In this document: one piece after another, positions 1 to 64,000 of the stretch | How the letters are laid out: every line of letters begins with the position of its first letter | Position numbering within the stretch: the stretch's first letter is position 1 | IMG/VR virus record: IMGVR_UViG_3300049484_000260 | Coordinates: 2,806-66,805 of that record | DNA from: a virus | Strand: one strand, 5' to 3' | DNA length: 64,000 nucleotides | Program-made: the position numbers and the translations under genes | Notes under the pieces: model-generated | Databases searched by the model: none | What the model was told of the DNA's origin: nothing | Seen by the model: the letters and a program-made list of their open reading frames with translations, nothing else

Positions 1-138
1 CTCTATAGCGATCTGTGCAGTGATATTCGATTCCTGTACAGCTTTGGCATAATCCCCGTATGAGGAGACACACCCGGAGGTGGTGATTAGGGAAGTTATG
101 GCCGCGAGTGGGAGTGCTACGGTAAATTGTATCTTCAT
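1..138 (-). CDS. Lipoprotein, 3'-truncated by window edge (possible spanin or other lysis-module lipoprotein)
   Basis: Manual translation from ATG at 138: MKIQFTVALPLAAITSLITTSGCVSSYGDY...; basic N-terminus, hydrophobic stretch and lipobox TSG-C; frame stays open to position 1. Confidence 0.6.
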   Translation of the reverse strand, partial: MKIQFTVALPLAAITSLITTSGCVSSYGDYAKAVQESNITAQIAIE

Positions 139-160
139 GGTATCTTACCTTGGTTAGAGT

Positions 161-589
161 TCATCCTAAAAATAATGATACCTTATTTACCAGCCAAGGA
201 GCAAGAAAAATATTTATAAAAGTGAGTAGGCCGATGACAATAGTGGCATAAATCCCTATCTTAATTTTCAGCTCCTTATAGTCCTCTATTATATCTAATA
301 ATTTAGATTCGTCACATTTCTGAACCCAGTTAGACAGTTTACTAATTTCATTTCGTAGTTGCTGGATATCCCCGCTAAGGTCGCTGATCCTGCTTTCAAA
401 TCGATTAAGGTCTTCTTCTACACCAGATACAGCCCTCGATAATGATTCTTTTACTGACTCAGAGAGAAGAGAGTTAATGCTTAGGTTAGAAGAAACCTTC
501 TTATCAAGTTCATTTATTTTAGTGATAAGATGATCACGTCTCTCTTGACATAATTCATGACTGAAAGCCGACTCAGAGATTGCCATCAT
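161..589 (-). CDS. Coiled-coil protein with C-terminal transmembrane helix (holin/XhlA-like candidate)
   Basis: Heptad-rich body then IGIYATIVIGLLTFINIFLAPWLV; located at the distal end of the tail module. Confidence 0.45.
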   Translation of the reverse strand: MMAISESAFSHELCQERRDHLITKINELDKKVSSNLSINSLLSESVKESLSRAVSGVEEDLNRFESRISDLSGDIQQLRNEISKLSNWVQKCDESKLLDIIEDYKELKIKIGIYATIVIGLLTFINIFLAPWLVNKVSLFLG

Positions 590-990
590 TTCTCCTTAGA
601 GCAAATTGCATGAACCCATTTCCTCATCTTATGCAGAAACTTAGTCTTAAAGTCAGCAGAGCCGATATTAAAGAAATCATACGCGCCACTAAGTACGGCC
701 GAAAGATGACTAAGCTCACTCCCTCCATGACAGTATGCAAATAGTGGGACATTTAGCGACTGTATCTTTTTAAGAGATACCTTTATACTTTCGCATTTTA
801 GGTTAAGTGATGTTAAGATAATATCAACTGTCTGTAGGTTTGAGCAGGTTAGTGTAGCTATCGCCTCCTCCTCAGATGATGTACATATTATCCTACTAAC
901 TTCGAGAGAATATAGGAGAGCACAAATATTATCTCTCCTGATAATATTATCATCAACAACAAGAACCAACAAATCACGAACCTCGCACAT
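586..990 (-). CDS. Stand-alone CheY-like receiver domain, atypical (pseudo-receiver)
   Basis: VLVVDDN acidic pocket, SEEEAIATL, DIILTSLNL (phospho-Asp position is Ser), AVLSGAYDFF; conserved Lys-Pro missing. Confidence 0.75.
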   Translation of the reverse strand: MCEVRDLLVLVVDDNIIRRDNICALLYSLEVSRIICTSSEEEAIATLTCSNLQTVDIILTSLNLKCESIKVSLKKIQSLNVPLFAYCHGGSELSHLSAVLSGAYDFFNIGSADFKTKFLHKMRKWVHAICSKEK

Positions 991-1682
991 TAGTAAAATG
1001 GGGTCTCCTTACCCTCGCATAGAACCCAAGATGGAGACTCAAGAACAACACCACCTACTCCTAAGAATGCCGTATTCGCTTTCGGCCCAATCTCAATCGT
1101 GTCATACGGGGCGCATATAGCTAAACCACCACCCCCAGAGAATATACTTGACAATCTAAAATCAACAAACAGCCTCCCGTGGAGGTCTGGGGGTACTGGA
1201 GGGAGCCTACCCACTGGTTCGTTGGTTCTAAGTAATAAATCATTAACAGATTCATATTCAAATCGCAACACCTCGACAACCTCTGAACCGGTTATCGCTC
1301 TCTTAACTGAAAATACCAGCGGGTTTTCAGACGATAGCATCACATTCTCAGGAAATCTTGCCGACAGCTTTTCGAGATAAAGGATACAACTTTGTGAAGG
1401 AGCGAGGATATAGGTAGAACCTCCTGACCCCCATGAGGAAGAATTCCCAAAATCATGTGATGCGTCTCTTACATTAGTAAATGCTACAGGAGCATTTGCG
1501 TAAGGTAATGCTCTTGCTACTTCAGGGTGTGTGACTCTTTCACGGCACCTCATCTGTATTGACTCTGAGGCTTGAAGGTATAGCTCTACAAATTCCTCAT
1601 ATTGACTCGAAATGAAGAAAGGTAGGTTTGCAGACCGTCGATATGAAAAGAATACTTCAGGAGTTACGTCTATAGTGCTCAT
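990..1682 (-). CDS. Hypothetical protein
   Basis: 230 aa ORF, tightly packed in the operon. Confidence 0.6.
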   Translation of the reverse strand: MSTIDVTPEVFFSYRRSANLPFFISSQYEEFVELYLQASESIQMRCRERVTHPEVARALPYANAPVAFTNVRDASHDFGNSSSWGSGGSTYILAPSQSCILYLEKLSARFPENVMLSSENPLVFSVKRAITGSEVVEVLRFEYESVNDLLLRTNEPVGRLPPVPPDLHGRLFVDFRLSSIFSGGGGLAICAPYDTIEIGPKANTAFLGVGGVVLESPSWVLCEGKETPFY

Positions 1683-1686
1683 GTTT

Positions 1687-2565
1687 TTAATTGTTCGTAT
1701 ATCCTAATATACTGACTGTAAAACTATCAAGTCCTGTAAGATCATCAGAGACAACAGCCTCTATTCTATCCTGCGTCCCCCTACCAAGCCGTATGCCTTC
1801 AGGGATCAGCGATCCTACCGGAATGGTAATTATGGTCGCATCCTGATTAGGTGCCCAGTTAGTGATTTCCCATGACTTGATGTCGTTCCCGAATCCAAAG
1901 TAACCTCCTGACTGTACTATAATGCTCCCTATTGTCTTAGCTTTATGTATTATATATGATGACACTCCAGAGTCTTTCATTATAAGTGAAAATCCATGCC
2001 CAAGAGGGGATAATTTACCAAATAGATTATGAGCTACATTAAGATCGGCGACAAGAATAGTTATTGATGTTATATGTATATCTCTATCAGGAAGAGCTGA
2101 ACAATAAAATATAGACGGAGTAGATGACCCATTTACATTCATATTAGTCCCTATAGAACCATACTGAATCCCCCCGTTAATAGATAATGATAATGAAAGG
2201 TACCTACGACGATTGCTCGTTCCTACAGGTGGAAGTGAATTAACAACATTTACAGATAATGGTGTGTTTACTGATCCGAGGCCCTCATCTATAGATAATG
2301 CTGTTACATTATCTGAGTACAGATAAATCTGTAATACGTCAGAACCACTCATCCCTGATGTGCTGCAATCAAGTACGAGAACCCCATTAGAAAATGTCCC
2401 TGAGTATGCAGGGTCGTTGAATGAGTATAGCTGTTCTTTTTTAGTGATATTTGTTATTAGCAGAATTTTCTCTGCGCCGACAGGCCCTGATTGTGACGGC
2501 CATGAATTGAACACCACCTTACCTTCGGCGGGAATGAATGTGTAGTCGCTAAATAGTATATTCAT
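1687..2565 (-). CDS. Putative virion structural protein
   Basis: Likely start MNILFSDYTF at 2565 (TAATG overlap with upstream stop); beta-rich; YTF...ILLITNIT...LQIY pattern typical of phage structural proteins. Confidence 0.55.
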   Translation of the reverse strand: MNILFSDYTFIPAEGKVVFNSWPSQSGPVGAEKILLITNITKKEQLYSFNDPAYSGTFSNGVLVLDCSTSGMSGSDVLQIYLYSDNVTALSIDEGLGSVNTPLSVNVVNSLPPVGTSNRRRYLSLSLSINGGIQYGSIGTNMNVNGSSTPSIFYCSALPDRDIHITSITILVADLNVAHNLFGKLSPLGHGFSLIMKDSGVSSYIIHKAKTIGSIIVQSGGYFGFGNDIKSWEITNWAPNQDATIITIPVGSLIPEGIRLGRGTQDRIEAVVSDDLTGLDSFTVSILGYTNN

Positions 2566-2807
2566 TAACCAAGTGCTATAATTAAGGCTATGTCTTTTGG
2601 CGCGAACTTTCCAGCTACAGCTATCCATCTGTGCGCGGGGTGGTGGGTGTTAAGTACGCTTCTCCCATTTGCAGCTCTGCCAGACTCCTTATATTTGTAG
2701 AGCGTGTCTGTCTCAGACACAAAGCATACTTCACCGTGTCGTCCACCAGACGCAGCTTCGGACACGGTTGCAAAATTCATACCACTTATCTGCCATTGAG
2801 ATAGCAT
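2565..2807 (-). CDS. Small tail-associated protein
   Basis: 80 aa; GEVCFVSETDTLYKY resembles the N-terminal module (GDxCxV) of the Kelch proteins. Confidence 0.55.
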   Translation of the reverse strand: MLSQWQISGMNFATVSEAASGGRHGEVCFVSETDTLYKYKESGRAANGRSVLNTHHPAHRWIAVAGKFAPKDIALIIALG

Positions 2808-2814
2808 GATTTTA

Positions 2815-2832
2815 GGGCCGGTCTCCCGGCCC
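2815..2832 (-). promoter_or_regulatory. 7-bp GC hairpin with GAGA (GNRA) tetraloop between genes
   Basis: Minus strand GGGCCGG-GAGA-CCGGCCC, perfect stem, no U tract. Confidence 0.5.
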
Positions 2833-2837
2833 GTACA

Positions 2838-3734
2838 TCAGATGTTGGCGGGGACTGTGACGGTGAACACGTCGCCGACCTCCATAGGTACGGAGATGTG
2901 GTATGTGCTGCCTGAATCCCAGAACACTCCACGATTTTTGACCAGCTCTTCCCCATTCAGAGAGATTACAATCCGATGATCGGACATAAATTCCCCATTT
3001 GTAGCTCCGATGCTGGAAATCGTGTCACCAGTAGCCGCCGGTGTTGCCGCACCCGCTGTTGCACCAGCACCGGTAGGCAGACTGATCACTTCATTCTTCA
3101 GGTACCGGGTAGTCACTTCATAGTCACAGCTCAGAGGGCGAGGCTGGCTCATCACCACATCCTGCTCCGGCGAAGAACCCTCAACCTTCAGTGCAGGCTC
3201 ATGGCGGAGCGCGGTGAGTCTGGGAAATGCGATCTCGATAGTGTCTGTGATGGAGACGAGCTGTAAGCTACCATCAGCCGCCCGCACGACAAAAGCGACC
3301 TGCACATTCTCACTGCCCGCCGCACCGATGGCGGTGCCGTCGGCGGCTGCAATATCGGCCTGCACCAGGCCAAACACCTTGCGACCGGCGACGGTAATAG
3401 GGTCGTTGGTGGTAGCCTGTCGCAGCTCACATTTGTTCCCCACAGAGTCATATCCCGCAAGAAAGAAAGCTGAAGCCGATGCAGTGCCGACGGCACCGGG
3501 TAGGGCAGCCGCCACAAATCCACCTGTGGTCTCCTGTGAGGCCGACCCGACGGCAAGGGTACCTGAGATGACCGCGCTGGAAATCAGTGCGAACTGCCCA
3601 TTGACGGCGATCCCGCCCTCAATAAACGCGCCAGAGCTGATAGTGCGTTTGTTCATAAAATCGTAGTGAGTAGGATAGTTTCCAGTCCCTTTTGCATCGC
3701 TACCCCGAAGGGCGATCTGGTGATCAGACAGCAT
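2838..3734 (-). CDS. Putative structural protein (Ala/Gly/Thr rich)
   Basis: 298 aa; GC-rich codon usage like the capsid gene; C-terminal ISLNGEELVK...GDVFTV module shared with the neighbouring gene. Confidence 0.6.
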   Translation of the reverse strand: MLSDHQIALRGSDAKGTGNYPTHYDFMNKRTISSGAFIEGGIAVNGQFALISSAVISGTLAVGSASQETTGGFVAAALPGAVGTASASAFFLAGYDSVGNKCELRQATTNDPITVAGRKVFGLVQADIAAADGTAIGAAGSENVQVAFVVRAADGSLQLVSITDTIEIAFPRLTALRHEPALKVEGSSPEQDVVMSQPRPLSCDYEVTTRYLKNEVISLPTGAGATAGAATPAATGDTISSIGATNGEFMSDHRIVISLNGEELVKNRGVFWDSGSTYHISVPMEVGDVFTVTVPANI

Positions 3735-3743
3735 AGAACACTC

Positions 3744-4220
3744 CTATGAAATAATTTCGAGGATATCCCCGTTTTCAGTTGCCAGTGTTAGAAGAAAAGA
3801 ATACAGAGATGTCCACAGCACTTCAACACCTTTCACCTGCTTAGTGCCATTAAGGTATATCTGAACTGCTTCATCTGTATAAAATATATCAGGAGATGGT
3901 CGTAAATTTCCGTAATCCCTGCTTCTGATATATGAAGTACCATGCGAATCAAGGAAAAACTCAGAACCAGCAGGAGAATGCTCAATGACACTAAGTACCG
4001 TAGTCATCGTTGGGCCGTTCCCTATCATGACTCCAGGCCAGGCCTTCACCTCAACTGAAACTCTCTTTCGCAGGTCAACGGCATGGACGATCCTCTCGTT
4101 CAGGAGGGTCTTTAATGGGGATGTATTTATGGTTATAGGGTTAGGCTTAGTCCCAACACAGCGACCTCCTATAACATTTATCGAACGTCGTCCCCCTATT
4201 TCAACTATTTCGTAGCTCAT
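3744..4220 (-). CDS. Putative structural protein
   Basis: C-terminal IYLNGTKQVKG...GDILEI module similar to that of 2838..3734. Confidence 0.55.
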   Translation of the reverse strand: MSYEIVEIGGRRSINVIGGRCVGTKPNPITINTSPLKTLLNERIVHAVDLRKRVSVEVKAWPGVMIGNGPTMTTVLSVIEHSPAGSEFFLDSHGTSYIRSRDYGNLRPSPDIFYTDEAVQIYLNGTKQVKGVEVLWTSLYSFLLTLATENGDILEIIS

Positions 4221-4585
4221 GGTAATATTGAGTTAGATTGGGTGACATCGGCCTGCACCTCAACGGTGTCATCTTCCCCAGGGCGCGGCCACACAGTTAT
4301 TACCTTCGCGTCCGAAGTTACGAACTGTACATCATAATAATACTTCCCTGGAATCAAAAGGCTCGTGAGTGCCGCAGGGACAGACATCTCCAGTAGTCCT
4401 TGCGGAGCTGACGGATTGTCATGGATACGCACAGAATGCTGCAATGCTCCAGGGTCAGGGTCACCAAGGTCTGACTTCATTGTGAATGTAAGGACACCAT
4501 CGGCGTATGTTGGACGACCGTCATACGTAATGAAGAACCCTATCTCCAGCGTATCTCCTCTCCGCATTACACCATTCTCAAACAT
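4217..4585 (-). CDS. BppU-N-like baseplate/Ig-like protein
   Basis: RRGDT start, FTMK, PGKYYYDVQF pattern typical of BppU N-terminal-like domains. Confidence 0.6.
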   Translation of the reverse strand: MFENGVMRRGDTLEIGFFITYDGRPTYADGVLTFTMKSDLGDPDPGALQHSVRIHDNPSAPQGLLEMSVPAALTSLLIPGKYYYDVQFVTSDAKVITVWPRPGEDDTVEVQADVTQSNSILP

Positions 4586-5088
4586 CAGATCACTCCTAAA
4601 GAGATGGAGACCTCACCGCTGGTTGGGGGGTTATAAGTTACAAGCACGCCCACACACCCTAAACAGGGTACGGTGGTGAAGCTGCGATAAATGCCGTTTG
4701 AGTCACTCGAAGTCGGGGAATTTACCACTCCAGTGTATAGCGGTATCTGTACACCATCTTTAGATTTACCCCACACGATTATAGATACCGATGCTTGATC
4801 TGAGAAGCAAATCAGAATAGCAGCTTTCGACCTTCTAACAGAGAAGGTAATGTCAGTCTCTCCACCATCTCTTGTGAAAGGGAGTATCTGATCGAATACG
4901 AGTTGATTTTCACATACTGTGGTAAGCTGTAATGTACTATCCTCATCTCCAGTAGTGCAGGCGAACGGGACAGGGAGACCAGACCGAGCATCTTTCACAA
5001 ACACTTCTGGGACTTCGGTCACACCTGAAGGAGATGACTGATATGCTGTAGTGGGGTTCCATATTGCAGGTTCTCGATTAGTCAGCAT
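4585..5088 (-). CDS. Hypothetical protein
   Basis: 167 aa ORF, overlapping start/stop with neighbours. Confidence 0.55.
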   Translation of the reverse strand: MLTNREPAIWNPTTAYQSSPSGVTEVPEVFVKDARSGLPVPFACTTGDEDSTLQLTTVCENQLVFDQILPFTRDGGETDITFSVRRSKAAILICFSDQASVSIIVWGKSKDGVQIPLYTGVVNSPTSSDSNGIYRSFTTVPCLGCVGVLVTYNPPTSGEVSISLGVI

Positions 5089-5707
5089 CGGACACCTCCT
5101 GATACGTTCTTTTAGAGATTACACCAGAGGTGTAAAGTAGGGAGACCCCTTCTTTAATCTCCTTACTTTTCAAGGATACATTTTTCCGAGCGTTAGTCTC
5201 AGACACGAATTTAATAATCCTCTCATCAGAACTTGCGAATACGGTATTACGTTCCGTCTCAGAGAATAGCAACCAGAAATCTTCTGGACTTGCTGCCTTG
5301 GGGAAATACGCACGACCACGTTTTAGGTGGAAATTTCCCTTTAACGCGACTGATACGGCGGCTACAGAAGCTGACTCTTTATACCTCTCGAACTGGGGAG
5401 AGAACTCTGAGACATTTTGAGCTACATCCCCACTGTCTGTATGATGTAGAATCTCAATATCCTTCCCTTCCTTCCGAATTACAGCGATTACCCCTCCCTT
5501 TTTTTTCACGTCCTTGAAAAAGTTTGATTGATACCGATGGTTATACAGATTTACCCCGTTTACAACAGGCTCATCCATGTTCAGAGGAACAACCTCAACA
5601 CCATCTATGGCTGATGATGTGATAGCCGCGACATCAACCTTAGATACCATATCTTCTATGGTCTTATGTGATGCTTTCATCCTTAATGCAATCTTTCCGA
5701 TCATCAT
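5078..5707 (-). CDS. Hypothetical protein
   Basis: 209 aa ORF, coupled to neighbours. Confidence 0.55.
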   Translation of the reverse strand: MMIGKIALRMKASHKTIEDMVSKVDVAAITSSAIDGVEVVPLNMDEPVVNGVNLYNHRYQSNFFKDVKKKGGVIAVIRKEGKDIEILHHTDSGDVAQNVSEFSPQFERYKESASVAAVSVALKGNFHLKRGRAYFPKAASPEDFWLLFSETERNTVFASSDERIIKFVSETNARKNVSLKSKEIKEGVSLLYTSGVISKRTYQEVSDAD

Positions 5708-6918
5708 TAGTCCTCAATTAGTAGATTTTCTGTTATTGGCTTTATCTCCACAACCCTCTGACTATCTGAGGTGATGACTGAGATAGTTCCTGTATCTTCA
5801 TTATATGTCACTCCAGGATATACATGGTCATACGACATTGGATGATGGCACAACTCTCCGAATGTTTTTGTGACTGGATCGAAGTAAACTATAAGAAGAG
5901 TTCTTAACCCGGTGGTGTCATCCATCAGAAGGAAGAGGAATTTCCCTAATGTTTTGTGGAATAGTGTAGTATATGCTAATTCTTCAATCCCTGCCGGGAA
6001 GTAGTCTGGTACTGAGGTGTCCCAAGTCTTCGCCACCGTGTCGTATACCAGCGTCTTTATAGGGTCTATACCACTAAAGATATATAATTTGTCTCCTATA
6101 GCCGCACCGAATGCCGCGCTTACGTGATAAGGAAGTGTCCCCTCAAGCACATAGGCTCCAGGGGTTCCTGGGTTAATATCTAACATAGGGTCATATTTAT
6201 ATATGTCGAGATATGAAACATCACCCCCGCCAAATAAATATACAAAACCACCACATAGTACAGCAGCAGCATCACTGCGACTGGGGCCAGGGATAGAAGT
6301 TGGTGTGTTTCTCCAGTATGAATTCCGTACAATCCATACCCAAACACTGTTAGTTGATGTGTTGAATAAGTAATATATCCCGTTATCATAGCATCCGCAC
6401 GGCTGTACTGACGGAGCAGGGTAGTTAGTGTAGTAACTGACGGCATTACAGGATGTAAGGTCGCACCGACCAATGTAGGTGTATGATAGGAATTTTTTTA
6501 GAGCATACGCCATATTGTCGCAGGTGAACGATAATGGGTAGTTAAGCTGCGGGAAATACCCACTACGGTATTTTTGGGCGTAATATAGCCCTGACATAAC
6601 TCGTGAAAACCCTATAGGTGAGTCCTCAGATACCCTAACAGCCTTTATGGATTCACATTCAGTATTGTCAACAACAAATGAACATTCCCAGACAAAATCT
6701 CCCCCAGAGGTCATAACAATGGTATATGGAGGGTCTGCTATCGCTTCCTTCTTCCTGGCGATATACACTGATGATGGCCCCCCATCAGGGATTACGAAGC
6801 ACATGTCACCCCCTCTGACGGGAATCCCTGACATGTCTCCGAAGATATCTAAATGGCTCACTTCCTCTAAAGAATTAGCACCACTCAAACTTGTTTTATG
6901 TATTATAGAATTTTTCAT
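5707..6918 (-). CDS. Kelch-repeat beta-propeller protein (tail/receptor-binding candidate)
   Basis: PSRSDAAAVLCGGFVYLFGG, IYKYDP, AIGDKLYIFSG, LVYDTVAKTW Kelch motifs. Confidence 0.75.
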   Translation of the reverse strand: MKNSIIHKTSLSGANSLEEVSHLDIFGDMSGIPVRGGDMCFVIPDGGPSSVYIARKKEAIADPPYTIVMTSGGDFVWECSFVVDNTECESIKAVRVSEDSPIGFSRVMSGLYYAQKYRSGYFPQLNYPLSFTCDNMAYALKKFLSYTYIGRCDLTSCNAVSYYTNYPAPSVQPCGCYDNGIYYLFNTSTNSVWVWIVRNSYWRNTPTSIPGPSRSDAAAVLCGGFVYLFGGGDVSYLDIYKYDPMLDINPGTPGAYVLEGTLPYHVSAAFGAAIGDKLYIFSGIDPIKTLVYDTVAKTWDTSVPDYFPAGIEELAYTTLFHKTLGKFLFLLMDDTTGLRTLLIVYFDPVTKTFGELCHHPMSYDHVYPGVTYNEDTGTISVITSDSQRVVEIKPITENLLIED

Positions 6919-8141
6919 ATCTTTTCTATGTAGTATGGGTTATCCTCTGAAATAAGACCATGAAAATAATCACTACCTTTATTAAGACCGAATGCCCAGA
7001 TAGTCCCTACCCCCTTGTAATACAAGGGAACGCTCCCATATAGCATATCTCCAGGAACAGATAGTTTATGACGTGACCATACTCTTGCCTCTATATCAAG
7101 GATGAAAACATCACTGTAAAATGATGGAACGATAAGTGAATTAGTTTTAGTGTCGAAATGACCACACCACCACCACCATATCTCACCAGGAAAGTTAGGG
7201 AATGTCTCCCATGAGTCGGAGCAGATATCATATTTATACACAGAATTGGAGTTTTCGCTAATGAAGTATATATGCAATGAATACAGGTCTGGTATGCAAA
7301 CTCCACCATCGACGAACCCAGGAGCATCGGCTATACGGGTAACTACACCAGTAATAACATCGACCTTAACCCCTATTGCTGTAGCTGCATCATTCCCCCA
7401 CCATCCATAAAAGTAATTACCAACCTTAATGGCGAACCACGGGTACCCATCGTACCCAATAATGTCTTCCCATGAAGAATACCCACCAGTGAACTGAAAC
7501 GGTACTGTAGATGCTTCTTTCGCTATAACATCAAACCTTTTAAGTGTAAGAGAATCACCGCAGAAATCTACTATATAGTTAGAACTACCTGCATCAAGGG
7601 TGCAATGACCTGGAGTGTACCACATTTTTTCTGTATTAGATATAGTCTCTTCAGTATATTCTCCTGTACTTAAATTCCAAATACACAATGTTCCAGGATA
7701 TACGACATACATCATACCCCCTATTACACCAGTCCCGCTCCAACTGTAATTTGTAGTCCCTGGAGTGTCGTAAATCTGGAGGGACATAAGAGAGTAAGGA
7801 ACACTACCACCAATGAACCCCGCAGGGGGCACCTTTGACCCGCCGAGGAAGAGGAACCTGTCACCAGAGATAGCGGACACCTTATTTCTCGAACGTCCGC
7901 AGCAGGCCCAGTAGAATGATCCAGGATTTTTTGCAGGTACGACCACCATGAAGCCACTATCCACCACCCCTACCCCCTCCTTGAGGACATAGAAGGCGAT
8001 AGCTCCTAAAGCATCTGCGACCACAGCCCTGTCCCCCACGGATAAGGGACGACCAGTCCCGTCCCCTATGGAGTCAAGAGGGTCTATCATCTTTAGGGAA
8101 TCAGGAAGGGTGAATAGTGTGCTGCATGAGAACAGATTCAT
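6915..8141 (-). CDS. Kelch-like beta-propeller protein
   Basis: VYKYDICSDSWETFPNFP, FILDIEARVWS, VTRIADAP; N-terminal module shared with paralogues. Confidence 0.65.
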   Translation of the reverse strand: MNLFSCSTLFTLPDSLKMIDPLDSIGDGTGRPLSVGDRAVVADALGAIAFYVLKEGVGVVDSGFMVVVPAKNPGSFYWACCGRSRNKVSAISGDRFLFLGGSKVPPAGFIGGSVPYSLMSLQIYDTPGTTNYSWSGTGVIGGMMYVVYPGTLCIWNLSTGEYTEETISNTEKMWYTPGHCTLDAGSSNYIVDFCGDSLTLKRFDVIAKEASTVPFQFTGGYSSWEDIIGYDGYPWFAIKVGNYFYGWWGNDAATAIGVKVDVITGVVTRIADAPGFVDGGVCIPDLYSLHIYFISENSNSVYKYDICSDSWETFPNFPGEIWWWWCGHFDTKTNSLIVPSFYSDVFILDIEARVWSRHKLSVPGDMLYGSVPLYYKGVGTIWAFGLNKGSDYFHGLISEDNPYYIEKI

Positions 8142-9337
8142 CTTATTTTCCTCATCCTAAAGGAAGGGGTGACCTTTATAAGCCTATAAGAGGGGTCATA
8201 GCGGTCGTGGACAAAGTACACACCATCACCTACGGCACACGCGGCACATAAATATATAGGCGAATATTTAGGTAAGAAGCCTACAGACGAGCGCGTAGCC
8301 CCTGTAGAAGGGTCGAGAAAATACCCATCTATGTCATTAAAAACACAACATTCACCAGTAACAGTGTCCCACACCGCCGAAGTGGGGGCACCACCCTCAG
8401 TACATACTGTCAGCCCTGAAAGGGTGTACAGCAGGGTGAATGTCTCAGCTACCGGATCAAAAGAGTACACTGTATTATTTGTAACGAGTACCAAGAATTT
8501 ACCAGGTCGTGTTATATCTGGTATAACTGCGTTAGGGGACTGTGGGAATGTAAATATAATCCCGCTCCATGTGTTTGTACTAATGTTGTACCTGTACACT
8601 GGGTATGGGGTTCCATACGGGTACGTGTAAATTGAGAAAAAAAATAGCTTTCCACTTTCCTGTGAAGCGTCTATAAATAATGCCGTAGATGCGTAATTAT
8701 ATGGAATAGGTGATTTAGCAGCGTATGACATTACCCCTGTCACTATATCGAACACTGAATGACTTTTATCGTCCCCTATTAGATGAATCGTCCCAGTGTC
8801 TTTTGCTATACATCTCCCATTGTTGCACAGTTCAGTGTTCCCGTCAGGGAGCGTCCCTACCGGGTATAAGGTTGTCTCCCCCGTGCTAAGATTTAGTTTT
8901 GTTATGTTTGTAGTTACAATCCAGACATTGTCGTCAATTTTGTCACAGGAAAACCCTTGATATAGGCTGGGCCACAATTCTCGCACTGCCCCACAGCTAC
9001 GGATAAATGGAGGGTTAATACTCACAACCTCCCACAGGGGGGTGGGTGACGCGATAAGACCATCTTGCTCCAACCCCGCAGGGACACCACCGCTGAAGTA
9101 TCCATTGGAGACCATGTTCCATTGAATTCTACCATCATAGCTTCCTACTGAAGATGGGAGTGATGTAATAGGGTAATCAGTGATATGAGCAGAAAAGAAG
9201 CAGATGTCATCATTGTTCTCCCCTCCACTAAGAAGGCACAAGTCCCCTTCCATAATTACCCTTTTTGGGTGGAGCCTTTTAATGGATTTTAGCTCGTGGA
9301 AAGACGACACTGTGAATGTGGCTATTTGTGTGCTCAT
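8138..9337 (-). CDS. Kelch-like beta-propeller protein
   Basis: VYRYNISTNTWS, VYSFDPVAETFT, VGDGVYFV; shared N-terminal module (EGDLCLL). Confidence 0.65.
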   Translation of the reverse strand: MSTQIATFTVSSFHELKSIKRLHPKRVIMEGDLCLLSGGENNDDICFFSAHITDYPITSLPSSVGSYDGRIQWNMVSNGYFSGGVPAGLEQDGLIASPTPLWEVVSINPPFIRSCGAVRELWPSLYQGFSCDKIDDNVWIVTTNITKLNLSTGETTLYPVGTLPDGNTELCNNGRCIAKDTGTIHLIGDDKSHSVFDIVTGVMSYAAKSPIPYNYASTALFIDASQESGKLFFFSIYTYPYGTPYPVYRYNISTNTWSGIIFTFPQSPNAVIPDITRPGKFLVLVTNNTVYSFDPVAETFTLLYTLSGLTVCTEGGAPTSAVWDTVTGECCVFNDIDGYFLDPSTGATRSSVGFLPKYSPIYLCAACAVGDGVYFVHDRYDPSYRLIKVTPSFRMRKIR

Positions 9338-9858
9338 AGGACTTTCATCACTGGTGAAGTGTCTTGATCTCTACTGAAGAGTGCGCGGAATGAAAACGTT
9401 AGAGACTTCCACGTCTCTGAATTGAACGGGAACTTTGAAGTAACCTGTAAATCAACAGCAGGGAAGATAACAGGGGTGTTCCCTAACAGATAATCAGGAT
9501 ACCATATCAGTGATCGTGTCACCGCTTGTAGATCAGATATATTTATTACTGATGCTCCATCAATAGAATCATCACATAAAAGCCAAATTCTCTGAATTAG
9601 GTGCCGTGTAATAGACTCGCACACAAATCCTCCAGTCCAGTTTACACTCCTTATTACTCCAGATGTTGATGGGACTCGTATCATCCTACCTACCGCGTCT
9701 TTTATGTAGATGTCTCGATGCTGTGTCACTATGTCAGCCCCAGCCTCAAAATCACGAACATATCCAAGATGAATCTCTTCAGTAGAATTTATACTGTTTT
9801 TAATCTTTAAAACCCCGCCACCTAAGCAGAGTGTGTTAGGAAGAGATGGGGCACTCAT
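9334..9858 (-). CDS. Tail tube-like paralogue (minor tail protein)
   Basis: LCLGGGVLKI...HLGYV start and WKSLTFSFRAL end mirror the tail tube (YTLGKGSLYL...HLGNC; WSTLSLMFEVL). Confidence 0.55.
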   Translation of the reverse strand: MSAPSLPNTLCLGGGVLKIKNSINSTEEIHLGYVRDFEAGADIVTQHRDIYIKDAVGRMIRVPSTSGVIRSVNWTGGFVCESITRHLIQRIWLLCDDSIDGASVINISDLQAVTRSLIWYPDYLLGNTPVIFPAVDLQVTSKFPFNSETWKSLTFSFRALFSRDQDTSPVMKVL

Positions 9859-10166
9859 GCAACCCTCCGAAACCTATATATCAGCTCAACACGCTGCACC
9901 TCAACAGAGACGATCACTTCTACCACAGAGCCTGAACTGCTTCCAATAGATGATACAGATCGCCTCTCAAATTTACGATTCACACCATCAGGAATTATTA
10001 CCCCAAACACTACCAGTGTGGCGATGTTATTCTGATCTAAGTCGGGCCAGTGCATCCCGGATATGCTTTCTACTATCTCGCGTCCGCACTTCGTTAGCAC
10101 TACCCACGCTATCGAATGCAAGTCCTTGGATAGCACTGTGGTCGTTATTTGCGGTAGCTGGCTCAT
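9855..10166 (-). CDS. Hypothetical protein
   Basis: 103 aa; start uncertain because it overlaps 10027..10389. Confidence 0.35.
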   Translation of the reverse strand: MSQLPQITTTVLSKDLHSIAWVVLTKCGREIVESISGMHWPDLDQNNIATLVVFGVIIPDGVNRKFERRSVSSIGSSSGSVVEVIVSVEVQRVELIYRFRRVA

Positions 10167-10389
10167 TCTCTGATTTACGAATTGCAGTTAGAATTGATTG
10201 TATTGTTCTCCGCGTCTCATCTTTGTCGCAGACGAGAGTCCCGTCAAGTACACTCTCAAATTCTGTCAGAACCTTTCTAATATCTGATATATAGTCGTTC
10301 TGGAGGAAAGGAATTATTTTCAGTATCTCAGCAGGGAGGGAGGAGAGTCTGAGCACTCCCTTATAGTGTGGGTTATTGTGTGTTTTCAT
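10027..10389 (-). CDS. Hypothetical protein
   Basis: 120 aa; TGATG coupling to the upstream gene. Confidence 0.5.
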   Translation of the reverse strand: MKTHNNPHYKGVLRLSSLPAEILKIIPFLQNDYISDIRKVLTEFESVLDGTLVCDKDETRRTIQSILTAIRKSENEPATANNDHSAIQGLAFDSVGSANEVRTRDSRKHIRDALARLRSE

Positions 10390-13268
10390 CAGTTTAGTAG
10401 GAGAACGTCCCCGGTTGTCTCTCGAAGGGAGAGAGGATATGTCAGGGATTTAGGGGTCGTCCCAGACATGTTTGTAAGATCAAACAGTTGCACCTGTAGC
10501 CGCCCTTTTCCATAGTCATTTGAGAACTTTGACAATTTTGTAAGTTTCATTACATCACCATAACCGAGACGTGGGTTCGCCTCAAATTTTATCCCACACG
10601 TTCTACATGAAAATACGGCAACCGATCCATCTTCAGACACTGTTAGATTAGGAAATAATACATGCACGCCTCCAAAAGAAATTTGATATGGCTGATAAAA
10701 CTCTACATCGCTCTCGTACTGCACTATCTCTTGATAAGTAGCAATGTCAACTAAAAATTTCTGATTCTTTACCATTGCAAATAAATTGATCTTTGTATCT
10801 TTGTCAGGTTTAGCTGGGCCGAAGGTTATGTCTATTGTTCCTGTATAGTAGTCTATATGTGAGTCAGCTACTACTGTCTCATACCCATGAATTTGGTCAT
10901 GATCTTCTTTAAATTTCCCAGCTCCATTATCTATAAGGATTAGTTTCTGGGTATTGATGCGGAATTCAATAACTACAGAAATAGGTTGTATCATTCCTTG
11001 TAGCTGAAATGTGTATTCTTGTGTAGTGTTTGATTCGTACTCCCTGTCTTCAGGTGTATATCCAGTGGGGTCTCCAGATGAGAAGTCTGGGGGGGCAGCT
11101 TGTAGTTTCCAGCGAGCAATCATAACACCGGAAGGATTTATAATTGCGGCCCAGTATTCTATTTTAAGCCACCAATACAGCTCATTTACATCTATGGTCT
11201 TTCCATTACTACTGTAATCCCACTTTCTTAAAGTGGTGTTCAGCATCTTTGGCATCGTATATGTTATCGCAGTATATCCAGAGACAGTATAAAACACACT
11301 CCCTACCATCAATGATTGCCAAGGGTTGAGGTAAGCACTCTGTGAGTACCTTCTTGCTTCATCTACCTGACAATTTCCTATATACAGCCTGCAATTCCCG
11401 TGAGTATCTCCGTGCATCTCTGGCTCAACCTCCTCTGGAAGTAGGGTTGGAGTGGTGCGAAAGTAATCACGGTTCCCTGGGTTCGGGGATGGAGGGGGGA
11501 CTGCATCACCGTTACACCCCTCAAGCTCTACCCTGATATCTCTACGATAATCACCTAAGAATTCATTACGAATATCTCGCTGAATCCAGAATTTTGAGTA
11601 TTCGTATGGGTTATTTGGACGAATAAATCCTCCCATACATAATATGTCTGGGTAGTATTCATGCGGGTTGCTTGTGTCTATACCCTCACTTGCGTCACCA
11701 TTATAGTGCCAGTCATAAGAGAAATAATCCTTATCTTTATATCTCCATTCAAGACCAAGAAGAGAAAAATTACAATCGAAGCATGATCTAACTATTCCTG
11801 ATAAATCATTAGAAACTGAAGGTGCTGTGCATATCGCAGTTAGACCAGATTGAGAAGAAATGACCTCTAAAACCTGCTGATATATAGGATTACGCATTAC
11901 AGGAGGGTCGGTGTACAGTATTCTACTTTGTTGGTACTTCTCGGTAGTATCTGTCTCCTGAACAAGAACTATTGCGCATCCATACCATGTGTTGTTTGAC
12001 TCCTGATAAGCGTAACCAAAGCCTATTTGATAGAAGTAAACAGATGTAAGTGCATCATAATGTGCTTTACTTTCCTTCAGCGCATTCCACAGTGCATCAA
12101 TCACACCCTGTTCTGTCGTCCCTGCTGGGAGGTTTGTAACTGAAGCTAAGGTCTCAGTAATCCGTAGGAAGGGTATTCCTTCATCATTGACTCTGTCAGT
12201 TGAAGACTTCCCAGTGCCGGGGTCATCATGAGCTACGAACTTGAATTGAGCCATCCTATGCGCATATTTGTCACACACGGAAGAGAGAGCGTCGTTTAGT
12301 TTAAGTTTATGTATTGTGAGTTCGCAATAACGATCATAGTTCACCTGATCAAGAAATCGCTGTACCGGCTGGCCACTAAGAACTATTGTCCCGCAGGAAA
12401 TCTCCTTATCGAACCCCCATATCTTGCGTATCCCCCTTGCTCCTGCTGGGCCGTTATACGCAGGGTAGTCCCAGGTCAATGTGTCATACGATACCCAATC
12501 AACACCTTGTATTGACACATATAGCTCTTTTCTACTAAAGAATGCCGTATCATTATTTACACAACAACCACCAAGGTTAGCCCCAGCACCGTCACATTGG
12601 GAGAAATTATATCCATAATGGGAGAAATGGACAGAATCCATTGGTATTACGTGATCTACAGACTTCCCAAGCGTACTATCTATCATCGGCATAGAGCACC
12701 AGATATTGTATTCCCTGGGTACGCTATGCTTCCTCACTCCATCATCGTATGCCCACCTTGATGGGTTGCATGTAGAACGTAACCCCTGGACTGGAATGTG
12801 CTCAATATTCCCTATGGCATGTACGAGACATAGGGAATTCGGGTTTGAGCCGAGATACCGTACAAGTGATGTTGATATATTTTCATAGTTTGGCTTAATG
12901 AGGTAGTATCCGTCAGAATCAACTATGATATATCCATCCTCCGCAGCACAGTCTGTTTCTTTAGGAGTTACGGGGCTTACAGGGAAGCGAGTTACGGTGG
13001 CGGCCAGGGAAGTTCTTGGTGGGGGGTTATCAGTACCGAAATTTACACCGCTGGCCTGGGATGAGTTAGTTCCGCAAGTGATAGATGAGTTGTAGGGAAC
13101 CCCTCGACCCTTGCTCTCCCCTGCGTCAAGTCCTTCCTCCATTATAACACTCACACGCGACCCTGGCGTGGCCGCATTGGTGATTTGTAAGGAATTACCT
13201 TGACGGGTAAGAGCGAGTCCCATGCGAGAAGAGCTGGCAAGGACGATGTTCCGAGCGATGGTGCTCAC
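10389..13268 (-). CDS. Large tail-region protein containing a CAP (SCP) domain
   Basis: FLDQVNYDR...LKLNDALSSVCDKYAHRMAQFKFVAH...ETLA...LKESKAHYDAL...QIGFGYA matches the CAP consensus (~11960-12360). Confidence 0.7.
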   Translation of the reverse strand: MSTIARNIVLASSSRMGLALTRQGNSLQITNAATPGSRVSVIMEEGLDAGESKGRGVPYNSSITCGTNSSQASGVNFGTDNPPPRTSLAATVTRFPVSPVTPKETDCAAEDGYIIVDSDGYYLIKPNYENISTSLVRYLGSNPNSLCLVHAIGNIEHIPVQGLRSTCNPSRWAYDDGVRKHSVPREYNIWCSMPMIDSTLGKSVDHVIPMDSVHFSHYGYNFSQCDGAGANLGGCCVNNDTAFFSRKELYVSIQGVDWVSYDTLTWDYPAYNGPAGARGIRKIWGFDKEISCGTIVLSGQPVQRFLDQVNYDRYCELTIHKLKLNDALSSVCDKYAHRMAQFKFVAHDDPGTGKSSTDRVNDEGIPFLRITETLASVTNLPAGTTEQGVIDALWNALKESKAHYDALTSVYFYQIGFGYAYQESNNTWYGCAIVLVQETDTTEKYQQSRILYTDPPVMRNPIYQQVLEVISSQSGLTAICTAPSVSNDLSGIVRSCFDCNFSLLGLEWRYKDKDYFSYDWHYNGDASEGIDTSNPHEYYPDILCMGGFIRPNNPYEYSKFWIQRDIRNEFLGDYRRDIRVELEGCNGDAVPPPSPNPGNRDYFRTTPTLLPEEVEPEMHGDTHGNCRLYIGNCQVDEARRYSQSAYLNPWQSLMVGSVFYTVSGYTAITYTMPKMLNTTLRKWDYSSNGKTIDVNELYWWLKIEYWAAIINPSGVMIARWKLQAAPPDFSSGDPTGYTPEDREYESNTTQEYTFQLQGMIQPISVVIEFRINTQKLILIDNGAGKFKEDHDQIHGYETVVADSHIDYYTGTIDITFGPAKPDKDTKINLFAMVKNQKFLVDIATYQEIVQYESDVEFYQPYQISFGGVHVLFPNLTVSEDGSVAVFSCRTCGIKFEANPRLGYGDVMKLTKLSKFSNDYGKGRLQVQLFDLTNMSGTTPKSLTYPLSLRETTGDVLLLN

Positions 13269-13519
13269 CGAGTCACCTTCTGAGAGCCTGAATTTATCGT
13301 ATATATAGCTGCACCCTTCTTTATCTTGGTAGGAGCTACTTTATCTGATGTCAGTAAGAGAGAAATTCTTCCACGTGATCCTCGTACCAAACCAGCTCCA
13401 TGTTGCGGACTAATGCTCGTGATGGTAGATGTTCTTCGCATACTACACCAATTGACAGAGGGCGATTGCAATATTGGGGGGGTTATCGCTATCCCACGAC
13501 ATGGAAATACCGGAAACAC
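13265..13519 (-). CDS. Small hypothetical protein
   Basis: Fills the gap between tail genes; start uncertain. Confidence 0.4.
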   Translation of the reverse strand: MFPVFPCRGIAITPPILQSPSVNWCSMRRTSTITSISPQHGAGLVRGSRGRISLLLTSDKVAPTKIKKGAAIYTINSGSQKVTR

Positions 13520-15431
13520 AGAACGGCCTAACGGCCATAGCTTCCTTTAACATTGAGAAGTTTTGTTCTTCTTTGGACATATTTACGGGATTAACTACTG
13601 TAGGTACATTAGGCTCTTCTGAAAATACAAACGATATAAGCCCACCTAACGCCTCCCTTACATCTATATGATGTGATGAGAATGACGCATAGTACGAGGC
13701 ATCCGCCTCCAATATAAAGTTTCCCTTAATGAAATGCTCAAGCTCTTCAAGGTTGAGAAATTCAACTGTAGTATAGATAGTTCCAAATGAGTCAACCCCT
13801 ATATTTTCATGGATTAGCTTGTTACGTAATGCAGTAGTCCCCTCTGATGACGACAGAACAGATGTAGGTTTAGGGCCAGATACTTCGCCTGACACTACCT
13901 GTGCTGTAACATCAGTAACTGATGTTTCAATAAGAGTTTCATTAGAAACCGTACCGTTATATTTAGATGATACAGAGTATTCTACTTCAGATGCTAATTG
14001 AGGGGATATTTTTGTTATAGTTTTAAATGAGTCAGTAACCTCTATCTGAGTACCCTTATAAACCTCCTTTCTTGATCTCTCTCCGGTCAATATCCCGTCA
14101 GTATTGTATGAGTAGGTGTTGACTGTTCGTGTAGTGACTGTATCTCCTTCTACTTCTGGAGCGGGTGTTGAATATAAATCATCGCCTATCCTATAATACC
14201 CGCTGCTGGCTGATGTCTCTTTTGATATAGTCTCTTTCTTCAGTAGCTGTATTCCGTCGGTAGTAAGCAGAAAGTCTGGATGATTATCAGCACTAATTCG
14301 AGAGGAGCCAAGATCACGCGAAACTTGCTGGCGTGTCCCTGGTATAGAGTCAGGGAAGAGTGAGTTGGTAGGGAGTGATGATAAATATCCAGACTCAAAT
14401 GAGTCATAAGGAGGGCCGCATATATAAGTATATTCAGTCTTAGTGGTAACATTGGTGGACTTACCATGAATAAAATGTAGTGTCTCTGTATCATTAGAGC
14501 CGTTAGTTCCCCCCCAGTGCCATTCAATGTCACGAACCGTCCTCTGGCTTATAGTAACGTCTTCATATTGTGACAACATAAGACCGCCAAGAGATAATGA
14601 GTCTCCACTAAGACTTGCCATTATTTCTGTAGCATCTCCGTCAGATTCGTCAATAGTTGATGATGTTTCGTAGTTATATGGTTCGTTTTTTATAGCGTAT
14701 TCTTTAGAATGCTCAATGCTTCTGAATAAAGCAGTCTCTGATTCCTCTATGAATAATTTTTTATATGGTGTTATGAAAACCCTGCGAACTGATAGGTCGA
14801 ATGGGTGTATCGCATCAATACTAACCTTTGATGGAGGGGAGTTAGTATTGGGAGCTGTGATAACTATTTCACCTGAAAATATATTAACATAATAAGAAAG
14901 AGACTGTCCCCATAAATTAGATGGGGTAAACTTTCCAAGAAGTTCTGCAAGTTGCTCCAGTATAGAACCATTGAGAACGAGAGCAGGTGACGCTTCTGTG
15001 ACCACTGGCTTGTCTAACAGATAATCAGCATCTATTTTAACACGCCACCCGGTAGAGTTGAATAAGCCCAGAACAGCGTCCCTAAAAGAATTCCCTCGAA
15101 TAAATCGTGTCTCCTCCACCTCATTCCCAGCATCATTGACAACTGACATGGAAGGAGCTATGACCGAAGGAAGAGCTGGTTTAGAGATATGGAGCACAGA
15201 GTATGGCACTCCTTTCATGGAGATTGAGGTTTCGTTTTTTACTGTACTCTCCTCAACCCACAGAGGAATCTCTACATATTCGTACCTGTTGTCCCCGACC
15301 TTCGTTAGAGGGACTTCTACACTCAGTCTCCTCGTACCTTGAGACACTTGGGTGTAATCTATCACACCATCCCACATAGGGACAGCATTGGGGGTTATCT
15401 GGAGGTTAAATGTCGAATATTTGGCAATCAT
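13443..15431 (-). CDS. Tail/baseplate hub-like protein
   Basis: 662 aa, Ser/Thr-rich beta strands (TYSYNTDGILTGE); position in tail module. Confidence 0.55.
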   Translation of the reverse strand: MIAKYSTFNLQITPNAVPMWDGVIDYTQVSQGTRRLSVEVPLTKVGDNRYEYVEIPLWVEESTVKNETSISMKGVPYSVLHISKPALPSVIAPSMSVVNDAGNEVEETRFIRGNSFRDAVLGLFNSTGWRVKIDADYLLDKPVVTEASPALVLNGSILEQLAELLGKFTPSNLWGQSLSYYVNIFSGEIVITAPNTNSPPSKVSIDAIHPFDLSVRRVFITPYKKLFIEESETALFRSIEHSKEYAIKNEPYNYETSSTIDESDGDATEIMASLSGDSLSLGGLMLSQYEDVTISQRTVRDIEWHWGGTNGSNDTETLHFIHGKSTNVTTKTEYTYICGPPYDSFESGYLSSLPTNSLFPDSIPGTRQQVSRDLGSSRISADNHPDFLLTTDGIQLLKKETISKETSASSGYYRIGDDLYSTPAPEVEGDTVTTRTVNTYSYNTDGILTGERSRKEVYKGTQIEVTDSFKTITKISPQLASEVEYSVSSKYNGTVSNETLIETSVTDVTAQVVSGEVSGPKPTSVLSSSEGTTALRNKLIHENIGVDSFGTIYTTVEFLNLEELEHFIKGNFILEADASYYASFSSHHIDVREALGGLISFVFSEEPNVPTVVNPVNMSKEEQNFSMLKEAMAVRPFCVSGISMSWDSDNPPNIAIALCQLV

Positions 15432-18400
15432 AGTGGAAAGACGCTCGGCCCCCCGGACGTGACACCGATCCGTGTTCTCGGCTTCGCCGACCCTACGGAT
15501 TCGACAGCCACAGGATTACCGCTGACCCAATGGTATTCTACTTTTCTCACATACTGCCCATACCCTGGTTGAGGCGCGCTTGGGTATAAGGTATCTGGAC
15601 TCCATGAAAACATCACATCTCTTCTATACTCTGTAAACCATGCAGTCTCTTCAAATGGCTGATAGGCGGTCTCGCTTTTGATGGGGGTAAGTGTGCGCTC
15701 GTCAAGCACGGTTATAGATGTTACACGACCATCCCCGTATCTGTTGAATTTCTCCCCTTTAATCCTGCGGGTAACATGTTCAAAAGATGATACGAACGCC
15801 CCTGATGCAGTGTTCGTGTACGCGATAACAGACCATTTTCCACGCTGATAGTGATCTTTCACTATCGCGATGGCTGAAGGGATTTCTGTGAATCCAGTAC
15901 CGTCGAGTCTGACCGCCATACCAAGGCAGGAACCCGCTCGTGATTTATGCACACCTGACCAATTAACCCACACGTGTGTATCAGTCACCTCTTGAATTAA
16001 GATGTCACCAACTGAATGCCCAGCCCACGGTATTTCATATAGTAATCTACCAGATGACGAAGCCACGGATGCTGCCGTATATATCTTGATAGACTCATAC
16101 ATAAATCCATACTTGTCATCCTCGTACCCATGAGATATTGGAGTTCCTATACCTCTCTTTGCATGAAACTGCGCCCAGTTGTTTTTTATTTCGGCTTTCT
16201 TTTGCGTCAGAAAGTAAAAAACTCCTCCTCTCTCAGTCACATGCAGGAGAGTCTCATTTTCTGGAATAATTGATGGTATTGATATTCTTCTAAGAAATGT
16301 TAAGTCATAATCATATTCAAGGATGTCTCTGACTTCGTATGTATTACGCTTTTGCTCATACCTAACCATATTATCATGATTAGCTACATGATATAAGATA
16401 TTATCCCCTCCAGATAAGCCGTCCCAACTATATGACTCATCAGAGAAGAAATTAGTCATGGTCATCATATACTGATAATGATTCTTAGGGGAATAGTCTG
16501 CGGTATTTAATGGCATAACCCCTGAATCGCTCGGCACCCAACCTCTTAACACCGGTAGAGGTAGTTCTTCATATTCGTTAGGATACCCTGTGTTTTGGAT
16601 ATAGTTAAGTCTATCTCCGAACTCACTTATATATGGATTGAGAGCGTCATAGATTCCCCCTGTTAAGTACCTATAAGAGGCTGGCTCAATGTGAGGGTGT
16701 AGAGATGTAGGCTCTACGGGAGGGTACTTCATTAGAAATGCAGTGTATCCATACGATGCGTCAGGTCTCCGCACCCACGGGGATGATGCGTTTTGAAAAT
16801 ATGCCTGAACGCTGGTATGGAAGTAGTCAGGTCTCCCTAATGCCCTGATGACATACAGTCTCTCTCTGGTCTGTGAATTACCAAAATACCTACAGGTGAT
16901 TACCTTGTCATACTCTGCTGAGGTATTGACCTCAACGTACCCAGGGATTATTACAGATTTTATAGGAGGTGAATTAGGTTTTGAATACTTATGAAGAACA
17001 CCGCCGATGGGGAAGTTCACACACGCCCCCTTATTTCTCTGAAGACTCGATCCTAAGCTCTCAACGAAATCTTCAGACAAAACATTTCCTATGTTATTGG
17101 GGTGCCGAGTTCCAAACGTAGTCCCGACAAATCCAAGATCGGCTCCCTGTAATAGGATAGATGGGCTGCCATTGGGGCCGTCCTGTGTCCATTTACCGCT
17201 CATCCAGCTACGGCCTTCTGGATGACGGAACAGACCAAAAAGTGCATCATTCACATTGTCCGCGATATACTGCACGGGATGAGGGATCATGTCACTTTCA
17301 TAGGGGCGGAATGTTGCATCGTGCTGACCGTCGCTTCGATTAAATCGTAGCGATGGTAGAATGTACGGCAATTTAGGAAGCCAGCATTGTTCTGGTGTGC
17401 AATATAGTTTATCACCAAAAAACTTCTTATAGTTGTCATCAGGTGTGATGTAAGTCCCGCCAGTTTTTAACGGGTATGACATTCCAGTGCCGTCGGGGTA
17501 TCCTATCCCTAATTCCCAGAATCGCACACCATAAGGATATGTCCCAGACTGACCTGTGGGGTGTGACATGTAGTAGTCTGGACGTTCATTAAAATCGAGA
17601 GACTCTATTAAGGATGTATTAGTTATTATGCTAATAGACACAGTATATCCGAGAGATGACGCTACAGGAGCACCCTTCACAAATGCAGATGAGTCTGCGA
17701 CAGGACACCCTTTAACCAAATTAGATACAGTAGCTACCGGTAAACCTATAATAACCTCAGACCTCATAAAGTCTGTAACATTAAGATCACCTATGACGAA
17801 CCGGTACGAGTCCTCATGCTCTGCTTCAGGTGATCCCTTTACAATAAATTTACTCTCATTTAGTGAGACGCACAAAAATGACTGATATCCAGAATCAATA
17901 TAGAATTCACTCTCTTTATTAAGTGATGAGTCTAAAACAGATATCCTATGGTGTGGCTTTACAGGGGTCTTGTACGCAGGGAAAAGTCCTAACCGTACCC
18001 CTTCTGCATAATTATAAGAATCAAATGAGTATCTGGTGAATGGGAATTTTGAAGATGATTCAGATGGATGGTGATAGGGAGCATCGACCTGAATTGAGGT
18101 CATAAAATCAGAGAACCATACTATCCTATCTCCAACGAGATGAAAAAGACCGTTATATTCATTCTCTCCAGCTCTTAGATGACTTAGACCATTAACGCGA
18201 GCCTTATAGTCGGAAGATATAGACATCTCCCTAATGTTTACAGTATCTAAATACGACCAAGGTTGGGTTACTGATCGATACTTATCATCATCTCCACCAT
18301 CATTTACCGAACTAAATGTAAACAACCCTGGGAATGGATTAGACGTTAATTGGATATAGCTAAATGGTCTTGAAAAGTAGTGTTCATTCCATGTTAATTT

Positions 18401-20047
18401 GTAATTAGGCGGTATCATCGGTTTAGATGATTTAAATGAAAGGTCTAAGTTCAGTACGAAGAATGTTGCATACTTGTGGAAGTAATCATACTTGAATTCA
18501 GGGTACGTGCTTATAGTCTCGAATGAGCCATTATAACCTTCGAGCATATTCCGCATAATCCCTGCACTGTTTGTTTTATGATAGAAGTCAAGCATAACAA
18601 TACCGATATTATCATTAGCTTTAACTCCAGCTGCCCCAGAAGCGAATACACATACGGTGTCAGATACTGGGGTGAATGACTCAGTGCTCAACTCTACAAA
18701 CAGGGTTCGTGACGACCTCCTATCTATTGTGTTTTCTTCTTTAGTAGGGTTCTCGGATGGCCATGCTCCTCTATATTTAACGGTACCGAAATACAATTTA
18801 GTTTCTGTAGCTACGAGGTGAGGAGCTGTCACCTGTCTGGTGTTAATGATACGCTCTGCGTTTCTTGGTATATGATCTATAGCGTCAAACGCAATATGCT
18901 GTATAGGCACATAGAACGTATCATCAAGTGTAAACCCTTCTATTTCAGATTTTAGTTTATGAAGCGGGTGACCATAATAATATGGAATAGTTTCATGGAA
19001 TGGGAGTTCATGTTCAGCATCACTAACGCGAATAGGCCATAAGTGCTTAGTAAGAATATTTACATCTGTTTCTATATTATAGAACTCAGGGAACATGTTA
19101 CGGTCGTCAGCTTGTAACGAGACATCTGCGCTCTTATACCCCACTTTCCTAAGCTCTATCCTTATCTCTTTAGCTACAGGCTCTCCTTTTATAAAATCAT
19201 CCGTTACAGCTTGCAACTTCCCGATAACATACGATGCAGGGGGGTACTGAATAGATACTGAAGGTAGGCCGATAACGAAAACATCATTTAATGTCTGGGC
19301 TACTGGATCGCCCTTCATATATGCTGAGGATACCGCCACTGGTTCCCCATGCAATGTCTCATAAAGTCGGCTGTACACAATAGACGAGTCCGATATTAGC
19401 CTCTTTTGAAAAGAAAACTTATTACCGCCATTAAATGAAGCTGACTCCCATTTAAGTAAGAAGTAGTGCGTATTGGATGCGGTAATAGTTATCACATCAT
19501 AGAACTCGCCCACACTTATAATCTTTCTGAACAGTATGTCACCTGTACTACTTAATACCCGCACAAGCCCTTGTACAGGATCAATTATAATAACCTTAGA
19601 GCAGTCTGGGGTGGTGGCATGTAAGGAGTTACCGGTTACAGGCCCGGAGTGAGATGCTCCGGTCATGCCTCTGGAATCCTTTACCTTGTCGAGCGGTAGT
19701 TTATCCTCACCATAGTTCATGTCCTTTTTAAACTGCCACTGGAATCCCTGATACATCTCAGCTTCATACAAATCCATTCCAGAGAAATGGGTGTGACACA
19801 GAAAATTCAGCTTAGATGTTCCGCTAACCCACTTATCTTCTGTAGATTGAGCTACAGGAAGACCTTTAGTGATATACGATGTGTAGAACGTAGGTTCACC
19901 GACTACGTACTCACGTAAGGTATCTATGGCTTTAGGGTTCCCATGAACGATTTCAGTAAGGAAACCCTGCCACACCTCCAGAGAACCTCTTACGTATTCA
20001 CGTAGTGTAGCTTCGGCCTCTGCTGACTGAAATAATATCAGACCCAT
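15428..20047 (-). CDS. Large tail tip/host-interaction protein with repeated GxPVA motifs
   Basis: 1539 aa; recurring KGLPVA, HGEPVA, KGDPVA, KGEPVA, IGLPVA, KGCPVA, KGAPVA, SGNPVA. Confidence 0.6.
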   Translation of the reverse strand: MGLILFQSAEAEATLREYVRGSLEVWQGFLTEIVHGNPKAIDTLREYVVGEPTFYTSYITKGLPVAQSTEDKWVSGTSKLNFLCHTHFSGMDLYEAEMYQGFQWQFKKDMNYGEDKLPLDKVKDSRGMTGASHSGPVTGNSLHATTPDCSKVIIIDPVQGLVRVLSSTGDILFRKIISVGEFYDVITITASNTHYFLLKWESASFNGGNKFSFQKRLISDSSIVYSRLYETLHGEPVAVSSAYMKGDPVAQTLNDVFVIGLPSVSIQYPPASYVIGKLQAVTDDFIKGEPVAKEIRIELRKVGYKSADVSLQADDRNMFPEFYNIETDVNILTKHLWPIRVSDAEHELPFHETIPYYYGHPLHKLKSEIEGFTLDDTFYVPIQHIAFDAIDHIPRNAERIINTRQVTAPHLVATETKLYFGTVKYRGAWPSENPTKEENTIDRRSSRTLFVELSTESFTPVSDTVCVFASGAAGVKANDNIGIVMLDFYHKTNSAGIMRNMLEGYNGSFETISTYPEFKYDYFHKYATFFVLNLDLSFKSSKPMIPPNYKLTWNEHYFSRPFSYIQLTSNPFPGLFTFSSVNDGGDDDKYRSVTQPWSYLDTVNIREMSISSDYKARVNGLSHLRAGENEYNGLFHLVGDRIVWFSDFMTSIQVDAPYHHPSESSSKFPFTRYSFDSYNYAEGVRLGLFPAYKTPVKPHHRISVLDSSLNKESEFYIDSGYQSFLCVSLNESKFIVKGSPEAEHEDSYRFVIGDLNVTDFMRSEVIIGLPVATVSNLVKGCPVADSSAFVKGAPVASSLGYTVSISIITNTSLIESLDFNERPDYYMSHPTGQSGTYPYGVRFWELGIGYPDGTGMSYPLKTGGTYITPDDNYKKFFGDKLYCTPEQCWLPKLPYILPSLRFNRSDGQHDATFRPYESDMIPHPVQYIADNVNDALFGLFRHPEGRSWMSGKWTQDGPNGSPSILLQGADLGFVGTTFGTRHPNNIGNVLSEDFVESLGSSLQRNKGACVNFPIGGVLHKYSKPNSPPIKSVIIPGYVEVNTSAEYDKVITCRYFGNSQTRERLYVIRALGRPDYFHTSVQAYFQNASSPWVRRPDASYGYTAFLMKYPPVEPTSLHPHIEPASYRYLTGGIYDALNPYISEFGDRLNYIQNTGYPNEYEELPLPVLRGWVPSDSGVMPLNTADYSPKNHYQYMMTMTNFFSDESYSWDGLSGGDNILYHVANHDNMVRYEQKRNTYEVRDILEYDYDLTFLRRISIPSIIPENETLLHVTERGGVFYFLTQKKAEIKNNWAQFHAKRGIGTPISHGYEDDKYGFMYESIKIYTAASVASSSGRLLYEIPWAGHSVGDILIQEVTDTHVWVNWSGVHKSRAGSCLGMAVRLDGTGFTEIPSAIAIVKDHYQRGKWSVIAYTNTASGAFVSSFEHVTRRIKGEKFNRYGDGRVTSITVLDERTLTPIKSETAYQPFEETAWFTEYRRDVMFSWSPDTLYPSAPQPGYGQYVRKVEYHWVSGNPVAVESVGSAKPRTRIGVTSGGPSVFPL

Positions 20048-20048
20048 A

Positions 20049-20672
20049 TCACGGGTTCAGCAACCACAGTTCTGGAGGATCATAGATTCCTGCCGCTGGT
20101 CTGTGGAACGTAAGTGTAGATAAACTACCACCTGCGTCAGTGTACTTTATGATAATTCCGTTGATTCCTACAGCGAAAGGAACCCACACGGGCACTGACT
20201 CAGTGCCTCCGTCGGACGCAGAGTTCATCTCCCATGTGAGGATGGGTGCGGCACCGCTGTAGTTGATGTCCGCAAGCAGGACGAAACCCAGAGAATCGGT
20301 AAGGGGGAGGTCGAACGGAGCGGCGAGGTTGAGGTTGAAGCGTACTGCACCGCCAGCCAGCGGGGCGGTGCTGGACAGGTTGACGTAGCTGACATCCCCT
20401 TTGAGTAGGTTCGCTGTGGCCCCGCCACTGGTTGCCACCGACGGCTTCCACCCGGAGGATGGGGCTGCGTCGGTAGTAGCTACCGCACTGAGCATTGATT
20501 TCAGCCCATTCCCGGCGGTACCCGTAAGTAACCGTCCGCCTACTGAATTCAGGTCTGGATTGTCGAAGCACTTCAGACGGGGAGGAGCCGATAATGCTTC
20601 TGAGAACGTTATTCTTAACACATTACGGGCAGTTGAGTTTGTCCCTGACCCATAAACCTTTCTCGCTTCCAT
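20049..20672 (-). CDS. Putative structural (tail) protein
   Basis: 207 aa; GC-rich codons like major virion genes; downstream of tape measure. Confidence 0.55.
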   Translation of the reverse strand: MEARKVYGSGTNSTARNVLRITFSEALSAPPRLKCFDNPDLNSVGGRLLTGTAGNGLKSMLSAVATTDAAPSSGWKPSVATSGGATANLLKGDVSYVNLSSTAPLAGGAVRFNLNLAAPFDLPLTDSLGFVLLADINYSGAAPILTWEMNSASDGGTESVPVWVPFAVGINGIIIKYTDAGGSLSTLTFHRPAAGIYDPPELWLLNP

Positions 20673-20674
20673 AT

Positions 20675-21058
20675 CTACCCTATGTTGAGGTACGTTATCT
20701 GTCCTGTATATATATCATCACCAAACGACAAGTCTTTTGTGTGAGACACCGATAAGAGTATTCCTTTAAATACCTCAGTCCCGTTCAATGTCATAGATAT
20801 TGAAGGAACTTGAGCTGTATTAAGCAATTCACTTAGTGCTGAAAACGTAGATGGTATAGCTGAAAACTTTAAAGAGTTTGTTCTAAACTTACTAACTCTT
20901 CTCCCTTGAGTTATTATATATGGGTCTCCGTAAATAGGGGTCACTACTGATGCTGAAATCTCTCCAGTAGCTCTCTCAATTATATCACCATCTATAAGCT
21001 CAATAGGGCCTCCTGGTGAAAGCATAATACCTGAAGATGGTACTACAGATAAACCCAT
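20675..21058 (-). CDS. Distal tail protein candidate
   Basis: 127 aa immediately after tape measure (synteny only). Confidence 0.45.
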   Translation of the reverse strand: MGLSVVPSSGIMLSPGGPIELIDGDIIERATGEISASVVTPIYGDPYIITQGRRVSKFRTNSLKFSAIPSTFSALSELLNTAQVPSISMTLNGTEVFKGILLSVSHTKDLSFGDDIYTGQITYLNIG

Positions 21059-21061
21059 TTG

Positions 21062-24000
21062 TCATCCCCCGCTTACCGCTGCCAGTAGCTGTTCAGCTTT
21101 AGTCTTGACCACCTGATTAGCATTAAGACCGAGACCATCAAATCTTATGGTGGTATTGCTGACTGTACTCACATTATTAGACGTAGCTGTATGTGACGTT
21201 ACATTATTAGAATATAAAGCCTGCTTAGGTACCTGTAAAGCATTAAGTCGCGCAAGCCCGCTTTCTTCATAATGCCGCATAGCTGTGTTATTCAGTATGC
21301 CTTCCCCTTTAGCGAGGTATGCGGACACTACGTCAGAACTTGAGTATCCTGGCATATATCCAGATTTTTTCAAGGTGATAGGTGATATTATCTCTTTGAA
21401 TATACTTCTGGCAAGCCCAGCTACACCACCACTAAAATGTGACTCAGTTTGGGTTTTCTCTTCAACAACCTTCACAGTAGCAATCTTACCATCAAGATCA
21501 GTGAGGGCTTTATACACAGCAACAAGGGAGTTCTCAGCCTCCTTGACACCATCTTGATGAACACTTATATTAGCTACACTTATTCCTTCTATCTTACTGT
21601 TTAATGCTTCTATCTCTTGTTGAGCCTCGCGCAATGATACAGAAAGACTATCCTTCTGAGCCTTTATGCTATCTGCCGCCTTCTGATGCGCCTTCTCAGT
21701 CTGATTAAGAGCGTCTTCTATGATTGATGATGACTCTTCAACCTCCTTTATAGCTGAAGATACTGATGCGTCAGCCTGTTGCTGGGAAACACCTTCTTTC
21801 TGTTTTTTTGTATTGGTCTCTGATAATTTAATCGCTTCTTCTGTTAGACGTTTGGCTTTTTCATACTCACCGGCAGCCTTGGCGGCGGCGGCCTCTGCAT
21901 TTTTCTCAGCTACCTTTGCAATATCATCCCGTGTCGCACCTTCTTTCTCTTTTAGGGTGTTAGATTCTGCAAGAGCCATCGCCCGTTCGGCAAGCTGCTT
22001 CCCTTTTGTGAATTCACCGGCTGCTATCGCCTGGCGAGCCGCCGCTTGCTTTTCATCAATCTGTTTTTTAATGTCCGCATATTTCATCTCCTCACTCATA
22101 CCTTGCTGACGAAGGCTGCGAACTTTATCTTCTACAGTCAACTTCAGAGCGGCTTTTTCTTCCTCAGCCTTACGAACGGCTTCAAGATGCTTCTTCTCCT
22201 CCCCGATCATGGACGTGATCATGGTTTGGTACGAGGTAGCAGCTTCCTTATAGTTGCTTTTCCTCTTTAGAAGCATATCATACTCTGACTTAGTTACGGC
22301 ATCAGAAATCTCCTTTGAGCCTTGTAGCATTTTGTCGGTATCATTGCGAACAGAATCAGCAGTCTTTGTACTTTCTTCCTTTGTCTTACTGAATATCTCA
22401 CGTCTGTTCTGAAGAATCTCAGTCTCAGACTTCTTTATGTCAGATATAGTCTTGTTCGGTATTTGTAATAGCTCTTCTTCCTGGCTTAATAGCTCCTCAG
22501 ACGTACTTATATACTCTCTGATCACTTGTGCCTTTGCGTCGTATGCTTGTCTGTTGATAGCAGTTTCTTGCTGTATCTTAGACAACTCAGACGCGCCTGA
22601 CACAGACACCGCAGCAAGCCGGGCCTCCGTGACGGTATTGATGGCCTCTATTTGGGTACTGGATGACTCTTTTACAAGGCCAGCCATTGTCTGATATTCT
22701 TTCCCTATCTTCCCAGCATACTCTGTAACCTTTTTGACATCCTTTTCGCGAGCCTTATCTATATCAGACAATGTATCTTTTAGAATTTTGTACTCTGCTT
22801 TATCTTGATCTGACATTTTAGAGGTGACATCAGCTTCAGTAGGCTCGATCCCTACGTCCTTTCTGACTTTGGCTGCGGCCTCTCTCTGCTTTATAGCTGC
22901 ATCTTGTAACTTTATCAGAGACTTGAATTTATCAATGACTTCATCTCTAATCTTTGGTTCTATATTGACTTGATTTAGGGTGGAGGTAAGCTCCTCCACA
23001 GACCATCCTGCTTTGACAGCCTGACTAACCATGTCAGTCATCGCTGCTGAGGCCTCTCTTTTGGCTTTAGCAAGTTCGTATGTCTTCTTTATTTCATTCT
23101 CATACGCTCCTTTAAGGAAAGGATCGACTTTAGATTCACCTGCTCCGTTACCACCGGTAAGAATCTCAATTCTTTTCCGCTGTTCTACAATAGCGTCAGA
23201 CGATTTCTTCAGAGCGATAGCTTGCTGCTCAAGCTGTAATGCGAAATCTGTCTTATCTTGCTTCTCAAGTTGGTCTATATATAGCTTCAGCTTATTGTAG
23301 TTGTCAACATAACCATCTCCAACTTTAGCTATAACCCTCCCATGATCATCAATAGACACGTTAGAGTCCTTCATAGCTTTAGCAAGTGACTCCTGTGCTC
23401 TGATATGTGCGGACGACCCCTCCTCAGCAGTGTCGAAAACTTTCTTTATATTTTTTAGCTCTTCTATCTGGCCTTGTATTTCTTTACGAGATTCTCCTAT
23501 ACTATTTGCAAGCTCTTGGTGTCTCTTTGCAGACTTCTCTGCATTATCTGAAAACAAAAGAACAGCACCAGCAGCTACGGTTATAACCGCTGCTATAGCG
23601 GCAAGCACCGGGTTAGAGGCAATAAAACCAGTAAGAAAAGTCCCTATAGCTGTTAGAGAGGTTGTGGCAAGAGTGACAATCCCTGTAAACCCTGTAGAGA
23701 TTACGGAAAAGAAGTTTGTGGCTGAGGTAGCAACAAAAGACAGGTTTAACTTAGCAAGTATTTGAACAAAAGTTAAGGTTTTAGACCACTCTATAACCCC
23801 TATTGCCGCCCCTATAGCGTAGAGTGCTGTTGTCACCCCACCAAGCACGAGTATTAGCTTTGAATGCTCAACAACAAATGACCCTACACTTATCGCGGAG
23901 GAAGCCAATGATATACCGATACTGATAACACCACCAACAAAGTCTGCTATCTCTTTCTTTGATGAGAGCAATGAGTTCTGCACGAGCGTAAGAAAATCCA

Positions 24001-25636
24001 CTAACTTCTGGTCACTCGTTCTTTCTATAGCAATCTGAACCTCTTGGTACGCCGAAGAGACCCTACGCAGGGCACCACCAAGGCCACCCTCCATGATACC
24101 CGTGATTCGCGAGGCCGCGTCCGCAGAATTGTTTATTTCCTCTCTATAGCTACGAATTGCCGAAATCCCCATCCCAAGAAGAGCTGACATTCCAGGGCCA
24201 CCGCGCTTGCCGAACAGAGTCAGCATGTCTTCAGTAGTCGCGCCTTTCTTTGCCAGGTCTTCAAGGATGTCCGTCATAGGTCTAAGCCCGCCAGTAGCTG
24301 ACTTAACTTCAATCCCCATCTCCCTCAACCTACCAGAAACTGCGGAAGTCTGTTTAGATAGGTCAGCAATAGCGTTACGCATTATCGTACCAGCCATCGA
24401 TCCTTTGTACCCGGCGTTGGCGAGCAGACCGAGCATCGTAGCCAGTTCTTCAAACTCGATCCCAGTAGATTTTGCTATAGGGCCAGCATATTTGAACGAT
24501 GTCCCCAGTTCAGATACTTCAACGTTAGACGATGCGGAAGTTTTCGCCAAGACATCGTTTACCCGTGAAAGGTCACTGACCTTCATTTGGTATCCGGCAA
24601 GGATACTTGTGGAAATATCTGCGGCTGAGGCTATGTCCATCATACCCGCCGAAGCCAGATTGAGGACATTCGGTAGTGCGGCTATGGACTCATCTACGGT
24701 AAGACCTGCCATTGCCAGTATCTGTAAGGCACTGGCAGCATCGGCGGCTGTGAATTTAGTTTCAGCCCCTGCTTTCCGGGCCGCATCCTCCATTCGTGCG
24801 AGGTCGCCAGAGGTAGCCCCAGCAGCAGCCCCAGCAGCCCGCAGGTTATCGTCGAATTCTTTGGTCTGCTGGATGGCAGTGACGATGGCGTAGCCCGCCC
24901 CCATGCCTGCCAGCAGCGTTTGCAGCGAGGTGGCGGTAGTAAATAACCCTTGCATCGGGCGTAGGGGCTTGGCCAGTTCAGCGGTCAGCCGCTGTAACGA
25001 AGCCTGTGTCCCTCGGTATGCCGCACTAAGCTCTTCAGCAGTCGCCTTGCCAGAAGACCGGAGGGCTTCAAATTCCTGCTTTATCCTCTTTATCTCAGCA
25101 GTAACACTTTTAGTATTCGTTATGTTGTACTTTACTGGGCGCGACAGTTCGTGATTTAAGGCCTGAACAGAGCCACGCATTTTCTTAAATTCAGCATCAA
25201 GGAAGTCACTACTAACTGAACCACCTAATTTACTGAATGAGGCATAGGTAGATTTAGCTTTCTCTATTTCAGATACTATATCAGCCTGCGATCTCGAAGC
25301 AGATGGGGTCTGAACCTTTGAAGCAGATGTTACTTTTCTTGAAAATTGCTGTATTTTTGTATCTGCTGACTGTACAGCATCTTCCACTTTTTTTATAATA
25401 GAAATCCCATTCTGTGCTACAGTATTCATAGCTGAGACACTACTGGAAACACTACTGGAAACAGTATCCCCAGCAGCTCGCACCTTCTGCATCATATCGA
25501 CTACAGAAGATGCGGCTGAATTTGCACTCGAATGAATAGATGAAAAACTGGAAGAAACGGAGTTTAGAACTTGTCCTGTCTTATCAGTAGCGGAAATAGT
25601 TATCTCTACAATCCGTGATAGTATATTTCCAGCCAT
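21062..25636 (-). CDS. Tail tape measure protein (TP901-family core)
   Basis: ETKFTAADAASALQILAMAG...LPNVLNLASAG, FKYAGPIA, LANAGYKGSMAGT; hydrophobic segment; long coiled coils. Confidence 0.92.
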   Translation of the reverse strand: MAGNILSRIVEITISATDKTGQVLNSVSSSFSSIHSSANSAASSVVDMMQKVRAAGDTVSSSVSSSVSAMNTVAQNGISIIKKVEDAVQSADTKIQQFSRKVTSASKVQTPSASRSQADIVSEIEKAKSTYASFSKLGGSVSSDFLDAEFKKMRGSVQALNHELSRPVKYNITNTKSVTAEIKRIKQEFEALRSSGKATAEELSAAYRGTQASLQRLTAELAKPLRPMQGLFTTATSLQTLLAGMGAGYAIVTAIQQTKEFDDNLRAAGAAAGATSGDLARMEDAARKAGAETKFTAADAASALQILAMAGLTVDESIAALPNVLNLASAGMMDIASAADISTSILAGYQMKVSDLSRVNDVLAKTSASSNVEVSELGTSFKYAGPIAKSTGIEFEELATMLGLLANAGYKGSMAGTIMRNAIADLSKQTSAVSGRLREMGIEVKSATGGLRPMTDILEDLAKKGATTEDMLTLFGKRGGPGMSALLGMGISAIRSYREEINNSADAASRITGIMEGGLGGALRRVSSAYQEVQIAIERTSDQKLVDFLTLVQNSLLSSKKEIADFVGGVISIGISLASSAISVGSFVVEHSKLILVLGGVTTALYAIGAAIGVIEWSKTLTFVQILAKLNLSFVATSATNFFSVISTGFTGIVTLATTSLTAIGTFLTGFIASNPVLAAIAAVITVAAGAVLLFSDNAEKSAKRHQELANSIGESRKEIQGQIEELKNIKKVFDTAEEGSSAHIRAQESLAKAMKDSNVSIDDHGRVIAKVGDGYVDNYNKLKLYIDQLEKQDKTDFALQLEQQAIALKKSSDAIVEQRKRIEILTGGNGAGESKVDPFLKGAYENEIKKTYELAKAKREASAAMTDMVSQAVKAGWSVEELTSTLNQVNIEPKIRDEVIDKFKSLIKLQDAAIKQREAAAKVRKDVGIEPTEADVTSKMSDQDKAEYKILKDTLSDIDKAREKDVKKVTEYAGKIGKEYQTMAGLVKESSSTQIEAINTVTEARLAAVSVSGASELSKIQQETAINRQAYDAKAQVIREYISTSEELLSQEEELLQIPNKTISDIKKSETEILQNRREIFSKTKEESTKTADSVRNDTDKMLQGSKEISDAVTKSEYDMLLKRKSNYKEAATSYQTMITSMIGEEKKHLEAVRKAEEEKAALKLTVEDKVRSLRQQGMSEEMKYADIKKQIDEKQAAARQAIAAGEFTKGKQLAERAMALAESNTLKEKEGATRDDIAKVAEKNAEAAAAKAAGEYEKAKRLTEEAIKLSETNTKKQKEGVSQQQADASVSSAIKEVEESSSIIEDALNQTEKAHQKAADSIKAQKDSLSVSLREAQQEIEALNSKIEGISVANISVHQDGVKEAENSLVAVYKALTDLDGKIATVKVVEEKTQTESHFSGGVAGLARSIFKEIISPITLKKSGYMPGYSSSDVVSAYLAKGEGILNNTAMRHYEESGLARLNALQVPKQALYSNNVTSHTATSNNVSTVSNTTIRFDGLGLNANQVVKTKAEQLLAAVSGG

Positions 25637-25645
25637 AACGTCCCC

Positions 25646-26394
25646 TCAAAACATCGACATGAATTTTTTCCAGTTCTCTTCCACAACTACAGGATTGGTA
25701 CTGTTATCTGCATCTGACTCTGGAGAGGATTCCACACGACGCATTATGTCGTCAGTGTACTCTGAAATCCCTTCCTTCGTTAAATGAGTCCCTGCCCATA
25801 CGGACATCGCCATGCTCGCCTGTGCAGAAAGCTCTCTCTTTTCTCTCTGCCTTTTCTCAGTAACAGCGACGCGCACAAACATGCCGAACAGGCCGGGGTG
25901 ATAGGAAAGGATAGCTTCGTAGGAGTGGCCTTGACGAATTAGTAAACCAAGCAGGTCGCCTATGCGGCTTGCTTCGGGGGCGGGAACAGCCCCTTCACTT
26001 TGGCTACAGCGGTCGTCAAGGCAGCCCAGTTTTTTGTGAAGCCCGTAGCAGAGTCGCAGTTCACGCTGATCACGGCTTCAATCAGCTCAAGATGGACGTT
26101 TGGGGGAACCGCTTCCAGTGATTCCCGGTGAATCCGAGTGACCGCCTCGTACAAGGGTAAAAATTTACCCATCAGCAGCTTCGCCACCTTTGGAATATGC
26201 GGTCTGAAATTTTCGAGAGTAACCCCAATCCCTTCTATCTCCCCCATGAACTCAATGAGCATATCGCTCACCTCGTATATCACTTTAAGTGATAGTGGTT
26301 TGATGGTGATCTGAGTAGTCCCGATTGTCACATCCTTCCCGCAGGTGATCTGCGCGATATCCTTGTCTGTGATTCTAAGATAGTCAGCTCCCAT
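25646..26394 (-). CDS. Tail assembly chaperone GT (via -1 frameshift)
   Basis: -1 frame after A AAA AAC (26035-26029) is open: KKLGCLDD...LIRQGHSYEAILSYHPGLFG, joining MFVRVAV of ORF 25646..25882. Confidence 0.8.
25960..26394 (-). CDS. Tail assembly chaperone G
   Basis: Lies between tail tube and tape measure; slippery heptamer near its 3' end. Confidence 0.8.
   Translation of the reverse strand: MGADYLRITDKDIAQITCGKDVTIGTTQITIKPLSLKVIYEVSDMLIEFMGEIEGIGVTLENFRPHIPKVAKLLMGKFLPLYEAVTRIHRESLEAVPPNVHLELIEAVISVNCDSATGFTKNWAALTTAVAKVKGLFPPPKQAA
26029..26035 (-). promoter_or_regulatory. Programmed -1 ribosomal frameshift site A AAA AAC
   Basis: X XXY YYZ heptamer in frame (ACA AAA AAC); -1 frame runs without a stop to 25646. 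Confidence 0.8.
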
Positions 26395-27401
26395 TATGTC
26401 AAGTCCTCGATGTTGAATTTCATATAAGGATGTTCAGGATGGTTAGCTGCGTCGTCAAGTACCTCAAACATCAGAGACAGAGTTGACCAATCGTCACCAA
26501 TATATGCTTTATCTCCGTCAGGGGATGCGGTGACGCGCCATGCAGTGAAGTCATAGTTACGACCAAGAGCATGATCTGATACAAACCGAAGTTGATATTC
26601 AGTGGTCAGGTTAGTATATGGGGCAACTGACCAGAATTCTGCATCCTCGTAGTTGGTGCGAACCTTAACAGATGATTTATCCGTTATGGTAGAGGTGTCA
26701 GGGATATAGAATCGACCAATTCTGTCATCCTTGAACGTTGTTGACACGATGTAGTCAGTTCCAGCAGAGTACGTCACCGCTCCTGCTGAGTTGCGCACGT
26801 TAATAAGGCCTGGTTTGAATACGGCGGAGCCTGCGGCCAAGGCATCTCCTGAAACGCTGCCAGATAGGGCTGCGCCGGTAGAGAATGTGCCCGACGTAAG
26901 CAAGATGACCAGGGTTCCTGAAGTGGCAGTCCCTACCACAGCAATAACAGTGCCTTCACCTGTCGGGCCTGTAACGATCTCTTCAGGCGCAAACAGAGAG
27001 GGAGAGGATGATGCTTGATATGGAAGATGGTACAGACCAATCCGCCGTTTGCCAACATCGGTACGTCGCCCCTTGAATGCTGAAAAGGTGGTGTCAATAC
27101 TGCCTGCCTGCTGTGTTTCACGAACAAGGGTGCCGAGGGAAGCGAGAGCCTGATTATCAGGTGACATTTCATCCAGCTCCGCTTTGATCGTCGGGGTAGT
27201 CTTCAGGGGGAAGTGCACATCGCGACTGGCCGTCTTGCTTAGGTGGTTAGTATGATCGAGGTAGTCGATGGCGTTAGATGCTGTAAGAGCTTTACAGTTT
27301 CCCAAATGCCTCTCTCCTGTCAGGAGGCCCGTAGTAGCATCATAGGAGCTGAGGTACAACGACCCTTTACCAAGGGTGTACTCCTTCTTATTAGGCATCA
27401 T
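26394..27401 (-). CDS. Major tail (tube) protein
   Basis: YTLGKGSLYL...ERHLGNC N-terminus, SPDGDKAYIGDDWSTLSLMFEVL C-terminus; synteny. Confidence 0.8.
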   Translation of the reverse strand: MMPNKKEYTLGKGSLYLSSYDATTGLLTGERHLGNCKALTASNAIDYLDHTNHLSKTASRDVHFPLKTTPTIKAELDEMSPDNQALASLGTLVRETQQAGSIDTTFSAFKGRRTDVGKRRIGLYHLPYQASSSPSLFAPEEIVTGPTGEGTVIAVVGTATSGTLVILLTSGTFSTGAALSGSVSGDALAAGSAVFKPGLINVRNSAGAVTYSAGTDYIVSTTFKDDRIGRFYIPDTSTITDKSSVKVRTNYEDAEFWSVAPYTNLTTEYQLRFVSDHALGRNYDFTAWRVTASPDGDKAYIGDDWSTLSLMFEVLDDAANHPEHPYMKFNIEDLT

Positions 27402-27415
27402 AATGATTGTCTCCT

Positions 27416-27904
27416 TTAATACTCTTGAATTTGGTTCCTTTGGTTATATGCTGACTGTACAAATGTCATTGTATATAAAACCTCTATATATGCCGTGTTG
27501 CTCATTTTCCCTGCTATAAATTGTGGATTTGATGCAACGCGATTATAATGCAATACAAGAGGCTGCCGATAGCCACAATGATTGGTCGATATGTCAGTAT
27601 CTATCTCTATAGCCGCATATATATTTTCCTTCGCAGCCTTTAACACCTTATGTACTGTAGATTCTGTTACGCCATTAACATAGTAAACGATAGGAATGTC
27701 TTTCTCCACCGTGTATGGTTTTGAAACATCATCCCTTGAATAATTCTCACCGCAAGGAACCACGAATACACAAGGAAAGGTATCTACATCCTGAGAAGGC
27801 TCCTTCAGTACAGGAGGAACCTTCAGAGGGATAGACAATAGTCTGCGCATGATCTCATCATACAGCAGGCTTTCGGTGTCAAGATTTGGGTTAAGTTGCG
27901 TCAT
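27416..27904 (-). CDS. Tail terminator-like protein
   Basis: FPCVFV motif, size and position before the tube gene. Confidence 0.55.
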   Translation of the reverse strand: MTQLNPNLDTESLLYDEIMRRLLSIPLKVPPVLKEPSQDVDTFPCVFVVPCGENYSRDDVSKPYTVEKDIPIVYYVNGVTESTVHKVLKAAKENIYAAIEIDTDISTNHCGYRQPLVLHYNRVASNPQFIAGKMSNTAYIEVLYTMTFVQSAYNQRNQIQEY

Positions 27905-28458
27905 AGTGCTTCTACCAGCTTAGGAAGTGCTCCGTCTATCGCTTTTGAAATCCAATGTGTTGGCTTTATACGTACCATCTTCTTCAGAGCAAATAAGAAG
28001 ATAGGGGGTTTATCCTTTCCACGAAGTTTGACTATAAACAGTCGTTTATCTTGTAACTTTATAACTGTTGTGTCTTGCCAACTCGTCGCAGGTTTTCGCA
28101 GCACTCCTGCTTTAGTCATAGCGGCTGGCATAGGGACAGTGAGATATTTTCCTGTTTTTGGTACAATGCTGCCACCATCTTCATGAATTACGGCGTATGG
28201 TGTGGAGTCAAGGATGATAGAAACTTTATACCCATTCCCAGCTCCTCCACCAGCGTACCCTATCTCAGTACGCCATCGTGACATTCGTGCAAGATCACCT
28301 GTTCTACGTCGTAATGATTTGTTTGCAAGCTGCTGCTGTGTGTCCTGGTCGAGGTCAGAGTCAACCCAATCCTTTACAACGAGGAGAACCTCAGCGAGAG
28401 TTTTCTCTGAAATTACTGATAGGTCTCTTACCCCATTATTGATGGTAAATTTAATCAT
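27901..28458 (-). CDS. Neck/virion morphogenesis protein (HK97 gp10-like)
   Basis: RRTGDLARM, TPYAVIHEDGGSIVPK, LKKMVRIKPTHW motifs. Confidence 0.7.
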   Translation of the reverse strand: MIKFTINNGVRDLSVISEKTLAEVLLVVKDWVDSDLDQDTQQQLANKSLRRRTGDLARMSRWRTEIGYAGGGAGNGYKVSIILDSTPYAVIHEDGGSIVPKTGKYLTVPMPAAMTKAGVLRKPATSWQDTTVIKLQDKRLFIVKLRGKDKPPIFLFALKKMVRIKPTHWISKAIDGALPKLVEAL

Positions 28459-29042
28459 CGGGCAGACCCATAATACACCCTATATGCGAGCATATCCTTC
28501 ACACTCTGTAATAGCGAACCTTTGTCGGAAGACGATACGGCTGTCATATCAGACCCTGAATATGTACTTATCCCTGTAGAGTCTCTTCTTTTATATACGG
28601 CAGTTGTCTGAGAAATTAGACCTTGTAATATATCGCTGTCCTCAGTTAGAGACGTAAAACCCCCAGTGTACACCACTCTATAGCTTTTATTATCGAGTGG
28701 TGATGACGCAAATCTTGAAAGTCTAATAAGTTTATTACTGATTACCGAGAAATACTCAGAAGTTATTTCGACATCTTCATCAATATCAGTTATCTCAACC
28801 CCACTAACTACATCTATAGGAGTGTTCCTTATTAAGATTTCGGTAGATACGTAATCATATCTCTCATCATATAGTGCTTTCGAGAGCTTTCTGTTAATAT
28901 ATGTCTCTACCATTGATAATGCTGTCTTAGCTGACTGCATTAAAACAGTATCACCTTGTAAGGGTCTGCTGTTCACTCCCTTAATGTCGAGGAGGGCGAC
29001 TACGCCCTCCACGACGGGGACAAGAAACTTGTCCGTAAGCAT
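28455..29042 (-). CDS. Head-tail adaptor/connector
   Basis: VETYINRKL, TPIDVV, VVYTGGF, VKDMLAYR. Confidence 0.75.
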   Translation of the reverse strand: MLTDKFLVPVVEGVVALLDIKGVNSRPLQGDTVLMQSAKTALSMVETYINRKLSKALYDERYDYVSTEILIRNTPIDVVSGVEITDIDEDVEITSEYFSVISNKLIRLSRFASSPLDNKSYRVVYTGGFTSLTEDSDILQGLISQTTAVYKRRDSTGISTYSGSDMTAVSSSDKGSLLQSVKDMLAYRVYYGSAR

Positions 29043-29044
29043 GG

Positions 29045-29329
29045 CTACGCAGCAGGCACCGTAGAGGGGGAGCCGCCGGTAGTCACACTACTCACTGGGG
29101 GCTTGTTTCCCCCAGTCAGTTCTGTGACCGGCTTAGATTTCAGCATCCGAGGCAGCTTGATCACTTCGACAGTAGCAACCCCCTTGCGAGGCGGAGGTAC
29201 TGCGGCAACTCTTTCCATAGCGTCACCAAAAATTGAGGCAGTTTCATCATCAGCCTCAACGTAGGAATTATTCGGAATGCGGTGCGTTTCCGCAGTAGCA
29301 ATAGCGCGGTTCGTTTTGAAGATTGGCAT
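29045..29329 (-). CDS. Small head-associated hypothetical protein
   Basis: Follows capsid gene, AGGAG RBS upstream. Confidence 0.55.
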   Translation of the reverse strand: MPIFKTNRAIATAETHRIPNNSYVEADDETASIFGDAMERVAAVPPPRKGVATVEVIKLPRMLKSKPVTELTGGNKPPVSSVTTGGSPSTVPAA

Positions 29330-29338
29330 GATTTCTCC

Positions 29339-30529
29339 TTACACAGCAGCAGTACGCAGCACTGCCAACTTCTGAGGTTCAGCGACGCTGATGCAGATGC
29401 GCTCCAGCGCACGAACATGGGTTGTGTCAGTTACAAAACCAGGGATCGGCGTGCTGAGAATGCTGAGGTTGCGGCGGTCGCCCAACCAAACGCCGGACAT
29501 GTTACCGAACAGCATGGCCGGAGCATTGGCAGCGGAGTCGGTCATCTGCGGCATGATGTCCAGCAGCTCATACGGATACCCCCAGATGAGACCCGGAGAG
29601 GTTCCTCCCGGCGGTGCCCAGATGTAGTGACCGTCCGTGTCCTTCAGTGTACGGACTCGGTTAAACATCGTGCGGCTCATCTTAAAGCCAGCACCAGCGA
29701 GATACGGAGAATCAATCATGGTGGTGAGGTTTGCAATGTCATCAAACGTGATGTCAGTAAACGCCACCTTACCTGCCGCAGTGTAGTACGACACAACATT
29801 CGGGTCATACAGAGCACCGTTGTACACGTCGCCACCGCCACCAGTAATAACCTTACCTTTAAACCCTACGCGGTCTTCCTCCTTGGCGATACCTTCAGCG
29901 ATCATCGTGAGAATGATGTTTGCAATACCGATGGAGGAGTCCTCGACCAGCTCAGAGGTCATGGGTACAATGACACCGAGTTTTTTGGTCGTCATTTTCA
30001 TCATGTCGAAGCGAGGCTCGTCAGACATGATAGTCTGACCCTCATCGATCCAGTACGCGGCAGTGCCTTTCGTCTGCCGAGGGTATGCAATGTCTCGCGC
30101 AGGCATCGAGAAAACACGGGCCTGTCGGCGCAGAACACCAAAGGTCTCGATAGTCCGAATCAGCGTCGGGATGAATTCCTCCGGGACGAGAAACCCGCCC
30201 TCGTTATCCACCAGGGTGTTCAGGGCTTTAGTGTTCCCTTGGGCGGAGCCATTGAACACCGCCTTGCCGAACTCGACAAAGGACTTAGCCATTTCTTTAT
30301 CGGTAAAGCCAAGGCTGCCCTGGTTAGCCATGTCCACAACCTGCGCTTCCTTCATGGCAAGCAGGGACTTCTGCATCTTCTCGACAGAAAGCGTCAAAGC
30401 TGCGATGGTCTTCTTGTCGGCCTCGTGCTCCGCCTGCATAGTCTTGATGGACTCCGTGGCGGTAGCAAGCATCTCAGCGATAGCTTGCGACTTCAATACT
30501 GAAGGATCGGCTGCTGGAGTATCACTCAT
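29339..30529 (-). CDS. Major capsid protein, HK97 family
   Basis: N-terminal coiled delta domain, EGGFLVPEEF, AYWIDEGQ, KKLGVIVPMTSELVEDS, LKDTDGHYIW, LFGNM. Confidence 0.95.
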   Translation of the reverse strand: MSDTPAADPSVLKSQAIAEMLATATESIKTMQAEHEADKKTIAALTLSVEKMQKSLLAMKEAQVVDMANQGSLGFTDKEMAKSFVEFGKAVFNGSAQGNTKALNTLVDNEGGFLVPEEFIPTLIRTIETFGVLRRQARVFSMPARDIAYPRQTKGTAAYWIDEGQTIMSDEPRFDMMKMTTKKLGVIVPMTSELVEDSSIGIANIILTMIAEGIAKEEDRVGFKGKVITGGGGDVYNGALYDPNVVSYYTAAGKVAFTDITFDDIANLTTMIDSPYLAGAGFKMSRTMFNRVRTLKDTDGHYIWAPPGGTSPGLIWGYPYELLDIMPQMTDSAANAPAMLFGNMSGVWLGDRRNLSILSTPIPGFVTDTTHVRALERICISVAEPQKLAVLRTAAV

Positions 30530-31893
30530 TTTGTGCTCACCTGTGTCATAGCTTTAATCATCTTCGTTAGACCATCAGTAATTGCCTCAAATTCATCATG
30601 GGCGTTACTGTCTGGCGTTGTTACTGGGGTTGCTGGAGTAGCTACTTTGTTAGACTCAGCCATCAGAGAAAGCTGAATAGCTACATCTGTGATGATAGAC
30701 TCAATCTTTTTGAGTCTTACATCCGTAGCTTTCGTAGCCTCCTTTACAGCCTCACCTACAATCTTTACTGTTTGCGCATTACCGGTAAGACCATCATCTT
30801 CAGACGACTCCCCTAAAGAGGCACCCTTAGAGATAATGCTCAACTGCTCAGGTGTGTAGGACTTCAGTTCTGGAGCCGCAATGCCGCATTCTTTGTAATG
30901 CCCTGCAAGGTGGTCATGAATCCCTTTTGCAGAGTCACCATATTGCGATTGGTTAGTCAGAAGCTCTGTCATGCAAGAGAACAGTGCGGACTTAACCAAT
31001 TGCAGCGACTTGCCGTCAGAGGTATGATGGAGTAGCTTGTAACCACTCACAGAGCTTGCACTTCCTATATCAATATAGGAATACCCTTCCGATAGTTTAG
31101 AGAAATCGACTTTCTTTAGGTCAACCTCGCCATCAGGCATAGCGTACTTCGTGATTCCCAACTGTATATTCTCGGAGGAGTCAACGACAGACGAGCTTTT
31201 TGTGAATGGAACAACGAACGAAGTAGAGACATCCTGGTTAATACTCTTGATGAACGACTTTATCTTCTCTGTCGTCACGCTTTTGATGAATTCAGGTGCT
31301 GCATCGAGTCCAGGGGCGAATTGGCGAATAAGCCGAGCGTCCGGGTTACTCCCTACCGCACACAAGCTAATCTCTACCAATTCCCATGATGTGATAATAA
31401 GGTCTGGTCGTCTCTTATATGCAGAAAGGTTGATAGTTACATCCTGCCCATTGATCGGTATCTTGATAATGTCAGGCATTGTGGATTCAACCCAGAACCC
31501 TTCAAGCGGCATGAACCCTACAGAGAATGCTCTCTGGAAGTTGTTCGCGTAGAGATACTGAAGCTCTTTTCCGTCAGCAGTCTCTGCAATGGTGAAATCG
31601 AACTCTACCCTGTCGGTCACCCGGATAGAATCTACCCGGCCCACAGAGTTACCCCTATAATTGTGTGTCGCGAGCATTACGGGGTTTAGCAGAAACTCTT
31701 CTATCTTGCACCCCTGCGGGATCACCACCTCATTGTCTCTGTCGAGAGACATGGTGTTGGCTACGGCAGAAAACTTGAATGACGACTTGTCATCTGGTAG
31801 TTTAGTTACAATGTCAACCACATCACGTGATCTTTTCTCCCCTCCTTTAACCCCTACCAGAGATTTGCATACAACTGACGATGGTGCTGTCAT
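30526..31893 (-). CDS. Prohead maturation protease (HK97/S78-like) with C-terminal extension
   Basis: LDRDNEVV, NPVMLATHNY (His), RAFSVGF (Ser), ELVEISLCAVGSNPDA; extension with YKLLHH...HLAGHY. Confidence 0.88.
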   Translation of the reverse strand: MTAPSSVVCKSLVGVKGGEKRSRDVVDIVTKLPDDKSSFKFSAVANTMSLDRDNEVVIPQGCKIEEFLLNPVMLATHNYRGNSVGRVDSIRVTDRVEFDFTIAETADGKELQYLYANNFQRAFSVGFMPLEGFWVESTMPDIIKIPINGQDVTINLSAYKRRPDLIITSWELVEISLCAVGSNPDARLIRQFAPGLDAAPEFIKSVTTEKIKSFIKSINQDVSTSFVVPFTKSSSVVDSSENIQLGITKYAMPDGEVDLKKVDFSKLSEGYSYIDIGSASSVSGYKLLHHTSDGKSLQLVKSALFSCMTELLTNQSQYGDSAKGIHDHLAGHYKECGIAAPELKSYTPEQLSIISKGASLGESSEDDGLTGNAQTVKIVGEAVKEATKATDVRLKKIESIITDVAIQLSLMAESNKVATPATPVTTPDSNAHDEFEAITDGLTKMIKAMTQVSTK

Positions 31894-34800
31894 GCTACCT
31901 CCTTAATATACTTGTTATAGAGGGCGATCCTTGACTCTACATCTGCCATACCCTTCACCTCTGTGATGTTCTCCCGAACATATTTAAATGCGTTCTTCAT
32001 TACATCAGCACAACGCTCCAGATGGGACTGTTTTTCCTGACTAATTATACAGGACTTAGGCCCAGCACTCTTAAGAACCTGCCTGAAATAATAATCCTCT
32101 CTTGCTGTTCTAACACATATATATGCCGTTCCGTTGATAGAGACCTCCTTTGTTACTCTCCACAGGCCGCGAATAAAGATAGCTTCTAACTGATCTTTAT
32201 ATGTGGATACGTTGAAGGCTCCTTTCCCTGTACGAGATACCGTCATGAGAACTGACTTTCTCCAGAACTCCTCCGCATCATCAAGGATGTAGGCCACACG
32301 GTACCCAGATATAGATGCGTATCCTGCATGTGTGGCCCCCTGATATCCCTGATGTACCAGTTCTCCCTTCATCAATTCCCCAGCAGCTTCTTGTGATATG
32401 TCTCTGACGGCGAGCAGGGATGCGTCAGCACCAAGGGCAGCCGCGACGCTCTGATGCTCCGCTGCGGCCACCCCAGGGGCAGTTCCCAGCCCCACCCACG
32501 ATGCTCTGTACGCGGCGGCCGCCAGCGGAGCGGCCTCCTGAATCTCAAGGGCGGCTGTAGTGGTCTCTCCAGTCAGAAGGCCCATCGTTGCTCCTACCGG
32601 GCTGGCTGACATGCCAGACATAGTGCTGATGGGGGCAAGGTCAAGCTGGTGCAGGGCGAACCCCAGGTCGGAGGAGGCGGACAGCATTTCCCCGACAGCC
32701 GGATTCATGATCAGCTCCGGCTGAGTAAGCGACCGCACCGCTCTGGTGTATTCGCTGACATCCTCCCCAATCATGGTCTGGTAGGCATCCTTCAGCGCAT
32801 CAGAATTCAGGGGGACATGCTTGAAATCTACAGCATGGATGAACTGGGTAGGGGAAACCCCTGTTGCACGGACTATGGTGGACTGCCCAGCAGCCCAGTC
32901 CTCCACCTTCAGTAGGTCTCCGACACTCAAGGAGGTGAGGTTTACACCTTTTGGGAAGTTCTCCTTGTAGAACTCTGAAGAAGATATTCTTTCTACTGTA
33001 GCTTCAGCTCCTGTCTTACATATTGCATCTTTAATAGCCTGCATATCAGGAGCAGCAGACCTGTCTTTCTTAAACACTGTAATAGCTGTCGTGCATCTAC
33101 AATTCGCGATCTCTTTGGTAGCACCATTAGGATCATGGGGGTACAATAGACCTGTGTGAGGGAACTTCTCACCTATAGTAACTTCTGTACCGTTGGTTAG
33201 TTCATGTGTGTCACGAACTAATACATCTTCAGAAGAAATCCACTTATGCCGTTCAGCTCCTCTTAGGTTGAACATCAAGTAGCGCGATGTATTGTACCCA
33301 GCTCCAGATATTCCACGGGCAATAGATAAGCTCTTGTCCTTTGCATCGTCACCGAGTAGCTCATCTATCTTCGCCTGCATTTGGGAGGAGGTGGCACCTG
33401 AGAAGAACATTGGAATAAGTTTTGAGTTGAAGTCACCTAAAACGTCATCACCTATAGACCTGCATCTTTTTGTGAAGACCTTTATAGAAGACTCTATGAC
33501 ATCCTGTTCAGCATGAGATAGACTGCTTAGGTAGTTTTTTCTTACAGTAAAAGATGGTAGAGACTTGTCACTCTTACTGTATATTTCCTCTTCAGACAGG
33601 AACACCGAGATACCAGCTTTGAACATCTCACGGACAATGGGTTCTGCCATCTTAGCAAACCTATCAACCCAATCAAACGTAAGCAATTCTGGGGATAATC
33701 CATGTTTAATGTTACGAGTTGACGTGATACGCATCTGATCGTAGAAAACCTCCATCAAGGTCTTCCATTCTTGGTTGATTGACTTTAAAATCCCAGAATA
33801 CCCAAGAGCGTACCCAGACTCCCACCTCGCTTTAGTCATGAGTACAGACTTTCCGTCTTCCTTTGGGGGGTTTCCGGTATCATCCAGCCCCGGTTCCTCG
33901 TCTGCCTGATCCGGTTTGCGGGTATCCTTCTTATCATCCTCGTACTCGACAGCAAGCTCAGGCTTGCCTAAAATGGCAGCAATCTGCTTCCGGCTGTACC
34001 CCATCTCTGAGTATATTTTAGCTGTCTCACCAACCGCCTTGAAGTCGATAAAGGCAAGCCGGGCCTCCTTCAAATCGGCCTCAGTAGTGAGACCAAACAG
34101 AGGCATGGCCAGCCGGATAGACACGTTCTCATGCAGGGCTGTAAGCCGTGGGAGGATGTTTTGTGTCCAGAACATCTGAACCTGCTGCTCTGAGTTGGCG
34201 TAGTTGGCGTACCTGAACTGCCCCACCATTGCTGGAGGTACACCGAATGCCGCGCATATTGCCTCCTTCACGCTATCCTTTGAATCGGTAAAGTCTGATT
34301 CGGTCTTTCCTCTGCGTGATTGTGCTTGTGCTGGCTTTAAACCGTAAGGTAGGATAATCACTCCATCCTTCTTTGCTCCTTTCGATATACCGTTTGCAAT
34401 CTCTTGACGCTGTTCTGTATTTAATGCCTGATCTGTACTGAACATCATGTCAGCGTGGAACCCTTTCTGAAAGAATTCAGAGTTCCATTTATTCATGTTG
34501 AAGTCTTGAAACGCTTCAGATAGTGCAACATGAGCAGGGGAAAGCTGCTTGCGCTCATCATAAGGGCTTACATCCCCAAAAACTATCACCTCGTTAGGTA
34601 AAAGAATATCGATAGAGCCACCTGATCTTGTTAGACGCAGCTTATACCCTTCTATCTCATCCTCATCATTAAATATAGGTTCAATGCTCCTGCGGGACTT
34701 CAGAGAAATTCCTACTGGAATTCCTTTCTCCTTTCGTATCACCCAGTATGCGACACCTGATACGAGCTGGAGTGTTATCGTCCTACGAATCAACTCCCGC

Positions 34801-35030
34801 CATGATGGTATGCTATAGTCTGCTGGTGTTGATAACAGGATGCGCAAGGGATGGTCTTTTTTAGTTATGATAGTCTCATCCTTTTTAATCACATAGGGGA
34901 CGGATGCAGCACATCTTGCTATTGCTCCTACACAGGCATAGACGCATACATTTGCTTCATATATCGTTCTTCCGTTGAATCGTGATACTGGCTTTGAATC
35001 GTCACCAGTAAAAAATGAACTGAAACTCAT
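31890..35030 (-). CDS. Portal protein fused to MuF (SPP1 gp7-like) domain and a putative ADP-ribosyltransferase domain
   Basis: HK97 portal (VYACVGAIA, ICAAFGVPPAMVG, NYANSEQQ); MuF (KWISSEDVLVRDTH, PHDPNG...IANCRC); C-terminal R...ASIS...QLE ART-like pattern. Confidence 0.85.
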   Translation of the reverse strand: MSFSSFFTGDDSKPVSRFNGRTIYEANVCVYACVGAIARCAASVPYVIKKDETIITKKDHPLRILLSTPADYSIPSWRELIRRTITLQLVSGVAYWVIRKEKGIPVGISLKSRRSIEPIFNDEDEIEGYKLRLTRSGGSIDILLPNEVIVFGDVSPYDERKQLSPAHVALSEAFQDFNMNKWNSEFFQKGFHADMMFSTDQALNTEQRQEIANGISKGAKKDGVIILPYGLKPAQAQSRRGKTESDFTDSKDSVKEAICAAFGVPPAMVGQFRYANYANSEQQVQMFWTQNILPRLTALHENVSIRLAMPLFGLTTEADLKEARLAFIDFKAVGETAKIYSEMGYSRKQIAAILGKPELAVEYEDDKKDTRKPDQADEEPGLDDTGNPPKEDGKSVLMTKARWESGYALGYSGILKSINQEWKTLMEVFYDQMRITSTRNIKHGLSPELLTFDWVDRFAKMAEPIVREMFKAGISVFLSEEEIYSKSDKSLPSFTVRKNYLSSLSHAEQDVIESSIKVFTKRCRSIGDDVLGDFNSKLIPMFFSGATSSQMQAKIDELLGDDAKDKSLSIARGISGAGYNTSRYLMFNLRGAERHKWISSEDVLVRDTHELTNGTEVTIGEKFPHTGLLYPHDPNGATKEIANCRCTTAITVFKKDRSAAPDMQAIKDAICKTGAEATVERISSSEFYKENFPKGVNLTSLSVGDLLKVEDWAAGQSTIVRATGVSPTQFIHAVDFKHVPLNSDALKDAYQTMIGEDVSEYTRAVRSLTQPELIMNPAVGEMLSASSDLGFALHQLDLAPISTMSGMSASPVGATMGLLTGETTTAALEIQEAAPLAAAAYRASWVGLGTAPGVAAAEHQSVAAALGADASLLAVRDISQEAAGELMKGELVHQGYQGATHAGYASISGYRVAYILDDAEEFWRKSVLMTVSRTGKGAFNVSTYKDQLEAIFIRGLWRVTKEVSINGTAYICVRTAREDYYFRQVLKSAGPKSCIISQEKQSHLERCADVMKNAFKYVRENITEVKGMADVESRIALYNKYIKEVA

Positions 35031-36901
35031 TCTGGGTACTCCTGTTGTAATAGTTGGACTACCTTTTTGAATTCATGATACCTCCCGTGTGGGTACATGA
35101 AGTCATCATAAAGGTCATCTTCATCTTTAACGTCAGACATGACGACTTGAACCGAGTGATACGGGAATTCGAGAACTGCACAATGAGTGGAAGCGGCTAC
35201 AGCGTCAGCTATGTCCTTCGACCCGTGATCAGGATGATCTATCTTCCTTCTTTCTCGATCCCAATCTAACTTTGACACCTCATCAATAAAGATTCTGTTC
35301 TCACAGCTTATATGAACACCTTGCAACACCTGCTTTCTCAGTGTTACATACGCCACGTCATCCCTATCAACAGACAGTATTGCGGTGGGAATCCCCTCAC
35401 TCTCAAAATACTGTAATGAAGCGGTTGACTGATATGTGTCCATTGTCACCTTTACTATATTATATCCAAGGGAACGTAGGTGGATGACAAACTCAGCGCA
35501 CCTGATTACAGGAATCTGCCCTTCAATAGGCGGAGATATCGCAACCATCCATTCTGTACATGTAAGGAATTCATTTGCATTGAGACCAGAGCCAGCCACC
35601 AGTGTACACGCAATGCCAGTCCTATCAGATGATACTGATTGATCTATATGAATCCATCGTGGAGTGCTCCTGCTAAATACAGGGCTATCGTTAAAAAAGT
35701 CCTCAAGTCGAGTGTCGCTTTTAGTTGATAAAGTCACTACTGACCTACTGAACAGGTTAGGAACATAATAACGCACAGTGTCTATAATAGCCTCAGCAGT
35801 AAGGAACCCAGATATCGCATTAGCAGCGACACCAAGAACGTCACGAGATGCCTTGTTGATGTCCTGCTCAAACGCCTCAATAAAATCTATAGGAACCTTC
35901 TCCAAACCAAGAATGCGTATGTACTTTCTCAGCACATCAACGTATGGCATAACGAAGTCCTCTTCAGGGATAGGCATCTCCTGATGTCTTAGGATGTCGA
36001 ATATGTCGTGTCTATTCTTAATGACGGTCGTAGGTACATCCTTGCTGCCAGGGAATACCGGAAACCATTCTTTTGAGTATTTTCTTGGGACAATGACCTT
36101 GTACCCAACAGCTACAGATATGTAAGCTGACTTGGACTTCTTGGCTTCCACTATCCTCTGCTCAACAAAGCATGAGTTAAATGAGGCCGAGGATACAAGC
36201 AAAGAGATACCCTGGTCAATCCCACCAAGAGAGAAACGAGCCTTTCTACGGTTAAATGTTGACGTGTATAGATCGCGTGCCTTACTGAACTCATTACCAC
36301 CGCTCCCCTTCACGGCATAGAAATCCCCTTCGTCGAGAAATACACCGAACAGGTCGAGACCGATCTGATGATCTGTACCAGACCCATAAATCACATTCAC
36401 GTTTTTAAACTGTAGTGACGATGTTACACGGGTATTTCTTCTGAAGTTCTCATGAAAATACTCAATACTGTCAACAATACTTCTCAACTTGCCGTACCCT
36501 GTACGATCTGCCTGCTTCATATTGACGGAGAAGTAGATGAAGAATATCTCAGTGCTGGTAAATAGATTGAACAGAGCGGGGATTGGAGAGAAACAGGAGA
36601 GGACGTAGAGCTTGTAAATCAAGGCGTAGGACGCTGCGGTTGTCTTACCGGCTCCGATGGAGCCTGTAAGAATCCACTCAGCCAAGCCACTGTTGATGAA
36701 ATTGATGATTTCTGTGCGCCAGTACGGATACAGATGTCGTGCATCGTAGCCGGAGTAATACGGGGAGTGAATCCATTCTTCAATGGGGACAACATCCCTT
36801 AACTGCTTGAGCGATGTCTTGCCTGATGCGATCTTGCTGAGTAGGTGTGAGACATTGCACCTTGGCTCCTCAGCCGGGGTAATCACGGTTTCATCAGTCA
36901 T
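35027..36901 (-). CDS. terL: Terminase large subunit
   Basis: Walker A TGSIGAGKT, Walker B VFLDE, nuclease HIDQSVSSDRTG, KIDHPDHGSKDIADA. Confidence 0.92.
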   Translation of the reverse strand: MTDETVITPAEEPRCNVSHLLSKIASGKTSLKQLRDVVPIEEWIHSPYYSGYDARHLYPYWRTEIINFINSGLAEWILTGSIGAGKTTAASYALIYKLYVLSCFSPIPALFNLFTSTEIFFIYFSVNMKQADRTGYGKLRSIVDSIEYFHENFRRNTRVTSSLQFKNVNVIYGSGTDHQIGLDLFGVFLDEGDFYAVKGSGGNEFSKARDLYTSTFNRRKARFSLGGIDQGISLLVSSASFNSCFVEQRIVEAKKSKSAYISVAVGYKVIVPRKYSKEWFPVFPGSKDVPTTVIKNRHDIFDILRHQEMPIPEEDFVMPYVDVLRKYIRILGLEKVPIDFIEAFEQDINKASRDVLGVAANAISGFLTAEAIIDTVRYYVPNLFSRSVVTLSTKSDTRLEDFFNDSPVFSRSTPRWIHIDQSVSSDRTGIACTLVAGSGLNANEFLTCTEWMVAISPPIEGQIPVIRCAEFVIHLRSLGYNIVKVTMDTYQSTASLQYFESEGIPTAILSVDRDDVAYVTLRKQVLQGVHISCENRIFIDEVSKLDWDRERRKIDHPDHGSKDIADAVAASTHCAVLEFPYHSVQVVMSDVKDEDDLYDDFMYPHGRYHEFKKVVQLLQQEYPE

Positions 36902-37575
36902 TCGGGAGCCGCCTCCAAGAAGAAGGCTGACAGGCCGTCGAGAAGCTCATCATCAGGATCAGCAAGCAGGGTGTCGGCAAACGGAGCTGTTGGTGGTTCC
37001 TTCACCGGCCCAGGATCATCCGGGAACACCAGCCTGGTTACGCCCTCAGAATCCTTAACGACGGACGGGCTTCCTTTGCGCCCTTTATGCACTACCTGGC
37101 CCTCCGGGAGGTCGATGCTCCCTCGGCGTATGGCGAACGGGGGCGGGGGGCCTTCCAGGAGCTGGCGAGCCTGCTTGGTAATGGAGGCAGCATTCGACTG
37201 CGCGGCGGGGGCTGAGAGGAGTAGGTACGCTTGCTTCAGCATACCCAGCTCATCGGGCTTCATGGACTTCAACATAGCATACATCTCATCGGCTTCCCGG
37301 TTAGATACGGTAGGTTTTGGGGACACCTTCATCAGCAGCTCGACGGCCTTTTGTTCAGTAGCCCCCGCGTCTTGCGTCACCTTCAGGAGTTCTATATACA
37401 GCTTCGTGAACTTGAAATATGCGTCGCTTCCCACCTTAATTTCGCCGATAGGCTCTGAGAATAGTGCGGTCTCAAGCTGTGCAGCGTACTTCGATAGAAT
37501 CTCAATCCTCTGGTCAAGGAATCTAAGCTGTTTAGATATTGATGTTGCTGATAGGGTTACTGTTGATGGGGGCAT
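36898..37575 (-). CDS. Terminase small subunit candidate
   Basis: Helical protein directly upstream of and overlapping terL (synteny only). Confidence 0.45.
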   Translation of the reverse strand: MPPSTVTLSATSISKQLRFLDQRIEILSKYAAQLETALFSEPIGEIKVGSDAYFKFTKLYIELLKVTQDAGATEQKAVELLMKVSPKPTVSNREADEMYAMLKSMKPDELGMLKQAYLLLSAPAAQSNAASITKQARQLLEGPPPPFAIRRGSIDLPEGQVVHKGRKGSPSVVKDSEGVTRLVFPDDPGPVKEPPTAPFADTLLADPDDELLDGLSAFFLEAAPE

Positions 37576-37641
37576 GATACTGTGTTTGGTTGTATTGTTG
37601 ATAAGACACCCGCAACGGTTGCCCGCTTAGGTGTCCATGCT

Positions 37642-38256
37642 TTAGTCCTCATCCTTCTTAGAGGCGTACACGTCACCACTCTTTATGTATGGTCTGATCT
37701 TGGTGCATGGGTCTGTGGGGTTAGTGTCAGGGGATATAGTCTTAAGCTCCCAACAATCTATTTTCTTAGCTCGGTGATAGGTGTGTACATCGGCACCACC
37801 CTCATATATCACCTTTAGCACAGCAGAGAGGTCATAGCCAAATATAATAGCTAAATCGGAGTATAGTACTTTCTTTTCCTGAATCAGCTTGAGCAAGGGG
37901 AGTAGAGTAAAGAGCTTGCCGTTATCAGTTGCTACTATATCGTATTTACCAAGCACACTATTGACAAGTTCCTCATCACGCAATAGGCGAGTACACACCC
38001 TTGCTACGACATCATCAGCGTTAGCTACACCCTGGTTCATTAGGCGATGACTTACAGTGACAAAATCAAAAGCGTACATCTCAGCGTTCTCGATATCAGA
38101 GGAGTTCCTGAAATAATGTGATGCCTTATAGTGATAGTACATCTCTGAGAATGACCTGCCTTTATGTTGGGATGTTACCCGCCGTAGTGTCCAGCGATAT
38201 ACTGACACTGCGTAATGCCTGATAGCCGACAATACGTCGCAACTGAATCTATTCAT
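37642..38256 (-). CDS. Hypothetical protein
   Basis: 204 aa; GAGGA RBS. Confidence 0.6.
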   Translation of the reverse strand: MNRFSCDVLSAIRHYAVSVYRWTLRRVTSQHKGRSFSEMYYHYKASHYFRNSSDIENAEMYAFDFVTVSHRLMNQGVANADDVVARVCTRLLRDEELVNSVLGKYDIVATDNGKLFTLLPLLKLIQEKKVLYSDLAIIFGYDLSAVLKVIYEGGADVHTYHRAKKIDCWELKTISPDTNPTDPCTKIRPYIKSGDVYASKKDED

Positions 38257-38289
38257 AGTGTCCTCTTAGGGATGAGTTATACACCTTCA

Positions 38290-39036
38290 TCAGTGATCTT
38301 CTTTACGGTTTTCATTTATCCTCCTGCCCACATCCTCAGCCTGCTCCTTGAACCCAAGTTGATGTAGTAAAGTACGTAATAGAACCCATCCATTAGCATT
38401 GTTAGGGTCAAGCTCTGTAGCCCTCCGATACAGTGCAACAGCCTCCCCTGGGTCTGTTACCCACATCAGCGCGGCCTGATGTCGAAGTGCTTCCGCCGCT
38501 TTCTGGAACGCCTTCTTGGCTTCTTCCTCTTTCCTGGCTGCGGCTTTAGAAAAGAAGGTCTGGGCCTTCACGAGATTCCCCTTTTGGAGGTCATGGAGCG
38601 CATCTGCTGCCAATTCCTCATAGGTGAAGCCCGGTGCTTCAGAGCGGCCCTGATTTTGAAGGCAGGAACAAGGCCCGTAGAGGTACTTCCGCATCTCAGT
38701 GATACTCGGAGATAGGTTCCGCATCTGTTTCCAAGCGAAGGACGCAAGGCATTCCAGTGTGTGAAAATCCCTGTAATCACTGAGATTGAAGTCCCCAAGT
38801 CCCTTTGATGACGGGTTTCCTACGGGGTTTATACTCGGTACCTCGGAAACCTCATTTTCTTTATGCGGAAGTCCTTTTGGGCGGAGGTGTAGAGGAACCT
38901 GCGACCTGTTTCCGAAGTTAGAAAGGATACTTATCAGTCCTCTCACGAAAGTGCGACACCCTAAGCTGGGATGCTGGGTGGTCTGGTTTTCTGTATCCGG
39001 GGATACAACCCCGTGTTTTTGGCTATGCGTGGTCAT
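38290..39036 (-). CDS. TPR-containing protein
   Basis: Likely start MTTHSQK at 39036; AVALYRRATELDPNNANGWVLLRTLLHQLG is a TPR repeat. Confidence 0.65.
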   Translation of the reverse strand: MTTHSQKHGVVSPDTENQTTQHPSLGCRTFVRGLISILSNFGNRSQVPLHLRPKGLPHKENEVSEVPSINPVGNPSSKGLGDFNLSDYRDFHTLECLASFAWKQMRNLSPSITEMRKYLYGPCSCLQNQGRSEAPGFTYEELAADALHDLQKGNLVKAQTFFSKAAARKEEEAKKAFQKAAEALRHQAALMWVTDPGEAVALYRRATELDPNNANGWVLLRTLLHQLGFKEQAEDVGRRINENRKEDH

Positions 39037-40333
39037 GACGTATTCCCTTTGGTGATGGGGTAAATACAGGAATTGTAGCGAAAAAGGCACTACTTCTCGG
39101 TACTGGAGGGTGGTCAGATAAAGGAGCACGATCCAGGGCGACACTACCTCCACGGGTAGTTTCTTTGTAGGAGATTACTTTAGTAACTACCGGCTCTGCC
39201 CGGCAGAGGTCGAACATCGGCACTGGTGGGAGGTCAGAGGCTGCAAAAGGGTAATCCACCTCAGTCCAAGACCCATCAGGGTCGTCAGAAGGGCCAACGG
39301 CGGGTTCGGTAACGGGTTCAGCAGGTGTATCTGAGGGGAAATCTGGGGACGGGTAATCCACCTCAGTCCAAGACTCATCAGAACCCACCGAAATTGGCTC
39401 TCTCTTCGCTTCTTGGGTGGTAGGTGGTAGGTCAGGATGTTCTCCGCCAGAAAACGAATTTAACCCCCTTTCCGTGCGTTTCTGAGGGAACCCCTCCCCT
39501 ATCTCTCCAAGGGCAGCCCGGTGCTCCAGATCAATCATGTATGCAATCAGGCGTGTAACCTCTTTAGTTCGTGACGAAAATCTCGTGACTAACTCCTGAA
39601 TGCTTACTCCTTTTTTGTACAGGCGGTACATCTCGGCCTGCATCTGAATGGTCTTGATGTCGGCAAGGGTCGGAAGCTGAATCTTCTCCCCAGGGAAGAG
39701 GAAGAGCATAGCCAGCAATAAATCACCTTGCCCATTCTGCTCAAGGATGTGCGCCAGCTTAAATCTCGATCTGTCAGAGACAATCAATGACATAAACTTA
39801 GTTGTGGTCGGGCCTACCTGTGTTAGATTTAGCATTTTCTTTGGTGTAATGAAATAGGAGAGGACTTTGCATCTGGTGGGTAACGTCATCTCTCCTAAAT
39901 CATACTGAAGAGATTCTATAGATGCCTCTTTTAAAGGAAGCAGCTCTATGTCACTTTGCACGCAATGATCACTCTGTATCTCAGCTATGGAGCTATCAAG
40001 AAGCTCTTCGTAAGAGACTGCATGATGCTCATAATGAGCTTTCAGAAAATTTGTCATTGCGTATCTAACGCCCGTGTACAGAAATGTTGATAGCTTATAC
40101 GCAGGATTGTAATATCCCTGTTTCAGCATTGAGTAAATCTTAGCAAGCCCTTCTTGTGCTAAGTCCTCAAAAATATCACTGCCGACAAACCTTAGTGTAT
40201 TACGGAAATGCTTAAAGAAAACCACACGACATAGAGCATGATACAGTGGGACGGATGTATCATCCCACTGAGCATCAAGAGCATCAATCTTAGTGAGGAG
40301 TGGTTCTCTACTTTCGGTCTTTATTGGTTTCAT
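39023..40333 (-). CDS. Sigma70 region-2 protein fused to Mor-like HTH domain and acidic tail
   Basis: EDLAQEGLAKI...YNP...KLSTFLYTGVRYAMTNFLK (sigma region 2); LFPGEKIQLPT...YKKGVSIQELVTRF (Mor-like). Confidence 0.7.
   Translation of the reverse strand: MKPIKTESREPLLTKIDALDAQWDDTSVPLYHALCRVVFFKHFRNTLRFVGSDIFEDLAQEGLAKIYSMLKQGYYNPAYKLSTFLYTGVRYAMTNFLKAHYEHHAVSYEELLDSSIAEIQSDHCVQSDIELLPLKEASIESLQYDLGEMTLPTRCKVLSYFITPKKMLNLTQVGPTTTKFMSLIVSDRSRFKLAHILEQNGQGDLLLAMLFLFPGEKIQLPTLADIKTIQMQAEMYRLYKKGVSIQELVTRFSSRTKEVTRLIAYMIDLEHRAALGEIGEGFPQKRTERGLNSFSGGEHPDLPPTTQEAKREPISVGSDESWTEVDYPSPDFPSDTPAEPVTEPAVGPSDDPDGSWTEVDYPFAASDLPPVPMFDLCRAEPVVTKVISYKETTRGGSVALDRAPLSDHPPVPRSSAFFATIPVFTPSPKGIRHDHA
39249..39381. 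repeat. Direct repeat pair (24 bp exact, 102 bp period) encoding SWTEVDYP twice
   Basis: gggtaatccacctcagtccaagac at 39249 and 39351. Confidence 0.85.
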
Positions 40334-42224
40334 CTGTAGGTGGTGCTGTGTTGTGATAAAGGAAACGAAAGAATGCCATCATAAGCCTCTCATCAGTGAA
40401 ACTGTTCGTGCATATTGGAGAGAGTGAAATCCTCAACCACACCGGTATCGCTTTACGCAGGTGAGATATCTGAGGGGTTGCTCTAAGGAAGTGCTCAGAT
40501 AGCTGTTCAAGGAATGAGAAGTAATCATCACGTAACGTAGCCAGCGGTACTTGTAAAGTCTGGTTAAGATAATCTGTAAACTTAGTGTAATCACCTTGTG
40601 AAGAGGCCACTAACATGCTAAAAAAGGTGGGAACCGTTGTTTTAAGTGTATGTACCGATTCTACCTCATCGAGTAGGATCATGTCAAGTAGATTATCACA
40701 GGTTCTGACATGACCACGTGACTTACTGATTATAGACCGAATAACGTCACCGGAAAGCACCTTTCCTTTAATCTTTGTTATGTAATCAATTCGTTCCTTG
40801 ATCTGCTGTGAGGACATTAGATTTAGATCGAGACGAAGACACCGTGACTGTAGAGGCTCGGACAGCGCATCTGCATCTGTTGTGCAGAAAATAATGAAGG
40901 TGTCTTGTGGTGGCTCCTCGACTAAGGCCAGTAACGCTGACTGGGCTTCACGGGAGCAGCTCTGGGCTTCATCAAATATGACTGTCCTATATCCTCCAAT
41001 ATGCTTAGACCTCAAATCCTCACGTAGGCTCCTTACTGCCTCAATCCGACCAATAACACTTGAATCATATTCATAAGGATTAGAATGTGTAATACACTGA
41101 ATACATTCCCCACAAGCGTCACCATTACGTTTAGAACAATTAACTGCTTTGGCAAATATCTTCGCCAATGTAGTATTATGATTGATGTACCCATCACCGA
41201 TAAAGGCATGAACCTTTGGAACGGTCAGGTCATAGAGAGGAATCGAGTCAACCAGCTCAACAGAAACCACCTGGTCTGCAAAAAGAGCACTCCTCCGGGT
41301 ACGCCGTAAGACCACAGCGGACTTCTCATCAAGGAGGTATTCTGAAATCTTCTGAGCCTCCCCTTTACAGCTTCTCGCCAGCTTCTGGCTGTAGGGGCAG
41401 AGGACTGGATCAACAAGTTGGGAGAGGATTGAGTTCTTCATCAGAGGAATGAGGTTTACACGGTAGCTCTCAATGCCCCCAAGAGAATAGGGAGGAACCT
41501 TTTTGATTCGGCTGTAGCAGCCCATCAACGCAGCTACCGCTGCAATCGCCTGAGCGTACAGGAGGTGGGAGGTTTTTAGGGTGAGGCTTCTTTCCTCCTT
41601 GACCAAAAAGGCCACGTAGCCCATCTGCTTCTCATAGGAGCCAGAGATGAACTCATCATAGGTCATACATAGGGGGTAGGGGAGGTAACGGAATTCGTAA
41701 GAGGGGAAAGGAGGGAAGGGAGGTGGGGTATTCGTTACTACCCCTATGATGTGGTGGTGGACGGTAATCTTGGAGAGCTGTGTATAGGAGACCTTCCCTG
41801 TGTCTGTATTGAGGGTGAGGACTGGGTGATGGAGAGAGCCTATTACGCTCTTCCCTGCGGCTGTAGTGATTTTGATGGTCGGCTTTATGCCGGAGTAGTA
41901 GAGGTAGCTGACGGGGAGGGTGGTCTTACCGAAGTGGAGGGAGAGGGGGGTAGGTGGGACGTACTTCATTCCTTCTGCTTTAAGGGCAGGGAAGAGGGAG
42001 CGGATTTGGCGGATGCCGTTGGGGGTTTGAATGTGGGTATCGCCGGAGACGCACTTTCCGGTACCGAATGGCCCTGCGAGGAGGATGCTGTGGAAAGAGG
42101 TGGCCGGTGCTTTGGCGATGGCTTTGAGGGCCGCTTTTGGGGTTTCTTGGCCTATTACGTCTTTGAAGGTCTGTGGGCGGTGCGCGGTCGCGGTGTTCTG
42201 AGCTGTGCTGTAGGGTGATGCCAT
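40308..42224 (-). CDS. dnaX: Clamp loader, DNA polymerase III gamma/tau-like, intein-containing
   Basis: HRPQTFKDVIGQ, Walker A GPFGTGK|TT split by intein, Zn module AVNC...ACGEC..C, IFDEAQ, LVEEPP, LQSRC, GHVR. Confidence 0.92.
   Translation of the reverse strand: MASPYSTAQNTATAHRPQTFKDVIGQETPKAALKAIAKAPATSFHSILLAGPFGTGKCVSGDTHIQTPNGIRQIRSLFPALKAEGMKYVPPTPLSLHFGKTTLPVSYLYYSGIKPTIKITTAAGKSVIGSLHHPVLTLNTDTGKVSYTQLSKITVHHHIIGVVTNTPPPFPPFPSYEFRYLPYPLCMTYDEFISGSYEKQMGYVAFLVKEERSLTLKTSHLLYAQAIAAVAALMGCYSRIKKVPPYSLGGIESYRVNLIPLMKNSILSQLVDPVLCPYSQKLARSCKGEAQKISEYLLDEKSAVVLRRTRRSALFADQVVSVELVDSIPLYDLTVPKVHAFIGDGYINHNTTLAKIFAKAVNCSKRNGDACGECIQCITHSNPYEYDSSVIGRIEAVRSLREDLRSKHIGGYRTVIFDEAQSCSREAQSALLALVEEPPQDTFIIFCTTDADALSEPLQSRCLRLDLNLMSSQQIKERIDYITKIKGKVLSGDVIRSIISKSRGHVRTCDNLLDMILLDEVESVHTLKTTVPTFFSMLVASSQGDYTKFTDYLNQTLQVPLATLRDDYFSFLEQLSEHFLRATPQISHLRKAIPVWLRISLSPICTNSFTDERLMMAFFRFLYHNTAPPTDETNKDRK
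41175..42053 (-). mobile_element. Intein (293 aa) in the Walker A motif of the clamp loader, with degenerate LAGLIDADG remnant
   Basis: Block A CVSGDTHIQTPNG, block B GSLHHPVL, block F/G IPLYDLTV...GYINHN followed by Thr+1; removal restores GTGKTTLAK. Confidence 0.93.
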
Positions 42225-42282
42225 GATTTTTTATACTCCGGTTTTTGTGATGGTGGAAATGGCCGAAAAAAATGAACTTGGT

Positions 42283-43119
42283 TCAGTTCGCTGCGGGCGC
42301 GGTGAGGACGAGGCCATTTGCAACGGCTGCATGGTTTCTGCATAAGCCCAAATCCCAAAGAGGAATTGGGTGATGCTCCTCTACACTGCATACCTGGTCA
42401 GAGAAGAGGACTGAGGGGCAAGGGAGGGAGCCAGAAAGAGGATGAGGATTAGTGATCCGCCCACAGCATCTCACCGCCTCAACAGGGTTGTAGAGGGAAG
42501 GGGAATTGTAGTAGCTCATGAGGGACTTGTTGAGCACAGATTCCTCAGAGAGGGGGAAGATGATGAGGAAAGTAGATTTCTCCTCTATGGATGCTTCCGC
42601 ATAGCATCCCATCATGTTTACCACATTTATGAGCTGACGGGCATAGACTGGGTAACGAGTTTGCAGAGAGAGGTGGCCGTCTTTTGCGAAGATGAGCTTG
42701 GCTACGGCCTTGACCTGCTGTTCGTAGGTGAAGCAAACGGGGTTGGTGACAGTGGGGTAAAGGATGGTTTCGACTTTAGCTGCTGGGTCGTCCTCGGTGG
42801 AGATGAGAGGAGCGGGGTTGGTGGCTGCGCCTACCAGGTGAGCGTTCTTGGTAATCTCGGAAAGACGAGTTGGAGATATCTGCCCTGTCTTTTTGTCTAT
42901 GGTGAGGACGGTCTGGTTCGGAGAGCCGGTCAGGTGCTTTCCAGAGCTGGTGGTGATTTCAATGGCCGGGTGGGTTCCGGTGTAGATGGCGTTGACATTC
43001 CAAGCGTGGGCGTGCTTGGTCTGCTGAGAGAGGTGGCAGTCATCGAGGGTGCGGATGCCTTCGGGGGTGTAGGTCAGCGTGTTCCAAGCGAGGCCGGGAG
43101 GGGTGTGACTGGTCTTCAT
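42283..43119 (-). CDS. Free-standing intein-like protein 1 (subtype B)
   Basis: GLAWNTLTYTPEG (Cys1 lost), ITTSSGKHLTGS, KDGHLSL...MMGC, IPLWDL...ANGLVLTAPAAN. Confidence 0.85.
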   Translation of the reverse strand: MKTSHTPPGLAWNTLTYTPEGIRTLDDCHLSQQTKHAHAWNVNAIYTGTHPAIEITTSSGKHLTGSPNQTVLTIDKKTGQISPTRLSEITKNAHLVGAATNPAPLISTEDDPAAKVETILYPTVTNPVCFTYEQQVKAVAKLIFAKDGHLSLQTRYPVYARQLINVVNMMGCYAEASIEEKSTFLIIFPLSEESVLNKSLMSYYNSPSLYNPVEAVRCCGRITNPHPLSGSLPCPSVLFSDQVCSVEEHHPIPLWDLGLCRNHAAVANGLVLTAPAAN

Positions 43120-43175
43120 GATTTTTATACTCCGGTTTTGATGATGGTGGAAATGGCCGAAAAAATGAAGTCGCT

Positions 43176-44096
43176 TCAGTTCGCTGCGGGCGCGACGAAG
43201 CCGCGCTGAATGTAACCGTTGCCGATAAAGGCTTGTGTCCTTGGGACGCTCATGCTGTAGAGAGGAATCGTGTCAGCCAGCTCAACAGAAACCACCTGGT
43301 CTGCATAGAGGTGACTTCGCTTGAACTGTCGCAAGGACAGAGGTGGGTCGCAGGAGCGGAAGTACTCCGAAATCTTCTGAGCTGCCCCTCTACAGTTCCT
43401 GGCAAGGGGGAGGACATAGGAACAGAGGGATGGGCCAACGAGCTGGGAGAGGATTGAGTCCTTTACCAGAGGAACCAGACTTATGAGGAATCTCTCTCTT
43501 CCGCAATAGAGGGAGGGAGGAACCCTCTTAATACTGCTGTAACACCCCATCAACGCTGCTACCGCAGCAACCGCCTGAGCATAGAGGAGGGAGGGGAGTC
43601 TAAGAGAGAGGCTTCCTTCCATGACCAGAAAAGCTACATAGCCCATCTGCTTCGCATAGGAGCCTGAGAGAAATTCGTCATAGCTCATGTGTGCAGGGTA
43701 GGGGAGGTGGTTGAACTCGTAGGGGGAGGGAGGGGTTTCTGTGATAGGGGTATTCGCTACTACCCCTATCAGGTGGTGGTTCAGGGTGATCTGAGCGAGA
43801 GGGATGTACTCAATCCTTTTCGTTTCTGGATTGAGGGTGAGGACTGGGTGGTTGTAGGAGCCTATGAGGACTTTCCCGGAGCTGGTCTTGATCTGGGTGG
43901 TAGGCTTTACGCCGGAGTAGGAGAGGTAGGAGACAGGGTGGGTGGTTTTTCCAAAATGGAGAGCGGTCTGCTCTGGTGGGGTATATTTGATACCCTCTGC
44001 TTTGAGAGTAGGGAAGAGGGAGCGGATTTGACGGATGCCTTTGCTGGTCTGGATAAGCGTGGTGTCAGATACGGCAGGTGTGCGGGCAGGCTTCAT
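43176..44096 (-). CDS. Free-standing intein-like protein 2 (subtype A, closest to the dnaX intein)
   Basis: GIRQIRSLFP, LHFGKTT, KQMGYVAFLV, AAVAALMGCYS, AQKISEY identical to the intein; Cys1->Ala, terminal HN lost. Confidence 0.9.
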   Translation of the reverse strand: MKPARTPAVSDTTLIQTSKGIRQIRSLFPTLKAEGIKYTPPEQTALHFGKTTHPVSYLSYSGVKPTTQIKTSSGKVLIGSYNHPVLTLNPETKRIEYIPLAQITLNHHLIGVVANTPITETPPSPYEFNHLPYPAHMSYDEFLSGSYAKQMGYVAFLVMEGSLSLRLPSLLYAQAVAAVAALMGCYSSIKRVPPSLYCGRERFLISLVPLVKDSILSQLVGPSLCSYVLPLARNCRGAAQKISEYFRSCDPPLSLRQFKRSHLYADQVVSVELADTIPLYSMSVPRTQAFIGNGYIQRGFVAPAAN

Positions 44097-44153
44097 GATT
44101 TTTATACTCCGGTTTTGATGATGGTGGAAATGGCCGAAAAAAATGAAGTCGCT

Positions 44154-45047
44154 TCAGTTCGCTGCTGGCGCGGTGGAACCGCGCTGAATGTAGCCATCGC
44201 CGATGAAAGCATGAATGGGCGGAACGTGCGTGACATAGAGGGGGATTCGCACATCCGCATCGGCAGATGTTACCTGGTCTGAATAGAGAGTCCCCCCTCC
44301 TTCCTCAGCCAGCTTTATGGTCTCTGAGGCCTCATCGCTACGGGGGTACTCCATGCTGTACATGATGTCCCCTCTGCATCCATCTGCAATGCACTGGTCA
44401 TAGGAGCAGTGGTCAGGATCAACAAGCTGAGAGAGGATTGAGGAATCAGATAGAGGGGTGAGGTTTACGAAGAACTTGGTGGGTGAACCCCCGGATGTAG
44501 GGAGGTAGGTGATTTGGCTGTAGCACCCCATCAACGCTGCTACCGCAGCGAGAGCCTGGGCATAGAGGTGGGAGGGGAGTCTAAGGGAGAGGCACTTTGC
44601 TTGCTGAACCCGGAAAGCTACGTAGTCCATCTGATCTGGGAGGGGGAGAGCAAGGAAATCCATGTAGGGGATAAAGGTGGGGATGTGGATGGGTTTAGAG
44701 GTGGGGTTATTGTTTGTCACTACTCCGATCAGGTGGTGGTACCGGGTGATTTTGGCAAGGGGGACGTACTCGACCTTCTGGGCTATGGTGTCAAGGACGA
44801 GGATTTGGTGTCTATAGCTACCGATTAGACACTTTCCTGCGGAGGTATTTATTTTGATGGTCGGCTTAATCCCAGTGTAGGTGAGGGTGGCCGGATGAAG
44901 GCTCTTGCCGAAATGTAGGCTGTCTTTGTTGGACACAATCGTAAAGTCATCGTCTCTTCCGGTGGAGACCGGGAAAATGGCGCGGATTCCATCGGAGGTC
45001 TGGATATGAGTGCCGCCTGCGATGCCGGGTGTGGATGAGAGAATCAT
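44154..45047 (-). CDS. Free-standing intein-like protein 3 (subtype A)
   Basis: Start MILSSTPG at 45047 behind the repeat RBS; AAVAALMGCYS, SILSQLVDP, HAFIGDGYIQRGSTAPAAN. Confidence 0.88.
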   Translation of the reverse strand: MILSSTPGIAGGTHIQTSDGIRAIFPVSTGRDDDFTIVSNKDSLHFGKSLHPATLTYTGIKPTIKINTSAGKCLIGSYRHQILVLDTIAQKVEYVPLAKITRYHHLIGVVTNNNPTSKPIHIPTFIPYMDFLALPLPDQMDYVAFRVQQAKCLSLRLPSHLYAQALAAVAALMGCYSQITYLPTSGGSPTKFFVNLTPLSDSSILSQLVDPDHCSYDQCIADGCRGDIMYSMEYPRSDEASETIKLAEEGGGTLYSDQVTSADADVRIPLYVTHVPPIHAFIGDGYIQRGSTAPAAN

Positions 45048-45102
45048 GATTTCTATACTCCGGTTTTTCTGATGGTGGAAATGGATGAAAAATGAAGTCG
45101 CT

Positions 45103-45921
45103 TCAGTTCGCTGCGCCAGTGACGATAAAGCCGTTGGCAAGAGCTGGCTGTGTGCTACATAAGCGCAAATCCCATAAGGGGAGCGAACCCTGATTTGCAA
45201 TACTGACCACCTGCTCTGCATATAAAACTGAGGGGGTAGAAAGAAACTGATCAAGATCAGACTTCATCCCAGAAGGGAGGCTTGTAGAATTCGCCATCAG
45301 TCCTCGACATCTCAAGGCTTCCTCCTGATTATAGAAGGAGGATGAGCCGTGATATATCATGAGGAACCTGTTGAGGGGGGCATCCTCAGAGAGGGGGGTA
45401 ATTATGATGTTCGTCTCTGTACAAATGAACGCATGACACCCCATCATACTCACCATCGAGGCAAACTGGGGAGTGCGGTGAGGGGATGTGAGCTTCAGAG
45501 AGAGACGACCCCCTATTAACGTAAGGAGATTTGTGATTGCAGCGACCTGCTTCTCATAGGAGAGGAGGGTGATTCTTGAGTTTTCCGTAGGACTAAGCTC
45601 TGCCTCTTCACGTTCGGGTAGGACGGTGTAGGTGCTAACGGCTGCGCCGATCAAGTGGTGGTTCTTGGTGACTTGGGATATAGGGATTGGAAGTATGTCC
45701 CTTGTCGTTTTGTGGATAGTCAGGATTCTGTGCTCGCGGGAGCCAGTCAGGGATTTCCCAGAGGCGGTGGTAATCTTGACGGCAGCCTGTACTGCGGCAC
45801 GGCCGGGCATCGGGGTGGGATAGGGGGTGATGTTACGATCATTGATGCGACGAACACCACAGGCGGTCTGGATGAGGGTACCGCCAGCGAGGCCGGGAGA
45901 GGTCATATTGATGAGCTTCAT
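45103..45921 (-). CDS. Free-standing intein-like protein 4 (subtype B)
   Basis: GLAGGTLIQT, ITTASGKSLTGSREH, MMGCH, LPLWDL...ANGFIVTGAAN. Confidence 0.85.
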   Translation of the reverse strand: MKLINMTSPGLAGGTLIQTACGVRRINDRNITPYPTPMPGRAAVQAAVKITTASGKSLTGSREHRILTIHKTTRDILPIPISQVTKNHHLIGAAVSTYTVLPEREEAELSPTENSRITLLSYEKQVAAITNLLTLIGGRLSLKLTSPHRTPQFASMVSMMGCHAFICTETNIIITPLSEDAPLNRFLMIYHGSSSFYNQEEALRCRGLMANSTSLPSGMKSDLDQFLSTPSVLYAEQVVSIANQGSLPLWDLRLCSTQPALANGFIVTGAAN

Positions 45922-45974
45922 GGCTTTATAGTCCTGTATATGGTGGTATAAATGATCAAAAAGATGAAGTTGGT

Positions 45975-46937
45975 TCAGTTCGCTACCGAGCGGGGTGCAC
46001 TGCGATAGATGTAACCATCTCCAACAAAAGAATGATACCGTGGAACGTACAAACTGTAAAGAGGAATCTTGTTGTAAATCTCTATAAATCCTTTTTGGTC
46101 TGTGTGTGTATGTTCAGAGTATTCAGTACACATACTACACACGCGATCCGCGAACAGTACCCCGTTAAACTCTCTAACTCTTTGTATAACCTCCTTTATC
46201 TCGTCACTAATGGCATACTCAGCGATGTAATTAGCTTCACCCTTATAGTCCCTTGCAGTCGTCCGGCTATACGTACAAAGATTACATCCTACAAGTTGCG
46301 AAAGGAGCGAGTTTTCCATCATAGGGATAAGGTTGACGTGGTAGCATGTTCTGGCTCCAATAGGCCATACTACTTCGTCAATAGAGCTGTAGCAGCCCAT
46401 CATACTCGCAGTAGCTGCAAGAGACCGAGCATACAAAGGTGAGGTAGCTCGGATAGTGTGAGACTTCTCTTTCAAAACCAGAGAGGATACGCGATCAGCT
46501 TGCTCGGCATAGTGTAAGGTGAGGAATTCCTCACAAGGGATATCCCTGCCTGGAGAGAATGGAGTGGGTGTGACCACATTTTGATTCGTTACCATCCCAA
46601 CCAGATAGTGCCCCAGTGTCACTTGAGCAAGGGGAGTATATTCCATTTTGTTTGAGATGGGATGAAGGGTCATGGCCCGATGGTCGAGGGAGCCTTCGAT
46701 AGTCTTCCCTGCTACCGTAGTGATTCTGACAGTTGGTCTATGCCCTATGTACTGAAGGATTGCAGAGGGGGTGGGGGTTATCCCAAAACTTATATGGTTC
46801 AATTTCTGCCGGATGTTGATACCGTGATCCTTTCTTTGTATCGGAAAGGTATTGTATATTGGGCGGATTCCTTGGTTGGTCTGAACAAGGGTGTCACCAG
46901 CGACACCTACACTTGGTACCAGTCTAAGATGACGCAT
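45975..46937 (-). CDS. Free-standing intein-like protein 5 (subtype A)
   Basis: GVAGDTLVQTNQG, ITTVAGKTIEGSLDH, MMGCYS, LLSQLV, IPLYSL...FVGDGYI...VAN. Confidence 0.85.
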   Translation of the reverse strand: MRHLRLVPSVGVAGDTLVQTNQGIRPIYNTFPIQRKDHGINIRQKLNHISFGITPTPSAILQYIGHRPTVRITTVAGKTIEGSLDHRAMTLHPISNKMEYTPLAQVTLGHYLVGMVTNQNVVTPTPFSPGRDIPCEEFLTLHYAEQADRVSSLVLKEKSHTIRATSPLYARSLAATASMMGCYSSIDEVVWPIGARTCYHVNLIPMMENSLLSQLVGCNLCTYSRTTARDYKGEANYIAEYAISDEIKEVIQRVREFNGVLFADRVCSMCTEYSEHTHTDQKGFIEIYNKIPLYSLYVPRYHSFVGDGYIYRSAPRSVAN

Positions 46938-46963
46938 AATCTTTGATCTCCTGTTTTATGTGT

Positions 46964-47990
46964 TCAAATATGTACACAAGAATTTGATTCTGGGTACCTT
47001 GCTACGCCACCTACGATGTACCCGTCAGCCCAGTCATTATGACGAATAGTGGGGCATATCTCGTAAAGACGAATAGAGGTGTCTATTCTCTCGGCCCTTG
47101 TCACTTGATCAGAGTAAAGAAGAGAGGGGTCAGGGGCCATTAAATCTAAAAGACACTCCGTGTATCCATCCATAGATGATTGGGGCTTAGTCATCAGTCC
47201 GCGACAAGCTGAAGCGTATATTGGGTTGTAGTAAGATTGTGGAGAATTAAATGAGGAACAGAGCCTCATCAAAAGTTGGTTTAGAATAGATGACTCGGAG
47301 AGAGGGTTTATGTGTACAAAAGTGTACGACTGCTCTTCGTCATCCAGGTTTATATATCTTGATACTGAAGTATGACACCCCATTAAACTCGCTGACGCAG
47401 CAAGGGATAGGGCGTAGTTATGGGAACTTTCCTTTATCGTAAGGAATCCTCCTGCGGATGAAAGGAGAGACCTAATGGCGATAATCTGTATCTGCTCCTC
47501 ATACGTGAGAGAGAGGAAGCGTGATATATCGCAGTTATCTGGATGTACCGGACGTATCATTACATCGAGGTCTAAGTTGCACGCATTCATAGCTATCCCT
47601 ACCAGATGATGATGATATGTAGTAACCTCCTCTAAAGATATAAAGGATATAACCTCGGTTCTTGTGTCTATAGTGAGAACCGGATGCTCTGGAGAGCCGA
47701 TTATAGTTTTCCCCGCATTTGTTTTGATCATCAATGCCTGTCCACAACCGCTACGGAATGTGTGCACACCTGTTCCGGGCATGTTGGGATACATTATAAG
47801 TAATGGAGTCCCACTGTACGGGAAAAGACTATGTAGTTGTCTGATCGGGGTTGTCCTTTTTTTCACGGAAAAATTCCTGGCGGCCGGAACATCTGAATAC
47901 AGATATCGCAGAAGGATCAATAGCTGAAAGGTTAAAGACATTGGTAAGAGCGGAAAGACCTACAAATGGGACGGTTCGGTTGTTATCCAT
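46964..47990 (-). pseudogene. Free-standing intein-like protein 6 (subtype B) with frameshifted N-terminus
   Basis: ATG 47990 gives MDNNRTVPFVGLSALTNV (block A-like) but stops; the body (IRQLHSLFP, GKTIIGSPEHPVL, LMGCH, ADGYIV) is in the +1 frame. Confidence 0.65.
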
Positions 47991-48029
47991 GATACTCACG
48001 ATAAACTTTAGTTGATGGTGATAATGTTG

Positions 48030-48464
48030 TTATGAGAGTATAGACAAATCAGGAGGCTTACCTGACTGTAGTGAGGTAATACTTTGCAGTATAATTGCTT
48101 GCCACACCACATCGCCAAGTGCGCGACGAATCGCGAGGCTTGCTTCATATAGCACCATAGCGGCATCTCTCCGTCCAATGTAATGCAGATCATATCCTGC
48201 CGCATACAGGTAGTTTGCTCGCTCCAACATATTCTCTTCTGGCAATACGGAAGCAGCCTTCTGCCAAAAAGATGATGATATGTCGTAACGCATCTTCACT
48301 CTATTCAGTCGGGCTATATCAGCGTACCCAGTTGAAGCTGCGAGCTGGTGGTATGTGATTTCACTCAATGCGCGTTTAGTCTCATCTTCAGTATATTCAT
48401 TCTCATGGTGCACTGAAGGGCGATGAAATCTAATTCCGTGAGGCGGTTCCATAGCAATACACAC
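48030..48464 (-). CDS. Short TPR-fragment protein
   Basis: AAMVLYEASLAIRRALGD is a TPR repeat; GGAGGA RBS before the GTG start. Confidence 0.6.
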   Translation of the reverse strand: MCIAMEPPHGIRFHRPSVHHENEYTEDETKRALSEITYHQLAASTGYADIARLNRVKMRYDISSSFWQKAASVLPEENMLERANYLYAAGYDLHYIGRRDAAMVLYEASLAIRRALGDVVWQAIILQSITSLQSGKPPDLSILS

Positions 48465-48489
48465 TCCTCCATTAGCTATAATGGAAATA

Positions 48490-49053
48490 TTAAATAGTGG
48501 CTATGTTCTTAGTTAATTCTCTCCAAGTTCCACCCAAGATATTGTCGATAGTAGCGAGACTGTAGTCACGGCTTAGGATGAACCGGGAAGCCGCCTCCCC
48601 CTTGAATATATACACCAGAAACAACCACAATATTCCCCCTAACGTGACGTTAAGACTAACGGCAGTACCGCTCGCATCAAACGCAATATAAAACATTGAT
48701 GTCTTACGTAGTAGTTCAGAAAGGATGTAACTCTCCCTCAACAGGGTTATCATTTTAGATGTCTCATCCTTCTCTTTGGCGATAAATGATCTCTCTGCCT
48801 CAAAAAGTCTGGTTCTTGCCTTCTGAAGGTTGGCTGCTATACGTATAAGAGATGGATCATTGCAGCTAAGACATTCCTTCCCTCTTGCATATTTACGAAT
48901 TGCAGAATTAAGAATCGATCTGTGCCGGGAGATGTCGGCCATATCCTGTCGATACTCCTGGCGAGCGAGTACTTCTTCTAATCTGCGCACTGATTTTGTG
49001 ATCTCATTCATAGTATCTAATGAAATCATCCTCTTGGTGATGTATTCTATCAT
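48490..49053 (-). CDS. Hypothetical helical protein with a hydrophobic segment
   Basis: Likely start MIEYITK at 49053; LGGILWLFLVYIF. Confidence 0.5.
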   Translation of the reverse strand: MIEYITKRMISLDTMNEITKSVRRLEEVLARQEYRQDMADISRHRSILNSAIRKYARGKECLSCNDPSLIRIAANLQKARTRLFEAERSFIAKEKDETSKMITLLRESYILSELLRKTSMFYIAFDASGTAVSLNVTLGGILWLFLVYIFKGEAASRFILSRDYSLATIDNILGGTWRELTKNIATI

Positions 49054-49063
49054 AGTATATCCG

Positions 49064-50149
49064 CTATAGTTGTGAATTATATACAATCATTCCATTAGCA
49101 GTAAATGCAGGGACATCTCCTACGTTAATCCCATACAAGGGTAGTTTTTCCAGCCACTCCACTTTAGTTACTTTGTCGGTGAACCCTGCAACCCCTCCAC
49201 CCAAATTATTATCCTTCCCTGTAAACGCTCTTAAGGTTATTCTCTTTACGTCACGATCCTCGCTACAGAGGTTTAAGAGGTACTGCTCGTTCGTTACATC
49301 TCTCGGAAAGTACATAGCACAATCATCAGCCCTGGCTGAGTTAAAGAAGGTCGGCTCCGATGAGCTACGCGGGAGGCTTGAAAGATAGTCGATATCTCCT
49401 TGCTCTTTGTGTAATTCGAGGATAAGTTTGTTAAAGGACGACTCGTGGTATGTCGGGATTATAGTAACACGATATGATGATATCGTTCTTCTGATTACTG
49501 AGAAACACCCGAACATACCGACTACAGTTGATATAGCTAAAGCATAACGGTAAGAGGGGGCGTTTACTACAGGGGGAGTAGGTTTACTTGATATCCTATA
49601 GCTGGGTATGCGATTAACAATCATTCCAGCTATTGTTAAAATCTGCTCTCTAAGGTTAAGTATGATGAATTTTTCATAGGTGACTCCTTTCTGAATACTC
49701 CTTATATACGCAATATCGTCAGAGCGGAGATATGCGTTAAATAGAGTGCTATTGCTGATAGCCCCAATTATGAAATGCTTAGTAGATACATCCGACATCG
49801 GAACGAATTGCATTATATTGTGCTTCTTACCAAAGCACATAACCAAAACGGGGAGGGATGGGGAGCCGTGTATAATCTTTCCTGAGATGGTAGTGACTTT
49901 GTAAGTAAGGTCTAATCCTGTGTACATGAGACGACTAATTTCAGAGACCGTAGCCCCAATAGGTAATGAGATACGATCCCCTTCAGTAAGGGTGCGTCCT
50001 GTGTTTGGACTTAGTTCTGGAGATGCCATAAAATCAGGAGTACCTGCCCTCTTTCCGAAGAAAGTTTGGAGTTCTCTAACCCCATCCGTAGTCTGGATAA
50101 GGGTCTGCCCAGTTATTCCTGTGGCTGGTAGGAGATTCACAAATGCCAT
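49064..50149 (-). CDS. Free-standing intein-like protein 7
   Basis: GITGQTLIQTTDG, VTTISGKIIHGS, GMFGCFS, LPLYGINV...FTANGMIVYN-S. Confidence 0.85.
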   Translation of the reverse strand: MAFVNLLPATGITGQTLIQTTDGVRELQTFFGKRAGTPDFMASPELSPNTGRTLTEGDRISLPIGATVSEISRLMYTGLDLTYKVTTISGKIIHGSPSLPVLVMCFGKKHNIMQFVPMSDVSTKHFIIGAISNSTLFNAYLRSDDIAYIRSIQKGVTYEKFIILNLREQILTIAGMIVNRIPSYRISSKPTPPVVNAPSYRYALAISTVVGMFGCFSVIRRTISSYRVTIIPTYHESSFNKLILELHKEQGDIDYLSSLPRSSSEPTFFNSARADDCAMYFPRDVTNEQYLLNLCSEDRDVKRITLRAFTGKDNNLGGGVAGFTDKVTKVEWLEKLPLYGINVGDVPAFTANGMIVYNSQL

Positions 50150-50210
50150 TTACTTACCTCGGTATATGTAGTATTTAGCTGTTACTTCGTAGGGACTCTG
50201 TATTGCTACT

Positions 50211-50239
50211 AACATAGCATATATCTTAGTTAATTACAA
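50211..50239 (-). promoter_or_regulatory. Sigma70-type promoter upstream of intein-like protein 7
   Basis: TTGTAA-17 bp-TATGTT with TG extended -10, in an AT-rich intergenic gap. Confidence 0.5.
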
Positions 50240-50286
50240 GTATATTCGTAACAGCTTAAGCGTGTTTATCGTGACGGGTAAACACC

Positions 50287-51222
50287 CTACACAGGCGAAG
50301 GAGGGAGGATATATCCTTCAGCCACAACAGCCTCTGTTCCCTCCGCTGTGAATGCGGTTAGGTCTTTGACTTCATCTCTTACCTCTATAACCCTACTGAA
50401 ACATAAGGTACAGCTCTCAAACGTAAACTTAGAGATGATGTTTGCCACATCTTCCCTCACCTTCCTACATCCTAACATGATGGATGAGGGTGTCTTGCGC
50501 AAAGGGAGAAGTTGATATGAATGCGCTGAATGTGAGAATACGTTAAAGGATTTGCATCTCGATCCACCCTGTCGTGTAGGGAGAAAGCTAACTACAGTTT
50601 GTGACGGGTTCCAGAGAGGGGCGATACTAACCCTTAATTGCGCACCATCATCTATTACTTCTACGTCTATGCTCGTAAAACATCTGACAGCGCGGGTGAC
50701 AGCAGAGACTGCTCTCGCGTATCTGTATGACGGTAGTTTAAGGTCGATTACATCAGAGGAAGTGTCTTCACAGTCTATAGAGGAGTCTATCATGTTCTTC
50801 ACATGATCGATCTGATGTCTTAGGTCTGCCGCAGTTAATTCTTTATAGCTAATTGGTATAAAACATCCACCTGAAACCGAATGATCGGGAGGGAATGATG
50901 AAAATGATGAAGAAACTTGGATCAAGCTATGCTGCCACCCTATACATGACATAGGGATTATTTCTATACTCCCTGTAATGTCGTTAGACACGACAATGCG
51001 CTGCGACGGAGACCCTGTTATACCTCCACCAGATGAGGTCAATACGGTAATAGCTGGCTTGTTTCCAATGCGACGATATGCCCATATATCGTGTATATTC
51101 ATCCCACAGACAATATCTGGAGACGGACATGTGACTACATCACCTATTTCCCTAACTCCTTCAGAACTCTGTACGAGAGTAGATGGTGTTACTCCATGAA
51201 TTACGCACACAGCATTGTGCAT
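50287..51222 (-). CDS. Free-standing intein-like protein 8 (divergent)
   Basis: GVTPSTLVQSSEGVREI, VLTSSGGGITGS, LPSYRYARAVSAV, VVAEGYIL. Confidence 0.75.
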   Translation of the reverse strand: MHNAVCVIHGVTPSTLVQSSEGVREIGDVVTCPSPDIVCGMNIHDIWAYRRIGNKPAITVLTSSGGGITGSPSQRIVVSNDITGSIEIIPMSCIGWQHSLIQVSSSFSSFPPDHSVSGGCFIPISYKELTAADLRHQIDHVKNMIDSSIDCEDTSSDVIDLKLPSYRYARAVSAVTRAVRCFTSIDVEVIDDGAQLRVSIAPLWNPSQTVVSFLPTRQGGSRCKSFNVFSHSAHSYQLLPLRKTPSSIMLGCRKVREDVANIISKFTFESCTLCFSRVIEVRDEVKDLTAFTAEGTEAVVAEGYILPPSPV

Positions 51223-51279
51223 ATTACACCCCAGTAGTTGTCATTGTAAAGATAAACTTCTTAGCAACAGTAGTAAATC

Positions 51280-52311
51280 CTATGGATGCTGTAGAATAAA
51301 TCCATTCCCCATAAAGACCATAGGATGATCGAGCCTGAGACAATGTAGCATCTCCTTACATGATGAAACGGAGGATATAACTTCAGAGTACATTATAGGG
51401 GTTACGTTATGTCTCAATGACCCTATATTAGACACATAATTACTCATAATAAGGTCTCTAATTGAAGGAGGAATATTCCAACAGTCCGGTTCTATATCTT
51501 GTAAAGCTCTATATGCCCCTGATATATTACTGTGACGATAGAACGTATTTACGGGGTGAATATCTCTCCCAACTACCGATGAATGCTTACGTTGATTTTT
51601 TATTCTCCCGTTCAAATAATGCTGATATGTCGATGATAGGTACTGCTCCATCAACATAATATTAAAAACTGAGTCATTACCCATAGGAGACAGGTAAATT
51701 GTGAAAGGTGGTTTGTCAGAATTGTGTCGTCTATATTCCTTTATCGCTGAATAGCATCCAGCCATCCCAGCAACACAAGATACTGTATTCGCAATATCGA
51801 ACGATGATACATTCAAGAACAAGTTACGATTATTACTGAAAGAGATAGAAGGGATACATACATGTAATATGCTCCCTAAGACTACAGCGATTTGCTGACG
51901 GTAGTTAAGATTAGCTATATTAGATAGATCATTTCTGTAGGAGGTGGAGGAGGTGATCGATCCTGGGTGGATATTGCACGTACCGCCAACAACAGCATAG
52001 GATGGGGTGAGCGATGATATCGACACGAATTCTACGCAATCTTTATCCTCGCGGTTATACGCAAGTACGCGAAGGTCTGGTGATCCTGTAATAACCTTTC
52101 CAGACTTAGTTACCACTGTTATTGCGTCGCATATACCTCCAGAACGTACTGACTCGATGCGGGTATCCGAGCTAAGGAGTGATACGTACCTCCCATCAGA
52201 GGTGGATGTGATTTCGTTGACGTTACTTATCGGGGTTATACCCCTAAAATAATTATCGACTGAGTGTAAGTTCACCAGAGTGCGACCACACACTGCGCTA
52301 ACGAATGCCAT
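51280..52311 (-). CDS. Free-standing intein-like protein 9 (divergent)
   Basis: AVCGRTLV, VVTKSGKVITGS, AGMAGCYS, FMGNGFIL. Confidence 0.75.
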   Translation of the reverse strand: MAFVSAVCGRTLVNLHSVDNYFRGITPISNVNEITSTSDGRYVSLLSSDTRIESVRSGGICDAITVVTKSGKVITGSPDLRVLAYNREDKDCVEFVSISSLTPSYAVVGGTCNIHPGSITSSTSYRNDLSNIANLNYRQQIAVVLGSILHVCIPSISFSNNRNLFLNVSSFDIANTVSCVAGMAGCYSAIKEYRRHNSDKPPFTIYLSPMGNDSVFNIMLMEQYLSSTYQHYLNGRIKNQRKHSSVVGRDIHPVNTFYRHSNISGAYRALQDIEPDCWNIPPSIRDLIMSNYVSNIGSLRHNVTPIMYSEVISSVSSCKEMLHCLRLDHPMVFMGNGFILQHP

Positions 52312-52331
52312 GATATTATCAAGATTATATG

Positions 52332-52353
52332 CGGGCTGGAAGGAACCAGCCCG
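52332..52353 (-). terminator. Hairpin at the 5' boundary of the intein-like array
   Basis: CGGGCTGG-ttcctt-CCAGCCCG perfect 8-bp stem after the 52364 stop; followed by AT-rich sequence, not a clean U tract. Confidence 0.5.
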
Positions 52354-52363
52354 TAATTGATTA

Positions 52364-53467
52364 TTACTCGCAGAGTTCCGCGATGTAGGACACCTCAGAG
52401 GGAGTTAATGGGTCTTTCCCTCCAAACATGATAACCAGACTGCGCAGTCTAAGGAGGGCGGTGGCGAGAACGAATATCTCTCGTTTATGTTCTCCTATTC
52501 TCTCCTTAGCTACTCGGATCATTCCTTTTATATCGGCATTCGGTACATACGACGCACCTATAGTGACGGAACTCCGTACCCGTGCATCAGTAAGTATATC
52601 TGACAGAATAGATGACAGACTCCGTAATTTCTCAGAGAAATACTGAGATGAATTACATTCGTCTTTCCGCGAATTAGCTCCCTTTTTAAGGAAAGATATC
52701 TCTAAGTGAAGCGCGTTGATTGCTTCTTTAGTGGAAGTGCGTTCTTTCTGGAGTAACTCTTGTAACTCCTCGACGCGAGCTACCGCTGCGCACGTATTTC
52801 GCTTCAGAGTATCGTTTTCAGCACGAAGAGCGTCACATTCCTTCGACTCCTGGTTTATGTTCGGTCTTTCTGGGAGGGGGTGTTTGAGTATGTGGAGCAC
52901 GTGTATCTCGGCCGTGAATATATGCTGAGAGGACTCTCCTGCCGCTGTACGTATGCTGTTATTGCCGTCGATAAATATCGGATCATGTAAACGCTCATCC
53001 CCTTGACGGATTGATAGGAGGGCCGCACGCGCCTCATCTCTGATAGCATGTAGCACATCGTTTAGCATGATGCGCTCTTCTTCGCTTTTACGCAACTTAG
53101 AACGGCACTCATCCATCTCCTTTCGTAGGAGGGATGTTTCGTCTTTAGACTCTCCGTCGTTACGAGGCTCTGTATTGCGTGGTAAGCTCTCGGTTATAAA
53201 ACGCATAGCCTTAGTGATATTTCCTTCTATGTCACAGAGTGTGCTCTCGAACTCTCCGAGGTGGTCATTAGTCAAACTCTCTCGTAGAGAGTTTACTCTG
53301 AACGCGCAGTTTGTTAGTGCCTTATAGGCGCACATGAGTTTTATCCTACCTTTGATGATCTTCTGGCGACGATCCTTGCAACAGGCCTTTAGACCCTCAA
53401 CTATACGGCAGTCGTCTGGTGCGGCTGTATTGCGGCAGTCTTGTACAATCTTGTCATGATTAAGCAT
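52364..53467 (-). CDS. Coiled-coil hypothetical protein
   Basis: 367 aa, heptad-rich; GGGGAG RBS. Confidence 0.6.
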   Translation of the reverse strand: MLNHDKIVQDCRNTAAPDDCRIVEGLKACCKDRRQKIIKGRIKLMCAYKALTNCAFRVNSLRESLTNDHLGEFESTLCDIEGNITKAMRFITESLPRNTEPRNDGESKDETSLLRKEMDECRSKLRKSEEERIMLNDVLHAIRDEARAALLSIRQGDERLHDPIFIDGNNSIRTAAGESSQHIFTAEIHVLHILKHPLPERPNINQESKECDALRAENDTLKRNTCAAVARVEELQELLQKERTSTKEAINALHLEISFLKKGANSRKDECNSSQYFSEKLRSLSSILSDILTDARVRSSVTIGASYVPNADIKGMIRVAKERIGEHKREIFVLATALLRLRSLVIMFGGKDPLTPSEVSYIAELCE

Positions 53468-53484
53468 AGCTCTCCCCTCATGGG

Positions 53485-53976
53485 TTACACTGCGATTAGT
53501 TTAACTACATTTGACTTAACTGATATTTTACGTAACACCTCCACATCTCCAGAGAACGACGCGGGGAACCACGGTATTTTTAAAAACTGAAGGGCGCGAA
53601 TTCTATGATTCCCGTCAGATACTCCCGATGTTCCTGGACGCATGGAGTATGTATCTATTGTTATAGGGTGAAACCCTTTACCTTCTACGTATTCATTTAC
53701 TAATGCTGCTACCCGGACTGCGTGTTTTAACGCAGTAGGGATTATGTTATTCTCGCTTAGTTTTCTGTCGTCTTGCCACTCAACGTGTATGTTACACATA
53801 CTAACATACTGCATTGATGATATTATCTCAGCATCCGTTATGCCGTCATACGCGAACCCAGTATAGCCTACCCACGATCTAATCCTTCTAAATGAACACA
53901 AAGTCACACAGGATGTGCGGGTGGGGCACTGCTCCATTGGGCAGCTACGTGTGCATAGCTTGACGAATACTGGCAT
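53485..53976 (-). CDS. ParB/Srx-like domain protein
   Basis: HPITID...VSDGNHRIRALQFL motif. Confidence 0.6.
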   Translation of the reverse strand: MPVFVKLCTRSCPMEQCPTRTSCVTLCSFRRIRSWVGYTGFAYDGITDAEIISSMQYVSMCNIHVEWQDDRKLSENNIIPTALKHAVRVAALVNEYVEGKGFHPITIDTYSMRPGTSGVSDGNHRIRALQFLKIPWFPASFSGDVEVLRKISVKSNVVKLIAV

Positions 53977-54017
53977 ATTATCACCTTGTTATAAAGTATC
54001 GCATGATCTTGTTTATC

Positions 54018-54046
54018 AGCCTACACAACCACATCAGTAAATGCAA
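54018..54046 (-). promoter_or_regulatory. Possible sigma70-type promoter
   Basis: TTGCAT-17 bp-TAGGCT upstream of the 53976 start. Confidence 0.35.
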
Positions 54047-54084
54047 CGTACCCATGAAGCGACGAAGGAAAGGTGTGTATCGCA

Positions 54085-54303
54085 TCATATCAGTGATGCG
54101 ACGTGCAATACTTCTTTTTTTACATGAGAAAACTCCCTAACCACTGCCGATGCTTTAGAAAAAAGACCGTATAAGGTATAGCTCCCATCCTTGTGTTCGC
54201 ACCAATCAAGGGTTGCACCATACACCTGTGAAATGTAATCCATTTCCTTTTTTGTTGGTGATATAGCTCGAACTCCACTACCGAACCTGTATATTGCTTT
54301 CAT
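54085..54303 (-). CDS. Small hypothetical protein
   Basis: TAAGGAG RBS and a strong promoter upstream. Confidence 0.6.
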   Translation of the reverse strand: MKAIYRFGSGVRAISPTKKEMDYISQVYGATLDWCEHKDGSYTLYGLFSKASAVVREFSHVKKEVLHVASLI

Positions 54304-54344
54304 TACTGCTCCTTATTTGGTTGGTTATTAACTTCGACTAAACT

Positions 54345-54373
54345 ACTATATCACATACGAAAAGAGATGTCAA
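54345..54373 (-). promoter_or_regulatory. Near-consensus sigma70 promoter
   Basis: TTGACA-17 bp-TATAGT with TG extended -10. Confidence 0.75.
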
Positions 54374-54391
54374 CTGAAATAATTGCCACCA

Positions 54392-54979
54392 TCATTTAAT
54401 ATTTGCATACGTTCTTATCAAGGTCGGGATACGGCAGTCCCCGAATAGGTCTCCCAGGTCTTTAGCATGATATGGGGTTGGGAATATTATACAAGGTACC
54501 CCTAAACTCGTAAGACGTTTACGTGAGTATGAAGCTCCTATCATCCCAGGATTACGACCGTCTGGTCTAATATCGTTATCATGTATAATTATTACTCTAC
54601 GTATCAGACCTATTTTATATAGAATAGATACCCATCTGGTCTGATACATATTGAGACCGTTATTTAAGATGGCAGCCGCGCACTCTGCATATCGATAGAC
54701 AGTCATAAGGTCTGCGATCCCCTCAGTAAGAATTAAATTCCCTGTCATTGGGGTGGATATAAATGCCAAAGGCATAGCACCTAAATAGTGCTCATGCTTC
54801 CCACTAATAGCCGACCTTATATAATACCCGCTGGGAATTCCTGCCCAGTCATATAGCATAGTATATAATGATGACTCAGTTACACCATCAAATACATTAG
54901 TCATTCCTTTAAACTTTGTAGGCTCTGAGGCTATTATCTTTTTCCAGTGAGGAGGTAGGGCTGTAGAATCTATTATCAT
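54392..54979 (-). CDS. Toprim-domain protein (primase-like)
   Basis: LILTEGIAD, IIHDND, GMIGA, KDLGD motifs. Confidence 0.75.
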   Translation of the reverse strand: MIIDSTALPPHWKKIIASEPTKFKGMTNVFDGVTESSLYTMLYDWAGIPSGYYIRSAISGKHEHYLGAMPLAFISTPMTGNLILTEGIADLMTVYRYAECAAAILNNGLNMYQTRWVSILYKIGLIRRVIIIHDNDIRPDGRNPGMIGASYSRKRLTSLGVPCIIFPTPYHAKDLGDLFGDCRIPTLIRTYANIK

Positions 54980-56094
54980 GATGTATAGAACTTTGGCTCA
55001 ATTCCTAATTTAGTATAGAGACGCAATAATGGTTTTGTAAGGCGTTGTACTTTCTTCTTGCCTTGGTATCGATACCCCCACCACTTAGGAAGTGGCTCTC
55101 CTGCTGCTGTGATAGCTCGTGCAAGCTCGTTGTATGATGAGAGCATGACCACCTTTAATGGCTCTTTTTCTGGGTACAGGAAAAGGAGGGTCGGTCTCTC
55201 TAAGTAATCTGCTATCTGTCTTAGAAGTTTCGGTAGTTCGGAAACAGGAACTCCAGCGCGGGTACATTGCCTCTCAGGGATCATGAAATTAACCATTCGG
55301 TGTATTACCCCACGTACCCTCCACCGATTAGGATCATGCTGGTTGCGCGAATGTGAGTGATCGACAACGGCGACAGATAAGTCCAGAGGGCGACCTGTAA
55401 CCAAGCATCTCCCTCCCTGAATGGCAAGCTGAAACTCTCTAAATGATGAGAGTGTAGAGTGTTTCAGTTTTACTACCTCAGCACGGAGTAAAAATGGAGT
55501 GAGAAGACACTCATACGGCCCATGACTGGGCGGCCATGATGGGAAGGAATCGTAGCTTGTTCTGAGTGATACCTCTGCGTACTCATAGGTTGTACATAGG
55601 GTGGGTTTCTGTATTTCGGGAGTTACACTGGTCAGGATCAGCCATGATAATTCCGTAGGAGATTTTCGGTACGCCTGACTCTTTTCCCTCAGAGGGAAGC
55701 CCTGACTCTCTGCAACCATCTTTTTAAGTAAGCTACCCAGTGGTATCTCCGGCGGCCCGGCTGCCGCCACCTTGGGGAACACACCGACCATCTCCGGCGG
55801 CCCGGCTGCCGCCACCTTGGGGAACACACCGGCCATCTCCGGCGGCCCGGCTGCCGCCACCTTGGGGAACACACCGACCATCTCCGGCGGCCCGGCTGCC
55901 GCCACCTTGGGGAACACACCGACCATCTCCGGCGGCCCGGCTGCCGCCACCTTGGGGAACACACCGCCCATCTCCGGCGGCCCGGCTGCCGCCACCTTGG
56001 GGAACACACCAGCCTTGCTAAACTTGACCACAGGCAGGAGTAGCCCTTTACATTGTGTGTACTTCATGCCTATCTCCCCGCAAATACTCTTCAA
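54976..56094 (-). CDS. Endonuclease VII-like resolvase with repeat-containing N-terminal extension (true start uncertain)
   Basis: QGGRCLVTG...VVDHSH...VRGVIHRMVN His-Me finger; Zn ligands partly lost. Confidence 0.65.
   Translation of the reverse strand: MKSICGEIGMKYTQCKGLLLPVVKFSKAGVFPKVAAAGPPEMGGVFPKVAAAGPPEMVGVFPKVAAAGPPEMVGVFPKVAAAGPPEMAGVFPKVAAAGPPEMVGVFPKVAAAGPPEIPLGSLLKKMVAESQGFPLREKSQAYRKSPTELSWLILTSVTPEIQKPTLCTTYEYAEVSLRTSYDSFPSWPPSHGPYECLLTPFLLRAEVVKLKHSTLSSFREFQLAIQGGRCLVTGRPLDLSVAVVDHSHSRNQHDPNRWRVRGVIHRMVNFMIPERQCTRAGVPVSELPKLLRQIADYLERPTLLFLYPEKEPLKVVMLSSYNELARAITAAGEPLPKWWGYRYQGKKKVQRLTKPLLRLYTKLGIEPKFYTS
55745..56010. repeat. Six tandem 45-bp GC-rich repeats
   Basis: Unit atctccggcggcccggctgccgccaccttggggaacacacc + 4-nt variable linker, starting at 55745, 55790, 55835, 55880, 55925, 55970. 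Confidence 0.97.
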
Positions 56095-56566
56095 TAGCAG
56101 CCAGTGATTTCATAGGCTTCCGCACCCTCACCCTTCTGGTGTGGTATGCCTCAGTGATATACGATGGTACATCCTCAAGGTACCCTGATTGGTTTTTATA
56201 TTTCATGTTTTTGTAGGATGTCTCTACCCACACATTGTCCTGAAACTTATACCGTACCAGCTCCTCCTGACCAACCCCCCTGACAAATACCACCCCTGAT
56301 GGAATAGCTTGCACTATCACCACCCTCCTCCGTACTTCACCAAAAGATGAAGGATGTACAGCAACACACTGAGGGAGGACTGAATCATCGCTCACTCGTG
56401 CTAACTGTAGGTTGCAGGAGATAGTGTTTATTTCTTCTTTTAGAGCTAACGCATCATTTCTCAGTTGTAAGAATTTAAGACGCTTTTCTTTTAGCTCCGC
56501 CTCAAGACGCTCTGTCACTGGCCCCTTAATAAGGGGTGGGATGAATATCTTGGTATATTCTGCCAT
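56048..56566 (-). CDS. Hypothetical protein
   Basis: 172 aa; GAGGGAG RBS; N-terminal coiled coil. Confidence 0.55.
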   Translation of the reverse strand: MAEYTKIFIPPLIKGPVTERLEAELKEKRLKFLQLRNDALALKEEINTISCNLQLARVSDDSVLPQCVAVHPSSFGEVRRRVVIVQAIPSGVVFVRGVGQEELVRYKFQDNVWVETSYKNMKYKNQSGYLEDVPSYITEAYHTRRVRVRKPMKSLAAIEEYLRGDRHEVHTM

Positions 56567-57555
56567 TCTCTCCCTCGCTCAATGAATGGGAACATTATAC
56601 GACTAACCCATCTATACAGACCTCTAAACACCACAGTAAAACATTCACGATATGTAGTTGTATCGGTTTTTACTGACCCACTAACTACAACACGTATCAT
56701 ATCAAAGTCATGCGTAGGAATTGTAGTGGAAATTGCTGCTCCAGGGAATATAGAGGTAAGGTGTTTGTATGCTTCATTCCAGCGCAGCCTGTGTGTAAGA
56801 TGTAAGGTTATCGTGTTGTGCACATCATCTGTCGATATGTGATGTACGGCAAACTCCTCTTCCCTCCCCCATACAGGGAATAGGTCATTTATAGCCTCTA
56901 CAGGGAGAGGACTGATGATTCTATGCACAACATCCCCTGCTTCATTACGAGGAGCGCATCCTGTCATCTCATACCACTCGTCATCACTAAAGAATCCAGA
57001 GGTCGTCTCATCATGCAACACCTTGCCGTTAATTTCATCTTTAGTTACTCTAAGGTCGTCGATATATGTGGTTGAGTTGATCCGCTTGAGTCTGTTGATC
57101 AGTTCTCTCTTCGTACCATAAAAATCTCGCATACGTCCATCACAAACTCCCCATGAGGCGAAGTATCTCTCCTTCCGATCTCTACATGATCGAGAGGATG
57201 CTGAAGATTTTCCTCTCAAGCTATAGCACGCTCTGCACAATCCGTGTGCATGGTTGTTGGGTAATAAGGGACTTCCACAGTCAAGACATTGCTTAAATCG
57301 CAAAGGTGTGCTATCAAGCACAGACACCCATTCGGAGGCGCGCTTACGCATACAGTACCCCCAGACTTGAAGCTCGACACCCTTAGTCCCGCCTTTACGG
57401 GCGATAACATAAATCTTCTCACCGCCATAGGAATGTACTGAAAAAGGTACTGCCTCGTTCGGGGTGAACCCAACGGCTATGTTGTGGATAAATTCAACAA
57501 CTTCATCCTTTTTTGTGAAGGTGAGCACATGTACGGTTCCTATTTTTACAGTCAT
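56515..57555 (-). CDS. Hypothetical protein with Zn-ribbon motif
   Basis: CLDCG...HAHGLCRACY. Confidence 0.55.
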   Translation of the reverse strand: MTVKIGTVHVLTFTKKDEVVEFIHNIAVGFTPNEAVPFSVHSYGGEKIYVIARKGGTKGVELQVWGYCMRKRASEWVSVLDSTPLRFKQCLDCGSPLLPNNHAHGLCRACYSLRGKSSASSRSCRDRKERYFASWGVCDGRMRDFYGTKRELINRLKRINSTTYIDDLRVTKDEINGKVLHDETTSGFFSDDEWYEMTGCAPRNEAGDVVHRIISPLPVEAINDLFPVWGREEEFAVHHISTDDVHNTITLHLTHRLRWNEAYKHLTSIFPGAAISTTIPTHDFDMIRVVVSGSVKTDTTTYRECFTVVFRGLYRWVSRIMFPFIERGREWQNIPRYSSHPLLRGQ

Positions 57556-57619
57556 GATGTAGAGTATAAGTTGATGATTGATAGAGAGTCACGCAGCAGC
57601 AGCATCCGTGACAGTTATA

Positions 57620-57648
57620 AATATACCGCGTCATGAGAAATGAAGCAA
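57620..57648 (-). promoter_or_regulatory. Sigma70-type promoter
   Basis: TTGCTT-17 bp-TATATT in intergenic gap. Confidence 0.5.
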
Positions 57649-57672
57649 TATAAAAATGACCGTCATACGAAA

Positions 57673-58803
57673 TTAACTACAGCCAAATACGACCAGCGTG
57701 ATCTTACCCCCAAGAAGGTACACCGAGGAACCCGCGTATGACACTCCTATCTCGGTGTCCTTACGTAAAAGGGGGATAGATTTAACCAGAGAATCTATAG
57801 GAATCTTGACCTCATACAGGGTCTTTCCTTCAGCTATACCCACCGCAAATGAGGAGGGGGATGATGCTTGATACCGAGGCATCGATAGTATAAGTCCATT
57901 GAGATAGAAGGATATCGCCACGATAGTCCCTTCACTCTCTGCGGATACGTGTAATATATTTAATATATTTAATATCCTCTGGGTATTAACCGTAATAGGT
58001 GGCGGGGTTTCCGCCTTAAACAAATGCGAGATAGTAAATGGTATAGTGTCAGCCGCCTTACACAGCACAAGAGAATCTCCAGCATTATACGCAATTATGT
58101 TACATTCCGTATCTACCAGTGACACATTCTCAATAACAGACATAAAACTATGTAATACATTTATACCCTTGGCAGTAAAGGTTGTCGATGGGAACTCCCC
58201 TTTTATATATGCTGCCGCTGTTGTTGTAAATACTGTAGCTCCATGTTCTGACAAGTACAGAAGCCTGTGTTGGGGGGATGCGTTAGACCTAACTAAACTC
58301 AAAAGTCTTGAAGCATCTACCAAAGACTTTATATCTATAGACGTAACATTATGGAGGCTGACACCTTCGCGAAGTATAGCGGCTGATTCACTGTATGGTG
58401 AATCATCTACACCTACCTGCCCATGCACATCAACAGACCCTCCGTAAACAGTAATAAATATCTCATCTCCTATAATAACTACCTCTAACTCCTCACCACC
58501 CTCGATACACGGGATGATGGTAGATAAGATATGGAGTGGGATTAAGATATTATCTGGAGGGGTGACTGCTGTGCACCTTACAGGCATGTTGAAGTTTATC
58601 GTGATCCCGAACGACTGAAACAACCATAAACTCCCTCCGTCTGTAAATGTTATCATTACAGATGTTTCATACATATTTAGACCATGTACAGGAACCTTTG
58701 TAGCTGTACTCACGAAATCTATCACCTTGTCAGATTTAAAGTAAAGTTTGACAGGATCGGGGAAACGCTGTACACCTTGGATATCTGGTTTTCTCTTGCT
58801 CAT
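57673..58803 (-). CDS. Putative sliding clamp (DnaN/beta-like)
   Basis: 376 aa (beta-clamp size); FTDG and ILIPLHILSTIIPCIEGGEELEVVIIGDEIFI resemble beta domain I; a DnaX-like loader is in the same window. Confidence 0.5.
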   Translation of the reverse strand: MSKRKPDIQGVQRFPDPVKLYFKSDKVIDFVSTATKVPVHGLNMYETSVMITFTDGGSLWLFQSFGITINFNMPVRCTAVTPPDNILIPLHILSTIIPCIEGGEELEVVIIGDEIFITVYGGSVDVHGQVGVDDSPYSESAAILREGVSLHNVTSIDIKSLVDASRLLSLVRSNASPQHRLLYLSEHGATVFTTTAAAYIKGEFPSTTFTAKGINVLHSFMSVIENVSLVDTECNIIAYNAGDSLVLCKAADTIPFTISHLFKAETPPPITVNTQRILNILNILHVSAESEGTIVAISFYLNGLILSMPRYQASSPSSFAVGIAEGKTLYEVKIPIDSLVKSIPLLRKDTEIGVSYAGSSVYLLGGKITLVVFGCS

Positions 58804-59693
58804 AAAATTACTCCATAGCGCGCTGCGTAATGATTAAGGGTTTCTCGCTCATCATCAGCAAGGTTCATAGCCGATACAATAGCGTGTAAGTCTATAGTGC
58901 CAAACTCAGCGGCACTGGTCGCTGATTTCAGAAAATCAGTCAACGAAATTCTATCTACCTCCTGAGTATCATCGTTCTTTGTATAGAACACTTCGTCTGG
59001 GGACAAACAAGGGACTCGTATCATCAGAGGAGATATTTCCCCATCAACAACACTGAGACGAACAGCAAAAACATCCCTTTCTCTATTATATTGATGTACA
59101 GTCCCCCGCGACAATGCACCAGGCCTAATTATCCGTGAATCACCACAAATAACTCCATCATAAGGGACATGATCATGACCTGACAATATCAAGTGTGGTT
59201 TCTGCCGTTCTATATCGGCATAACTCCAAATCTCCGATTTGTCATATAAGGTATCATCCCTACAGATGAATTTATGAGCTACTACAATATTCCCTGATAC
59301 GTCTGCCAGCGAAATGTCGTCGTTGTAGTCATAACCAACCAGGTTTAATCCATGAAACACCATAGGATGTTTCGTGAGGTGTCTTATTCTTCCTGAGTTA
59401 ATGAGAAGAGACAAGCTGGTGCTGTTAAACCCATAGCGACTCCTCCTATTCATGTCATGGTTTCCTACAATAGTCGCTACATTAGCAGGAAGTGCTTCCA
59501 GTAGAGAATTAACTGCGTTCTCAGGGACTGATGATGTATTGAAAACATCTCCACCAAAAATCATCCAATCATCAGGCTCCATTAAAGATGTCACATACGA
59601 TACCTTACCACAAACAGAAGACAGGAAATCATCTTTACGGGAAGATGGCGGCGTAGCCGATATATGTAAGTCAGTTATGAAGAATACATTCAT
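58800..59693 (-). CDS. sbcD: SbcD/Mre11-like nuclease
   Basis: TDLH, GGDVF, GNHD, VAH, SGHDH, PGAL metallophosphoesterase motifs. Confidence 0.88.
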   Translation of the reverse strand: MNVFFITDLHISATPPSSRKDDFLSSVCGKVSYVTSLMEPDDWMIFGGDVFNTSSVPENAVNSLLEALPANVATIVGNHDMNRRSRYGFNSTSLSLLINSGRIRHLTKHPMVFHGLNLVGYDYNDDISLADVSGNIVVAHKFICRDDTLYDKSEIWSYADIERQKPHLILSGHDHVPYDGVICGDSRIIRPGALSRGTVHQYNRERDVFAVRLSVVDGEISPLMIRVPCLSPDEVFYTKNDDTQEVDRISLTDFLKSATSAAEFGTIDLHAIVSAMNLADDERETLNHYAARYGVIL

Positions 59694-60337
59694 GACTCCT
59701 CCTTTATTATACTACCACCTCGCATATAGTACGTCTTAGAAGCCAGAACCGAAAACCGAGGGTCTTGAGAAATCATAAGGAATTTAAACCCATACTGCTG
59801 AATTAGACCTTCTATAAGGCTGAACATGCCCGGAAGGTATTCGGAAGAAATGGCACTAAGTGCCTCATCAAGAAATAATATCCGGTACGACTTCTGATTG
59901 AGAATAGCCAATACCTGAAACAGGAAACTAACCACTGCCTGAATTCCACCACCAGCCCCATCGCTTAGGTTAGACTGAATTACCTCTCCTCCCCCTTTGT
60001 CCTCAATGACATATATAGTCAAAGTCTTTCGTTTGGCTGACTCCCCGACACGAAGTGAAATAGAGAACTTCCTATCTGCATATACAGCCTGAACTCCTTT
60101 CGATATAAAGGTCTCCACGAAGGAGACAGTATGAGATGATACCGCCTCCTGTATCTCAGTAACTGCGTTCGTCACTCGCAATAGTATGCGAGTTGATTCC
60201 CTTGCGGCTTCTGCATCTTTTAATGCAGAAGCCATGTCAGAAGACACCATGTTACGAATGCTCTCATATTTAGTTAGAGCAGAACATAGAAGATCGAGGG
60301 ACGAACGCAGCCCTACTGACTCTATCTCATTCATCAT
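59690..60337 (-). CDS. sbcC: SbcC/Rad50-like ATPase, C-terminal half
   Basis: Signature AGGG, Walker B LFLDEAL, MISQD (H-loop His->Gln). Confidence 0.8.
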   Translation of the reverse strand: MMNEIESVGLRSSLDLLCSALTKYESIRNMVSSDMASALKDAEAARESTRILLRVTNAVTEIQEAVSSHTVSFVETFISKGVQAVYADRKFSISLRVGESAKRKTLTIYVIEDKGGGEVIQSNLSDGAGGGIQAVVSFLFQVLAILNQKSYRILFLDEALSAISSEYLPGMFSLIEGLIQQYGFKFLMISQDPRFSVLASKTYYMRGGSIIKEES

Positions 60338-61923
60338 ATAGACGTGGCTTGGTTGAGAGCAAGGGTTGCAGCATTTACATACTGAACTAATGAATCGTAC
60401 TCTTGTCTAACCTTCGGAACCATAGACGAGACATACGCCTTAAGTGCGTCATTGTCGCTAAACCCATGTTTACGTACCTGTGCCTCTAAATCAGCAATTA
60501 CGCTCTCCTCATGCCGCTTACGCTCCATTACCACGGCATATTGCTGTTGTAATGAGGCTACTGATTTTTGTAGTAACTCTATTTCAGCTACCGTAGGCAG
60601 TTCTGCTTGTGACATACTTCCTCCTCTTGATGCACCACATAGTGGGCATATAGTGTATTTACTCAGTTGACGAGTAACTGATGAAATCTCCCCTGCAATA
60701 CATGACTCCTTACTCTCTAAATCTCGCAATGCGTGCATAGCGATGCGCATCTTATGTATAATACCTATAAAGAACCATAGTCTGCTTGTAGATGATCGTA
60801 ATAAATCAACTTCAGATGACACACGATTAAAACACACCCCCGATACTGTGGATAATGTAGCATCTAATCTCCTCCTCCTTCCTTCTATAAGGGAGGAGAG
60901 CGAGATAATGCTTATAGCATTTAATATCTCGCGTAGTATTGTCGATGTTTTAGTTATTTCAGCTAATGACGGGATAGATGTGAACCTCGTATATTCAGCA
61001 TATTTACAAGACAGTTCATCATGTAATTTGCTGACCGCAGATATGGTTCTTACTTCTTCCGCAACTTGTGACACTGTGTCATATACAGAAGGTTTAATGC
61101 GCACGGCTGATAAACAATCAAGGTTTCTCCGGGAGGTTTGTATATCTCGCGCAATTCTTGCAGCCTCCATATACTTAACCATTTGACACAACGAATCTCC
61201 TATATCCTTAACACCATCTACTGCTGACTTTTTTGCTTCAATCTTATGACTGAGAGAGATGTAGGAATTTATGGTCTCAATGTCATCGAGTAAACTTACA
61301 GCTTTTGCGCGTAGGTTTACAGAGTCTTCATATACTATACCCGCCGCCGAGATACCTTCCCATCGTGACGATATGTGGGTAAATATTGCTTCTTTACTTT
61401 GCTTTACTGATAGAGCTTCTTTTAAATCGGTAAACACCTCCTTACGCATATCAGGTAGCCTATCATAGGTACTGAATGATAGGATGAGATTAAATAACAT
61501 CGAGCTTGATACGTCATCACCAAGCGCAAACAATGAAGAAAGTTGTCGCTGAAATTGAGGAAAGAACGTACTATTCTCGATTTGCTGTGGAGCAAACCCG
61601 ATTATCTGAAGCAATGATATAGGGATGGTTCTCCCTATCTTTTCGTGTATGATATCATCAATAGTTATTTGGTGTGACCCATCTCGACTACCAACACACC
61701 CCTTACCCCACATCCATACATGGTCACCAGTATCCAATACTACTTCTGCCCTGGTGGCCCCGAACTTAACATAATCGGAGGGGACTGTGAGATATAGAGA
61801 CGATAATATAGCCCGTATAAATGAACTCTTACCGGAATGTGTCGGGCCGAGGAGGAGAGTGAACCCCGACACAGTTATCGTAGCGTCAGACACTCCTTGA
61901 AAATTTATAACTCTAATCTTCAT
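60334..61923 (-). CDS. sbcC: SbcC/Rad50-like ATPase, N-terminal half with Zn hook
   Basis: Start MKIRVINFQG at 61923; Walker A GPTHSGKS, Q-loop region FQRQ, coiled coil, CPLC hook. Confidence 0.82.
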   Translation of the reverse strand: MKIRVINFQGVSDATITVSGFTLLLGPTHSGKSSFIRAILSSLYLTVPSDYVKFGATRAEVVLDTGDHVWMWGKGCVGSRDGSHQITIDDIIHEKIGRTIPISLLQIIGFAPQQIENSTFFPQFQRQLSSLFALGDDVSSSMLFNLILSFSTYDRLPDMRKEVFTDLKEALSVKQSKEAIFTHISSRWEGISAAGIVYEDSVNLRAKAVSLLDDIETINSYISLSHKIEAKKSAVDGVKDIGDSLCQMVKYMEAARIARDIQTSRRNLDCLSAVRIKPSVYDTVSQVAEEVRTISAVSKLHDELSCKYAEYTRFTSIPSLAEITKTSTILREILNAISIISLSSLIEGRRRRLDATLSTVSGVCFNRVSSEVDLLRSSTSRLWFFIGIIHKMRIAMHALRDLESKESCIAGEISSVTRQLSKYTICPLCGASRGGSMSQAELPTVAEIELLQKSVASLQQQYAVVMERKRHEESVIADLEAQVRKHGFSDNDALKAYVSSMVPKVRQEYDSLVQYVNAATLALNQATSI

Positions 61924-62992
61924 CGTGACCACCCACAGAGTCAGTGTCTGATGTCTTAACACATCCAGCCGATCCTGCCGCGTCTGAAATCCCTTGTACA
62001 TCATCCTGTATGGGTGTACCAAGAACTAACTGAGAAAGATATCCGAAGTTAGCTCTGATAACGTCTGAAAGCTCTTTCAAACCCTGTGCTTTAACGTCGA
62101 GTTCGGGAGTTTCTAAGTGAAACCAAGCACAATTCTGAGTGAGGAACCCCTTCTCCATGAGAATACCCTGAATATAGGCCGCGTTGCTTATGCCGTATCC
62201 AAAATAGATACACGCAGTACGAACGACTGCCTTCCCGAACCGACTCTTATCAGTGGTCAGAGCTATTTTAGCACCGATGGGCGGAAGTTTTATCTTGTCT
62301 GTAGATATCGCGTTGCTATTCTGAATGCTCCCGATTATGCGCATATTTATACGCACAGACGGGTAATACTCTACAGCAAGACCTCCTGACCCCTTTACTT
62401 TAGATAGTCCTTTCGTGATCTTAGTCCTCTGCTGATTTATAAGAACTACAGTCACCCCATGTAGCCCACACTTAGTGCATAACTGCTTAACAAACACACT
62501 CTGTGTTCCTGAATCAGTAAATCCGTAAACCTTCTCTACGTCTGTAGCACTCAACATCTTACTCGACATCAGGGCAGTTATACTGTCGATAATGATAATC
62601 GAAGGCTTGAGCTTAATAAGCTCATCAAGGGTGGGAGCTAACTTCGAGTACACATTCTCACGTAAAATGAAGAATGATGTATCGAGATATGCAAACAATC
62701 CAGCCCCCTCAAGCTGTGAATCAGTTACCCCTCTCTCTGCATCAACATATATAGCGAAATTACCTTTAGCACAAAGGTTTCTGCATATCTGAAGAAAGAG
62801 AGTTGACTTCCCTACCCCTGATTGTGATGACACCTCAATCAAAATACCGACCGGGAGTCCGTGACCGTCAAACAGGGCATCAAAGGGAAGAACGTCGGTC
62901 TTAACGTACCGCGTCCTTTCATATCCAGAAGATGTAGCAGTGTTTGTTTTCAACACCTTCATAAAAGACGCAGCTATATCGCTCTGAGTCAT
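61913..62992 (-). CDS. recA: RecA/UvsX-like recombinase
   Basis: GLPVG, Walker A SQSGVGKST, YVDAE, IIIDSI, LINQQR, SGGLAVEYY. Confidence 0.92.
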   Translation of the reverse strand: MTQSDIAASFMKVLKTNTATSSGYERTRYVKTDVLPFDALFDGHGLPVGILIEVSSQSGVGKSTLFLQICRNLCAKGNFAIYVDAERGVTDSQLEGAGLFAYLDTSFFILRENVYSKLAPTLDELIKLKPSIIIIDSITALMSSKMLSATDVEKVYGFTDSGTQSVFVKQLCTKCGLHGVTVVLINQQRTKITKGLSKVKGSGGLAVEYYPSVRINMRIIGSIQNSNAISTDKIKLPPIGAKIALTTDKSRFGKAVVRTACIYFGYGISNAAYIQGILMEKGFLTQNCAWFHLETPELDVKAQGLKELSDVIRANFGYLSQLVLGTPIQDDVQGISDAAGSAGCVKTSDTDSVGGHDED

Positions 62993-63019
62993 AGCATTTC
63001 TAAGATTGAGTTGATTATA

Positions 63020-63042
63020 AAGCAGCCCATTATGGGCTGCTT
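63020..63042 (-). terminator. Intrinsic terminator-like hairpin
   Basis: AAGCAGCCCA-taa-TGGGCTGCTT followed by TATAAT on the minus strand. Confidence 0.6.
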
Positions 63043-63086
63043 CTCAGGAGTGAATCTATCTACAGTACTACTCGTGCTGCCAATCT

Positions 63087-64000
63087 CTACTTGTACTGCT
63101 GCTGATACGGATGCGCGAACTGCTGAGGAGTCTGCTGAGTCTGCTGAGTCTGCATCGAGAGCATCCTACCGTGATGAACGAGTCCAGCCAGCTCATCTTG
63201 GTTCTGGAAATATTTTATAGCGAACGGATCGGCTATATGCTCCTTGATAGCTTCATATCTCCTCCGTGCGGCCTCTACCACGGAAAACATATCCTCACGC
63301 AAATTACCTACGGCAGTAATTGATTTGGAGCGAAATACGTAGTCCGTACTCGCGATCCCGTACAGGTAATTCATCATGTCGTTACCGTAGGCCTTAATCG
63401 CTTTTAAGGCCTGATAATTCATACTGCTGAACTGAATTACCCCGATCTTGGGATCATAAGGAAGAAGTGGAAGACCTTTTGCATCGGTAGCAAAAACGAT
63501 AACGGCGACAAGGTATCGTGAGGGGGGAGACCCTTTAGAGTCGAGCTTACAACACATACCTCGTGTACATGCAACGTTACGAATTCCCGGAAGTCTGAAC
63601 TTATGATATCGTACCTCAACATCTTCAGAACCTGCAAGAGCACATAATATATTCTGCCCTGGTGCAGGCTCGATATAAGGAATGAGATATTGCCCTTCAC
63701 CATCATCCCCCAGCTTCCTGAAAACAGGGACATACGCCGCTGTATTCGATGCGGGTGCCTCGAATGACGACGGCGGCATAGACCCGGCATACAGCGCAGG
63801 ATTCATCGCTTGATTAAATTGCTGGGCTGGCGGTACAAACGGCTGCGCCGTTGGAGCGAATTGCTGGGCTGGTGGTACAAACGGCTGCGCCGTTGGAGCG
63901 AATTGCTGGGCTGGTGGTACAAACGGCTGCGCCGTTGGAGCGAATTGCTGGGCTGGTGGTACAAACGGCTGCGCCGTTGGAGCGAATTGCTGGGCTGGTG
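63087..64000 (-). CDS. Putative single-stranded DNA-binding protein (gp32-like), 5'-truncated by window edge
   Basis: Frame open upstream of 63806 to the edge; core YHKF...VACTRGMCC...RYLVAVIVF; directly upstream of recA. Confidence 0.5.
   Translation of the reverse strand, partial: PAQQFAPTAQPFVPPAQQFAPTAQPFVPPAQQFAPTAQPFVPPAQQFAPTAQPFVPPAQQFNQAMNPALYAGSMPPSSFEAPASNTAAYVPVFRKLGDDGEGQYLIPYIEPAPGQNILCALAGSEDVEVRYHKFRLPGIRNVACTRGMCCKLDSKGSPPSRYLVAVIVFATDAKGLPLLPYDPKIGVIQFSSMNYQALKAIKAYGNDMMNYLYGIASTDYVFRSKSITAVGNLREDMFSVVEAARRRYEAIKEHIADPFAIKYFQNQDELAGLVHHGRMLSMQTQQTQQTPQQFAHPYQQQYK
63817..64000. repeat. 42-bp tandem repeat (>4 copies, runs off window) encoding PPAQQFAPTAQPFV
   Basis: aattgctgggctggtggtacaaacggctgcgccgttggagcg at 63817, 63859, 63901, 63943, 63985. 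Confidence 0.95.

Follow-up and report, generated by a model that had tools for sequence, protein, structure and literature searches.

Why does a phage carry nine genes related to the intein of a single neighboring gene, and can any of them still act as an intein? We addressed this for an array at 42283-52311 (minus strand) of the window, i.e., the whole 64,000-nucleotide stretch of viral DNA analyzed. The reading we prefer, with a probability of about 0.5, is that the array may be a maintained family of splicing-dead inteins whose clustering is due to recombination, comparable to the WHO clusters of yeast.

The array and the live intein of the clamp loader

The nine ORFs (c1 to c9) are homologous to the intein of the adjacent clamp-loader gene and are transcribed in the direction of that gene, just upstream of the live intein. 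Their coordinates and count were correct in the initial annotation, as was its statement that exteins are absent beyond a short leader (4-10 aa in all nine); the array it had drawn as continuous does consist of nine real copies, but two unrelated ORFs (x1 and x2) split c6 from c7. Across the whole 66.8-kb genome, searching for the family gave exactly 10 matches, the nine copies and the live intein.

40308..42224, minus strand: clamp loader (AAA+, DNA_pol3_delta2), 638 aa, live intein in the P-loop
41172..42050, minus strand: live intein, Cys59 to Asn351, then Thr(+1)
42283..43119, minus strand: c1, 278 aa, subtype A, Gly1, AAN-stop end
43176..44096, minus strand: c2, 306 aa, subtype B, Ala1, 61% identity to the live intein
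44154..45044, minus strand: c3, 296 aa, subtype B, Gly1
45103..45921, minus strand: c4, 272 aa, subtype A, Gly1
45975..46937, minus strand: c5, 320 aa, subtype B, Gly1, native low GC3 of the genome
46964..47941, minus strand: c6, 325 aa, subtype A relative, degenerate N-terminal Hint block
48030..48464, minus strand: x1, unrelated ORF within the array, Pfam TPR_12 E 0.0037 (under cut-off)
48490..49086, minus strand: x2, unrelated ORF within the array, no family match
49064..50149, minus strand: c7, 361 aa, subtype C, Gly1, terminal Asn and +1 Ser retained
50287..51222, minus strand: c8, 311 aa, most divergent free-standing copy
51280..52311, minus strand: c9, 343 aa, subtype C, Ala1

The length of c3 is counted from the ATG behind an intergenic cassette (see below); a 366-aa ORF starting with TTG overlaps c4. 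A 276-aa form of c6 is called elsewhere. An assembly artefact, thought unlikely from the outset, was rejected, as Logan contigs from a separate assembly of the same run (the same sample, thus not independent data) matched with 0 differences and broke only at the two near-identical cassettes flanking c2.

The next gene had been said to hold an intact intein of the same family, and every splice residue was found there. The clamp loader matched Pfam DNA_pol3_delta2 (E 5.6e-17); its Intein_splicing match of 33.5 bits did not reach the cut-off of 35.8. The live intein was modeled as a Hint fold with a single LAGLIDADG-like half-domain (AF2, pLDDT 76.4; Foldseek E 3e-8), and structural comparison (VIA) gave Z 16.0 to the TliVMA intein 7qss (273 residues aligned), 13-14 to mini-inteins and 10.8-11.5 to BIL structures. 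BIL domains share the Hint fold with the array family and, like it, may lack full splicing ability. They sit within larger, variable proteins, whereas the array copies are separate genes with greater similarity to true inteins (Z 13-16 vs 10.8-11.5).

Homology to inteins and loss of splice residues

Identity to the live intein was 61% for c2, 46% for c3, 41% for c5, 30% for c1 and c6, 28% for c7, 27% for c4, 21% for c9 and 20% for c8; the order of the array does not strictly follow similarity, since c1 adjoins the gene yet is among the copies at 30%. For the distant copies, a non-circular test with a profile built without c7, c8 and c9 returned hhalign E-values of 6e-28, 9e-19 and 3e-15, respectively, the local alignments of c8 and c9 spanning the N-terminal portion of Hint plus the middle domain and leaving out the C-terminal Hint block. 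The Atlas model of c2 resembled proteins with intein and LAGLIDADG_3 domains (TM 0.71-0.80 over 266-303 of 306 residues), and the AF2 model of c9 was poor (pLDDT 57.7), with 7qss as the top Foldseek match (E 1.9e-3). These comparisons identify the copies as genuine paralogues of the live intein, retaining the intein architecture, i.e., a Hint domain and a single LAGLIDADG-like half-domain. The phylogeny with the live intein that had been suggested at the start resolved the old subtypes A (c1, c4 and c6), B (the live intein, c2, c3 and c5) and C (c7, c9 and perhaps c8); c8 formed a long branch of unstable position.

Cys1 is kept in none of the copies, with Gly in six and Ala in three; the replacement by Gly or Ala agrees with the first annotation. 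The companion claim that the terminal His-Asn is absent held for the penultimate His (0/9) and failed for the Asn of one copy, c7, which ends Tyr-Asn-Ser-Gln-Leu-stop and thus has Asn with a +1 Ser. The block B Ser is present in all nine and the block B His in five; the block F Asp and His are kept in two and four, respectively. Because the nucleophile was lost in 9/9, the copies are, judged on sequence, unable to splice. A terminal Asn in c1-c5 was considered as a catalytic remnant and rejected: its codon belongs to the intergenic cassette, and the cassette carrying this tail lies in non-coding DNA in a relative.

Even in c2, at 61% identity, Cys1, both block F residues (Asp and His) and the terminal His-Asn are gone. 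Such a protein might act in trans, binding the precursor or the intein to time or block splicing and thereby control replication, and the fold shared with the live intein and the position just upstream in the same direction would suit this role. One partner is nevertheless hard to square with nine copies at 20-61% identity, and relatives hold free-standing copies of several subtypes together; we consider trans modulation very improbable.

Of the Hint and LAGLIDADG motifs in the initial annotation, Pfam saw little: Hint gave weak matches in three of nine copies (E 6e-5 to 0.04, all under the gathering score) and no LAGLIDADG family matched any copy at E <= 1. Endonuclease activity is expected to require an acidic residue where the LAGLIDADG-like helix ends, and in our reading of the alignment this residue is not conserved across the copies. 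The model also has just one half-domain, and Pfam showed neither a zinc finger nor any accessory DNA-binding domain. We therefore consider it improbable that the copies work as free-standing homing endonucleases, which would cut the clamp-loader alleles of rivals and drive their own block by conversion. The fold does contain a LAGLIDADG-like domain, the copies adjoin the presumed target gene, the intein junction marks a break in this chimeric gene, and the cluster is diverse like the WHO clusters described in bioRxiv 10.64898/2026.08.13.744650.

Intergenic cassettes and a compositional mosaic

A conserved cassette of ~75 nt recurs between consecutive genes from the clamp loader to c5 and consists of a short hairpin with a T-run, a conserved box and a Shine-Dalgarno GGAG. 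It contributes the final four codons (AAN-stop; c5 ends VAN-stop within the diverged cassette), and the first two codons (ATG AAG) of c1, c2 and c4 are also derived from it.

42222..42294, minus strand: cassette upstream of the clamp loader, in the order GCAGCGAAC-TGA, hairpin, T-run, box, GGAG, ATG
43117..43187, minus strand: cassette upstream of c1
44094..44165, minus strand: cassette upstream of c2
45042..45114, minus strand: cassette upstream of c3
45919..45986, minus strand: diverged cassette upstream of c4, marking the far end of the GC-rich block
41172..45950, no strand assigned: GC3-rich block with the live intein, N-extein and c1-c4

These five are the only cassettes in the window, except for one match to the 15-nt core with two mismatches at 18288 on the opposite strand (shuffles average 0.18 such matches). 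In the relative L001 there are two cassette copies, one following a non-intein gene, and the same cassette flanks the homologue of x1 (ORF 1885-2472). Compared with L001, the window showed 81-87% identity in the cassette and 66-69% in coding DNA. Folding z-scores were near 0, and a scan for terminators and promoters gave no hit at the cassette. PeSL cassettes of T4-type phages, as described in PMC2839356 (see also PMC4122927), are intergenic regulatory stem-loop units that act as recombination points in modular shuffling, and likewise are short conserved units flanking non-essential genes in a plastic region. Unlike them, the array cassette has no detected sigma-70-like promoter, a hairpin of only 5-6 bp and an overlap with the ends of coding regions.

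The GC3-rich block holds the four strong cassettes, with the diverged fifth at its distal edge. Its GC3 is 0.59-0.66 (N-extein 0.66, live intein 0.63, c1-c4 0.59-0.66) vs 0.39-0.46 in its neighbors (C-extein 0.39, c5-c9 0.39-0.46). Within the clamp loader, GC3 was 0.48 in codons 326-350 and 0.24 in codons 351-375, which places the end of the block within 25 codons of the splice junction (codons 351/352). By composition, the 5' part of the clamp loader and c1-c4 are thus a foreign block ending at the splice junction, a break that shows a mosaic and carries neither direction nor mechanism. The N-extein was 85-93% identical to that of L001, part of which could be explained by stronger constraint.

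A maintained, splicing-dead family could have arisen here as follows. The copies would be independently translated descendants of the clamp-loader P-loop intein lineage of this phage group, in a cluster built and reshuffled via recombination, with the cassettes and the intein/C-extein junction as exchange points. A relative richer in GC may have been the source of the proximal 4.75 kb (from c4 through the live intein), acquired in one piece that probably ends downstream at the splice junction.

Relatives, selection and comparable systems

Searching other assemblies, a check proposed in the initial annotation, returned 12 related sequences, including P0012 and P0013, which are free-standing at both ends. 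P0025, a 127-aa fragment of a c1 orthologue (63% identity), shares Gly1 and the short leader with c1, and for this reason the free-standing state is taken to be old. P0017 is a fragment of a live clamp-loader intein ending in HN followed by TTLARVFAKAVNC. Its best match was c7 (34% over 177 aa), and it clustered with c7, c9 and P0069 at a node with only 84/94 support for a partial sequence; the same tree placed c8 and P0013, both on long branches, next to the outgroups with weak support. This placement puts live inteins of the B and C groups at the same site in different contigs.

Such allele differences, with the RecA-like and SbcCD-like recombination genes of the phage, would suit a DNA-only reservoir in which the copies are homologous donors for changes of the live allele and their proteins are irrelevant. 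The foreign block and the position of P0017 give this earlier idea indirect support; no recent conversion was found when the copies were tested against the live intein (nucleotide identity peaking at 82% over a window of 30 codons). Since every copy lacks the nucleophile, splicing would be lost if an N-terminus were transferred from the array, and the preserved frames and pN/pS < 1 would be left unexplained, making this role distinctly improbable. Under the reading of a maintained family, the live-site subtype probably differs between phages, and through recombination old intein alleles would therefore pile up on the upstream side of the clamp loader, in the way that yeast WHO genes accumulate next to FBA1.

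Each copy was free of in-frame stops over its 272-361 codons, with 2-41 stops in each of its other five frames. For six pairs, including the free-standing-only pairs c2-c3 and c1-c4, pN/pS was 0.47-0.69, and 0/500 bootstrap replicates reached 1 in any of them; NG86 dN/dS was 0.34-0.43 (live intein-c2, c2-c3 and c1-c4), synonymous sites being saturated in most pairs. Given the open frames, pN/pS < 1 and free-standing relatives elsewhere, among them the c1 orthologue, the copies look maintained by purifying selection and not in neutral decay, the outcome that had been named as speaking against a functional family.

None of the RNA runs contained this DNA. The patchwork loss of active-site residues is also compatible with slow decay, and the divergence could have arisen while the copies were still live inteins, which would make open frames less informative on selection after displacement. 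The copies could accordingly be functionless relics, left by intein alleles that were displaced or duplicated, that have yet to acquire stops, with only the cassettes functional because they serve neighboring genes too. c6 may be partly decayed, as its N-terminal Hint block is degenerate; P0025, and P0014 with its aberrant C-terminus, could represent broken genes, and L001 shows that the region can decay. A precedent described in PMC3196547 is Arsp-FB24 Arth_1007, an intein of phage origin with 66 aa of exteins in total, essential residues missing and no splicing, much like the array copies; it occurs as a lone gene, interpreted by its authors as a pseudogene, whereas the array has nine copies, signs of purifying selection and an adjoining live homologue. 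With 9/9 frames open despite synonymous saturation in most pairs, pN/pS < 1 in 500/500 bootstraps of all six pairs, and an old free-standing state indicated by c1 and its orthologue, we regard neutral relics as rather unlikely. The weakest step of the preferred reading is that the copies would be kept for a non-catalytic action; its likeliest mode may be binding of the middle domain to DNA or to the clamp-loader precursor, in competition among intein alleles or co-infecting phages at the locus.

No phage array of free-standing inteins was found in the literature searched. WHO clusters (PMC7282813; bioRxiv 10.64898/2026.08.13.744650) comprise up to nine diverse intein-derived genes beside FBA1, the 3' end of which is replaced at each homing event. 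Both the yeast WHO/HO genes and the phage array are free-standing intein-derived genes without reliance on protein splicing, and both WHO clusters and the array comprise as many as nine diverse members next to a single conserved host gene, itself chimeric through replacement of one end. The WHO cluster lies downstream in yeast with the 3' end replaced, whereas the array lies upstream in a phage and the 5' end looks replaced. Unlike WHO, the array still has a family member in the host gene as a live intein able to splice, lacks a zinc finger and host-gene fragments between its members, and has one LAGLIDADG-like half-domain with no conserved catalytic acid. P0018-type P-loop inteins of clamp loaders (DnaX/RFC-type) share the insertion site (GK/C ... 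HN/TT) and a very similar N-terminal Hint block with the array family; they are single in-gene inteins with a full-size LAGLIDADG endonuclease, whereas in the array family the middle domain is reduced and there are members that are free-standing.

Nine free-standing intein copies beside a clamp-loader intein

The window covers 64 kb of a 66.8-kb single-contig virus record, linear according to IMG/VR and ~50% complete according to CheckV, and all of its long ORFs are on the minus strand. PHROG matches identified the structural genes for a large terminase, portal-MuF, major head protein, major tail protein and tape measure. A replication/recombination module encodes a primase fragment, an endonuclease VII, an SbcC-like protein, a calcineurin-like phosphoesterase and a RecA-like protein. 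The intein array lies within this module, directly upstream of the clamp-loader gene and in the same direction. The features discussed below are as follows.

39023-40333, minus strand: 436-aa ORF just downstream of the clamp-loader gene, with a weak sigma-70 region 2 match (E 8e-5, below the cut-off); sigma-like gene
40308-42224, minus strand: clamp-loader gene
41172-42050, minus strand: intein in the P-loop of the clamp loader; live intein
42283-52311, minus strand: nine free-standing intein copies (c1 to c9), interrupted between c6 and c7 by two unrelated ORFs (x1 and x2)

Two other ORFs of this genome stood out. The 1046-aa ORF at 31890-35030 has portal and MuF-like head-morphogenesis matches, followed by a long C-terminal extension without a PHROG match. 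The endonuclease VII-like ORF at 54976-56094 (phrog_423, residues 207–301) begins with six tandem 15-aa units (VFPKVAAAGPPEM-type), and several frames of the repeat DNA are open, on both strands.

Inteins are usually regarded as single selfish inserts that splice or decay. The initial annotation had described nine free-standing intein paralogues next to the clamp loader, and this description was borne out. The nine ORFs align end to end with the live intein at identities from 61% (c2) down to 20% (c8), and with each other at 18–49%. For the three most distant copies, c7, c8 and c9, hhalign with a profile built without them gave E values of 6e-28, 9e-19 and 3e-15, the alignments of c8 and c9 covering the N-terminal Hint region and the middle domain only. 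A profile search of the whole genome found ten places, i.e., the nine copies and the live intein, and no others. The copies are without N- and C-exteins, with 4–10 aa ahead of position 1, close to the leader of ~5–10 aa that had been described, and 0–9 aa beyond block G; only the clamp-loader intein is inserted in frame in a host protein.

The live intein retains Cys1 (the first intein residue), the block B Ser-x-x-His, the block F Asp and His, the terminal His-Asn, and Thr at +1 (the first C-extein residue). Because the full set of splice residues is present, it looks competent to splice, in agreement with the intact intein of the same family that had been reported in the gene next to the array. 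A nucleophile (Cys, Ser or Thr) at position 1 is absent from all nine copies, and the claimed replacements were found there, Gly in six and Ala in three. The loss of the terminal His-Asn pair had also been claimed for all; this stands for His, retained in 0/9, and not for Asn, which c7 still has, followed by Ser. At the block B Thr/Ser-x-x-His, the copies have Ser in nine cases and His in five. That the copies are splicing modulators is one rival view of their role.

The Hint fold was found in the model of the live intein, in a model of c2 and in the profile matches of c7, c8 and c9. The live intein was modelled by AF2 at pLDDT 76.4, and this model matches homing-endonuclease-bearing inteins (VIA: 273 residues aligned to 7qss at Z 16.0, mini-inteins at Z 13–14; Foldseek E 3e-8). 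The c2 protein is present letter for letter in the ESM Atlas, and its Atlas model (pTM 0.77) matches intein+LAGLIDADG_3 proteins at TM 0.71–0.80 over 266–303 of 306 residues. Structure prediction was therefore intein-like for the live intein and c2; the AF2 model of c9 (pLDDT 57.7) was too poor to judge, its best matches being inteins and I-DmoI, none at E ≤ 0.001 (I-DmoI: 80 columns, rmsd 2.8, but E 0.46). The domain signals expected from the initial annotation were recovered in part: the Pfam splicing domain was matched weakly in three of the nine copies, always under the curated cut-off, and LAGLIDADG Pfam families had no match at E ≤ 1 in any of the ten proteins searched (the nine copies and the clamp loader).

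Between the Hint halves of the live intein model is one alpha-beta-alpha-beta-beta-alpha unit with a few helices, and this predicted middle domain fits a single LAGLIDADG-like half-domain, not a full endonuclease. A Gln, a Cys and a Pro (c2 positions 150, 185 and 209) are invariant. LAGLIDADG endonucleases have two motifs per chain, or are homodimers of single-motif chains, with a conserved catalytic acid. The rival explanation that the copies are active endonucleases draws on the likeness of the live intein model to endonuclease-bearing inteins, and would have to accommodate one LAGLIDADG-type helix per chain in that model and an acidic position that, in our reading of the alignment, varies between copies. 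A predicted complex of two c2 chains (score 0.27, mark 0.42) carries weight neither way on dimerisation.

Selection on the copies and their relatives elsewhere

Each copy has no stop across 272–361 codons, and the other five frames carry 2–41 stops. Synonymous sites are saturated in most pairs; in the measurable ones, NG86 dN/dS is 0.34 (live intein and c2), 0.38 (c2 and c3) and 0.43 (c1 and c4). Uncorrected pN/pS is 0.47–0.69 across six pairs, two of which have free-standing copies on both sides, and 0/500 bootstrap replicates reach 1 in any pair. Neutral evolution of the copies, a possibility raised in the initial annotation, was not seen, with open frames in 9/9 and pN/pS < 1 in the six pairs tested. 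The rival that the copies are neutral relics has to be weighed against these values. Some of the divergence may have accumulated earlier, before a copy had ceased to be a live intein.

In 1.84 billion representatives, searched exhaustively by profile, there were 1342 matches at E ≤ 0.001 and only 15 at E ≤ 1e-30, nine of them the window's own proteins and six from elsewhere. The next matches (E ≥ 1e-19) are ordinary inteins aligned in the Hint blocks only, many at residue ~50 of clamp-loader-like proteins. We read 12 sequences from other assemblies (P00xx), weaker fragments included. Four are live clamp-loader inteins, of which P0005 has an N-extein and Cys1, and P0015, P0017 and P0058 end in HN followed by TTLARVFAKAVNC. 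P0012 (297 aa, Gly1, VAN end) and P0013 (323 aa) have no extein at either end; each was found on one contig of 2553 bp, and judging only from the equal size they probably share that contig. P0025 is the c1 orthologue (63% identical over 124 aa, Gly1, same short leader), and P0014 has a 5-aa leader, then Cys. Given the free-standing relatives in other assemblies (P0012, P0013 and P0025), the free-standing state is old and extends beyond this genome. The ESM Atlas has viral clusters of about 330–430 aa with LAGLIDADG_3 and Intein_splicing; these could represent more free-standing forms or just fragments of genes, and the phenomenon may be wider than this locus.

Other searches returned little. 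The array DNA had no match in the phage collection by near or distant search, and with c2 as tblastn query the only matches were three distant helicase inteins (28% identity, 32% of the query covered). No relatives were found in viral contigs scanned with c2, the clamp-loader C-extein, P0014 and P0012, or in genome contigs scanned with c2, and a word-indexed protein search added only two further fragments.

Phylogeny, proposed in the initial annotation, united the copies and the live intein: in a tree of 13 full-length family members and three outgroup inteins, the family forms one clade (100/100). Within it, c1 groups with c4 (99/97), c6 with this pair (91/92), and c7 with c9 (92/84). When partial sequences were added in a second tree, the live intein grouped with c2 (97/96) and c1 with c4 (100/95), and c8 and P0013, both long branches, shifted beside the outgroups with weak support. 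The second tree placed the live-intein fragment P0017 with c7, c9 and the outside sequence P0069 at 84/94, under the strict threshold. The best BLASTP match of P0017 is c7 (34% over 177 aa), and its match to the window's live intein is confined to its last 38 residues. Since tree placement and BLASTP agree, the one clamp-loader site seems to be occupied by a B-type intein in this phage (the subtype of the live intein, c2, c3 and c5) and by a C-type intein elsewhere (the subtype of c7, c9 and perhaps c8). Both types also have free-standing members.

An intergenic cassette and a compositional mosaic

The spacers between the clamp-loader gene, c1, c2, c3, c4 and c5 are 53–58 nt long and have one common sequence. 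This cassette reads GCAGCGAAC-TGA, a 5–6 bp hairpin, a T-run, a conserved box, GGAG, ~10 nt, and ATG (often ATGAAG). Its 15-nt core is present in four mismatch-free copies and a diverged fifth between c5 and c4. Allowing up to two mismatches adds a single match, with two, at 18288 on the other strand (shuffles average 0.18).

The cassette is present twice in L001, a 6.1-kb metagenome contig (1-6115) with a related region. The order there is cassette, x1 homologue, second cassette, frameshifted clamp loader with intein, and a deletion into the sigma-like gene, by which the beginning of the C-extein is fused to the tail of that gene; another metagenome contig, L002, has the same deletion junction. 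This degraded relative in L001 adjoins a plasmid-type Rep gene and a toxin-antitoxin-like pair. The sigma-like gene of the window has a duplicated SWTEVDYP motif, and the same tail motif is found again in L001 and L002.

In L001 the cassette, including GCAGCGAACTGA, is located past the stop codon of the x1 homologue and is thus non-coding, so the AAN-stop and VAN-stop tails of c1–c5 are cassette by-products. The AAN tail as a remnant of the catalytic Asn in c1–c5 was accordingly ruled out, and the tail of P0012 is probably a cassette by-product as well. Identity between the window and L001 is 81–87% for cassettes and 66–69% for coding DNA, which argues for constraint on the cassette. The hairpin pairing is preserved through a C/G swap and a register shift, and RNA folding of the cassette is ordinary (z-scores −0.9 to +1.3). 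The cassette pattern had 0 matches in viral contigs. Nine single matches in genome contigs were rejected because they have no shared flanks and encode no family member; they were taken as chance, about nine being expected by our estimate.

The closest described analogue is the PeSL cassette of T4-type phages, which is reported to mediate modular shuffling (PMC2839356). Both are conserved, repeated intergenic units flanking genes of plastic regions (five in the window, two in L001). A PeSL cassette has a stem-loop terminator and a sigma-70-like early promoter. The cassette here has its hairpin before the T-run, and a promoter/terminator scan flagged no site at the cassettes, the hairpin being shorter than the terminator scan requires. 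As a conserved unit, the cassette is a candidate element for regulation and recombination that is directly testable.

The c3–c2 spacer (44097-44153) is 57 nt long without a c3-frame stop after the TGA, and one read-through would fuse c3 to c2. Linkage of the copies by read-through, or as a polyprotein, was rejected: spacers are 56, 57 and 58 nt long with a T-run of variable length, so the frames differ and the open c3–c2 spacer looks accidental.

GC3 across the clamp-loader locus
Clamp-loader N-extein: 0.66
Live intein: 0.63
c1–c4: 0.59–0.66
Clamp-loader C-extein: 0.39
c5–c9: 0.39–0.46
Other neighbours: 0.40–0.48

Along the clamp-loader gene, GC3 is 0.48–0.80 up to codon 350, 0.24 in codons 351–375, and 0.20–0.24 in codons 351–400, and the break is at the splice junction between intein and C-extein (codons 351/352). 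At its distal end, the GC-rich block stops at the c5/c4 cassette near 45950. Given this profile, ~4.75 kb (c4, c3, c2, c1, N-extein and live intein) are of foreign composition, bounded by the splice junction on one side and a cassette on the other, and the clamp-loader gene is chimeric in composition. DNA identity to L001 is 82–93% in the N-extein and first intein codons, 48–75% in the intein interior, and 76–77% in the last intein and first extein codons. This pattern fits an exchange of intein alleles between conserved flanks, and could partly reflect stronger constraint on the extein. Recent gene conversion was rejected, as none of the copies tested had a recent conversion tract in common with the live intein. 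Against the rival of a DNA-only reservoir are to be set the missing conversion tracts and the pN/pS values of the copies.

An assembly artefact, which the initial annotation had thought unlikely, was rejected on the Logan assembly of the probable source run. In this assembly, the contig with c2 (43136-44120) has a mean word depth of 33 vs 54 and 49 for the flanking contigs, and contigs break at the two near-identical cassettes beside c2. The lower depth could reflect variants without c2, which contig depth cannot prove. Among the runs listed with this DNA there is no RNA run, only the probable source run, in which it occurs as contigs.

Comparison with yeast WHO clusters

The nearest known system is the WHO cluster of Torulaspora, which is reported to have up to nine diverse intein-derived genes beside FBA1, the 3' end of which is replaced at each homing event (PMC7282813; bioRxiv 10.64898/2026.08.13.744650). 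As in WHO and HO, the copies are free-standing intein-derived genes for which splicing is not needed, and as in WHO, nine diverse copies are clustered upstream of one host gene, here the clamp loader. Unlike in WHO, there are no host-gene fragments between the copies, only the cassette, and that only among c1–c5 and the gene; the copies have no C-terminal zinc finger (Pfam) and end within 9 aa of block G, have only half a LAGLIDADG-like domain with no conserved acid, and are not strictly age-ordered, and a live intein is still in the clamp-loader gene. Because the differences are substantial, we do not class the copies as WHO elements or homing endonucleases.

The array fits a cluster of intein alleles, displaced or duplicated, from a single insertion site, which would be maintained as separate genes and relocated through recombination at the splice junction and the cassettes. 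For the proteins themselves we favour, tentatively and at less than even odds, a non-catalytic binding role tied to competition at the clamp-loader locus; the rivals are neutral relics, active endonucleases, splicing modulators and a DNA-only reservoir. The fuller reading, to which we give roughly one chance in four, is of a phage counterpart of the yeast WHO clusters: alleles would compete for the clamp-loader P-loop site, with each take-over, the 5' part of the gene would be replaced as far as the splice junction, and losers would be archived upstream and domesticated as catalytically dead, allele-specific DNA- or precursor-binders, shielding the resident allele or hampering rival phages. 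If true, this would be a so far undescribed class.

The locus combines, in one small phage genome, a live intein and nine old non-splicing relatives that still look selected, with clear recombination landmarks. With nine members, cassettes and a mosaic boundary, the array is the richest example to date. If the copies are functional, they would represent a second, independent route of intein domestication besides yeast HO/WHO, and homing-site conflict would be shown able to shape phage replication modules. The ten related Hint proteins also form a compact test set for the Hint and half-LAGLIDADG scaffold after the loss of splicing. In the literature searched, supplements aside, no paper describes a phage array of free-standing inteins; the supplements of PMC5050341 could include intein-like ORFs. 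A single inactive intein of phage origin with hardly any extein has been published, and was judged a pseudogene (PMC3196547).

At the upstream end of the array, a strong 10-bp GC-rich hairpin is located at 52330-52355, between c9 and the upstream 367-aa ORF. It is followed on the coding strand by TATAAT, ~20 nt before the c9 start codon, and together they may mark the start of the array transcription unit.
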